This document shows, one piece after another, positions 1 to 64,000 of a DNA stretch of 64,000 nucleotides; the first letter of the stretch is position 1, and every line of letters begins with the position of its first letter. The DNA is from Bispira polyomma (lineage: Eukaryota), in NCBI GenBank assembly GCA_965649765.1, contig OZ287748.1, positions 34,782,001 to 34,846,000 on the forward strand. Direction: 5' to 3'. A program made the position numbers and the translations under genes. The notes under the pieces were generated by a model. The model had not been told where the DNA came from. It saw only the letters and a list, made by a program, of their open reading frames with translations, and did no database searches.

Positions 1-1060
1 AGTTTTGAGGCATTGCACAGGTGACCATCCATGCTGTTATAGCATTCTTAGAATACCTAGTTCAGAATCAGTTATCACCTGGGGCCATAAAGAATTATAT
101 GGCTGCATTGAGATTTTCTGCCCAAAAGTTTAACTGGGACTTATCTCCTTTCATTCATAATACTGTGTCTCTGTTCTTGAGGAGTTTATCTCACAATTCA
201 AACTTTAGGCCTAAACCTGAAGGCATTTTCACTATTCATCAAATTTTGCAGATCTCAGCGACATGCGAGATCCTAGATGGTCCTATGCTCTACAGAGCTA
301 TTTTCCTGGTGGCATTTTTTGGATTTCTTAGACTATCCAACATGGCACCTCATTCTAGGACTGCTTTTGATGCATCCAGGCACTTTCTTAGAAAAGATGT
401 AATTTTTGGCCACCCAGGAGCACATATCATCATGAAATGGGCTAAAAGCCTACAAAATAGAACAGATACACATATTATACAAATCCCAGTCTTGAAGAAC
501 AAATTAATTTGCCCAGTTAATGCACTTAAAGCACTGTTGAATTCCAGAGTATTGAACAATAAATACCCTTTATTTGCAGAAGCGAAAATGCCTCATTCAA
601 CAGTGGTTGATTCCCATGTTAGGACGGCCTTGCAAAAGGTTCTTTCCAACATAGGCTTACAATATAGTTCTCACGGATTTCATACATTTAGAAGGTCAGG
701 AGCTACTTTTGCCTTTAATAACAACGTATCTTTACAAAATATTATGTCTCATGGACTTTGGAGATCTTCTGCAGTTTGGGCTTATTTACAAAAAAATTCT
801 CAGGCTGCCTCTGTGGTACCTCTCACTTTTGCAGCTGCAATTCCCCCTACTTTTTTGTTTGGCTTGGGGCTCAAAATTTTTTTACTCAGGTTTTAAAATT
901 TTTAGCTCTTGTATACTATATTAAGCTCAATTGTAAAATATACATACTAACATGTAAATAATAAATGCTCAAACGAAATCTTTTACTACCTTCTTTATCA
1001 CAACTAATAGATCTTGACCCTAACAACTTACAACTTGACCTTTGGATCCATGACCTCCCA
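1..1060 (+). mobile_element. E1: 3' end of a DIRS-order YR retrotransposon (YR ORF plus B-type terminal sequence); extends beyond window start
   Basis: YR ORF homologous to those of E2-E4; AT-rich tail with AATAAA at 960-965; tail homologous to 35530-35735. Right boundary approximate. Confidence 0.85.
21..896 (+). CDS. Tyrosine recombinase of E1 (N-terminus probably outside window)
   Basis: Catalytic R (FLRLSN), K (KWAK), HxxR (HTFRRSGAT), H (SHGLW) and Y (VWAY); colinear with 59997-61055. Confidence 0.92.
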   Translation: MTIHAVIAFLEYLVQNQLSPGAIKNYMAALRFSAQKFNWDLSPFIHNTVSLFLRSLSHNSNFRPKPEGIFTIHQILQISATCEILDGPMLYRAIFLVAFFGFLRLSNMAPHSRTAFDASRHFLRKDVIFGHPGAHIIMKWAKSLQNRTDTHIIQIPVLKNKLICPVNALKALLNSRVLNNKYPLFAEAKMPHSTVVDSHVRTALQKVLSNIGLQYSSHGFHTFRRSGATFAFNNNVSLQNIMSHGLWRSSAVWAYLQKNSQAASVVPLTFAAAIPPTFLFGLGLKIFLLRF

Positions 1061-1194
1061 TGCTATGAATTGAATTACACCAGTTGGGGACTGATAACAG
1101 ATTTTTTGGATCCTTGTGTTTGTGTTGAATCGTCAGCATACTGACAAATAATTGATTTGTGTGTTCTAAATAATTTGAAGTTGAGGCATCTTCT

Positions 1195-2890
1195 GTCAGT
1201 ATCTGTACTGAAACATGATTATAAGCTTTTGCAAAATTTTCCAAACCTATCTGTATCAACTCAGTTTTCTATCTCAACACACATCTGTTTTTTTCTATCA
1301 GATGTACTTTTGGATCATGATTGGAATGTGTGCCACAATACATGGACATCGATTGTGGTGCTATAGAAGTTTAACTTAAAATTTAAACAATGGTCCAACC
1401 ACAAATGTTTATGATGTAAAATATTTTAAAAACATAAATTGGGTACCAAAATGGGCCCCGGAGGCATATTCTTTTTTACATAAACATGTACCTTTAAAAA
1501 GGCTCTTAAGTTTATTATTTTAAGTCAGGCTTTCACAAGGACGAGAACAATTTTTGTGATCTCAAAGTGGTACATTTGAAAGGTTATTTTAAAATAGGAA
1601 ACCTATCTGGCACATACATTTACCGAATATAAATACAATCCATCAAGTCCATTTCTACAGCGATGGGTGCAGCTCAACAAGGGCAAATCCAATACATCCA
1701 TGACTTTCAACTTAAGTTTAATAACTGGACCCCTTACAATATTGCATTAAAATACCATTGTGCCAATGCTTCCAATTTTACTATATATAAAAAATCTAAA
1801 TCAACTGTAATTGTACTGTAAAATATCTTTTTAACAACATTAAAAAATATCTAATATTTTTTTTTTTTTTTTAATTTGGATATTTAACGTACACTCTAGT
1901 ACCTGTTTTTAGGTTATATTGGGACGGGTAGTTGGAAACGCTGGAGGAAACACTGCATACAGTTGATCAAGGTTCTGCACTGAAACCAGCAGCCCATAGT
2001 AAGGAACTAGCACCTTTCCCACATACGCCTTGACAGGATTCAAACTCACGCCACCAAGAGGTGAGAGACCAGTGATTGTGAAGCGCAATGCTTGCTAACC
2101 ACTAGGCCACCGCGGCCCCAGAAAATATCTAATAATTGACATACTCAACCAGTGCTTTTTTTCTGAAACCACTCTTTCTTGAGCAATCTGACAGGTGTCT
2201 GAGAACCAATATTTGTTTTTGTAAATCAAACAGCAGTAAATTGCCAACTTTTACTATACATTACTTTGCATTCCTCTGTTGATTTATTTACCTCATTATG
2301 AAAAATCACCTATCTTCAAACTGGCATTGGCATCTACAACAACTGCAGATGAAAAGATTAAAAAAAACTCACCTGGTAGGTTCGTGGGTTTTATCGAATT
2401 TCAGTTTTGATTTTTTGCTAATGGCTGTACACTTCCTATATCTCTAAAATCGGTTATTACATAATTTATATTTTTAAAATTTTTTTTCTTTTCTGTCATT
2501 AAATATGTACGCCTAGCATATTGGCTTCTGCACTAGCTACGCCCGTGGTAAGAGGCGACTGTTTAAACAGGTTTGCATTAGTAATACATTATTTACTTGC
2601 TATCTCAAACTACTTGCCCCTTACATATGAAAGGTAACCCAACATTCTAAGTGAAAATACGCAAAAGTGCTGTCTATGTGATCACGGTCCTTGTCCCCAC
2701 ATCATCTCTGGTAGCCCAATCCTCAATAAAAATGCCACTCTAAAGGGATAATACTAGCACACAAACTATATACTTAAGTATTGTCACCTTGTAATATTTA
2801 TTTCATTAGGGCATATATCACCCACTTTACCGGTTGAATATGTCACTGGATCAAGCAGTTGTGATAAAAAATCAAGGCTTCTAGAGACAT
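1195..2890. repeat. Diverged dispersed duplication, copy 1 (copy 2 at ~16295-18055)
   Basis: Colinear shared blocks, e.g. ggacatcgattgtggtgctatag, gtaccaaaatgg, ttcttgagcaatctg, gagaaccaatatttgtttttgtaaatcaaacagcagta, acaactgcagatgaaaagatt. Similarity fades after ~2470. Confidence 0.85.
1857..2119 (-). mobile_element. tRNA-derived SINE with V-domain-like body, poly(A) tail and 13-bp target-site duplication
   Basis: Minus strand starts GGGGCCGCGGTGGCCTAGTGG (A box), GTTTGAATCC (B box); poly-T 1857-1872; TSD aaaatatctaata at 1844-1856 and 2122-2134; same family as 47033-47294. V-domain assignment is from memory. Confidence 0.9.
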
Positions 2891-5240
2891 TGCCAAGACA
2901 TTGCCAAGGCCAATGGGGTCTATGGTGATGGCTGAATACAAGTAGGGAGGCTTGCTAAGCTACAATATATTTTGAATGTATTGTCCTGAATTACAATGAC
3001 ATAGCAATTATGAGGTGCTACGTAATGGCTCATTGGACTTTATGTACTCACTTAATAGAGGGCAATCCTCTGCTAATGTACATTTTATACAAATATATTC
3101 CAACTCTAACATAAGCATACTTCACAGAAAGGTTAGACAATTATTTATCATGGAGGATAGTGTTTAAGAGTGCTATACTTAAACAGAGTATTATCCGTGG
3201 TGATTCACAGTAAACAGATAAAAAAGATACAAAATGCCACACTGAATAAAATAAATCACTTTACAGTAAGATTTTGCAAGCAAGCAACATTGAAGCCAAG
3301 CGTTATGTCAGTCCTTTGTACAGTTTACAGATGTGCCATTTCTGATTAGACTAGAATGCTTGGGTGTTCATTTCAATTCTTGAAAGAATGTCAGTTGTAT
3401 TTATGACCAATAATGCTGGCATTTCTCCACTTGTCTTGAGCAACGTCTTATCTGATGATGGCTGTTTGATGTTCTACAAACACAGTAATTCAGGTTAGTG
3501 TGGGAATATGAATGGTTATGAGAGCTATATAAAATTGATTGTAAAAAGGTAAATGTCTTAGACTCCATTTAACAATGTGAGAAATAATTATGAGTTTGTA
3601 TTTATATCAGCAAAACTGGTCATTCAGTTTATCTTAACATTCTGTAATCAAAACAAGGGAGGTTGCAGCTTTTCTTTCTTTTTTCTGTACTAGTACAAAT
3701 AGGTCTGTGATATATAAGATTCTAAATATAGTATCATTTGATGAAGCAACCCTTCGATGAAAGGAAAACTACCTTGAGGTGGTGTAGTTGTATAAATAAA
3801 CTTCAGTTGTAAATAGAAGAAAGGGTTTGATATCAGGCTCAAACAATAATAATCCATTACCTTTCTTCTAGTAAATGAGTTTCATGTACAGCTTACACAA
3901 TGTCTATAGGGACAAGAAAGTCTTTGTTATATTATTGCTTTTTGTCCTGTGGCATTTTTAGAGACTACATTTTTCAGAGACTAAGTGTATTCAAGCTAAT
4001 GTTTAAAGAAATTGCCTAGGTTCAAATAAATGTGACTCCATATTATTGTAATGGGGGATATTCTTCCTAACATCTGCTTTTGCTTCTTTTGTCTTTTTGT
4101 CAATCTCAATTTCTTGGGTGTATGAAAATACCCCTGTGGAAATGGGAATTCAATGGAAGCGGTGGGTTGGGAGACATATTAATATCTATAAAAGTTAAAA
4201 CTAGGATAACTTCCATTGGAACAAACTAAATTTTTTTTTTTAAATTTGCCACTGTTGCGCCTTGTCGGAGGCATGCACTTTACCGAGTGTCCATATACTT
4301 GTCAGTATATTTTTTGGGACAACTTTCATTTTGTTCCAAGAACTGTTGTGGCCTTGTAACATAATGAAATGGGAATAAATGCGTACCCAGTTAAAAACAT
4401 TATCAACACTAACATTGCCTAGACAGTGAATCTCCTATGGCATTTGCCTTAAATTTGACCTTGTGAATGCCCAAGCGAAGACTGTAAGGTCGGAGATATT
4501 AGTTTTATGCTATATTATTTTGTACTCTATATATACAGACTAACTAAAATATAAATATAAGGACCATCATAAGTTGTAAGATAACATTAACTTTAATAAT
4601 CTATTTTAATGTAAGCTGCCGCAAGATAAGGTGACACTAATTTAGCGGTGGTTTTGATTTTAAGTTATGCTTATATGTTAAAGCTTTTTGTAATGCCTTA
4701 CCTGATGGTGCTCTAAATCTAGATTACCAGAAGGTGTATGTAAGGCCATCATCTATCACAGTAAATGGAAGACTCTTTTTTTTTACATGTCTTTATACGT
4801 CATTCGCCTGGTGTCTTAGTACAGACCTTAAAAGTAGAGAGGGTAATTGACTAGGCTGTAATCGGCCAATTCTGCATTGCCCTCTTTGTTTACGTAGACA
4901 ATGGTAATCCGTTAAATGTCAGGAGCCCCAAATTAGCTACATAATTATCCACACAGATGTTTAATTAGAAGGCTAATTTACCCACTGGTCGGCTGATAAT
5001 CAAAGACTTATACAATGCTGGGAGTAACGCAGATTTTAGTCAGGTGTATCATAAAAGTATACATGGTAAAGTAGAAGTAATAAAAGTAATCTTCAAAGAA
5101 ACTGAAGGTCAAATGAAAGTCCTTGTACATGGAATACATATTTGTTTGATAACTGTTGCTTTGCAGCTGTAGATTTAAATATGCAGTTAGTGCAAGGTAA
5201 CACCCTCAGAGTTAGCCTGGTAAGCCCTGATTTAGCAAAT

Positions 5241-5562
5241 GTAAATGTGTACGTTTATAGTGTTATATCACCTCTATTGAGGTCTCAGCCGACTTTACAG
5301 TTAACATCCCCAGCCTGGGTTCTTCCACTTGTGAACCAATTGTTCAGCCTCAGCTCCTTCAGGAAGCATACTAGCCATGCTGCCACATGCGGTGCGCAAT
5401 AACTAACACCCATTAATGGCCAGGTACCCATTTATACACCTGGGGACAACTTTGTGTAAAGCACCTTGTCCAAGAGTGCAATTTTTAGGCCTGCAGCGAG
5501 GATCGAACCGGGGCTCTGAGATCTCAAGTCTGACACTCTAACTACCAGGCTACAGAGACCTC
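5241..5562 (-). mobile_element. tRNA-derived CORE-like SINE
   Basis: Minus strand: TAGCCTGGTAG A box, GGTTCGATCC B box, then cttggacaaggtgctttac...ccaggtgtataaatgggtacc resembling the CORE domain. Confidence 0.75.
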
Positions 5563-6257
5563 TTATGTAAGGAAACTCATGTTCACGACACGACAAAGAA
5601 CAAGGGTTGTTACCATAAATAAAGTCAACAAATCTAACACAACACCTATAACAAAAGAAATCATCTTTCTATCTACTCTGGTGTTATATATTGAATAATA
5701 CAATAGCTGTACACCATATTATAACTTATGGCCAACCTGAAAGTATCTGAAGAATTATATTTCTCTATTTGTAAACATTGATTTATTTTTCTCCATTAAA
5801 GAGAACATAATGAACTGCCAGATTTGCCAGAGATTTGCTTATGGCCATGTTTAAGCTAAGTGTATGCCATCAGAATAACTCATAGCTTTAAATAACCTCA
5901 ATCTGTAACCACATCATTTGAATTATTCAGCAGAAAAATGTAACTTATTATAACTTAAAAGTCACGTGGGTCACATGTTTTCCCATGATTGTATATATTA
6001 CGTGATGTGAGTAAAGCAATTGCTTCGCACAGATGTTAGCAGGGCAACCTGGCAATGATTGGTGTGATGAGGAATGGTAACAATGTTGTACCATGTATGG
6101 CACAATAGGCCCTTATACCTTATGACACTTATAATTGTGCTGTACATAGTTACTTACTGGTCCAAAGTAATCTTTTATCTTATTATATTCTAAGTCTAAT
6201 GTTATTCTAAGTCAATGTTTTGACATTCTAGTCACACCCATAACAAAAATATAAAAT

Positions 6258-7650
6258 TTTTCTCTTTGGAATGGTGTTTTTTCCACCTGTTTCAAGACGG
6301 CAAATGTAACTCCCTTGATTCAAAAACAAGGGCTTGATCAAATCCAGCTCAAAAACTACGGACCGGTATCAAACCATAGCTTCGTCTCAAAAGTTATCGA
6401 GAAAGCTGTAGCTCAACAAATTTCTGACCACCTTAATAGACAAAACATTGAAAATCGCCACCAGTCTGCCTATAGAAAATTTCTACAGAAAGTGCCCTTT
6501 TTCCATCAGCAATGATATCAATCTTGCACTTCTGGATCTCTCAGCTACATTCAACACTATTGATCATGTCCTGCTCTGTGACACTCTCAAGCAGTGGTTC
6601 GGTATAAATGGCATTGTCCTTAAATGGATCAGATCCTACCTCACTCTTTGGGCACAAAGAATTAAATTAGATGATCACCTATCATCTTTCATAAAGCTAC
6701 CATATGGAGTACCCCAGGGATCCGTCCTTGGCCCTCTACTTTTCACCCTTTATACACATCCTCTCAGCACTGTCATCAATAGACAGAGTATAAAACACCA
6801 CATGTATGCAGATGACACTCAAGTCTATCTGTCTCTCAATCGACAAAATACAAATACTAACATAGACCTACTTGCAGACTGTCTGTCTGATGTCCAGGCG
6901 TGGATGCACTCCTCCAAACTAAAAGTTAACCCTGACAAAACAGAATTTATCCTCATAGGAAACAAGAAAAATAGTGAACTTCAAAAATCTTTGTGTTTCC
7001 CATCTCCCTGCTGGGAAAATGTCACTTTCGATTCAGCTTTTTCGTTTGATACTCATATTGCTAACATCTGTCTCTCCTGCTATTACCACATATGCGACAT
7101 CAAAAGAATCAGAAGCCACTTGTCCATGGACACAGCGATAACTGTGGCAAATGCCCTTGTGAGTAGCCGCCTTGACTACTGCAATTCTCTCTTGTACGGA
7201 GGAAACAAGTCACACATTAAAAAGCTCCAGTCCATCCAAAACAACCTATGTAGGGTCATTTTTCGCCTGGGTTGTTGCACAGACGTCATTCCGTACCTCA
7301 AAAAATTACACTGGCTGCCCATTAAATCTCTCATTTTGTTTAAGATTCAAGTTACTACTTTTACGGCTGTAGTCACTCAACAGCCCCCTACCTTGCCTCC
7401 CTTCTTTCCTTCAGTGACCACAAGAACGGCAACAGACTCTCTGTCACTTCGGTCAGACCAATCAGAAAAGCAGGATTCAGAGCATTCTCCACTGCAGCTC
7501 CAGGCTTATGGAACAGACTCCCAGACGACCTCAGATCAGTTGACACACTTATCGGTTTTAGGAAAAAGCTTAAAACCTATCTTTTTAATCTTGCCTACCC
7601 ACCTTAGCTTCCCTCGTGCACGCTCCCACTTCATTCCTTACGACTTTAAT
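6258..7650 (+). mobile_element. 5'-truncated, frameshifted L2/CR1-group LINE ORF2 (reverse transcriptase)
   Basis: NYGPVSN..VSKVIEK, LLDLSATFNTIDH, GVPQGSVLGPLLF, YADDTQ, SRLDYCNSLL, LHWLPI across ORFs 6315-6515 and 6448-7659; frameshifts near 6480 and 7390. Confidence 0.93.
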
Positions 7651-8149
7651 TATGTATGAGCGTTATGATATATATGCAAGGAACAATTGGAATAATGGCA
7701 GTATTGTCCACTGGTAATTTTATAGTTGAGTATGGAATATAATATGGGAGGGAGCCACAGGGGTGGGGGTGTAGATTCATTTCTCATGCCATTTTCTTTC
7801 CTGTCTGTAAGCATCACGAAAAGGAAATAACCCACTTCCTTGAACTGTTGTATACATCACATTTGAAAATAAATAAATGGTGTTATCACTTCCTAATTGT
7901 ACCCGTATCATAAACAAATCATGTACAATTCATAAAATACTGCACTTATCTGAAGCTTGTACTTTAAAACTGAGGGTTAGAATAGTGTGTTAATAAAGTG
8001 CCATGTTTGTTTTTTCTTATTTTAGCAAATATGTGCATATGATTAAGGGACATGTTATTAAATCATTGTGTCATACTTTCACAGTCGCTTTTGAAATATG
8101 TGATATGATCTATATGGTCGGAAGGTAAATAAAATGCGGTTGTTACATT

Positions 8150-9160
8150 GAGGTGAGAATTCTTATGCAGTTTGAGATAATTTTGTAAATAAAAATTTTC
8201 TATATACACCTTTACACAAAATTTTAAAATAAAATCTTTTCAAATTTTGTAGTTTTAGGGGTATGTGAGGCATGGCTCAGTTGCGACTCCAGGAACAGAC
8301 TGCTCTTTACAGCATGGACTACTTCCTGTAAAAGCAAGATCAACTCGATTTAAAATGATCATTGTCTGTATGCATGTTCTCATTAAATCATGGTTATTGT
8401 ATGTACTAAGGGTGTAAGGTTAACTTTGTGCTACTCTGGGACTCTAATTAAGAGCAGCTTTTAATATTTTAGCTAGTCACCATGATTTTAATCTTCGATT
8501 TTACCTTTTTTGGGGTCTTTATTTACATTTTATTTACATATTTTACAGTATTAATATATATTTAAATGTTAAACATAAATCTTTTGGGCCACCGTACCAC
8601 CTCATTTCATCTCAAATCATTTTACATACATTTAATATATCTCCTTTGGCAGCCTTAAAGCAAACCTAAGGTTACCTCCTAATTCAAAACTTAAATTCTA
8701 TTTCACCTAACCCTAAATTTAGGTTAGGAATAACCTTAAACTAATTTCTAAACTAAATCTTAGGTAACCCTAACTTCAAGTTAGGGTTACCCTAAACTCA
8801 ACCCTAGGTACCCTCACCTCAAGGTAGGGCTACCATAAACTCAAATTCCTTTTTCACCTTAACCCGAAAACTCAGGCTAAGGTCACCTTAACCTTTCAAA
8901 TTCTTATCTCCTGGTGCTACGGTGGCCCTCAATTCAAGTGTGTAAATTACTTAGATATAACATAGAAGCATTAAACTAATTTCCCCAACTCTGCCTTGTT
9001 TACTCACCTGTGTTGTTCACCATATCAACTTATTCAGGGTGGGGCACTGTGACCTTCAGGTAAGAATTGAGATACAGTTTGGGATAATTTTATTTTACAA
9101 ATAAAATATTTCTTTATACACCTTCACACAAAATTTTCAAATTAAAATTGTTTAAATTGC
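8150..9160 (+). mobile_element. Orphan terminal module, probably of an E3-like YR retrotransposon; bounded by ~100-bp direct repeats
   Basis: Direct repeats ~8150-8245 and ~9057-9160; inverted repeat 8586-8601/8913-8928 enclosing hairpins; sequence after the stem resembles the E3 3' tail. Confidence 0.5.
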
Positions 9161-10169
9161 TAAATTAAAAGTTTAAAGAGATGATAGCAGCAAAGGTGGT
9201 AAGAATCTTTGAAGCTGTATGAGATGTAGCTTAAAGGTAAGACCAGACTGCATCAAATTTCAAACAACCATGTTTTTCGTATGTTCACAGTCACAACAGC
9301 TACAAGTTTAAGGTTTTGATCGAACAGACACGGTGCTGATATTAAATGTTGTTACAATAGAAAAGTTTTGTCACTTTCCGAGGAGTACTTTTAATGATTA
9401 AATGTCAAGCTACTGCTAATGCAAAGCATCATAGAATTGTTAGAGAAACATACATTCTTGTTGTATTTAAAATTGGATTTGATATTTTGAATAGCTAGTA
9501 TTTATCTACAGAATTAATTGTAGTCACTAGAATCTAAATGAACTCACTTTAAATGGACCCATATAGAGAACACAGATATGGTTTCTACTGTCTGTCACTG
9601 TCATACTTAATATAATGTCTCTATCTTAAAATGGCTGATGCAAATAAGTTATAATTTTACTGTAACAAAATTCAAGAAGTGACCTATTTTTTTGGCTAAT
9701 GTAACTAACATGGGATATACATTGCTTTCTGTTATCGGCATTTTTAATAAACTGAATCTCTGTGTTACACAAAATTTTACTCTCAAAAATATCAACTAGT
9801 GTGACCTATTTTTTGGCTAATGTAACTTAATTGGCAGACAGAATGGGGGAAAGATTTCTTCCTTCAAAATTAATAGCTAAAAGCATTTCTGGTTGTACAG
9901 TACTAGGATAACAAATATGGCAAAGCTGCAACATAGCCAAAATGCACTCTGTTGTATAGTATGATATTTGGATTGCAAAACTCATTGTGCTACCTCCAAA
10001 AATAGTTTTAAAAATTTACCCAATAAAATTTGCTTCCTGTGTAAATATAACCTCGCCTCTTCTATGTCACCTTGTCACTTTAATAAATCAATCATCTTAT
10101 TTGTCTTCCCTAGCGAAGTTGAGTTGTTTAAATAAAGGAAATAGACTTCACTAACGACTTTTCATCCCA

Positions 10170-10460
10170 GCAGACAAATTGAACACTGTAGCTTTCAAGT
10201 TGCTGCTCCTGTGGAATGGAACAGGTTACCACCGGCTGGCAGATCTCAGACAGAAAATATTTCTTTTAAGAATAAACTAAAAACATGTCTCTTTAGATTG
10301 GCATACCCACCACACTATCTTTTTTGTTGTCTGCTGGACGTTATCACTGGTAACAACATTTTCCTTGTATTCAGGACTGACTATCCCTTTTTGGGCAACA
10401 AGTGCTTTAGAAGGTGTATAGCAATATGGCGATATACAAACTTATCAGTAATAATAATAA
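10170..10460 (+). mobile_element. L2-like LINE 3' end fragment
   Basis: Encodes FQVAAPVEWNRLP...FKNKLKTCLF (typical L2 ORF2 C-terminus), followed by a 3' UTR ending in (TAA)n. Confidence 0.75.
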
Positions 10461-11394
10461 ATTTAACATAATACATTGTTAAAAGAAATGACGAAAAGGA
10501 CTTTATGAAAAGACATTTTTGTTTCTGTTCAACATGACAATTTTTTTTTTACAATAATCCCAGAGGCAATGTTAATTATTTTATGCACACACAAATGTGT
10601 CCTTCACACATTGGTAAATGATATGGTATTGGTCATATTATTTATTGGAAAGTTAGAAAGTCATCCATCAGAAGGATTGTGAAAGACTGCACTGTAAGCA
10701 CTACTTGTATCACCAATCTTACCTTACACGTTCACCATTGCATCAGTGGAAAGACTTTTAATAATTATTTACAAAAAGTCCATTTCATTTAGTACATTTT
10801 AAAAATTACACCTGGTATTTTCCCATTCACTTTCGGATTTTCTCATTTTTCTGGGATTTTTCCATTCCTTTCGCGACCTCCATAATTTATTATATTTTAA
10901 AGACAGTACACTAATATCTATCCTAACCTAGAAGTAATGTTAGTGAAATTAATGGAGCCAGAAAAGCAAAACAAACAATGTAGTATTTGCATTTCAATCT
11001 AATTGGCACATTCTGTTAGTTGTTTCACATGTTTCAAGCACTCTAAAGTCTCTCAATTTGTTTATGTTGGCCTCGGTTATGATTTTAAAACTGCTACTAT
11101 TGTTTGTAAGATTTTAGACTCTGGCCTGCCTAAACAGTTGTTTTGATTCATAGTAAAAATAGGTGAGAAACTAAATACAATGAATTCCTTCAAGTTTCTA
11201 TTTATAAGTTCAGGAAACACATGTCAAAAATTCATTTTGTTAAAGTGTTTGAATTCGATTTTACCAGGAGAACTCCTATCTTGCAGATTAGAAACATTTA
11301 AGTTCAATGATACATTTCCTGTATAGTCATCTCCTGGATCTTTGTTTATTCCATTTGTAATATCAGTATATAGGCACATTAATAGCTTGAGCTT

Positions 11395-11700
11395 CCGGGG
11401 TCTCCCCTTTAGCTGAACTGTGAGCGGCAGGTCCACGGATCAAAACCTGCCAGAGGTGTAACTTTCTTTCTAATATTAGATGGTCGAAATACACAAAGAT
11501 CCCCCTATTAACCAAACGAGTTGTGTGGAATTATGATGTAGTAGTATGAGACCTGAGGACATATAATAATCAGTATATGTGTGCATAAATAACTAGTGGT
11601 TCTGGTGTCTCCCCTTTAGCTCAACTGTTAAGCGTCCGCCTCATGAGGGGTAGGTCCACGGCTCAAAGCCTGCCCTAGGTTTCATTTTCTTTCTAATATC
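11395..11700 (+). repeat. Two degenerate tRNA-like units in tandem
   Basis: gtctcccctttagct..actgt...aggtccacgg.tcaaa.cctgcc...ttctttctaatat at ~11398-11477 and ~11605-11700; second unit has ctCATga in an anticodon-loop-like position. Confidence 0.6.
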
Positions 11701-13429
11701 ACATTTTGGTTCATAATAACCAATGAGTTCTGATAACAATTAGGTCCTAGAGCATTAAAATGATATATAATCAATAAAATAAACAGATTCATTATATTTG
11801 AACCTGAGTCAGAGTTTTATTTCATGTCATGTTTTGTAACAATCGAATCTCAGGAAAAAGCCCATAAAGCTAAAATTCTCATCAATATTAAAGGCACTTT
11901 CTGATTAATTACTAGTACAGTAATATGTTCTTCTTCCTAAATTCTGTGCAGGAAATTTTTAATTGTAACCTAGCGTCCTTACAATAGAAAATTACCTTTA
12001 AAAAAAAAAAAAACCCTGGTCAAATGTTAAGTAAAGTAAAATTTAGTATGTGACAATGCATTTTAAACTGCCAGTCTATATTTTCATGCATAATAAATTC
12101 ATTAAATGTTACATTAATATACATTTCACGCACATAACAAAAAGAACCCGTCACATAAAACCGTTGAAATAGTGATTTTTTTAGTTGGATATTTTTCTAT
12201 CTGTTAATTTCAAATATGTCAATAGTTAATTTTGTTGATAACATTCCCCTTTCAAGGAACTAGTGTGTTTTCAGGCTAAACTAAGCTACTGAGACAGACA
12301 AAATCAGACAAAAACAACTGTTCCATACTAATTAGGCAAAAAGTATGAAATAAAAATTCTTCCAAAGCAGCTATAAATGTTTTATGTTACTGCATTAGCT
12401 CAAACTCTGCGGTGTGTATGGGATGCTAAACGATGGTTTTTCCAATGTAAAACATAGTTTGTTGAATAAATATGAAGTTGAAATCCATCTTTAAAATAGT
12501 TTACCAAGTATTCGTGCAGGCTAATGCCATTTGATTTGGTTACATCAGTTTTTTAATTCACTTGTCAACATAAACAAGAGTTGTCTTTAAAAAAAGAATG
12601 TGAAATACACTAACGTTGTTGAGATGGCCAATATATACCCAGGCAAATCTGACATCCCTTAGTTTGGATGGGTCGGTTGCTTCCAACCAATCCATAAAGG
12701 CCTTACATATTATTTTTAATAGGACGGCACCCTTTTCAGAATAAAAATATCAGGCCTTGTCTGATAAAAACAAGAGGGGCTAAATCAAAAGGACCTGTAA
12801 ATGGTCAACTGATAGAGCTTTTCTGATGACACTTTAGTCCTGTTTAAAGTTTGGAGTAATCAAGAAGCCCTGATGTAACCTTTATGCATAGGTGGACTGT
12901 TTCTTTAACCAATTGGGAATGTGGTTTAATCCCTTCCATATCCGTATTGGACCCTTTTGGCCTGAACCGTGCTGAATTTAATTAAACAGATTACAAAATT
13001 TAATTTGACTGAACTTGTTTTATTTCATGTAACATTTGTAATAGTACACAATATGAAAAATCCTGGCATCTTGAACAAATTGATAAATCAAGAGTTTTGA
13101 AATACCACAGATTAGATTCAGACCAGTTGCCTTGAATACAAGAGTAGTCAGAAATGTACACAGTCAGTAAAAGAGGTTGGGAATATATTTGTTTGTCAGT
13201 GTTCTGTGGAAAAATCCAATCTGCAAATATTTATACTTTATGTTAAAGCATGCAGTTAAACTAGGGGTGATAAAAACACCTTCACTTAAAAATAGCATGC
13301 CTTAGTTAAATTGTTCAGTTCATTTTGTACTTATAAAATACTAAAGTGTAAGTGGGCGCAGGATTAAAAATATGGAATACAATTACAATAACGTTAGCCC
13401 CAAACCCTAGTTTAATATCTTTATGATAT

Positions 13430-13920
13430 CAACTTATAGTATTCGTAATCATATTTATACTCAGTGCATATATCTACCTTCATCTGGTATTCAGAATGCT
13501 AATTAACCCTTTCCTTGCTGTAACAGTCAACTGCATCAGTTACGGTTAGAGAGAGACATTTAGCAAGTTTTAGTCGGCCAGTGGAGATACAACCCAGTGA
13601 CAGAGGATTACTATTTTAATGGTCATCCGAGCCACTACGTAAACCCAACCCCATTCTGATTTCTTCATGGTATCAACTAGTATTCGTAGATATCAATATT
13701 ATTCGTAATCATATTTTTTTACTCATTGCTTATATCTACCTTCATTTCATATTCAGAGAACTAATTAACACTTTCCTCAATGTAACAGTCAATTGCATCA
13801 GTTACTGTCATTCTCCTAACGTAAGAGAGAGGCTTTTAGTGATTTTTAGTCTGCCACTGGGGACAGGACCCAATGACGGGGGATCACGATTTTAAGTGGT
13901 CATCCGAGCCACTAGGCAAA
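13430..13920 (-). repeat. ~260-bp tandem duplication ending in a tRNA-like head on the minus strand
   Basis: tattcgtaatcatatt...tatctaccttcat...gtaacagtcaa.tgcatcagttac...tggtcatccgagccacta occurs twice. Confidence 0.7.
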
Positions 13921-13964
13921 TGCGTTTACACAACTTAGCCAAGGATGTTATCCCACCAATGAAA

Positions 13965-14032
13965 ATAGCGGAGTAGAACCATGTACCTTCTGCTCTTTAG
14001 ACAAACTCCCTAACCACTAGGCCATGGGGGAC
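13965..14032 (-). mobile_element. SINE head remnant
   Basis: Minus strand TGGCCTAGTGGTTAG A box and GGTTCTACTCC B-box-like motif. Confidence 0.5.
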
Positions 14033-16294
14033 CACCATAGTATAATAATTTGATTTACACAAAACTTAATTAAGAAGAACACTGATGATAATTACCAGTG
14101 CAGGTGTTGCTTATGACATTAAAGTCATGCATGGTAAAATTTTGGCTGAACTTGAATAATAGCACATATTCTCCTACAATGCTTTTTGTTTTAGGGCTTA
14201 AGTTATGATAAATATATGTTTTACCCTTTATCTGTATTATCTAATGGCATCGACTAATAGAAAAGCCAACGATGGTTTAACTATGTAAAATATTAGTAAA
14301 ATATTCAGTTTCAGAAAAAACTACATTTCTGTCTCAAAAATGAAGACTAATTCCTACGATTTACTGTCAAAAAAGTAGTATTATGACACCTTTGATGTAA
14401 GTATGCGTCATCATGTTAAGATATCCTTATAAGGAGCATGTTGTCCATTTTGGGCAAAATATGGGTTCTTTACTGCAGTGGCTTGATCAACTACTAAATT
14501 GGTTTTTCTGGGTGAGTGGGCAAAATTTGTATATATGTATGATACAGACATAATTGGACATATTAGCACCCAATTACCAACAAGATTCCGCCAATAGCAT
14601 GATAAATACACCAGTAATTGCTTCTGTAATAAGTCATATTTTGGTCATCAGGTACGAATGTTTTGCAAGGATATTGTTTAAACGCCCCCCTCCCCCCACC
14701 ATTACAAAATCCTGGATTCGTCTTTGCTACTTATCCTTTTTAGATCACACACAACTATGTCCTTTAGGTTTTCACTCCCCCACAGATATAATAAAAAAAT
14801 TACCATAAATCTCATTTGGAATTCTGGGCAAGCCAAAGCAAAGATTCATCATTAGCTACCTGGCAGGTTTAAATGCTCTTTTTGATGGTGTCTGCTTCCA
14901 AGATTTTTGTTAATGTGGGATTTAAGTCCTTAGTAACTTGCATAAGATTCACCATTAATGACAATAATTAATCCTTTCCTCTGGTAACACATGGTAATAA
15001 ACCTGTTGGCCTATTTTGTAGAACCCTTACATAATCGGTTATAATACGTCCTGTATGTATAACAAAAAAATCTAAAATCAATTTCTAAAAGAAATATTCA
15101 GGTAATTAAATATTCCCTAGTAAAAACCCAGAAAAATAGAAGTACTGCTAATGTCTTGCAAAACTTCATTAAATATAGTTTTTGCCTGTGAAACTAATGA
15201 TATAAAACCTATGTCTTGACTTTGAGTAGTGGTTTTATACATTTTTCCTTATCCAACAATGTCAGTGCAAATGATGGTTAATTGCTATTCCCTGAATGTG
15301 CGTCAAACCAATATGCTCGGAATGTCAACAATTTACACATAGTATTTATATTCATAGAATCTGTGAATGATTTACAGAACTATCACCAAGATAAACAAAG
15401 TAATAACTATCTTATATATGTTTGTTGTTCCCGAAAATCACCTCATAATGAACATAAACTCGTGGTAGTTGTGAATAGCTTTATATGATAACCAACCTCG
15501 GGAACACTCTCTTCTTAGGAATAACGACTCCAAACTGAACTCTTATGGAAAGTCACACTTGTTGATAATTTTAAACATCACAACTTTGTTATATGTTAAT
15601 TTTAAACAATTCCTCCAGCTTTGAATTCTCTGATCTAATGTGCACAGGTAAAGATTAATAAATGTTATTTGTGTTACACTAACTTAAAGTTAAAACACAC
15701 AAGTTTAACTATAAAATTCGCCAAAATTAACCTGTATCTGATAAGATAAACTTGTAATTGAAATTACCTTTTCTCATAACCCCTTAAAAGTCAAGGTTGT
15801 ATGTTGTTAGGGCCTCGGTAGTATAGAGGTTACCCTTATTCTAAGACAAAGGTTATTCTATAGGGGACCTAGTTTATGATAGTACACCAATTTTTGTAAG
15901 CTGTTTTGTTGTTGTTTGGTTTCGGATCAGATAAAAATAAAACAAAAATTGAGGACTTAAAGTTTATTAGTAGGACATTTAAACCTTATGAGGATTCCTG
16001 GTATTTAAATAGATGATGTTCAACTCACCAAAACCTACTAAACAGCTCTACTATTCACGTCTCCATAGCATGGTGCTACGACTACAATAGACATAAAATG
16101 TACAGGGCTGAGAAATTCAAAGCAGTCTCTGCAGTTAATGTCATCATTTTTACAACTGACCATATGCAACAACCAGTGTACTTGTCATCTATATTATCTC
16201 TCAGTAATTTTACAAGAGATTATCATCTCTCCACCTTTAACTCTTAATTAAAGGAACTAACGGCTTTAAGATCATTGCACTTGCCGGACCGTTT

Positions 16295-18055
16295 GCCATT
16301 ATCGGTACCGAAAGACTATTATATGTTGTTGCAAAAAATTCCAAACCTGTATCACCTTAGTTTTCTAAGATTCTATCATATTTTTTCTTTCAGTCATGAT
16401 TGCAATGTGTGCCACAGAGGATACCTGGACATCGATTGTGGTGCTATAGTAGTTTAAACATTAATATTCAGACAATGTCCAACCACAACTGTTTATGATA
16501 TAAGTACATATACAGCCCTTATTTATGTTGCAAACATTTGAACCAATTTACATGCGGAGAAAATACATATAATCTGTACCAAAATGGACCCCAGGAAGCA
16601 TATTTTTTTCATAAACAATATTTATCTTTGAAAAGCTTGATCCTTAAAGTCAGACTTTCACTTTAATAAAAAAATGTATAGAAGTAATAACAAAGCGCAA
16701 GTGTATTATTGATAGTTGCCATTTGGGCTAAATAGGCCAAATGGAGAAGAATAATTTTTGTCACCTTAAAGTGGCACATTTGAAAGGTCATCTTAAATTA
16801 TGGATCCTTTGTAGTACATACATCTACGAAGTATAAATGCAATCCATCATTATTTTTCAGTTATTGTGCTGGCAAGTCAATTTCTACGGTGATGGATGCA
16901 GTTCAACTAGGGTAAATGTGATATATCCCTGAGTTTCATCTGGGGACTTTTATCTTGAGTTTTAATAATTGAACCACTTACCAAATTGCATTGAAAACAC
17001 CATACTTGATTGTGCCATTGCTTGCCATTTTAACACATGTATATACAAAACACCGGAATCAAGTGTAAGTGTACTTAAAAACATCTTTGTAACAGCATTA
17101 GAAATTATCTTCTTAATAAACATTCTCAGTCAGAGCTTTTTTTCCGAAACCACTTTTTCTTGAGCAATCTGGCAGGTGTCAGAGAACCAATATTTGTTTT
17201 TGTAAATCAAACAGCAGTATTTCCCTGTGGGTAAATTGCCAACCATTACTATAGATTACTCTGCATTCCTCTTTTGATTTATTTACATCAGGATGAAAAA
17301 TCACCCATCTATAAACTGGCAATGTCTTGTATGTGTTCCAATTGAAACAAGAAATGGTAGAACAACTGCAGATGAAAAGATTTTAAGAAACTACCTCACC
17401 TGGTAAGCTCCTGGGTTTTATTGAATTTCAGTTTTGATTTTTTTTTTATCTAAATCAATGTCTTGTACACCCCTTATATCTCTGAAATCCGGATGTAAAA
17501 TGATACATCTTGTGTTAAAGTATTATTTTGATTAGAATTAGTATATACTATAAATATATATCAGTAACAAAGCTATTGTTATTGCTTAAGATTATACTAT
17601 TAGTTAGTTATTATACCATGTAAGAGGCAAATGTTACAACAAATGCATTATTTGTTTATTAATAACCAGTCGCAAACTCAATCTCTAAAAAGAAGAGAAA
17701 GAGTGAGTCTAACATTGAGTATGTTATTTTTGGGTAAGTTTCCTGCCTAAGTGTGGAATCTATTTCATAGAAACCAAAGACATGTAATTAGTTTAATGTT
17801 TCAGCTGAAATAGCAGCCAAAATAAAACTGCATTGGAAATTTGAACTCCAATGACTAAACAGTACCGAATAAAATGTTTTAATTATCGTACCATTTGACC
17901 TTAACCACAGTAATTTACAGGCTAGGTTTGTCGATGGTACATAATTATACATTGTCATTCCCCTGGCAACCAAGCTCTGTGCATCCTTTGTTTGTTGGAG
18001 GGATACAACCTCCTAGGGTCAGCCCAGCCAATTCAATAAGTCGCCTCTAGAATTT
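16295..18055. repeat. Diverged dispersed duplication, copy 2 (lacks the SINE present in copy 1)
   Basis: Colinear with 1195-2890; empty SINE site near 17100-17120. Confidence 0.85.
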
Positions 18056-19164
18056 GAGCTATCTATTACAGAATATGACCTCTTTGTTTTTAAAGGGGTA
18101 AGCTTTATAAAATTAACGTATGCACACTACGTCATGTATGTTATCCATATGAAGGTCTTATTATTTTGATTTGTGGCTTGGTCTTGTTTCAAGTGATATG
18201 TTGTATGCAGAGCTTGTAAATAAAAAAAAATGTCAAATTTAGTCAATACAAACATTGTTGTTGGGTAGTGGCCCGTTTTTCTGTCCACCACAACAACTAC
18301 TGAACAATGTTGCGCCGGAGAATCCGCTATTACTGAGAGTAAGCTTCATTACGGAATTGAGTAGATTAGATTGTACATACATACAAATCAATTCTAAATA
18401 TTTTACTGTGTTACAATCCTATCACCTTGTGAACTTCATTTTGTCTATCCTAGCCCTTCATTTATGTAAATTGACATATCATACTGATATATCAGTGCCA
18501 ATAAAATTAATATTCTAAGGAATCTTTAAAACAAGTGCATTCGTTTATTAATAATTGTATTCTTGGAAGGGTATACATTCATTTTATTGTATAGTTTTTG
18601 TGGTTGCCATATCAGAAATATTACTTGTAATAATGTATAACATCAAAGGGTCATTCATTTAATAACCTAAATATAAACACCTAGATATTAGTAACCTAAT
18701 GTGACCTTGGAATTGGATGATAACACAGTTGGGTGTGTTGAGTTAGCAACACGTTTCAGTTGAAACAAAAAATTAAAGAACTTTGTCCTCAGTTAGTACA
18801 GAATGGGCAAAAGAGCCTTGAACTTGAAAGTTCTAGGTTTTAGGAAATAGTTGTTAAAAATACATTTGAGTTGTTCAAGTAGACGTTTACAGCTCTAGCA
18901 CATGGGTGAATACTGGCTCAAAATGTTGGGGTGGGGTTTGGCTGTGCAAATACTAGTCAGTGTGAAGGTAGCAATAGCCGAGGAAACAGTTCTTTTTCTG
19001 CAACAAGGCGCGGCTTGTCGGGCTTGAAAAAAGCTCTGTTATTGTGGAATATCAGACTAAATTCAGAGGAAGATTGTAAGTTTGCTACTGCCTTGTGCAA
19101 CTGATATTCAATTTGACAAGCCGGGTTTTTTTTGCGGGAGAGAGGACTTCTCTTATTTTCCAGT

Positions 19165-20270
19165 ATGAGTACATTTCACTGTACAGCGTGTGAAAAGTTG
19201 GGGAAAGAACCACTACACGTGCGTCCTGTGGGAAGGAATTGCAGGAGAAATGAGACAACTGAGCGAGATGAAGTAGAGGAGAAGTCACAGAAGCTGAAGG
19301 CGCTACTGGGGGACCCAATCTACAGATGGCCACGTCTGCGACCACAGGGGCTGATCCATTGACTTTGATTTTACAAAAAATTGCTGCTCTTGAGGAGCAC
19401 AATAAACGTCTGGAGACAAAAAATAGATAGGCGTGAATGAACATTCTCTCAGTGCTGTCTCGCACAGCTCACCCAAGCGTGGCCATGGCTCCAAAAGATT
19501 CCACGTGTCTACCAGAAAGGGGGCTACTATTCACGAGAATTCATCAGATGAAGAGGGTGACAGTGTCATGCCAGAGCCACAGTTTCTAAAGAACAACGAG
19601 GAGATCCAGAAGCAAGTACAGCTACAGATCAAGAACTTACATGGTTGTGAACGGGACTCAGGTACGAACAAAACAGGTTTATTACGTGTTAATGAGCAAA
19701 AAAATAAGGCCCACGTGGCTTGGCCCCATGAGTTTTGTTATACTGGTATGAGTGGGAGAACTCCCAAGTACGAAGAGCTTACCCCCTTCCAATTTATGTT
19801 TGGGTTCATTGGTTGTGTTCAGGAAGAAACCAGTAAAAAGGTCAAGGACAATATGCTAGAGTATTTAAAACTGCTAATGCAGGATGCCATGGAGACCAAC
19901 TGGGGTACAGTTAAACGAGCTCATAGCATACTTCTCCAAACCATGGAGCGTGGCAAGTGTACTTGGCTAAATTTTGAGACAATTGATCGAATTCGCATGC
20001 GAAATACGCAACGCACGTTGCAAAGCAACGGAAATCAGCAGTGGGGTAAATATTCTGCGGGGCAAGGGAAAAAGGAAGTCATTTGTCTGAAGTAATAACA
20101 CTTGCAGCTCTCATGTTGATCACGCAGAGGGGGAAAAAATAGTGAAACATGCTTGCTTGTATTGTTTTAAACACAACAAAAAGGTTTCTGCCCCACAAAC
20201 AATGTGAATGTAATAGAATGTCAAAAAACGGGGAGAAAAAAGATCTTCCAAGTCCACCTCGGTTAACTCG
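19165..20270 (+). pseudogene. gag: E2 gag-like ORF1, disrupted
   Basis: MSTFHCTACEK..HVRPVGRNC, coiled coil, HVAWPHEFCY..YEELTPFQF, C-terminal Cys/His knuckle; aligns to 56437-57435; frameshifts and stops. Confidence 0.85.
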
Positions 20271-21499
20271 GCTATTAGTAATGATATGTATGATGGCCAA
20301 CATTTTAGTTTAAAATATCCAACAATTGATAACATTGTAGAAAAAATTGCAGAACTAAGTCCTCAGGCGCATCTCTTTAAAACTGACATGAGTAGGGCAT
20401 TTAGAAATTTGCGATTAGACCCGGGTGACTATGACGTCATGGGCATAAAGCATCAAGATAAAACCTATGTTGATTTAAGCATTGCGTTCAGGTTAAAAAC
20501 CAGAAGTGTCTTATGCCAGCGCGTAACGGATGTATTGCGTGACGCTGTGACGTCACAGGGTTTTTGTGTAATGAACTATATCGACGATGTAATCGGTATT
20601 GTGACATCACAAGACGCACAGAAAGCTTACAAAAAATTGCAGGATTTGTTCACCTACCTGGGTCTTCCTATTAACCCGGATAAGTTGGACCCTCCCTCCA
20701 CGCAGCTTGTGTGCATGGGTATTCATGTTGACGTGGTCACAGGTATTATTTCCATTCCAAGTGATAAACTACAGGAAATTAAACAGGTCTGTCACGATTG
20801 GAAAACTAAAACTAGGGCCTCAAAAAGGGAATTACAAAGTCTATTGGGCAGGTTGCTTTATCTTTATAAATGCATACATCCGGCCAGGTTGTTTGTAAAC
20901 CGAATGTTGCAGTTGTTGAGGGGAATTAAGGGCCCTGGCAGAATTCAATTGACACAGTCCTTCTTTAGGGACCTCAGATGGTTCAATAGTTTCATACAAG
21001 ATTACAATGGCAAAGTGGTCATAAATGCAGTAAAGCCACAGCTGGAAGTATATGTCGATGCTTCTCTGACAGTTATCGGAGCTAAATGGCAAAATAATGT
21101 ATATGCGGCTGCTTACCCACCGGAAGCATCTGGGGAACTTACTATAGTCCATTTTGAGATACTAAATGTATGGGTAGCTTTGAGAATTTGGGCTAAGCTG
21201 TGGGTCAACAAGAAGGTACGCATATGGTGCGACAACATGGCAGTGGTACATGCGCTTAATTCGGGTTGTATGTGGGATGATTTTCTTATGGCCTGTGCTA
21301 GGACCATCTGGGGTCTGGCTGCGAAGTATGACATAACTCTAGAATACAGGCATATTTATGGTCAAGAAAATAGTCATGCAGATGCCCTTTCTAGGTGGTT
21401 TCTGGAAAAGTAGTTCATAAAGAAATAATTCAGGAGTTGCAACAGTGCACTTGGTGGCCTGTAGAGCATAGTACATTTTTGCCAGATTTTACTATTTAA
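20259..21499 (+). pseudogene. pol: E2 reverse transcriptase/RNase H, N-terminally deleted
   Basis: KTDMSRAFR, NYIDD, YVDAS, HFEILN, WCDN, NSHADALSR (ORF 20286-21413); about 1.3 kb present in E4 upstream of SVNSAI is missing. Confidence 0.92.
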
Positions 21500-21507
21500 A
21501 ATTGTAG

Positions 21508-22475
21508 GTACTAAGATGGGTAATCAGCTACTGCGAGGGGCAGATGCAAGAATAGATTGTGCCTTAAGACCACGTACAGCCAGTGCTTATAAAGGCAAAT
21601 TTCATTTGTTTCTTGCTTTCATAATATATTTTCGGGTGTCCTATAGATCCCTCCATGCCTTGCTAATGTTCCTAGAGTATTTGGTGCTACAGGGTAATGC
21701 AGCGCAGGGGTTGCAGAATAATGTCTCGGCTATCAAGCATTTCTTTGGTTTGTATGGGTTGTCAACCACACACTTCGCTCACAGGAAAATTGGGTTATTT
21801 ATTAAATCGGTGGCTATCAATTCACCTAATGCACCAAAAATCAAAGAGTTTTTAGTATACAGGACATTGAGAATATATCATTGGCCTGTAGGGATCTTAA
21901 CAATGGAGTGGTGTATAGAGCTATCTTTTTGGTAGCATATTATGGATTTTTCAGATTGTCCAATATGGTTCCAAACTCACTGTATTCGTTTGACATGACT
22001 AGACACTTTACTGTAAATGATGTCATATTTGCAGCTCCAGGGGCTCATTTGGTGGTCAAATGGCAAAAAACCATGCAGGGTTCAAACAAAGTCCAGATAG
22101 TGCAAATTCCCAAATTAGAACACTCAGCATTGTGTCCTGTTCGTGAAATCAAAACATTGATTAATGTTTTTCAAATTACAGGTAATTCTCCCTTGTTTGT
22201 AATACTAAAAGGCAAAACACTGGTACCTCTTACTGCATACAAAGTTAGAAAAGCTCTGGCTGTCATATTGAATAAATTGCAGATTGAATATACAAATTAT
22301 GGGTTTCATGCCGACAAGGCGTTCGGGCGCTTCTTTTGTGTTTAATAAAAATTTGCAGTTGCAGAGTATTCAGGCCCATGGGGGGGTGGAAGAGTCAGGC
22401 AATTTGGCACTATCTGGAAACTACACCCAAAGCGGCGGCCTCAGTTGCCTGCGTTTTCAAAAAACTACAACGTAA
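21508..22475 (+). pseudogene. E2 tyrosine recombinase, frameshifted
   Basis: ORFs 21516-21935, 21881-22345 and 22284-22475 join into LRPRT...FFRLSN...GFH..RRSGAS...HGG. Confidence 0.9.
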
Positions 22476-23039
22476 TTGGGTTTGGGAACTTGTTGTATAT
22501 AGCTAACAGACTAACCTGGTAGTTTTAACCATCTTAGTGATTGTTATTAATATGTAATGATGTATTAATAAAAATGCCCCAATGTGTTATTCATCTTGTT
22601 GTCATTATTTTATGATCTAAACCTCATGATAGAACTTGATTAGGCATTGGCAGAACAGAGCTTCTGCATTTTAGATTTTGGCTTGTAGACTCAAGATATA
22701 GACATTGAGAATATTAGTTTATTCTGCATCGTAATTCTAGTTTTTACACACCCTGAGAGACTAAGGTCATCAAGCTTAAATGAGGTCGAAAAGTGATCCT
22801 TTAAATTGAGTTTAAGTTGATGAAAGTGTAAGGTAAGATATTAAGGTTATCTTAACTTAAGATGCCAGATGAAATTGGTTTGAGGCCATCTTAATTTAAG
22901 ATGGTTGTTTAAGTTAGGGTAACCTTAATGAGTTTAGGTTTTATTTGAGTTTAAGTTTAAATATTATAGGTGACCTTAGTCTGAATATACAATTTTAAGA
23001 ATACGATTAATTAAAAGAGAGCACTAAAACCCAAATTAA

Positions 23040-23968
23040 TGAGTGTGAGTGGACAGTAGGTTATTAAAAGCTATGGCAACTTAGTCAGAAGCATGATGGT
23101 CTTTTGTAATATACTTCCATACACATTTGGATGTCCATGTGCCATGGGTTTGAATTTCCTAAAGTGGGACATGCATATTAAAGGCCAAGGTTGCCCCAGA
23201 CCGCCTAAAGTCATGGAATGTGATAAGAGAATCTGTTTGATTCAATCTTGCGAGTATTTGCTTTAGCTTATACCTTATCTTTGAGTCTGTCGGGGGGGGG
23301 GGGGGGGGGGGGGAGCAACCTGGTACAGTTTTCAATTGAAATAAGGGGGAATTCTTGTGGCCAGGTGACAGGGCCAGTATATTCTTGATTGCTACCACTG
23401 GACAATAAACTGAGTTCTGAATACGAGGGACCTTAATAACCCTTATTGAGTTTCTGTCTTGCAGTGTCTTAGACCATTCTATTATTATTTGCAGGCCAGT
23501 AGGAGAAAAAAAGCACATCCACCCTGGCAGCTATTGTAGTGGGTTAATTGAGTTGAGTGTATGGGGAACTAGGTTTGATATTCTTTAGGACGAAAAGAAG
23601 GCTAAGGGGTAAGCAGCCTGAAAAATTTGGTCCATAAACATTGTGTCGAAAGTTTGGACTATTTAGGTAAGCAATGAGATGTCAATAACCTTGTTAATTC
23701 TGGCTCTGAAGGGTTTTTAGAGCTTTTCGAAAGTACTTAATACGTGGGTCTGCGAATGCAGATACATTAATACCATGTAAACTGAGCTTAGCTTTTATAG
23801 CTGCCAGGTATTTGGCAATTAAGGGCTGAGAAACCTTGCTAGCTACAAATTCCTGGAGAAAGGAAAGTAGCAGAATAGGAGAAATATGTGTAATATTTGC
23901 ATGCTTTGATAAGCTTGCTGAGTAGCTGGCCTAATTAGCTGGTAATTGCAACACCAGCGGATAGAGAT
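23040..23968 (-). pseudogene. E3 tyrosine recombinase, fragmented
   Basis: WSKTLQ..CPV..FHDFRRSGATLAF, then HGTWTSKCVWKY; interrupted by a poly-G run at ~23292-23313. Confidence 0.85.
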
Positions 23969-23984
23969 CTGAAAAAAATAAGAT

Positions 23985-25400
23985 ACTCCACTCAATGGTT
24001 AGTAGTTGATCCGAAACTGCAACCAACTGGGGTTCAGATATTAGTTATCATAGCTTGTCGTCTGGTTTTATGCCATTTAGATAACAGGTCAGCTATGACA
24101 GCTATTTTATCTAAGATGTGAACAGGCCTTAAGCTTTTGTCCGATTCTGCTACTTGTACGAAAATATTGCGCCCAATGGCTGCTAAAGTTACGTCTTTGG
24201 TTTTACCAGAGTTCAAGATGGTTTCTACCGCTTGATTGTCACAATGCACTACCAGTTTTTTGCCTGGCCATGTATTTTTCCAAAGCCGAAGCGCTACCAG
24301 AATATTGAGCATTTGTAAATGAGCGATATTCATTCTTAGGTAATTAAGGGAAAGCATTTTTGTGTATACTCTATTGTTGCAATCTAACCCCTAAGCCTGT
24401 TAAGTAAGCATTTAGCTCCATTTGATCTGTGACCGGGCTGCGGTCAAAAAATGCTTTGCCATTTAATTTTTCAGTAAATTTTGTAAACCAGTTAAGGTCT
24501 TGAAAAAATGGAAGTTCCAGGACTTCGCTCTTTGCATCTGGGGCGTTGTGCAAGACATCAAGCCTTCTGTTAGAAAAAATTCTCGCTATGCGGACACACT
24601 ATGAAATGTAGAGCATTAAACCAAGCAATGACTGGAGCTCCCGTTTTTGAACATTTCTTTTTGCCTACCCAGTAGTTATGATGTCGTCGATATAATTTAT
24701 GATGTCATAGCCTTTGACGCTCATGACGTAACGCATTGCGTCACTTAAGCACTAAAATATACTACTTCCGTGTCTATAGCCAAACGGCAGGCTCGTATCC
24801 ACATAGTAGTTATCTAGCCTAAGACCTAGCAAGTCATAGTCTTTTGGATCTAATTTCAAGTGACGGAAGGTGCAACTTATGTCCAACTTGTAAATGAGTG
24901 AATTTTTTCCTAATTTTACTATCTTGTTAGTTACATCATCAATGGTAGGCAGTATCAACAGGAAATCGTTACCTAGATACTGGTTTTGACGTATGGCAGC
25001 ATTTACTGACTGCCTCTGTGAGAAACTCAAGTCTATTATAACCTTTCTTTGGGGTGCGCCTGGCTTTTCCCTAGCCATGATGGGTGAAATGTGTAGCCCT
25101 TTTATGGGTGGTTTACTAAAGTGGCCCAGAATCGCCCCATGATCTTTTTCTTCATTAAAGTACGCCTTGACTTTATGCTTTAATTCAGATTTCCTATCAA
25201 AATCTAATGGAAAATTATAACGGATGAGATAGGGCAACTGGGTATCCCAATATTCAAGCAATAACTTTTCCATCGCTCAAGTTTTAATTGTGACCGCACT
25301 ACCAGTTGTCTACCCAGAAAATTGTGTTTTTCACTCTTTTTTATCTCCGAATGTAACTAGAGCTCGAAGACCTAGATTCTTTAATGGCCCCAGGGGAATA
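23985..25400 (-). pseudogene. pol: E3 reverse transcriptase/RNase H, fragmented
   Basis: RT motifs in ORF 24752-25273, NYIDDII near 24680-24700, RNase H fragments 24034-24553. Confidence 0.87.
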
Positions 25401-28400
25401 AAACCGCTTACCTTGAATCTGACTATTCCATTTTTTTGATAATTTCCTCATTTTTGGCAAGTTTGATTGTTTCTTTATGTCTGTTTTTAAATTGGAGTTG
25501 TAGGTTATACTTATCCTCCTGTACTTCAGAAGTATCTATGATTACCTTTTCTGCTTTATTAACCCTGTTGGTGTGTGAAGTGTTATACTCTACACTCTTA
25601 ATAGAAGTTATTTCGCTGTGTGTAAGAAGGGGGTCAAACCGTTTTGAAAAATTATGCTATTGTTAGGCTTAATTGGATGTCAACACCTAGCCGATCTATT
25701 TGCACCCACCTTCCTGACACCTTTCAGTCTATCAGCCTGGTATGAATTGGTTTGTTTACATTCATTCTTAACTTCACAATGAACCTTGATTTTTGTACAT
25801 TTTTCATTCAACACAATTCTAGGATGACAACTGGGGATCTTGTGGTTATTTTTAGAAACCTTTTTTTATCATTTTCTGTATGTTAGCCTGTCTTATGAAT
25901 TTGATCCAGTATGACATCCAGTTGTCACTGATGTTATTATCACCAGGTCCTCCGTGTATGTGAGCCATCTGTTCTGCTGCCTGCCAAATGCCTCTATTTC
26001 CTGCTGCCTGCCAAACGCCTGAGTCTGTCCGCCCACTTGTGGCTGTACCTGTGTGCTACTAACTGACTGTTCTATACTTGTAGGCACACTTCCCACCACT
26101 CTCTGTACAGGGGAATTAAGACACGGTCCATCAGTTTCTACCTATTTCTTAACTTGAGTTTTTTTAGTATTTGAAAATCAACCTCCACAGCTGATATAGC
26201 GGTATCACCATTATTGTCCTCAGTGTCACTTTCTACATCTTGCCATGGGTATTGTGAATTTATAGGCTTTGTGTGTTTGATACTACACACCGAGCAGTTA
26301 AACAGTTTACGAGGTGCCATCTCCTTGCACTACTACGATCAGTTATGCTAGTGTTTAACTTAATACACTGAAATAAAATACATAAAACCGTGCTTTGACA
26401 TTTGTAGATATATGGCTTTTAATATAGAAATAAATTCTAAAATGACTAGAATAAAATTATGATAGGAATACGTCCCCCAAGATTTTGCTCCCACAACCAA
26501 GCCAGAGCAATATTTGCATATATCAAAGCATAGGATTGTCCGTAACACTCCAGTAAGAACAGCCAGCTTTTGTAGATTCCTTCTGTGATTGCAGACTTGT
26601 TAGATCACACATACAAAACATAAACACACAAAAATAAGTAAATAATGATTGGAAAGTGACCCCCTTGGCAATTAGGGTCATAGCGACCAGAATAGTTTTT
26701 AAAAAGTCCCTATCTTGCACTGACCCTACTAGCCCCTTCGGCCTACCTTGCAAATCTACACACTTTTTCTCTGCGATAAATCTTGCTGCCAACTATTTTG
26801 TGACTTTTGAATCTATTTTTAGATTCTTCTTCTTGGATCTTCTCCAAAATGTAATATGTTTTCCATTTCTTCTATTTCCTCAACCCTCCAATAAATTTCA
26901 TCTAAATCGGATCAGTAGTCTTGGTGTAAAACTGGTAACAAATTAATCGATACTGGCAAAAATATAAACTCCAACAAGCTTATCAAAAAATCCACAGAAA
27001 AATAACTAAATGTGGAATAAATATTACTATTTGAGACATTGTAAAACAGACAGACAGTAGTAAAAAATCTGATGATGGTAATATGATTAAACCTATGTCT
27101 TTGATACATGTTTTGTGTAAATGATTAAAGGTTGCCTGAGAGGTGTGCCAAAGGAAGGGAGTATGCATTATGGCATGTTGGGTGTGTATAGGAACAAGGT
27201 ACTTTTCTTTATTGCCAGTATCCCTGTGAAATTGGAATTGTCCAGAGATATATAAATGAAATACATCAAAGGCTACTTGCCCCCCAGTATCGGCTGGCCT
27301 GTAAAATATATACCGAATCGTCTTTGTAACTTTTCCTTTGAAGTTTGTGGTTGTTTCTATGATGTCCACCCCAATACTTTTCAGTAAGTTATTTCAGAGA
27401 CCATCCCTAAAAAAAATAATTTAGTTAAAAATCCATCAATTACTGTCTTACAAATGCTTATTATTTTAAAATATACCAGAAATGATTTATTTTTTCTAAA
27501 TGCCTATGCTAGTACTTAGTGTAATCTACTTTTATATGGGTAATCTCAAGCCTAGGTCCCACATTCATGAATCTAAGGTAGCTAGCTGCTATTTAGGAAG
27601 CCTTTCTTGGATGAAACAGTACCAGTACAACCTTGAACATTCTTGGATATATTATTTGATTTTATGTAATTGGCAAGGGCTGCAAAAGTTTCAGAGATGT
27701 TAAACTACTGTCATGGTTTGACCACCAATATGTCCCAACTATATAGTTTATAAATAGTATACTGTGGTAGTCATGTAGCAATCATCAGGGTATTTGTAGT
27801 AATCTTAGATATTTGTGTCTTTCCATGGGGAGATCGTTGCTATTCAGGTCTTTCCATATGGAATCATCGTTTAAGAGTGTGTTTGTTTATTCTTGGTAAA
27901 TTTTTGAATATATTTGACACAATTCTCCCAAAATCGCCTTCTAATTTGCATAAAGTTGCATAAATACCATACCCGTTCTTGACTATTCTTATATCCACCT
28001 TTCGGTAACCACACCAAACTGCAGGTGTATTACAATACCAACAAATATAATTATTAAAAACCTACCCCATCGTCCGCGAATACACATGGATTAGCACACT
28101 TGCAATATTTTTAGTTTTTTAGAGTATTTTTAGAGTTTTTCGGTGAAGTTTGCTGCTTCCCTGTATGTGGAACCTTAGGTTATACTTTTTACTGTATGTT
28201 ACATGGTAGTATTGCTTTACAACTTTATTCTGCTTGATATTTTTATTTATTTATTTATTTCAGTTCGTACACATATCACACAAAGACAAATATTACACAT
28301 ATCCCAAAAGTTAATAGGAAAACAAATTGTGGGGTTAATATTTTTAATAGAAACCTCACAACATACATACATGGTTGTACATTTACATAGATACTTGATA

Positions 28401-31400
28401 CTATAGAAATTTAACAAAAAGCTCGATTCTTTATTTGTAAAACATGTATTACTCTTATTCAAATTAAATCGTCAATGTAAGGGACATTTAGCAAATCAGT
28501 AAACCCATTGCCCTCTTGATAATTGCTAAATATTACATTGATGACATTAGGTATGGATATCACAGCATACTTAGTGGAAGAAATATTCAATTTCATACTT
28601 ACAAAATTTAAATATGTAATTGAAATACAAAAATTGCTAGCTCAAATGTCAAAAGGCTAATTACTCTAGGGAAACTGCACATGTGAGGCAAAGATAAACA
28701 AGGGCCATGGCATTTTCCAGCATTTTAATGAGGCATTTTGAGTAAAGGTCATGCACAACAATTGTGCTGAATGTGTCAATAGAAAGTTATGTGTAGCAGA
28801 AGAATAATGTGTATAGAAACCTGCCATTAAAAATTGAAAAAAAAAACACACCCAAAGATGCAACTTACAAACTTTTACTTGTATAGCAAAGTACATTTGG
28901 TTTTTACATTCTATATGTGAAAAACCAAGTAATCTCACGAAAGAGAATCATTTCAATAGCAGATTGATGTTCTAATTTATTAGTCAAGGCACTTTAAGTC
29001 TTCTTCAAGTGCCTTACTATATGTAAGCTACTGTGGTAGGGTTTATACTTGTTTTGTATTCAATAATTTTACATTTATGTAGGCAGTATCTACAGTGTAC
29101 CTAGCCGCTTATGTAGCAGATTATAGTATTGTGCCTCATATGAAATTATAAATTAATGAGATTATTATATAACTAGAAGGCACTTAGTAGAATACATACC
29201 TCTGCAAAAGCGACACAGCGCTAACAAGTAAAGCAAAATAATTTTTGCACCACCCTTCCGACCGGATCCACTCCAAACATTTACTGGATTCTTCTTTCAT
29301 TCTCTTGCCCACCAAATTCAGTGGAAATCTGTTCAATAGGTTTTGTCTAATCATAAAATAGAGACGCATAATGTAGAATATTATCAAACTATAATGTGCC
29401 CATATAGATTCAATTTAAATACAGGCTATTTATCAATTTTAACACTAAATAATATGTTTGTTTGTTTTATTTATATTTTTCCTTATATCTAGATTGATAG
29501 ATTCAGAGACAATATAATTATGACCATACCACAATCTTTACTACATGTGCATTGTAGTTTTCCAAAAAACCTCCTGTTTAATTTGTTATAAAATAAATAA
29601 TGAAAATAATCTTGTTGCCCGTCTAAAATTGAGTAGTGACAAACACAAGCCAGAATATATGGCTTCCCTTGAAACATAATGTGATTCACTGTATGTCATT
29701 AGTGGTCAGTCTGAAAAAGGTTGAAGCCCTTGAGGAGATAAACTAATGGACATTTTTTTAGTCATGTTGGGGGAATGGACTAAGACTTTTTTACATTAAA
29801 ATATTTGGCAAGCTCCCGACTAAACCTACTAAAAAGACAATGCTTTTTGTTAGCTTTATTATGAGAGAGTGAAAAGGATTTTACAAAGTACAAAGAGAAT
29901 AATGAAGCTATTTATAGAAACTGTCATTTCAATTAGAATGGGCATTCTATTGTTGTTCACTTTTAGTTTATAAGTTTTGCTTCCCACGTATTGTGTTTAC
30001 ATGTCACCACATCAGTGAAAATATATTGCTAATTAGCTACACCTTTCACAAAAAGGTATATTTGTTGACTGTACAAGATACAGCTGTGGGTGAAAAAAAC
30101 ACGTATCCGCCTGGCATATGTTCTTTGTAAGTATTGTTCTCAAACAGTTTATCTATACTTATTAGACCATGGCATGATTGACTTTAGTGTTTTGTAGTAA
30201 TAGTACTTTTTTAGTTTCTTTTCAGTAAACCTTTAGTACATATAGTAATTCATATTCTCCCAAAAAAACTTCAAGGAAATATTTAGTGCACATCATTCAT
30301 TCTTTTTAGACCATTGGTTTAAATAGACCTTTCAAAGTTGAGCACAGAGACAAGGTTAAGTTTCCATATAGCTTTACTGTTAGCAGATATAGGCAAACTT
30401 TGAGTTGAGGTTGAGTCTGAGGTGAGTTTGAAAGTTTTCTGTAATGCAATGTCAGTAAACAGAAACTAAATGAAGCAGTGATGTTTTTAATGGTAAAAAA
30501 ATGACTTGATGGGAAGCTTTCTAATAAACCAGTGCTTCTTTTAACTGGGTCTGATCAATGCTGAGGTTAACTTAATTTACTTTCAGGCAGTTTTTAGTGA
30601 ACCGTATTTATCCGAATATACACCCTCAAAGCAGTGCATTGTGCAAAAGGAGGAACACATAAGGGAGGTCGAATCAGGTGGGCAATAATTAATGTTCAAT
30701 TGCATGTCAAATGAAATACAGAGCTTTCCCAGTCTAAATGTTAAATGATAAGTTCTAAAACTTAAGTTTCATTTACATAAATACGCCTTGGTATTTGGTG
30801 GTGATATATCCCATATATATTCCCATTCATTATCAAATTCTGTTTAAAATCTATGCCACACATTTTCAAAGCTGTTGTCTCTCCACATCCCTCTTACCTG
30901 GCCACCCCTCTTTCCTTTACTAACCTCAAAAGAAGAAAGAGACTGTTTCCTCTGTTAAACCCATCTAAGAGGGCTGGATCTTGAGATTTCTCTATTGCTG
31001 CCCCAATGTTTTGAAATAGTCTCCCAGTTAAGCTTAGATTACGAGACCTACTTTCTGGGTATAGGGCAAAACTTAAAACCCATATATTGAAACTTGCTTA
31101 TCCCCCATAGTTACTTACCCTGTACACACCCACAACCTTCCTTACGACTTAGCTATGTGTTTTGAACTTCACGATAGATTAATTGATTTGTTGTTGTGGT
31201 CTAATAAATTACGTAATGGTACTTAATCTCCGTACTAGTGGATTATAAGGGGCCACAACCAAAATCATTGTTTTGTAACTGTGTTATGCTAATAGTAGAA
31301 ATCTGTCTCATACAGTCTACAGACTACAGTGTCATCTAAAAATGCTACACATATTTCTAAACTTACAATTAAGGCAATCGTAAGACTGTTCGGAAAAATT

Positions 31401-32094
31401 AAGGTTAAGATTGGCTAGCCCATCTTAAGATAGGTTGCCAAATGTATCATCTTAAATTGGGCTATAGACCATCTTATGATTGGTAAAATGCTAAGTTGAG
31501 CTCAAAAATAATTACACAGAACACAAAAACAGTTCTGTCATTTAGCTTTTGGAAGCCCAGTGAATAAATGAACTTGAGTGTGGCTTTTCTGCACTACCTA
31601 ACTTCTGCAATTACAAATTCTAATTGGTACAGTAAAATGTATATAATACACCCTAAATAAAATGTCACATGTATTTGCTTAAATTATGAAGTTATGCTTA
31701 AAAAATCGCATAAATATAAAAATATATTCCTGTATAATTGTATTGCTATTACCAATACACATTCAATAGATACAGAACAAGTAGTGTTAGTAGATAACAT
31801 TATATCTCGGAATAAGTGTGCATTACATCAAATGAATGAATTTTTTTTTAACCAACATTAATTTCTTAAGTTACATTCTACATATCTAGTAAAATATATG
31901 TATCCACTTTTACACAAATCGACATGTGCTGACACTGTCATACGTCACCACATCATCATGATCCCTGTGTTTATGATGTCACCTCTCCGCTCCTCCCCTT
32001 TAAACCTTTGCCGGTAGTATAACAAGTGTTACTAATTACTTCAAATTTAATTAAAATCCATCCTGTGATCAAACCATAATACTTATTTTGCATA

Positions 32095-32550
32095 CATAAG
32101 TTTTCTTTGTAAGCACATTTTAGGAGTTTTACTGTAGTCACCACAAAGCCATAGTTGTTTGTTGATGTGACACAGATTTAAACAACTGGTCGGTAGTAAA
32201 CTCAATTTAGGCGGCCACAAAACCTCAGTGCATCTCATTTGTAGATTTCACGTTCAATGGCTTTTTATCAGGTGCAGCATGATATTGTTTTTACTCTAAA
32301 AATGACACAATCATGTTGGAAAGCACTGCCATGTTGGAAAAAAATACGTAACACCTTTATGACACTGGTTTCGAACACGTAAGTTTTATTTGTAAGCACA
32401 TTTTAGACGTTTTACTGTAGGCACCACATAGCTGTGGCTCTCTGTTGATGTGACATAGATATAAAAAGTGGTAGCAAGCAAACTCAATTTAGGCCAGGTC
32501 TTTAAACGTCAGTGCATCTCGTTAGTAGATTTCACGTTCAGTGGCTTTTG
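32095..32550. repeat. Internal tandem duplication (~283-bp period) within copy A
   Basis: taagtttt.tttgtaagcacattttag...gtcagtgcatctc/cctcagtgcatctc...tagatttcacgttca occurs twice; single copy at ~40100-40265. Confidence 0.8.
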
Positions 32551-34849
32551 TTTCTTTTATTCTCTTTTTCAGCTCCACAACAGGGTTTCTCTTTCCTCCC
32601 AATCAGCAGAGTGCTAAGATTTATCATATTCCTTTTAGTGATTCTTTAAAGTCCCATTAAAATAAAAGATGGCACAGCTATACTATCAATTACATACAAC
32701 AGAAGTCCTAAATTTCTACTTTGTTTCACTCTGTGTTGTGGGAATACCACTTAGAATGTGTTTTGACGCACTTGAAGGAGAAGGATTTGTAGCTTATGGT
32801 TGAAACTAAAACTCACAACAAACTGCCTTTAAATAAGTATTTTTATAAATCACTTCGTATCTGGTGTGATAATTTTAAGTATTTTCTTCTGAGGATACTG
32901 TTTTGGTATTGAGTTTTGTATTGGCTCACTAGAATAAATGCCCAGATAAAGTTCAAGCAATGTATTAACAAACATGGCAAGAAAACCATTCCTTGTAAAG
33001 TTCACTAGGTTTATATTTTAAAACACATCATAATTACCACCAAGCACATGGTCTGTTTTGTACCACTGCTGTAACATAACTATAGCATAAATCAATATGT
33101 AATGGTTCAGAAATGTCAAGATGTACTTTATCGTTGGGGTTATAACTTGTAGCAAGTCAGCGCCAGAGATATTTCGCTTATTTTTGTTAAAGCAGAAAAA
33201 AGCCAAGATAATCAGGCTATTTGTATACTGGGTATTGGGTTTTTGTGGGTTACAAAATCTAGGTTTTTGGATTCGTGACAAATAATGTTCATGTTTGCTT
33301 TCTTTGCAATGACTTGCTTGGCGTCTGTTGTTATTTCAACTTGTAACAATTGTGAAAGTACAAGCGTGACTGTGGGTAATTAAAGTAGGTGGTGGTGCTT
33401 AAATGCTGTTTATAAGTAAAGGAATTATTGCTAAAAAAAGGATTTTAAACCATCGTGGGTGATGTTTATTTATAAAAGCACATGCTGAATGACATATCCT
33501 AAAGAATAATGGTTAAAGTATCTTTTAAGTAACACGCATAATTTGTTTTTAAAGAGCAGGGTGATTCCTTCATATATATGACGTGTTAAGCTAAATGATG
33601 ACACAGAAGCAAAGAAGATTAATATCTTAATGAGTACCTATCTTCAATTTTACCAAATCTCCATGTAAATGAAAAACCCTAAATTATATATATGTTGATA
33701 TTACACACATTCGTGGAAATTGAACATAAAAAGTGATACATGACCAAATACCAATGTTTTATTATGTTAGCATTTAGGTGTTGTTGTGCTGGTGAAAGTT
33801 CTGTTTGTCAGTTTTGAGAGACAGACATTTTTTTTACACAGAAAATTACAGCAGAAAATTGTATTTATTGCTTTTGCAAATGGAAATGTAGCACTGAATT
33901 ATAGTTTTATCTTTAGCCTTGAGACTAACATCCTTGCTCTCTAGAGGTATACCACTTGTTATTTTACAGAACCACTAATTTTAATTACCATTTGTCAATT
34001 ATATTTAGCAAGTCCCTGCTCTCAGGCTCTGTAAAAAACACCTTGGTATTACTTAATCATAAACACCACACTGCAGCAAATGATATTACAATCCGTGATA
34101 GAAATATGTTTGCCGATCTCAAGTAAAGTCAAACACTGAACAGATGTTAGATAGATGTATTCTAGAAAAATTCTGCAACCCAAACATTCACAGGTTAACC
34201 CAAAATTATAGCTATGACGTAATATTTGCATCATATCTATCCATCATAGTATTAATAACATGAAAATTCACATTACTAAAAGTAGTTCCACATGCCTAAA
34301 GTATGCCACATATTTATTTGCTTTATAGTGAGCCTTAACCTAATAAAATGAGTGTGTTGGCAATGAATTTTCAGTAGTTCACCTCCTACAAGAATTCTAC
34401 TCTTTGTCCTATAGGGTCTACCAATATCTCCAGTTACAAATTTGTTTACAATCCAGCTACTGATAATAACACCCACATGAGGATGTGTGTGTATGTGACT
34501 AATGTGTAATGGGTTAATGATGTTGTTTACCTACCCCTAAAGTAAGTTTAAAACTTCGACTGGCGTAAACACACAGTACCTAAATACTTAAGACAAGACA
34601 AGAAAGACTTGACCAAAAATGTTGACCAAAACATTTCAGATGTTTTCTTCTGTATTACAAAGATCATAATATATGAACATCAAACTTCTTTGAAAGAAAT
34701 TAAAAGAAAATGTATTTAATCTTTGTTAGTCTATGTCAGTACATCTATTAACACCTAAGTCATTTAGGTAATTGCAGACATGACAACTGATAAATGGAAT
34801 TGGCCACACTCAAAACATGTTTTTCATGCCTTGCAGATACACCACAGAA

Positions 34850-35735
34850 TTGGAGCCCAGACTCCGTGTGGAGGATTCTGTTTACCAAACCTCCTCTGAG
34901 TTCACGCTAGGGGATTCAGAGATGAATAGCAGCCCTGGTCGGCAGAATCCTCTGCTGGGTGATTCGGTGCCCTAGGTGTTAGGCTCCCCAAACGTCAAAA
35001 CAGAATAAAAATATGAACGGAGAAAATTTATTAGAAAATCAGGTAAACTGAGGTTCTTCTTTCTGCGTGTTATAATGTGGGGTTCCTTTGTAACTGCAAA
35101 TTTAGGCCAATTTAAGCCGATACTGATTAAAGTACCAGCCAGAAGAGCTGCCAGGTTATGGTTCAATTATGGTGTGTATTGGAGTACAAGTGAAGTCAGG
35201 GTTGTAACCCCAAAAATGTTAAAAATATGTTGTGTAGAGTTGATACACTGAAAAGTATGGTAGTATAATTATTCGGGCCATTGGCCTAGATGGATCAAGT
35301 GTAGTAAAATTTTTTTAGTAACCAGTTTTTTTATGTGAAGTTACCTTTTTCATTTTATAGGCTAGTTATTATATTGATTATTATTATATGATTGTAAGAG
35401 GCTTAAATGTCTAGTCTCATTGATTTTATTAAATTTCTTTTAAAAAGAAATGATATTGTACTTTGTTGCGATTTAGTTATGTGTTTAAGCTTGATACATT
35501 TGTTGGATATTATGGTATAATGACCCTGTTGGGGTTTTAAAATTTTATATATTTTCTTTTATAAATTTTGAGCTATCTGCAAGTTTTAACATAGATGTCA
35601 CATGTATATAGAAACTAACATGTGAAATAAATGCTCAAATGAAATATTTTATTAGCTGTCTTCACATAAAATAGTCACAGTCATCATCTATACTGGCCTT
35701 CCAACATCAACTTGACCTTTCTAATATGACCTTAT
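34850..35735 (+). mobile_element. Orphan terminal module of an E1-like element (structured GC-rich block plus B-like repeat)
   Basis: 35530-35735 matches the E1 tail (actaacatgt..aataaatgctcaaa.gaaat; caacttgaccttt); 34852-34987 forms nested stems. Linkage of the two parts is inferred. Confidence 0.55.
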
Positions 35736-36399
35736 AACATGGGGACTGCAACACAGAACTTGACTGTGTAATGTGATTATCCACATTAAAAGTCTTTCTA
35801 AAGGCTAAGTTTTCTCATTTATTTTAACAACCTTTAGCTGAGGGGTTAATTCGAAAGCAATAAAGAAATAACACACTACAGGTAGTTGGTGTAATAGGTA
35901 AATAATTTGTGGGTAAGATGTTACAGGGCTTAGTTGGGGCCATGTATTCATAAATGTGTACAAACACACATTCTTTTCGAGAATTCTTTTTTAGATGAAA
36001 TTAGGAGTATACGACAATGCCTCAATATTCCCTTGAGATTAAAATAATCTAGAGATATAAAAAAATGTAATAAATCAAAAGCTATTTTAATGAAATGTAT
36101 ACCGAAGAAAACAATACTGTAGTGAAAGCATGTGTGCTTGCACATACATTTGCCCGCAGTCTCTGCAAACCTAAATATGCTTCTCTAAACACCAAATATT
36201 CTGTGTAACTCTTTGAAGTTCATGGTTTTTGCTATGATAATCAATATTTGGTTAATGTATTATATGCAGATTCCTGGTGACCTTCACCTTTTATAGCAAT
36301 GTATAAAGCCTTAGTATAACATTGTGGTATACTCCAAAGTACACAGGTCAAAGGTTCACTTTGATAAAAGTTTTGCAAATGATGCCCCTACCCTAGGCG

Positions 36400-36610
36400 A
36401 TAGTTTGACTCAACACATTAGGACAGCTCCGTCCCTGTATTCCTTCCGGCGCAGTTTAAAGACCTATCTGTTCAATGATGCATTCCCTCCATAGTCTCTT
36501 TCCCATTCTCGGTGGACGCATTGATGACGACTTCCTTCTGTCTATCACCTATGTTTTTCAACTCTGTGGTTTTTTTGCGCCTTAGAAACGAAAATAAGCG
36601 ATAAAAAAGT
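36400..36610 (+). mobile_element. L2-like LINE 3' end fragment
   Basis: Encodes HIRTAPSLYSFRRSLKTYLFNDAFPP*, followed by gcgccttagaaacg...aagcg tail. Confidence 0.7.
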
Positions 36611-36611
36611 C

Positions 36612-36678
<67 letters not shown>
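36612..36678. repeat. (TA)n microsatellite
   Basis: Direct inspection. Confidence 0.97.
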
Positions 36679-36681
<3 letters not shown>

Positions 36682-36780
36682 GCAATAGTGACTATGACAA
36701 CTTCACTTTTTTAACAACCGAAAGATCATTATAATAGTATTGATATATGAATAATTATTCTGGGGTAAAATGAGCTCTTT

Positions 36781-39700
36781 TAAGTAAGTTTTTACTTCAG
36801 AGACCATCCCTGTAAGAGAATAGCTGTACTATCATTGCAGCTGAATTTGAATATAGGAAAATTTGGTGTAGATTGACTGTAACAGAATATCCAGTGAATA
36901 GTGTGAAATATATATTTTTTTTCTCACATTTTAGTATAAAAGCTATCTGTTGCTGTCGTACACTAGCTTATGATTTTAGTAAATGAACCAGAGATACCCA
37001 TGCTAGTGTAATCTACATTTATTTGTGTAATCTCAAACCTAGGTCCCACATTCATGACTCACAGATACAGTTAGCTGCTATACTTAAATAATGCTATACC
37101 TTGGCCATTCCTGGCTAAAACTGGGTCCCAACAAGAGTATATTGTGGCCATCATTCAGCAGTCATCAGGGCATTTGTAGTAATCTTTGATATTTGTGTCA
37201 TTGTTATTTTGGTCTTTCTGTACAGAATCATCACTAACTGTGTGTTTGTTTATTCTTGGTTAATTCTTGAATCTTGTTTGACACAGTTTTTTCCAAATCG
37301 CTTTTTAATTTGTATAAATGGCATTCTCGAAAAACCAAGAAATAATTCTTTTGCAAACCTACCCCTTCCATTCTTTTACAAATACACACGCATTAGCACA
37401 CTTGCAACATGTGTCCTGATTTCAACTGATGCTTAATACTTTCCTGTATGTAAAACAGTAGTATTGCTTTACTACTTTACCCTATATAATGTGTGACTCA
37501 AATACAACAATTGCTTAAATATTAAAGGACAATTACTTAAGTGAAACTGCACATATATGGCAAATATAGACAAGGGTCATGACATTGTAATGAGGCATTT
37601 TGAATAAAGGTTTTACACAGCAATTGTGTTGAATGTGTTAATAGAAATTTGTTTAGCACCTGAATATTGTGTATAGAAAAATGGCATTAAAAATTAAAAA
37701 AAGAAAGATGCAATTTACAAATTTTTATTTGTATAGCAAAATACATTTGGTATTTACATTTTACATGTGAAGAACCAATCAATCTCACGGAAGAGATGTT
37801 TTTCAATGGCAGAATTATGTTCTAATTCATTAGTCAAGGCACTTCAAGCCTTGCTTAGTGCTATACTATATAAAGCTACTGTGGCAAGCCTTTTACTTGT
37901 GTTCATTAAATATAATTACAGTTATGTTAGCAGTATTTACAGTCTACCCAGCCATTTATATAACACATTATAGTACTGTGCTTCATATGACACTAGCCAT
38001 AAGGTTAATATGTGACGAAAAGTCACTCAATTGACTACATACCTTTGCCAAGACGGCACAAAAACTAAACCAATAAATCCTTTTAATTTATTTCTTATAA
38101 GAGAAAATATATCAAGTATAAATACATGAATGTTTTTTTTTTTTTCAAGTACAAAGAGAATAATGCAGCTATTAAGAGGAAGTGCAATGTAAATCAGAAT
38201 GGATATTATATTGTAACACTTTTAGATTATAATTTTCACCATCCACATATTGCCTTAACATGTCATCACACCAGGGAGGCTATGTTGCTAACTAATCACC
38301 CCTTTTGCAATACGATATATTTGTTGACTGTCTAAGATACAGCTGTGGCTAAACATATGTGTCAACCTGACATACATGCAAGTATTGTTCTCAAACAATT
38401 TATCTATTAAACCATAGCATCATCAAATTTAGCTTTTTGTAGTAATACAATTTTTTCCTAGCTTCTATCCAGTAAACCTTTATTACATGGCTACATACTC
38501 AATAATCTTACAAAAAACTATATTCTATCAGCATTGTAGACATCTGTAATTCTTTTTAGACCATTGGTTTAAATAGACCTTTCAAAGTTAAACAGAGAGA
38601 TAAGGTTAAATTTTCATATAGCTTTACTGTTAGCGGATGTATGCAAACATAATTTGAGATTGAGTCTGGGGTGAGTTTGAATGTTTTCTAAGATGCAGTG
38701 TCAGAAAACAGAAACCCGTAAATGAATGAAGCAGAGAAATTGTGAACGGTAGAACAATACTTAATGGGAAGCTTTCCAATGAACCAGTGTTTTTTTTTTT
38801 TTTTGTTTTTTTTTTGCTTCTTTACCAGGGCCTGACTTAAGGTTAACTTAAGTGACTTACAGGCAGTTTTTGGTGTGACATATTTATCCAAATATACACC
38901 CTCAAAGCAATCTATTGCTCAAAAGGAGGAACAAATATTGGAGGTCGATTTAGGTCGGCAATAATTAATGTTTAATTGCATCTCAAATGAAATATACTGT
39001 AACATCACCTACGCTATCTAAATACTCGTATTAAAGGATAAGTGCCATAACTCAGGTTTTGTTTGTATATATATATATTCCCATTCATTATTGAATTCTG
39101 TTAAAACACATGTCACACATTTTATAAGCTCTTGTCTCTCAACAGTCTCCCCTACCTTCCCACTCGTTTTTTTTTAGACTGCCAAACGTAGGTTCTTAAA
39201 TTGGACTATAGCCTATTTTAGATTGGCTAAATCGTAAGTTGAGCTCCAACATAAACACACAGACGACGAAAAGAGGTCTGTGATAATGGTATTTAGCTTT
39301 TGGAAGCCTAGTAAATGAAATTTTGTCATTTTTATAATACGTATGAACTTGAGTATGGCTTTCATGCACAACCTGATTTTTGCAATCACAAATTGGTACA
39401 GGAAAATGTACATAATACACCGTAAATAAAATGTCAGGTGTATTTGTTCAAATATATGTCAGTATGCAATAAATTATAATTTTCTGAATATGAACACATA
39501 ACTCGTTTTTATCAGACTAAAAAATATCAAAAGCCAGTGGAATTGTAATAAGGTTGTCTATATTTCTAGATTTATTGAAGCCAATCAATATGTTCTATCA
39601 ATTTACAGTTTAGCATCATGTATATACGTACTAAATTTAACTTTCAATTGATTTAGAATTTCTGAAAAGCCATATAATGAAGTTGTGCTTGTAAAATCAA

Positions 39701-40013
39701 ATAAACATATATACATGTACACAATATATTGCTATATTATTATATTGCTATTGTCAAGAGGCATACAGAGCAAATATTAATATAATTAACAAAATTAATA
39801 ATAGGAAAAAGTGTTTAATGGGTGTTGGGCGTTGTAGGGCAGCATTCTTTGGTATTGATGGAAGCCTTAGGCTCTGAACAAAAAAAAATAATTTATTCAA
39901 CATTTATATCTATAAAAATATATGCATTTACAAGAATCTTCATCTTTGACATCTGCGGACACTATCATAAGTCACCACACTATTATTATGCCTGTGTTTA
40001 TGACATCACCCCT

Positions 40014-40044
<31 letters not shown>

Positions 40045-42845
40045 AAAACATGTATAATCTATATTATGATCAAACAATAAATACTTACTTTCCACCCGTG
40101 TAAGTTTCATGTGTAAACACATTTTAGGAGTTCACGCATTTAAGCTCTGGCTCTCTGTTGATGTGACATAGATATAAACAAGTGGTAGGAAGTAAACTCA
40201 ATTTTGGCCAAGTTTGTAACGTCAGTGCACCTCATTAGTAGATTTCACATTGAATTGCTTTTATCAGGTTCAGCCTGATATTGTTTTCATTCTGACAAGG
40301 GTGCGGTCATGTTGGAAAGCGCCGCCATGTTGGAAAAATTATATAACGCCATCATGGCTTGGTTGAAAGAGATTGGCCTGACCAAACTGAGGGATGTCAC
40401 ATTAATTTTTCCACACTGTGCACCTGTGTCTTTTTTAAAAGACAAATCTTGTTTCTCTTATATTCTCTTTTAGTGTTTTTTAGCCCCCAACAGGGTTTCT
40501 CGTCCTCCCAATCAGTGGAGTACTGAGATTTACCATATTCCTTTTAGTGATTTTCGGAAGTCCCATCAAAATATATGATAGGATAGCTGTACTATCGATT
40601 ACACACTAGAGAAGTCTTAAATGCCTACTTTGTTTCGCTCTGTGTCAAGGGAATACCACTTATAATGTGTATTGACACACTTGACGCCAACGACTTGTAG
40701 CTTATGGTTGAAACTAAAATTCACAACAAACTGCCTTTAAATATGTATTTCTATAGAACACTTTGTATCTGGTGTGATGCATTTTAACACGCTAATTTCA
40801 GAGTTCACCAAGTTTATATTTCAAAACACACCATAGTTACCCACAGACGCATGTTCTGTTTTGTACCACTCTGGTAACATAACTATAGAATAAATCAACA
40901 TGTAATGGTTTATAAATGTCAAGGCTTCTTGCTAGTAGAGGTACTTTATTGTAAGGGTTATAACTTGTGGCAATTGAGCCCCCGAGAAATTTTACTTCTT
41001 TTCTGTCAAAGCTGAAAAAAGCTAGATAATCAGGCTATTTGTATACTGAGAGTATTGGGTTTTTGTGGGTTACAAAAACTAATTTTATGGATTTGTAACA
41101 AATAATGTTGATTTTTGTTTTTTTCTGTTGTTTGTATCAGTATGACTGTTGTAAATTAGAGTAGGTGGTGCTAAAATACTGCTTAAGTGGAGGATATTAC
41201 GTCTCAGAAAAAGAATTTTAAACCATGGCGCGTGATGTATATTTAAAAAGCAGATGCTTAAAGAGATTTTTAGCTGCCCAGGCCTCTGATTATATTATTA
41301 CACAAGTAAACAACTGTGATTGAAATGGCCAGTTTATTAAGCTGACAAGATTAACACCAGTTGTATGTACATGTACAATTAAAAGATATTTCAAGTATAC
41401 ACAATATATATACATAAATACAAAAGCAAAGGAAGGGTTTCTTTGTGTAAAGCAAAAACTTGTATTTGTTGCTTTTTCAAATGGAAATGTAGCACTTAGT
41501 TATGGTTTTGTCTCTCGCCTTCAGACTAATAACCGTGTTCTCTTGACATTATTTCACCAAACTGCTCATTTTAATTAACGTTTGTAAAGTATATTTGGCA
41601 ACTGCCTGCTCTCAGGTTCTGTGAAAAAATTTGCCATTTGCCATATCATATGCACTGTACTACAGCAAATAATATTGCAGTCTGTGGCAGTAATATGTTT
41701 GCCGATGTCAAATTAAGTCAAACACTGAGCAGATGTTGGATAGATATATTCTAGAGATATTCCATGAACCAAACATCCACAGGTTAAGCCAAAATTATGA
41801 CTGTGACATTTTATTTGCATCATATGAATCAATCATAGTATTATTAACATGGAAATTCACTATACTAAAAAGTAGTTCTATTTGTCTAAACTATGCCACA
41901 TATTTGTTTGCTTTATAGTGAGCCTTAACCTAATAAAACGACTATGTTGGCAATGTATCTTCAGTAGTTCACCTCCTACAGGAATTCTACCTATTGTCCT
42001 ATAGGGTCTACCAATATCTCCAGTTATAAATTTGTTTACAATCGAGCTAATGATAATAACATCCACACGAGGATGCGTGTGTGTATGTGACTAATGTGCA
42101 ATCCAATGGTAAATGATGTTGTGTACTCACCCCCACCCTAAAATTAAGTCAGACTGACATAAACATACAAGTAACTAAATATTCAAAGCAAGAAAATAAT
42201 TACTTTTTTCAAAGATATTGCTTTAAAAAGTTAAGATTTTATCTTCTCTTTTTTTTTAATGTAACAGGATGTCACCTTCAAATTCAAACTTTTTTNNNNN
42301 NNNNNNNNNNNNNNNNNNNNNNNNNNNNNNNNNNNNNNNNNNNNNNNNNNNNNNNNNNNNNNNNNNNNNNNNNNNNNNNNNNNNNNNNNNNNNNNNNNNN
42401 NNNNNNNNNNNNNNNNNNNNNNNNNNNNNNNNNNNNNNGTGAGTACATCCATTAACACCCACATCGTTCGGGCAATTGCAGGCAACTCCAGAAATAGGAT
42501 TAGACACAGCCAAAGAATGCTCCTCATGCCTTGCAGGTACACAGTTTGCGACAAAAGCTAAGCACAGCATTTGCAGCCTTGGAAGAACACAGGGCAGAAC
42601 GTGGTAACCGTGTGTGTGATTATAAAAAGTAATAGTCTTGCTCAAGGCTCATTAATTGAACGATATTTACTTCTAACAATAATAAAATAATATACTAAGG
42701 GTTGTTGAGGGTATCAGGTGTATAATTTGTAGGTTACAAGATATTACAGGGCTTGATTGGGGACGTTATGTGTCCATAAGTCTATACAAACACATATCCT
42801 TTATAGGTTTATTTGTATGAGATTAGGGGTATGCCCACAATGCTA
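36781..42845. repeat. Old tandem segmental duplication, copy B (shorter, contains the gap)
   Basis: Colinear with 27380-36030, with many indels. Confidence 0.9.
42296..42438. other. Assembly gap (143 N)
   Basis: Run of n. Confidence 1.
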
Positions 42846-44132
42846 TCAGAGGACAAAGCAGAAACTGATTTTCCAAAGACAGTTGGTTACATTTTAATAT
42901 AATAATTGAAGCATTTATAGAGTTCCAAACTGATGAGAAGATCCTCTAAGGCGCTGATATCCAAAAAGGAAAGGTCCAGAAACAAGCAGAAGGTTGTTAC
43001 CAAAAAAAGCAGCTTTATTATTAAATCCCACTGTAGAAATTTTTTTAAGATCTGTTCTTTGTCTCACCACTTGAAGGGGAACAGTAGGGGGAAATATAAT
43101 TTGGTGTTTGGGGTGGTGTCCACAAAAAGGGCAGAGCCATGACCCCACATATTTCTTGGTTTTGTAAAACCTTCAGCTATATTGAGCTAGTGTCTCCCAC
43201 CTGAATCATGCAACTATTGTGACACGCCATTTCAACACCCCTATTCCGTGGTGCCATTTCGACACCCATCTGAAAATAAACTACAGCAATACTCAAGTTA
43301 TGTTTAAATGTATGTGGAAATGCTGTTTATAGTCTTTTATAAGTGTCTTAATAATAACACTCATTCCAACAAAAATTGATTTAAATTGTCCAATTTTTTT
43401 TTTTAGGATAGAATGGTCTATGTATTTTTCATCTACTTTTTAAAACGAAATTAGAATAAATTAGCAACATCAGCTAAACATTGAGTTTAAATGTACATCC
43501 CAAGAAATATGATTAAATAATGTATAACACTCATTGGTGTTAACCAATGTATATATCGTGTATATATTTTAAATATATTTTATTGTGTATATAGAACCAG
43601 TGTTAATATTGTCAGTTTAATAAACTAGCCATACATACACATCACTTTTTTAAATTTAAATATAATTTTACAAGATAAATACAAAAATAATCAAATGTAA
43701 ATATTATAAAGAAGATGGAAATAATAACGAAAATAAATTATAACATCAATTTTTCTAACTAGTGTCTTATTCTTATTTAGATATCCTTGCGATTCCTAAA
43801 AAAGTCATGCATTGCTTGTCATGTGTTTATTATGATCTAAATAAATATATTAGACCTAAAAACACATATGGTTAAGTTGAACCTAATTGGACCTACACAC
43901 ATAATTACTACACACACGAATACCTATGTAGGCTGAAGCTGATTTTCACGCCACACTCCCACACTACAACTGCTAGTACTAATCAATAGTTAAAGATCCA
44001 CTGGCCAAAGCTTCATTAGAGCTGCCAATCTCTGGTATTTTCTCCTCAGTCTGCAAGTGGCATGCAGCAAACAAACAACGGAAGGGGGAAGCCTGTTCTG
44101 TTTCTCTAGCTTATCAGTAGTAGTAGTAGTAC

Positions 44133-44157
<25 letters not shown>
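44133..44157. repeat. (TG)n microsatellite upstream of the GPCR
   Basis: Direct inspection; preceded by (AGT)n. Confidence 0.95.
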
Positions 44158-44163
<6 letters not shown>

Positions 44164-44681
44164 TGTTTGAAGTTAACAGCTCTTTTAAAGCACACCCAAG
44201 TTAATGACTAGCAGTGTATTAGAGATTAAAATCTGTGCTGTATTAAAAAGTGCCAAGGATACTGTTGAATTGATTTTGTCACAGAAATGTTTGTTTACTT
44301 TTAATGGCTCACAAGGACCTGATGCTTTTTATTCAAGGATTATCGAAAGTGTGTGGGCCTGTGTGGTGGATTGAAATAAAATAGACATAGAGTTTTTTTT
44401 GCCTGAAGTGTCATAAGTGGCATGAGTGGCAGCAAATATATTTATTGATGAAGTTTTGGACTGACATTGTTAATATACACATATACACTTCATGTATATT
44501 TAAACATATTTGTGTTTTTTTCACATATAACAGTGGATAACAGTTTACTCGCTCTATATATGAAAGTTTGTGTTATGTATTAAAAGTGAGTTGAAATATA
44601 TATTTTTTTAATTTCTACTTTTTCATATTCCTTTAAATCTCACAAATACTGGATATATAGTTTAAAGGATAAACTATCAAG

Positions 44682-46019
44682 ATGGCTTCATCTACACGAC
44701 AAATCAAGGCCAAGCCATCCCTCCACAAAATGGATGTTCAAGCACCTGGGGTAAACATCATTGAAGAGTTTCAAATGGAGGAATTCCCACCTTTTAACAT
44801 GTCAGAGGAGACATATTTCAACCAGAGCAGTAGTGATATATTTGCATTCCCAAATGAAGAACCGACTCACTTTGGTGTGTTTGTGGAGATCTTGTCTCAG
44901 TATGGGATACCACTGATCATTGCTATAGGTTGCATTGGCAACACCCTAAGTTTCTCTGTATTTGTCGGCTCGCATCTGAAGTTCCAATCGTCCAGCGTTT
45001 ATCTGGCATTCCTCAACGTGGTGGACACCTTATTTCTTTTGATCCTCTTTATAGGCTGGCTGTATAAAGTAAACATAAACCTAGTAAACCGGCAGGTGCT
45101 GTGTCAAACAGTCATCTATATCAGTAATGTTGGGGGATTTTTGTCCGTATACACTGTAGTCAGTTTTACCATTGAACGATGGATCGTCGTATTCCATCCA
45201 TTGAAGAAAAACTTCTGGTGCACGCGGCGTACTGCCTTCTTAACGGTATTGGTGCTGATGCTTTCAGCTATGGTAATGTATTCCTTCACTCTATGGTCCA
45301 CCGGGCTGGTTGACATTGCTGGAACACAGTTTTGCTTACCAAAGCCCCAGTTTTACAGAACTGTCCAAATATTAACCACAATAGACACTATAGTCACCTT
45401 ACTGTTGCCATCTGTGATTATCATTGTGCTCAATGTGAACATTGCCACAAAGATATGGCAGTTCATCCACAAGGAGAGTGAGAGAAATGAGCTGTTTATC
45501 ATGTACCCTTCATTGGACCAACATCTGTCCAAGAGTTCATTCTATTTTGATAAACACTGTACCAATGAATTGAGTGGCAGTATTGTCAAGAAGAATTCAC
45601 GAATGCCTAGTACCGTCAGCTATTACGCCACACGTATTCAAGAACAGACAGGAAGTAAGAGATCCCAACAAACATACGGCAAACGTCGGCTGCGAGCGCA
45701 TATTCGCACCACCCGGTCTTTGTTGATTGTTTCCACTGTCTTTGTGTGCCTCAATTTGCCCAGCCACGCATTTCGCATTTACGCAGTGGTCACTGAGTTA
45801 ATGGACCCTGGATATAGGTACCCTAAAACAGGATTACAATTCCAGCAGATATTTCAACTCGTGTATTACATCAACTTTTCTGCTAACTTCTTCTTGTACT
45901 CTGCGTGTTCAAAAACATTCCGACATGCATTTAAACGACTTTGTCAAAAAATCAAGAGAAAACTGGCATCAGGTGGAACCAAGATGTTATTGTACTGTAG
46001 GCTTTCAGATCTTGTGTAA
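44682..46019 (+). CDS. Single-exon class A (rhodopsin-like) GPCR, FMRFamide/sex-peptide/TRH-receptor-like peptide receptor group
   Basis: 445 aa with 7 hydrophobic segments; TM1 GxxGN, TM2 YLAFLNVVD, Cys before TM3, ERW (DRY variant), ECL2 Cys, TM6 FVCLNLP, TM7 NFSANFFLY, N-terminal NxS sequons. Ligand not assignable. Confidence 0.93.
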   Translation: MASSTRQIKAKPSLHKMDVQAPGVNIIEEFQMEEFPPFNMSEETYFNQSSSDIFAFPNEEPTHFGVFVEILSQYGIPLIIAIGCIGNTLSFSVFVGSHLKFQSSSVYLAFLNVVDTLFLLILFIGWLYKVNINLVNRQVLCQTVIYISNVGGFLSVYTVVSFTIERWIVVFHPLKKNFWCTRRTAFLTVLVLMLSAMVMYSFTLWSTGLVDIAGTQFCLPKPQFYRTVQILTTIDTIVTLLLPSVIIIVLNVNIATKIWQFIHKESERNELFIMYPSLDQHLSKSSFYFDKHCTNELSGSIVKKNSRMPSTVSYYATRIQEQTGSKRSQQTYGKRRLRAHIRTTRSLLIVSTVFVCLNLPSHAFRIYAVVTELMDPGYRYPKTGLQFQQIFQLVYYINFSANFFLYSACSKTFRHAFKRLCQKIKRKLASGGTKMLLYCRLSDLV

Positions 46020-46112
46020 TTGACATCACTTGCTATTTGTAACCAGTGGTTATATGTTCTTTTGCCTCTTGTTTGCCCAGGTATATTTTGTACATGTTTA
46101 CTACCATGGAAG

Positions 46113-46113
<1 letters not shown>

Positions 46114-46159
<46 letters not shown>
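46114..46159. repeat. (TA)n microsatellite 3' of the GPCR
   Basis: Direct inspection. Confidence 0.97.
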
Positions 46160-46162
<3 letters not shown>

Positions 46163-47032
46163 TTACTGTTCATAAGATTGTGATATAATGTCATCAGAAT
46201 AAATAAGTCCAACATGAAAGTGTGAAGATTTTTCTTCTGTACAATTAAAAGTGATTTATTGGCATTTAAATCAAGCTACAATGATGTGTGAATGTCATGA
46301 CCTTAATTGATATGCTCAGAAGGTTCTAAATTGATCATAGATAGATTGTGAGGACAGGTGTAGTGACATTCTAATTGATAAATATATTGCCCCCAGAGGT
46401 ACATTCATATACAAAGGTTTTGGTATTCTCAAATAAAATCACAATTTGTTAATATTTGACTAAATATTTTGCATAGGGTTAGGCAAATAGTAATGAAAGT
46501 TTGAGTTAAAATTTGTCAAAAATAACCCAACCTTTTATATTTTTTATATGAATCTAAATACCTTTCATCAAAATATTGTGCATTAAGTTGTGTCTTAAAT
46601 TGTGTTCAATGTATATTCTTATGTGATACAAGTGCCTATGTCATATGCAGCTGTGTCTGCCTACATCTGCAAGGTTGAATGCCAATTCACATGTTATTAG
46701 CGTGTACATTTGATTTAAAAGGATTTGTGAATATACTATTGAAATCAGTTTTAAAAACTACAAAGGACTCTGTGCAGTGAAAGGCAATGACACCTCCATC
46801 ATGTTTGTAAAGTCCTGTACACGCCTGTTAGCAGTGGGTATTTCATATTTCATAATATTTTGACTTGTATTACTACTGTGTTAAATGACAGTCCCACGAG
46901 GTGGTAAAATAAATGGTGTTAAATAATATATATATTATACAGACTGGCCGACTGACTTTAATTACATATTTATAAACATATGTCATCCTAATGATTTTAA
47001 TAATTTATATATATTTTTGCTCCATATACATC

Positions 47033-47294
47033 GGGGCCATGGTGGCCTAGTGGCTAGCAAGCTTTGCGCTTCACAGTGACTGGTCTCTCACCTTTAGGAT
47101 CGGCTGGCGTGGGTTCGACTCCTGTTGATACCTATGTGGGAAAGGTGGTAGTTCCTCACTGTGGGCCGCTGGTTTCAGTGCAGAACCTTGATCAACTGCA
47201 TGCAGTGTTTCCTCCAGCGTTTCCAGCTACCTGTCCTAATATAACCTAAACAGGTACTAGAGTGGATGTTAAATGTCCTAATTGAAAAAAAAAA
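47033..47294 (+). mobile_element. tRNA-derived SINE, same family as 1857-2119
   Basis: GGGGCCATGGTGGCCTAGTGG A box, GGTTCGACTCC B box, poly(A) 47285-47294, possible TSD atatacat at 47024-47031 and 47299-47306. Confidence 0.9.
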
Positions 47295-47404
47295 CTTTAT
47301 ATACATAAACATCATGTGATGCCAAGTCGTACCGATGACATTACAAGTTGTATTTGATAAGTCAGCTGAGAATGCAGTATTACTCTTATTAAAAAACAAC
47401 AACT

Positions 47405-47673
47405 AAGGGGATATTCCATTGATTTCTTAAACGAACACCTCTGTAAATTAATATTTTCCTCAATTGCAAGCTAAATCTGTCATGTTAAGTTTAGTGATAA
47501 TACACTCTACAGCATAAAATAAATCATTTGAGTACTTAGCAAAATGTCAAATGTGACGTCTATTGGCCATAAATAAAAACATGCTTTATTTTTGCTGTTG
47601 CCATGGTTCAGTGTAATAAAACATTCTGGCTGCTGAAGATCCACTTGACACAAAGTTCCAGTTCGTCCCCTTA
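47405..47673. mobile_element. Possible Kolobok-like MITE
   Basis: Ends taagggga...tcccctta in a ctaa/ttaa context; only a short inverted repeat. Confidence 0.35.
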
Positions 47674-49081
47674 AGTTTTCTGCCCATAGAAATCAACAAA
47701 TGTAACTAATTAGAAATTATACTTGGCTAAAACATCCTACATGAGCAATACCTGTATTGACCAGTCAGAATCATTGTGTTATTTTCTGCGTGACTATGTG
47801 TCAACTGCCCTACTGAAATATATTATGTGCTAGACATCAACCACACAAAAACATGTGGAGTTGGTGATGATAAAATAACTAACTATATATTACTGTCCCT
47901 GTGAAAAATAGTCTTAATTGCGTCAGTCTCTAACTAAGAAGAGTTATCTGACCAATTTTGTGAGTTTGATCTATGTACCATAATTATAAGTATGCTTTAT
48001 GCACATATGTTCAAATAACAAAGACATAAGCAAAAACTAACACAATGTAAACTACATGTAAGGTATCCTCAGACTGTGTACATTTATGGAGTGATATATC
48101 ACATTGATATATATATTTAGTTAGCTATCTATCTTTAGCTGATCATTGATCTTCAGCCTGGGTAGAATGTGTAAATATATCTGCAGCAGGAATGGGAGAC
48201 AACTGGAACTAGAACTATGATGCTAACATTGCAGTTGTAGCATAGTAGCAAACTAGGTCAACTGTTCATAAGTTTACAAGTCCTATGAGTCAATCCTAAC
48301 ATCTGTTACTTTAATGCACTATCCGGTTGACACTCTGTTAAATGCTAAAGTGTAATACGTTGTATAGATACCCCTTGGGAAATGGCTCACAGAATGTGCA
48401 TTCATTCGTGTTTATCGTTTTCCCCCCTTAAAATAAACCATATATGTAGCAGTTAACCAACACTGTGATATATTTGTGTCACATGCTCCATTAGCACTGT
48501 AATAACAATAGTGATGTGGCAAAAAAGGCAACCATCATAAATAGCATCAAAAGGTGACAAAATTTTTTTGGCATTGTACTAATATAACTTCTATTAATGT
48601 TAATCTTTTTATTTATTTCAGTATTGCCACAATCGATGACCAGGCATCTTCTGTAATCGCACATCCTAATGTATTTTCATCGCTTCTGTTCTCCAAATGT
48701 TCAATTTAGTGAACTCTTCAGAAGTTTGAATCTCACATTGTCGATACTAAATAGGTATATATGCTTGCACATTTTACAGTTAAAAAATATATATATTCGG
48801 ATAAAACAGGTCACACTGTCTTTATTATTGTTATGACGGCAAAGGAAACAACATATAGCACTTAGTGGTTAAGTGATATATTTGACAAAACACCAAAAAG
48901 TGGTATTTTGGGTTGAAAAATTCAGACTTTTATCAAAAACAGTGAATCCACTTTTATATGAATGTAAGTCATGTCGGGTACATTTTATATATGTCAAAGG
49001 TATAATATTGATTTGAATTGAACAATAAAATACCATTAAACAAACTCAACAATATTTTTGGAACATAGCAGCCTGAAATAG

Positions 49082-49322
49082 CCTGAAATATGGTTCATTA
49101 ATACCATGGTCCTGAAATATGGTTTATTAATACCATGGTCCTTAAATATGGTTCATTAATACCATGGTCCTAAAATATGGTTTATTAATACCATGGTCCT
49201 TAAATATGGTTCATTAATACCATGGTCCTTAAATATGGTTCATTGATACCATGGTCCTGAAATATGGTTTATTAATACCATGGTCCTTAAATATGGTTCA
49301 TTAATACCATGGTCCTGAAATA
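49082..49322. repeat. 29-bp minisatellite, ~8.3 copies (cctgaaatatggttcattaataccatggt)
   Basis: Head-to-tail units with no spacers. Confidence 0.97.
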
Positions 49323-49543
49323 AAAAACTGTTCTACTTTGACCTATTTTCTGCCAGTTAGCAAAGGCAAACAACCTCCACCAATATAAACAAAAAACTTA
49401 TAAAAAACAAGACCCCCATTACCCTGTCAGATAGCTGACGGGAGAAACTTAGCCAAGAGAGGTGATTGCTTGGTAGTGAGATGTGTTTTTATGACGTTGT
49501 ACTTTTTGTGTGTGAAATTGGGAAACTGACCTTTTTAGGGAGA

Positions 49544-49569
49544 AAGAGAGAGAGAGAGAGAGAGAGAGA
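49544..49569. repeat. (AG)n microsatellite
   Basis: Direct inspection. Confidence 0.95.
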
Positions 49570-50274
49570 AAGAGCTAGTCATAAAATGTATTGGGTGTCA
49601 TACTGGCAGTTTTCTCTCAAAGATGTGGCTTCTTTATTGTACCCAAAGTAGAACTGTTTAAATATATCACCCAATATACATACACTGAATTGCCAAGTAA
49701 TATGGGGTTGTTGTTATCAGCCATAGAATAGCATTCTTCTATTGTCTTCCCTCATAAACCAAGAAGAAAAATAAGAGTTTGAACAAAACTATTTGATGAC
49801 TCTTACTTAAAAAACGGATTTTGTTATTGTTTTTGTAGATGTTTTGTAGAACTCGTATGAACAATGGAACCTAAGCTTAGAGCTAATTATAAACTTATTT
49901 TCATCTGCGCTAGTTGTAAACAGTAGAAGAAATGGAATGGTTCAGTGTAGCAAATAATAAGAACAAGAAAAAACACTACTCTTTACAACCAGCTGTCTTA
50001 ATTTTTGTAACTAACTGCTGTAAACTGCTGTAACAGACTGTATAATTTGTGGGTTTTTTTTGTTTTTTTTTGTGTATGTTCAAGAATTGCTTTATAAATC
50101 CTTTACCTCTTGCGATGTTGTAGACATATGCACACACATATACAGTGTAAACAACAGCCGTGTAGAACTCCACCAAACATAGAATAACAGAGGCAATGTA
50201 CTACCAAATGTACTGCCTTACTACATAATTATGTATGTGAAACAATTGTAAATGCTGTATATTGTATATGTAAG

Positions 50275-50482
50275 GTCGACAGTGGCCTAATCGCAATCAC
50301 TGGTCACTCACCGATGTAGGTGTGAATCCTGTTTGTTCCATCATGTGGGAAAGTTTGTCCTGTATTTGCCATGGGCCAGTGGTTTACAATGCTTCAGCAT
50401 TGGTTTCTTCTGACATTAAATCTGGCCATCGTAATATGACCTAAGCCGTTGAAAGTGACGTAAAATTTAACCAAATTAAAAA
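50275..50482 (+). mobile_element. Older SINE related to the 1857/47033 family
   Basis: gtggccta..caatcactggtc.ctcacc..gtgaatcctgt..atgtgggaaag..taatatgacctaa..gttgaaagtgacgtaaa. Confidence 0.7.
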
Positions 50483-50770
50483 TGTCTATTGTATAAGAAG
50501 GGGATAAAGTAACAAATATAAGATGATTTTGAGACTTATACACATTGAAGTAGCAGCTCTACGCTATATTGGGGGTATTTTCATCTTATCAAATACTTAC
50601 ATATTGCTTTTTTAAAGGGTTTTAAAATAAATTTTATGATCTAGGGGTAACAATCACTTGAGGCACACACAAACGTAAACACAGATGATGTGTCACCTCT
50701 TAGTTGCAATGTTTTACTTCTGGGCGAGTCGTGCAGTCAGTGAAAACTAAAACCAATATATCATTATTTA

Positions 50771-51396
50771 AGCCCTTGTCACACTACAGTTTAGAGCTAA
50801 TAAAGACCATCTACGGTCTAATTATGACCAGGAACATTAAGGACTGTACAAGATCCAGACCCAGATATTACTGATTCTTAGTGGCAGTCACACAGGAATT
50901 TTACTTGTCGATTTATTGTAGACCAGTGTTAATGTCATTGTAAGACAAGTCTTCGGATATGTATAACCAGTTCAGATTGAGGATTGATCTTACTAATATC
51001 TTGTAGATGTCTTTCAAAAGTGTAAGATAACCAAATACAAGCTGCAGACCATCATAGATCCAAGTCCACTGTTTTAAAGCAGCAATTGTTTGGTGGTGAT
51101 AGTTGATGGCCGGCTACTGGTTATGACACTTCTCAAGAGTAGTTGCTGTCACTCGGCAACTACTCAGCAACTACTCGGGTGTATTTAAACAATTTAGGAC
51201 TACCTGCCAACATTTCAGTTGTTGACTGGATCACTTGTAAATATCAAATCCTGGCCATGATCAAAATGGCCGTACGACCTACATTCACCCAACATTAAAG
51301 GACTATTAAGGATTATCACAGACCCCTAGGATACTGTCATAATTTTTGGGTCACAGATGGTCTTTAGCAGCTTGTAATTGCAGTGTGACTGGGGCC
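50771..51396. mobile_element. PIF/Harbinger-like MITE
   Basis: Imperfect terminal inverted repeats of >40 bp (gcccttgtcacactacag...aaagaccatct / agatggtcttt...gcagtgtgactggggcc), flanked by TTA and TAA; no ORF. Confidence 0.7.
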
Positions 51397-53159
51397 TAAT
51401 TAGAGCACTTTTATTTAAGCATAATACCTGCTTAATGTAGTAACAAGCATTGTGTATGTGCTCATCTTGAATATTTGAATACTGAGTCAGATAGGGTATT
51501 TCCAATAGAAATGTAAGTGTTGGTTTATTGCCTGATATCACCCTTACTGAGATCAATTGAAAGCAAAGGTTGCACAACTTAGATCCTTAACAAATTCTTT
51601 GTGAAGATGTCTTGATGCAATGAAAACAGGTATTTCCCCATAACTGATTTGTTTACCATGTTTGATTTGCCTAGGATTAGCAAGGATTGAGATTGCTACT
51701 TATGTTATGAATGGCATCTCATTTAAATTAGTTTAGGCCAGGGACAATATATTATACAAAAAGTATACAGAATAATATTTAGGCAATGACGAAAAGTATT
51801 TGTATATGTTTGATATAAAAGAAGAATTCTAAGGCCCAAAACTCAACTAGCGTTTGCGCTTGTGTCTGCGCCAGCGATTTTACTTGCATTTGCAATTTTA
51901 GAAAACCAATTAATTCATTTTACCCATGTAGCTGTTTTTCATAACACAACTGACAGTATAAAATCGCAATATCATCCTCCATAATTGCAATGCAATGTGA
52001 GTTTTGACCTTATATATTATTTGTAATCCTTTATTTAGTCTTACAGCATCGCACATGGCAATGCTAGATGAGTTTTGCACATAAAACAGCAGCTTAACAC
52101 AATATTTCCCCAAACGCCCAATTCCAAATGATTTTGTGTTACAGGTTGATTACTCATTCAAGTACATATTAAGTAGTCATTTAGCTTCACATCAAAACCT
52201 GAAATTTACGATATTGTTGCACAGCAAACAATTATGTGAGCAACATATTTGATAAGAAACCAAATTCCAAATAGTATGTTAGTTCCAGGATAATGACTCA
52301 TTTAAGTACACATTTCGTACCAACTGCTCATAAAAGTAGGTATGTAAACTGCTAAAATGTTACAATATTGTAGCGCAAGAAAAGAGTAGTGGAACAGCTT
52401 ATTTGACCAAACTATCTAATTCTCAATAGTTTGCGAGTTACAGCTCTATAAACACACTTATTTATTCATTATCACTATCTGTATCATATACTGTGTGAAT
52501 TACGAAAAGTATGAATTGTGACTATTATTCAGCCCTAAATGACCTTGAAATTAAGCCTCAATGTCAAACTTAAATGTAAATGAGCTTCATTCCTCTACAC
52601 ACCACATACCAAAATGTGCATCAATTCAATCAATAGTTGTTTGATTGAGTGCAAGGACATAAAAAGGGGTTACAATGCCACACTTATATCAAACTTAAGT
52701 TATCCTCTAACCTAAGTCTCGGCATATAATGTGTTTATAGGAATGATGAAATATGACCCAGGTTCCTGCAATCTGTTCATTTCGCTAATAAGTGGACGTC
52801 TTGAAAATAATGAAAAGGAAACATACAAAATATTATAAATATTATGACAAAGTAAAAGGTTAAGTTGTTAATTTAAAAGCATACCATATTGGAATGAAAT
52901 GCCAACAGATGCAAACTTGGATCTTTTGCAATATATGACAGACGTCTCAGGAGAGTACCAAACATCATAAAGCAGCCTTCCTGTAGTTTCCTTGTCATGG
53001 GGAGATATTTGTGTGCAAAGCAATCATAATGCTACGCTGTGTCCTTTCAAGCTGCCTCCCCTACCGCATCCCCCTGCTGATAGTATAAGTGTCACAATAT
53101 TTTACCAGAAAACCAACTGTGACGGAAAATTATTGTGGACCTGAGCAAAACAACATGAT

Positions 53160-53450
53160 AGCTGTCTCTAGGATTTTAGTGGCTAGAGTGTTTGACTTTA
53201 GACCAGAGGGTCTCAGCATCCATCATTGCTGCATATTTAGAGCCTTTACCCTGGGGCAAAATGTTCAGCCAATCAAATTAACTGTGACAAAACTTTAAGA
53301 ATAATTTTATTTTAATGAATATCATCCCTGGTCACTATTGAGTGTGAGTGTTTGTGTCGTATGTATTGGCATGGTCAGTATGCTCTTTCAGGCAGTAAAC
53401 AATTGGTTCAACAATGTGGAAGAACCATGGTGGGTTTGTAAGACAGAAAA
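53160..53450 (+). mobile_element. Degenerate SINE related to 5241-5562
   Basis: tagtggctagagtgtttgactt head, and aacaattggttcaacaatgtggaagaacca matching the minus-strand tail of the 5241-5562 copy. Confidence 0.55.
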
Positions 53451-56080
53451 AAAAACCAACACTTACATTTTTATTGGAAATACCTTATCGGACTCAAATT
53501 TAAACAGTCTTTGCTACAACACCCCGGTAATGACACAATCAAAATCAGGTTACAGAATTAGGTAAGGGTTGTTAAACATCAGAGGAAAATGTAGGCTATA
53601 CTATAATTGTCAGCCTTCCACATTCATTAGCATGGAATCTAATAAATGTGGCAGTCCAATAATCATTGATAAGAGGCCATTCCAATACCAGTCGACCCTA
53701 TAAAATCATGTTATTGTACCAATTTTGCCATCTTAAAGTGACAACTAAATATGTTAGTGTGATACAATAGCATAATAATATTGGATCTAATCCACATATT
53801 TATTACCATCTAAATGACTGTTTTTTTACTTTTAATTTTATGATTTTACCATACATTGAATTAAAAGGACGTTATTTTATTGTGATTGTATACTTAATAC
53901 AGTAAATTATAACATATCATAAACTACTTTTTTGAGTCTGAAGAAATAGGTCATTGTTTTTTTGTTGTTTTTTTTTACACTTAACTTTCACTTTTCTAAA
54001 TTCTGTAATTAGAAGATGTAGGGTAGATTGTTATAGAGGTAGAAAGATCTATGATAGTTTTGTTACCTCAAGTTAAACAAATCTTGTATCTACAGTTTCT
54101 TATGTGGGAAAATATCTGTATTTCAAATCATTTAACAATTTTTTATTGTTTTTTCCCTCGCAAGTTGGTTTATCATTTTTAACAAAATGATGAATTTAAA
54201 ATATCTATACATTTATAATACTTGGAAAGTTAATGGTAGGTAAACTTCCCATTATGACTTTTAATATTTATCAACTCATTTCATGTACATGTACTATGTA
54301 AACCTAACTAGACAAATACTACAAATTTCCAAATTGCATTATAATTATTGACAAGAACCTTTGTTCTATAAATTTTGACCTAAAAAGCCTGGTATTCAAA
54401 AATGTTTAATCTTGCATTATTTCTAGAGCAAGTACTAGGTCGTTGTTCATTGTTGTTGACGTCAAGATGTACAGCCATCATGTTTGGTAGCTTTCACTGC
54501 TGTAAACATAACTATGTTTTGCAATGGCTGTGTTACATCACTTGTTACCACGTCGAATATCTCACAATGAATTTGTTTACTTACACAAGAGGATAATTAT
54601 GGATTCTGTAAACAGTGAATACTTCCTTAACCAAAAGAAGCAGTTCTAACAATTAAAATCCTTCCAATAAGATTGATCAGTAAAATTAGTCCGAATAATC
54701 CACTATTTTCTATGGAATACTTTTACTTTGTGTAAAAATATTTGTGTTAAAATAGATTATTATTGGGTGATATTATAATTTCAGGACATTTTAAGCGACA
54801 AATAAGTTCAGAAGAAGCCATGATATTGGCAACTCTTTTTAGAATCCCCAACATTTTCTGGTAGCTGAGATTTTGTATTGTAGTTTATATAATAAAAGAT
54901 GTATGTTTATCATATGCCTTTAATAATATTGTGGATAGGCAGGATATTGAAGAACATAGAGACTGGCATTCGGATTCAGTCGTTACTTTTTATAAAAATC
55001 ACACCTCAACGAACAGCCCAAGTAGCACATATCTAACACTTAACTTCTATTTAAAATATACTAACCACTTTTAACCTATACTACCAATACAAATAATATT
55101 TCATACTTAAATATACAATATAAGCTTAGATATAAGTTGACTTATTAGATTGTAGTGTCTTTTAGGGCCTTGTTAAATGTTTAAGGCTAAATGGTTGAAT
55201 AACCCAATCTTGTAATCAACCTTCTCTTATTTCTAACTTGGACTTAGCAAGGGATTCAACTATTAACCATTAATCCTGATATAAGGCCAATCAGTTGTCA
55301 TCAAGTACATCTTGCAAAAGGATGTTAACCCCAAAAACCGCTAGGGCATAACCAGGAGATCGAAAATCACTCATTTCCCTAACCACTTGGCTAACAGTAT
55401 AGTATCAAGTCCAGTATTGGAAGCAGTTACCCCGGGACCAGTAAACTTGGCAAAATTTAGCATGAATGCCAAATTCGATAACAGGTAATAATGGATGCAA
55501 AAGCTGAAGACAGGTGAGGCAAAACTTATTAGAAACTATTTATGTTAAAGTTCTAACCTAGAATTTATGTACACTTCAAATTATATATACTGTGTATACA
55601 GGAGGTAAAGACAAATTAATGAAGTTAAAAAGTGAACTTTAGGTCACTTTAACTTAAGTAATTCAACTCTAAGGGTCTGACAATACTTAATGGCAGTAAG
55701 TAACAGTCAGATTATGCATACATTAGTTAGGTAATTACAATACATTACAGATTTGTAAAAATAAGGTGATCATTGAATATTTGTTTGCATTTTGTTGATA
55801 TTTCAGTATAAAAATTCAAACCAATAATGGAGAAACCCCTAATATAATATCTAATATGAATGTTTGCTGTCATGATGACATAGTATTACAAATATATGTA
55901 CTTGTATATTGTAAAACATACATGAAATAACTCTTGCAGTATACACCAATATTTCTTAATTCCGAGTTTCAACATAATTTATTTACTTGTGTGTAACAAT
56001 AAAATCATGCAATGTGAGCTTATCATTGGTAACTAGCTAAACGCTTTAAAAAACTGGCACATTACAATTAAATGAAAGAT

Positions 56081-56324
56081 TGGTAGGTGGTTGCTTGCAC
56101 CACAGTTCAGTAGAAACTAAAGTTTAAATAGACTTGGCCTTTCTATTTATTTGGCCTGTTAATGTGGGCTATATGCAACACCTTGCAAGTTGTCTAGAGG
56201 TGACCTTGGCTGGGTCTACATGCACATGTTCACATATTTGGTCCCCTCACTGGGGTTCAAATTAGCCAATTCAGAGGGTCTATATCAAAAGCATGTAGGG
56301 GTAGTCAGTATTAAACTTGCAGTC
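56081..56324 (+). repeat. E4 terminal repeat A1 (putative promoter)
   Basis: 4 differences from A2/A3 by eye; TATA-like tatatcaaaa at 56281 and initiator-like TCAGT at 56305, the latter also present in the E2 A repeat (~18957). Confidence 0.9.
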
Positions 56325-56436
56325 TTGTCAACTGATTTGGCTTTAAATTTTAAATATATCAAGTAACAGAATTTTTCATTTAATATTGGACAAGCCAGGT
56401 TTTGCTGGGAGAGGTGCCGTGGTGTACTATTTTAGA

Positions 56437-57435
56437 ATGGCCAGTGTGTACTGCAAGACGTGTGATCTGAAGGGCAACAATTCAAGACATCCTAGACGTG
56501 TTGGTAGAAACTGTGTACTCAACAAAACCATGCCAGGGGGTTCAGCTGACGAGTCTTTCGCTGGGAACAGCCACGTGGAAGAAGTTGTACATACAGGAAC
56601 TTGTGATCCTTTTAAAGTAATCATGGACAAACTACAGTCGCTTGAGGACAATAATAGACGATTAGAACAAAAATTGGATAATAAAATTGCTGAACAGTCT
56701 ATTGCTAGTGGAATTTCGCATAGTTCTCCAAAGAAATCCCACAACTGCTCGGATCAGTGTAGTGTTAAGGCCAGACGGGCGACAGCTCAAATAGACAAGT
56801 CAGTTGACTTCTTAGATAGTGTCATCCCGAGTCTACAGTACTTGAAAGACAATAAAACGCTACAGGATCAAGTGCAGCAGCAACTCAGACATTTGCAAGG
56901 GCTGGAAAGAGATTCAGGTAAATTTAAGTCTGGCTTATTACGAGTTGGCGAGTGTAAAAAGAAAAAACACATATTATGGCCACACGAGTTATGTTATTCG
57001 GGTGCTAGTGGGAAAAACCCTACGTACGAAGAATTATCTCCTTTTCAATTCATGTTTGGGTTCTTGGCTACTATTCAAGAAGAAAAGAATTCCCAAAGTA
57101 AGGAAAATATGATTGAATATATGCGCCTGCTAATGCAGGATGCATTAGAAACTAATTGGGTGATGGTCAAGCGGGCCCACAGTGTTCTATTACAGAGTAT
57201 GGAAAGAGGCACGTGCTCTTGGAAAGATTTTGCCGATATTGATAAAATTCGCATGCGCTGTACGCAAAGAACTATGGCAGTTCAGGCCACAAACACAGGT
57301 GCCAAAAATAAAACCTCCAAGAAAATGGTTATTTGTGCCGGTTATAACAACAATACTTGTTCTTTTGGAGCCGATCATGTGGAAAACAATGAAATCCACA
57401 AACATGCGTGTACCAATTGTTACCAAGTTACCTAA
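56437..57435 (+). CDS. gag: E4 gag-like ORF1 (likely ATG at 56437; premature TAA at 57433 inside the C-terminal zinc knuckle)
   Basis: N-terminal CxxC..H..C, coiled coil, HILWPHELCY core, CTNCYQVT*KFYNHRAFEC; homologous to E2 gag. Confidence 0.85.
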   Translation: MASVYCKTCDLKGNNSRHPRRVGRNCVLNKTMPGGSADESFAGNSHVEEVVHTGTCDPFKVIMDKLQSLEDNNRRLEQKLDNKIAEQSIASGISHSSPKKSHNCSDQCSVKARRATAQIDKSVDFLDSVIPSLQYLKDNKTLQDQVQQQLRHLQGLERDSGKFKSGLLRVGECKKKKHILWPHELCYSGASGKNPTYEELSPFQFMFGFLATIQEEKNSQSKENMIEYMRLLMQDALETNWVMVKRAHSVLLQSMERGTCSWKDFADIDKIRMRCTQRTMAVQATNTGAKNKTSKKMVICAGYNNNTCSFGADHVENNEIHKHACTNCYQVT

Positions 57436-57461
57436 AAGTTCTATAACCATAGAGCTTTTGA

Positions 57462-60078
57462 ATGCAACCGGGGTTCAAAAAATGGGGACAGGGCACAAGT
57501 GCAACGTATATAAAAACTGACACATTTTACCCACATGTAATTAATAGCACTCTGTATAGACAAGTAAACACTGTAGGTGGTAAAAATATAAATTGTAAAC
57601 TAGTCAATAAGTTTTGTGCTAAAACAGATAGAGAATATATTGGCTTTAGTAGTTCTACATGTAATAACATTGTTGATAATCTAGAACAGAGTGGTACTTT
57701 GGGTAGTTGTGCACACAATCCATCCTCAAATGGTAGTAGCATGATTAAGCGTCTTGCATACACGTGTAAAGACAAAGATATGATATCAAATAACTGGCTT
57801 AAAATCAGTGTTACTGAAATAAGTGATCTTAGTTCTTTTAATGATAATATTTTATCATCTGAATGGCTACATAGTTTATATACTTCACACACTAATGATT
57901 TTAACTGTGATAGTTACAATCATAGCCCTCGAGCTACAAGTGCCTCTCAAGGTCACAGTATTGATCATACATGTACACAATCTATGTATGAAAATGAACT
58001 CATTCATTTTAATAATGCTCAGCAGATTTTGCAACATTCAATGGCAATCACGAATTTGCTAGTGCTTGGAGCTCACATTCACACATGTAGTTCAAACTAT
58101 AATACAACTGATTACAGTTGGAAAAGTATTTTAACAAATCATTCTAGGCACAACATGGGGTTTCTTGATTTTACCACACTTGGTATCATATCAAGTAAAT
58201 GTGTACTTGCACCAACTGATGTTTTACAAACATATGAACATGCTCAAGATACTGAGCAATGCAATAGACACTATACATGTAATGACAAATCTGATGATTA
58301 TACTGATGATGATTCCCCAGTAAAAAGTACTTTTAATGCGATAACATTTTTAGACTGCACAAAAACAGTTGGATATATGGCTACACCATTACATAAATGC
58401 ATAGATCACAACTTGATTAATCACTTAAATTGTGGAAATTTATATGATTGGGTGGGAACTGCGCATAGGTTGGTCACGGCAACAAATGTACACAATTACA
58501 TGTCAGCCAGAATTCCAGTTCATTCAGATCTCAATATTAAAAACTGGTACACTGTCATGAAGAATCATCCAGACAGTATTATACTACAGTATCTTCAATT
58601 TGGATTCCCAGTTGATATAGATAGGGAGATTTTTAGACATAATGATATACAAAGCAATCATCCATCTGCTCAAGCATATCCCCTTGACGTTGCAAAATAT
58701 TTTGAAAAAGAAATGGCACATAAAGCCATAATGGGTCCTTGTACCACACTTCCAATTAGCAAAATGCATTTTTCTCCCCTTTTATCTAGGCCTAAGTCAC
58801 AGTCTTCTAAACGTATAATTGTTGACCTAAGTTGGCCTCTTGGTCAATCTGTTAATGATGCCATCCCTTGTCATAGTATTGATGGGCAGGATTATAGGCT
58901 TAAGTACCCCACATATTTTGGAACTTATTAGCAATATTGGACCGGAAGCAAGACTCTTCAAAATTGACGTCAGCAGGGCCTTCAGAAACTTAAAATTAGA
59001 CCCTGCCACATATGATGTCATGGGTTTACAATTTGATCAGCATTCATACATAGATTTAAGCCTCCCTTTCGGCCTTAAAACCAGAAGTGCTCTGTACCAG
59101 CGCATCACGGACGTCCTGCATGACATCATGGCGTCGCGTGACGTCAGCGTCATAAATTATATAGATGACGTAATTGGCGTCCAGACATCATGTGACGCAT
59201 TGCGTGCGTTTAATATGCCAAAGGATCTCTTCAAATATGTTGGTCTACCAATAAACCCCGATAAATTGGAGCCTCCATCCCAAGTTTTAATCTGCATGGG
59301 CATTGAGGTTAACATTAAGACAGGAATTATTTCCATTCCCCAGGATAAGTTGTCGGATATCAAAAATACGTGTAAAATTTGGATTAATCACAAGTGGGCC
59401 TCAAAATGTAGTCTTCAAAGTTTATTGGGATGCCTTCTCTATATTCACAGATGCATTCAACCAGCAAGGCTCTTTGTAAACAGAATGCTGCAAACTCTTT
59501 GCCTTGCAAAAAATCATAGTAGAGTTAACTTGACTCCCTCATTTTTCAAGGACCTGGCTTGGTTCAATTGTTTTCTGGATCCATTTAATGGCAAGATGGT
59601 CATTGGTAACTTTAAGTCCCACTATGAAGCTTATGTGGACGCTTCGTTGACTGGTGCTGTAGCCATCTACAATGATCAGGTGTATGCTGTCACATTTCCT
59701 GCTAATAGTGTTAATTGTTTAACAATAGTACATTTAGAGATTTTAAATGTCTTGATATCAGTTCGAGTTTGGGCAGAGCAATGGTCACACAAAAGAGTAA
59801 CCATCTGGTGTGACAATGCTGCTGTAGTTTGTGCTTTGCAGTCTGGGCGCATGCAGGATGAGTATCTCATGTCCTGTGCTAGAACTATATGGCTGTTATC
59901 TGCCAAGTATGACATAAGGTTCACATTCTCTCATGTGAGGGGTTGTCTTAATAAATATGCTGATTGTCTTTCTCGATGGTATACTGGCAAAGCTGATTGC
60001 AGATTGATGCAGGAACTTTCGGGTCTTACTTGGTGTCACATACCAAATTCCTATTTTTTCCCAAATTGCAGTATATGA
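57462..60078 (+). pseudogene. pol: E4 pol: long N-terminal extension plus RT and RNase H, one frameshift near 58910
   Basis: NHPSA, FSPLLSRPK, RIIVDLSWP..SVND in 57462-58931; KIDVSRAFR, LPFG, NYIDD, YVDAS, WCDN, NKYADCLSR in 58840-60078. Confidence 0.93.
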
Positions 60079-61055
60079 TTTCTGTTGTAGGTCCTACAAT
60101 TACTGATGCGTTGCTGAAACAAGCCCATGCAAGAATACATCTTTCACTTAGGCCCAGAACATCCGTCCTTTATGAAACAAGGTTTAAACTTTATTTAGCC
60201 TTTGCCAAGTACCTGGCTCTAGACTTTAAAGCGCTAGATTCCGTCCTCATATTTCTGGAGTATTTAGTTCTGCAAGATTATAGGGCTTCCTTCTTACAAA
60301 ATTTCTTAGGGGTCCTAAGACATTTCTTCAAACTGTATGATCTCAAATCTGACATATTGTATCACAGGAAGTTACATTTATTTGTCAAGTCAGTAGATGT
60401 CAATAGTGCCTACAAACCGAAATTGAAAGGAATTTTTTCAACAGAGAATACACAGCAAATAGTACAAGAATGTGACATTATTCCAAATGGTTTTGTGTAT
60501 AAAGCGCTTTTCCTTTTGGCGTATTATGGATTTTTCAGGTTGTCCAATCTAGTTGCCAACTCACAAAATGGGTTTGACATAACAAGACATTTTTCTGTAG
60601 CAAATATATTATGGGCACCTCCTGGTGCTCATGTTGTCATGAAGTGGCACAAGGCCATGCAAAGTTCCTCTTCACACCAGATTGTACAAATCCCTTTCTT
60701 GTTGGGTAATGCAGCGTGTCCAGTTACAGCCCTCAAAGTCATGATAGTAAAGCACAAATTACAAGGAGACATGCCTTTGTTTGGAATATATAAACATGGT
60801 ATCAGATATCCACTTACTGCATTTAAAGTTCATCAAGTGTTGTCTTCTATAGTTGGTAAACTAGGGCTTGACACGCAAGCCTTTACGTTTCATACGTTTC
60901 GCAGATCTGGTGCAACCTTCGCGTTCAACCACAATATCGATTTACAAAAAGTAAAAATTCATGGAGGTTGGAAGAGTGATAGTGTTTGGCACTATTTACA
61001 ACCTTCAACAATAGCTGCCAGTACTGTTGCAAAAACTTTTAAACTACATATGTAA
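59997..61055 (+). CDS. E4 tyrosine recombinase, intact frame; true start uncertain (ATG 60075 or splice acceptor 60090)
   Basis: FFRLSN, KWHK, HTFRRSGAT, HGGW, VWHY: complete catalytic set. Confidence 0.93.
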   Translation: MQIDAGTFGSYLVSHTKFLFFPKLQYMISVVGPTITDALLKQAHARIHLSLRPRTSVLYETRFKLYLAFAKYLALDFKALDSVLIFLEYLVLQDYRASFLQNFLGVLRHFFKLYDLKSDILYHRKLHLFVKSVDVNSAYKPKLKGIFSTENTQQIVQECDIIPNGFVYKALFLLAYYGFFRLSNLVANSQNGFDITRHFSVANILWAPPGAHVVMKWHKAMQSSSSHQIVQIPFLLGNAACPVTALKVMIVKHKLQGDMPLFGIYKHGIRYPLTAFKVHQVLSSIVGKLGLDTQAFTFHTFRRSGATFAFNHNIDLQKVKIHGGWKSDSVWHYLQPSTIAASTVAKTFKLHM

Positions 61056-61073
61056 ACAACTAATTTGGCATTT

Positions 61074-63495
61074 GGGACATATTGTAAATATTTTAAAGAC
61101 ATACTAATACGGTAGACTAACCCATGTAGTGCTAGATAGAAATTATTAAAAAGAGATAATAATAAATTTCCCAAACTGTTATAATTATGTTGTGTATTTT
61201 GATTTTATTGTGTTAAATGTAATGTTAAATTATTGGTCACCAACTATATCTCAATAGTGACAAAAGCAAAAAACTGCATTAGTTATCAATCCACCAGTTG
61301 GTCCATGCTGCATATCTGGTTAAACTTGGTTATCAATCCAACAGTTGGTCCATGTTGCATTTTTGACTAAACTTTGGCTGTAGACTGTGGTAGGTGGTTG
61401 CTTGCACCACGGTTCAGTAGAAACTAAAGTTTAAATAGACTTGGCCTTTCTATTTGTTTGGTCTGTTAATGTGGGCTATATGCAACACCTTGCAAGTTGT
61501 CTAGAGGTGACCTTGGCTGGGTCTACATGCACATGTTCACATATTTGGTCACCTCACTGGGGTTCAAATTAGCCAATTCAGAGGGTCTATATCAAAAGCA
61601 TGTAGGGGTAGTCAGTATTAAACTTGCAGTCAGACAGCAAGCATCTTTTTCCCACCCACCACACCCAAATTTTGTGTTTTTATATTTTATTATATAGTAT
61701 ACTTAATACTTGTTTTTGTATTCCGAGGTTGTATTGATATCAAATCTGGAGTTGGGACAGCAGAGGCGTCTAAATATTTCACTCCTGTATGGCTGCATCA
61801 GGAAGGAATTGTATCTCCTGAAGCTATTATAGCAGAATGGAATTATCATTTCTGGACTTTGATAATCAGAAGAATTTCACTTTGCATTGTGCAGGAAGGA
61901 ATTACTGCTCCTGTCATGATTTATCAGGATGGAATCACTATACCTGTTGCTATAGTCAGGATGACGCCTTTGCATTAGCACTACATGAGGACTGTGTGGT
62001 TATATATATGACACTTGTGCCTGGACTTCGCTGTGTTTAAAGATGATCTCAGGACCATGGACTTATTTTAGTATCAAGATGTAGCATCTATGTTTTAGTC
62101 ATTTAAACAAATTTAGTGCGACATGAAGGGACATATTGTAAATATTTTAAAGACATACTAATACGGTAGACTAACCCATGTAGTGCTAGATTGAAATTAT
62201 TAAAAAGAGATAATAATAAATTTCCCAAACTGTTATAATTATGTTGTGTATTTTGATTTTATTGTGTTAAATGTAATGTTAAATTATTGGTCACCAACTA
62301 TATCTCAATAGTGACAAAAGCAAAAAACTGCATTAGTTATCAATCCACCAGTTGGTCCATGCTGCATATCTGGTTAAACTTGGTTATCAATCCAACAGTT
62401 GGTCCATGTTGCATTTTTGACTAAACTTTGGCTGTAGACTGTGGTAGGTGGTTGCTTGCACCACGGTTCAGTAGAAACTAAAGTTTAAATAGACTTGGCC
62501 TTTCTATTTGTTTGGTCTGTTAATGTGGGCTATATGCAACACCTTGCAAGTTGTCTAGAGGTGACCTTGGCTGGGTCTACATGCACATGTTCACATATTT
62601 GGTCACCTCACTGGGGTTCAAATTAGCCAATTCAGAGGGTCTATATCAAAAGCATGTAGGGGTAGTCAGTATTAAACTTGCAGTCAGACAGCAAGCATCT
62701 TTTTCCCACCCACCACACCCAAATTTTGTGTTTTTATATTTTATTATATAGTATACTTAATACTTGTTTTTGTATTCCGAGGTTGTATTGATATCAAATC
62801 TGGAGTTGGGACAGCAGAGGCGTCTAAATATTTCACTCCTGTATGGCTGCATCAGGAAGGAATTGTATCTCCTGAAGCTATTATAGCAGAATGGAATTAT
62901 CATTTCTGGACTTTGATAATCAGAAGAATTTCACTTTGCATTGTGCAGGAAGGAATTACTGCTCCTGTCATGATTTATCAGGATGGAATCACTATACTTG
63001 TTGCTATAGTCAGGATGACGCCTTTGCATTAGCACTACATGAGGACTGTGTGGTTATATATATGACACTTGTGCCTGGACTTCGCTGTGTTTAAAGATGA
63101 TCTCAGGACCATGGACTTATTTTAGTATCAAGATGTAGCATCTATGTTTTAGTCATTTAAACAAATTTAGTGCGACATGAAGGGACATATTGTAAATATT
63201 TTAAAGACATACTAATACGGTAGACTAACCCATGTAGTGCTAGATTGAAATTATTAAAAAGAGATAATAATAAATTTCCCAAACTGTTATAATTATGTTG
63301 TGTATTTTGATTTTATTGTGTTAAATGTAATGTTAAATTATTGGTCACCAACTATATCTCAATAGTGACAAAAGCAAAAAACTGCATTAGTTATCAATCC
63401 ACCAGTTGGTCCATGCTGCATATCTGGTTAAACTTGGTTATCAATCCAACAGTTGGTCCATGTTGCATTTTTGACTAAACTTTGGCTGTAGACTG
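61074..63495 (+). repeat. E4 right end: 1054-bp B-A-C unit repeated ~2.3 times
   Basis: Near-identical copies at period 1054; each B carries AATAAA (61161-61166) and an internal ~47-bp dimer (gttatcaatcca.cagttggtccatg.tgcat). Confidence 0.96.
61760..61973 (+). ncRNA. Putative structured RNA domain in E4 spacer C (second copy 62814-63027)
   Basis: Closing helix gcagaggcgtc/gacgcctttgc enclosing five CAG...(G)GAAT...(C/T)TG hairpins with a compensatory change. Transcription not shown. Confidence 0.55.
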
Positions 63496-64000
63496 AGAAA
63501 AAACATGCTATTCATCTTATTCCAAACAACTGGTAATTACAGTGTTGGGTTTCAAATATCAAACTAAACACCGCCTAATTTGTGTAACTATATTCAAAGG
63601 GACACGACCTCATTAGTGCTGTGATAAATTGCTGCTTTCTACTAGTTTTCAAATAGGCTACTCTGCTTAATTTGTATCCTTTATTGGTACATTCCTCCTT
63701 ATCCGAATATATTTTACAAACATGTCATCTTATTTAAGCAGCATTTTTTTATACATCTTACTTGAAGAAAATGCTATAAAGAATACAAAAATAACTACAG
63801 AAAGCTACTTGGCTAAATCACAAGTCATCATCAGTTTCTTTCATCAAATATCAAAGGAGTCATTTGTCATTTTTGTATCCATAGCAACTAGCCCAGAATA
63901 TTTGATCTATATATACCACATGACATTGAATACAGTATCTATGTTAAATCTACATTATTCACAAACTTATATGAGGCCACCTTAAGATTTGAGACAAACT

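Follow-up and report, generated by a model that had tools for sequence, protein, structure and literature searches.

Background and comparison with described systems

The packaging signals (psi) of retroviruses and Ty1 consist of purine-rich motifs carried on stem-loops in the 5' leader, which is the usual place for psi, and HIV-1 has a poly(A) hairpin. Ngaro elements, which belong to the DIRS order, are given the layout A1-[ORFs]-B1A2B2 in the sections cited (PMC8547959, PMC9210276, PMC4157794, PMC3783388). How the RNA of DIRS-order elements is chosen and primed is an open question (PMC7192593). Two RNA systems outside this order are also relevant here. The cited parts of the literature describe about 18 repeats in CsrB of Escherichia coli, with CAGGA located in loops or single strands (PMC7652899), and a control of polyadenylation in foamy viruses by U1 binding together with structure (PMC3694450).

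The window analysed here is the whole 64,000-nt stretch of Bispira polyomma DNA. A tyrosine-recombinase (YR) retrotransposon spans positions 56081-63495 of the window and carries an array of short repeat units in its 3' tail. The direct repeats were found in the order A1-ORFs-B1-A2-C1-B2-A3-C2-B3, with features as follows (all on the + strand).

56081-56324, +: repeat A1, whose 3' end is 19 nt shorter than in sister copies
56437-57435, +: Gag-like ORF with Cys/His clusters at each end; no Pfam family, taken as Gag from its position
57462-60078, +: RT/RNase H region in two overlapping frames (57462-58931 and 58831-60078); RVT_1 5.7e-10, RVT_3 1.2e-4, no methyltransferase match
59997-61055, +: tyrosine recombinase ORF (Phage_integrase 4.4e-9)
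61071-61077, +: TTTGGGA, complementary to TCCCAAA at 61169-61175; full length in the B1 context only
61074-61387, +: repeat B1, AATAAA at 61161-61166
61388-61650, +: repeat A2, TATA-like word at 61588-61597 and initiator-like TCAGT at 61612-61616; putative promoter
61651-62127, +: spacer C1, 477 nt, between A2 and B2
61651-61666, +: four C-tracts exactly on the A2/C boundary; minus-strand G-quadruplex motif or RNA poly(C)-type site
61714-61729, +: cross-family motif TTTTGTATT..GAG|GT, splice-site-like
61760-61973, +: the array, an 11-bp helix P1 (61760-61770/61963-61973) around six cores with TCCTG/CAGGA arms
61771-61787, +: sixth core (unit 0), GGAATT-type in older copies, with the TCCTG arm only
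62128-62441, +: repeat B2, AATAAA at 62215-62220
62442-63495, +: tandem extra unit A3-C2-B3, with a second array copy at 62814-63027

The element is of the Ngaro type as judged by its ORF domains and split-repeat layout rather than by phylogeny against named references; structure by itself may mislead in classifying such elements, as the cited part of one study notes (PMC4157794). RT/RNase H and tyrosine recombinase ORFs are both present, the direct repeats are split as A1-ORFs-B1-A2-B2 with the inner repeats 3' of YR, and spacer C separates A2 from B2. No Dam/MT methyltransferase domain, the discriminator of DIRS/PAT elements, was matched at E <= 0.1 in the five ORFs scanned. The Gag-like ORF and solo derivatives add to the likeness. 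The element differs in that a modular spacer of several hundred nucleotides parts A2 and B2, whereas B1, A2 and B2 are adjacent and no cis RNA element is mentioned in the cited descriptions, and in the tandem A-C-B unit that the window copy adds. The open literature, mostly titles and the openings of abstracts, gave no account of a Ngaro A2-B2 spacer or its RNA elements, nor of a 3'-end cis signal in a YR retrotransposon; the originals of Goodwin and Poulter may draw the spacer.

The element and its surroundings

In four sister copies the homology of A1 stops at the position that corresponds to 61650, and spacer C is therefore placed at 61651-62127. A B-A-C unit of 1054 bp is doubled in the window, with two differences between the copies, one in B (61138/62192) and one in C (61944 C against 62998 T); the latter had been reported in the initial annotation and is indeed the sole one within C. 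The tandem unit (window 61074-63495) was also observed in L090, and L047 bears a further A after B2. The RT/RNase H frame is broken in the window copy. A donor-like AG|GTA lies in gag (window 56913-56923) and is present in the seven lineages covered there by the gag alignment. A T-rich YAG|G acceptor is found at the start of YR (window 60085-60094) in 10/10 lineages and its phase matches the gag donor in the window; splicing probably yields YR in the form of a Gag-YR fusion.

Elsewhere in the window, further pieces of YR retrotransposons occur at 9-896, 19427-22691 and 24752-25276, and the one ending at 22691 has the ORF-B form without A2-C-B2. A LINE-like reverse transcriptase fragment (6412-7659, + strand) and a 448-aa stop-free frame resembling a rhodopsin-type G-protein-coupled receptor (44673-46019, + strand) were recognised by eye. 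The segments 28839-34497 and 37689-42087 form an old duplication of about 5 kb with blocks 77-91% identical, and 49024-49371 is a 29-bp minisatellite. A dispersed short repeat (1908-2119 and 47033-47250) has a similar copy that interrupts C in L106 and L168.

Repeat units of the array

Five hairpin units had been proposed at 61799-61820, 61833-61854, 61867-61884, 61892-61913 and 61925-61946, and all five are present in the sequence. The count of cores is six: an extra one without a 5' arm is located at 61771-61787, and the last CAGGA (61957) is without a 3' arm. Older copies (for example L131 and L142) have more uniform units and reveal this sixth core. The array is best written as P1-[core-TCCTG-linker-CAGGA]n-P1', where n was observed to be 2 (L111, L113 and L114), 3 (L109), 5 (L091) or 6 (window) cores, all enclosed by the retained outer helix. 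A search of the 1.035-Gb genome with the unit pattern CAGGAWGGAATT-N4-6-YYCCTG gave 28 matches, as opposed to none for the reversed control, and 24 of the 28 are 22-nt units within copies of this spacer. The pattern is not due to chance and is specific to this spacer. Four 24-nt matches (L124, L128, L135 and L143) were located outside spacers and were dropped.

Cores within a copy are 61-83% alike and linkers 23-55% (four copies, arm offsets set by hand). TRF reported no array, the linkers being too diverged, and ARAGORN gave no match. Different subfamilies have inherited unit periods of 33, 34, 30, 26 and 25 nt. Together with a 1-nt indel just after GAG|GT these periods shift the frames between subfamilies, which argues against the idea of a small coding exon in C that evolves fast and encodes an 11-residue repeat. 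That idea draws on a 118-codon stop-free frame at 61622-61978, on pN/pS of 0.24-0.36 against two older copies, on shared variants (9 synonymous, 10 non-synonymous and no stop, p 0.036) and on a depletion of stop triplets (p < 0.05) in 7/15 sequences. There is no ATG 5' of the array and no Pfam match, however, and neither three other families nor sister pairs reproduced the signal (about 50 tests), so that we regard an exon as the least probable of the readings considered here.

Predicted fold and covariation

The initial annotation had described a multibranch RNA in which three nested helices close the five hairpins. The three helices are formally complementary (61760-61770/61963-61973, 61783-61787/61957-61961 and 61788-61793/61949-61954); the outer one, P1, is predicted with pair probabilities of 0.98-1.0 and the inner two reach only about 0.2. 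Hairpins 1-5 have predicted probabilities of 0.27, 0.01, 0.00, 0.95 and 0.94 respectively, and the five-hairpin fold is not the predicted one, since it costs -62.3 kcal/mol when forced against -69.3 kcal/mol for the free fold. Stability relative to shuffled sequences depends on the bounds: z = -4.16 was obtained with bounds cut at the helix ends, but six other bounds gave -1.3 to -2.2, and bounds set by the upstream motif gave -2.1 to -2.5. The minus strand has z = -3.13, and one of 35 coding windows of 214 nt attains -2.95.

Covariation of the stems is genuine in single cases but does not rise above controls (two double changes, a level reached by 161 of 500 shuffles; five against 3.5 expected, p 0.23), and in unit 2 an A-C mismatch persists in 6/14 copies. 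Because the arms alternate, two registers each use all of them. The hairpin register originally proposed has 93.5% paired cells and two double changes over 14 copies. The second register, TCCTG-linker-CAGGA, has 91.5% paired cells and one change inherited by three copies; its score, with 0/500 shuffles as high, rests on this one change. For the distinct units from 21 loci neither register beats permutation (p 0.23 for the first, p 0.84 for the second), and among ten copies the energy is lower for the first register in seven and for the other in two, with one tie. Neither register is preferred, the second fitting equally well. P1 is paired in 97% of cells with one G-C/A-U double change and shows no cognate specificity over seven divergent copies (cognate against permuted, p 0.33).

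A likeness to CsrB had also been suggested. Both have repeated GGA words, and four exact CAGGA(U/A)G heptamers are found in the array (61799, 61892, 61925 and 61957). Here, however, CAGGA is a predicted paired stem arm in both registers, only the second GGA of the core would be open, and a eukaryotic transposon carries six cores against about 18 repeats. The Rfam scan returned four matches at E 0.54-3.7, all far below the gathering scores and none of them CsrB. We consider the likeness a coincidence of sequence and do not count the array as a CsrB member, as its CAGGA is paired and there is no Rfam match.

Changes of the G-U type are only slightly favoured (15 against 9). This and the long-lived tolerance of the A-C mismatch would suit a reading in which the units are DNA binding sites that form an enhancer for the A promoters, as would the inverted half-sites with their fixed 12-bp spacer; the unit words presumably resemble ETS-, GATA-, NF-kB- or CRE-like sites. 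A strong bias of GGA over TCC on one strand and the long-range double change in P1 are difficult to reconcile with DNA sites, and the GATA-like word has been lost from most young units. We therefore give this reading only a slight chance.

The array might also be a near-neutral minisatellite, a palindromic unit expanded by slippage, with the functional parts of the spacer elsewhere. The period of about 33 nt, the variable unit number, the lack of significant covariation, the modest z with unbiased bounds (-2.1 to -2.5) and the absence of the array as such from other families would all agree with this. Against it, cores and arms stay alike while the linkers diverge beyond detection by TRF, changes between young and older subfamilies affect 0-1 of 22 sites in P1 and 3-5 of 60 in the arms against 6-10 of 63 in the linkers, and the core word recurs singly in sister families. 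A minisatellite origin of this kind is thus quite improbable. We conclude that the repeat array is real and selected and lies within a conserved modular spacer, with its structure partly supported and its function inferred; selection is clearer on the sequence than on the structure.

Spacer C across copies and families

All comparisons were drawn from one genome. The best 150 of 10,984 candidates from the YR search were scored and 40 of these were fetched at 9.6 kb. A B1/B2 pair was found in 18/40, with no detectable pair in the other 22, and the spacer precedes B2 in 18/18. It also lies between A2 and B2 in 3/3 other family copies that have YR-B-A, two of which form a local inverted pair. C is therefore not absent from intact copies, being found in every copy with an intact 3' end, and its presence in all 18 paired elements and all three family copies is what a psi would require. 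Twenty further stretches added lineages, of which f10 and f11 were retrieved by means of the motif and so give no independent evidence on it; as the lineages are related, counts of lineages are not independent either.

The order of landmarks is constant: a TATA-like word with TCAGT, the end of A with the C-tracts, a T-rich stretch with the motif, a variable domain, and B2. The TATA-like word and TCAGT are located about 40-50 nt before the end of A. The C-tracts begin within 1 nt of the end of A1/A2 homology in 13/13 other elements from six families, with only five other minus-strand matches there. At its end, the T-rich stretch carries TTTTGTATT..GAG|G or a near variant in all 11 lineages found through YR, GTRA or GCAA comes next in most lineages, and a CTAAC-like word precedes the motif in old copies. 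A spliced-leader RNA was considered for this region and rejected, as TCAGT and GAG|GT are spaced differently in different families and inspection by eye with the Sm-site consensus revealed no Sm-like site downstream.

The array itself is confined to this clade, unlike the spacer. CTGGA (31 against 5.9 expected, in 9/12) and TGGAA (26 against 5.6, in 11/12) occur about fivefold more often than in dinucleotide shuffles across the 12 other lineages. The excess of YWGGA is significant singly in seven of these and not in five, and GGA exceeds TCC on the + strand in 10/12. The pattern GGAAT-N1-5-CA[CG]T, which was chosen post hoc, occurs once each in 4/12 (null mean 0.22, none on the reverse strand). 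A fold z below -2 was found in only 1/12 other lineages, and the 22-nt profile matched no other family significantly (best p 0.05). Since GGA words are enriched while folds and profile are not common to the other families, the hairpin array can be viewed as this clade's expanded form of a motif-rich domain. Judged from these alignments, related families share the spacer layout (C-tracts, motif and plus-strand GGA-rich domain) and not the hairpins.

The YR proteins of families with these landmarks are only 45-55% identical. Related proteins in other organisms gave nine matches at E <= 1e-30 in one search and 79 at E <= 1e-30 in another, and a metagenome scan for relatives confirmed 0/52 candidates. 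Some rearranged copies were also noticed. In L082 (about 600-1170), A1 continues into C for about 260 nt before it meets the gag leader, a junction of the kind that a deletion in a circular or tandem intermediate would leave, and L195 and L198 (G000 C3:99349229 and C9:57701078) are fragments whose ends fall inside the C-tract or at its end; in one of them part of B precedes A.

The presence of a TATA-like word and TCAGT in every A, and of AATAAA in B2, would permit A2 to drive a separate RNA of about 630 nt (the end of A, C and the start of B2) acting as a decoy, a scaffold or a non-autonomous unit. In keeping with this, 13 copies contain most of C, and six of them are A-C(-B) units in which host DNA adjoins the 5' end of A. 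Recombination between A1 and A2 yields the same solo form, however, and its reciprocal ORF-B form exists (L025; window 19427-22691); solo AB repeats are mentioned in the cited part of an earlier description (PMC8547959). A short RNA would also be without the B-A junction. We think it very improbable that such an RNA accounts for the array.

Poly(A) signals, possible read-through and possible repeat exchange

The TTTGGG word bordering B1 is the complement of a CCCAAA located immediately after AATAAA, the two being about 80 to 520 nt apart. The B1 flank pairs behind AATAAA better than the B2 flank in 9/10 lineages, and in 7/10 its pairing is stronger than that of at least 96% of background windows. 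The pairing has no cognate specificity (p 0.36) and is clearly predicted by local folding in just 4/8 lineages. A helix that is specific to B1 and adjoins the poly(A) signal suggests read-through past B1, and C would then lie on the replication-competent RNA. C would necessarily be copied, because a template from which both ends of the element can be rebuilt must contain the B-A junction together with B2, as the repeat order implies. It would not mark the long RNA alone, because an A2 promoter would also yield short RNA containing C. Contigs spanning the entire element came from three unlabelled sequencing runs and carry no information on expression.

In family 2, minor alleles 5' of AATAAA are common to B1 and B2 of one element (three sites, five cases, 10 elements). 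In family 4, differences between B1 and B2 and between A1 and A2 are common to several elements, contrary to homogenisation; the family-4 copies are probably DNA duplicates because two of them share flanks.

This arrangement resembles that of foamy viruses and HIV-1, as far as the cited portion of the foamy-virus work goes (PMC3694450), in that the poly(A) signal occurs in two identical copies, the structure depends on context and a donor-like site is close by. It differs in placing both signals at the element's 3' end, where about 1 kb and a promoter repeat separate them. The identical signals of B1 and B2 require outside control, and host RNA-processing proteins of the SR/hnRNP type might bind the array and, with the GAG|GT motif, choose between them. 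SR proteins bind GGA words. The foamy-virus precedent, the GTRA/GCAA and CTAAC-like context of the motif and the fact that the element appears spliced (a YR acceptor in 10/10 lineages) also speak for host factors. On the other hand, the YR acceptors are all YAG, and the motif in C is GAG or AAG and never YAG; no copy joined at the motif site was observed among 20 matches, and P1 and the C-tract boundary would be left unexplained. Control by host factors is thus unlikely, albeit the strongest alternative to the reading given below.

Proposed role of the array

The initial annotation inferred a multivalent protein-binding RNA. This remains the best reading, given the kept cores and arms, the variable unit number, the GGA words on the + strand and the occurrence of C in intact copies; the fixed five-hairpin architecture, significant covariation and hairpins across families are not supported. 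We tentatively propose, aware that it could well prove wrong, that the array is a multivalent cis signal on the read-through RNA which recruits the element's own Gag/RT complex and marks the full-length RNA. Transcription would start about 40 nt before the end of A1. The helix that is fully formed only at B1 would allow some of the RNA to continue beyond the first poly(A) signal and terminate in B2, and this long RNA alone would combine C with the B-A junction needed for both ends. A signal in C would therefore pick the replication-competent template. P1 may close a loosely folded domain in which interchangeable CAGGA/UCCUG arms leave the GGAAUU cores exposed, and the avidity of two to six sites may outweigh any single exact fold. 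More speculatively, the C-tracts could mark where DNA synthesis starts or stops and so fix the end of A.

The position of C, the layout, the variable unit number and the plus-strand motif bias count in favour of a Gag/RT signal. Hairpin and P1 covariation not above controls, and other families folding no better than shuffles, count against it. Such a signal would resemble retroviral and Ty1 psi in that stem-loops carry a number of short purine-rich motifs and the element has a Cys/His Gag, and would likewise select genomic RNA; it differs in that the array is at the 3' end and not in the 5' leader, the repeat number varies and no tRNA primer site adjoins. The 5' leader has a recurring helix of its own in three families, which also weighs against the proposal. 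Just 3' of A1, L058, L061 and L083 have a recurring branched 5'-leader fold containing a helix with C-G/U-A exchange between families; the window copy is without part of the 5' arm of this helix. The predicted leader fold is a candidate psi and thus a competing site for a psi-like signal.

A further and rather doubtful possibility, a little less probable to us than host factors, is that Ngaro elements have a permuted LTR in B1-A2 and use C as their module for initiating reverse transcription, with the array docking Gag/RT. Minus-strand synthesis would start without a tRNA at the C-tract on the A2/C border, A2 and B1 would be copied as a strong-stop product, and synthesis would halt at the TTTGGG border of B1 and jump to B2. 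This would explain both exact repeat borders, the homogenisation of B1 and B2 to the 5' edge, the tandem (B-A-C)n tails and the two fragments that end in the C-tract. No common site for a self-primer complementary to the start of C, or for a partner of the conserved motif, was found in the seven elements searched. If the permuted-LTR arrangement is true, it supplies the missing priming site of split-repeat YR retrotransposons.

As regards the Gag/RT signal that we tentatively favour, binding of Gag or RT by the array would make it a 3'-end cis signal in a YR retrotransposon. The spacer offers exact, testable landmarks common to these families, namely the C-tract at the A border, the near-invariant motif, the helix specific to B1 and the repeat domain of variable number.
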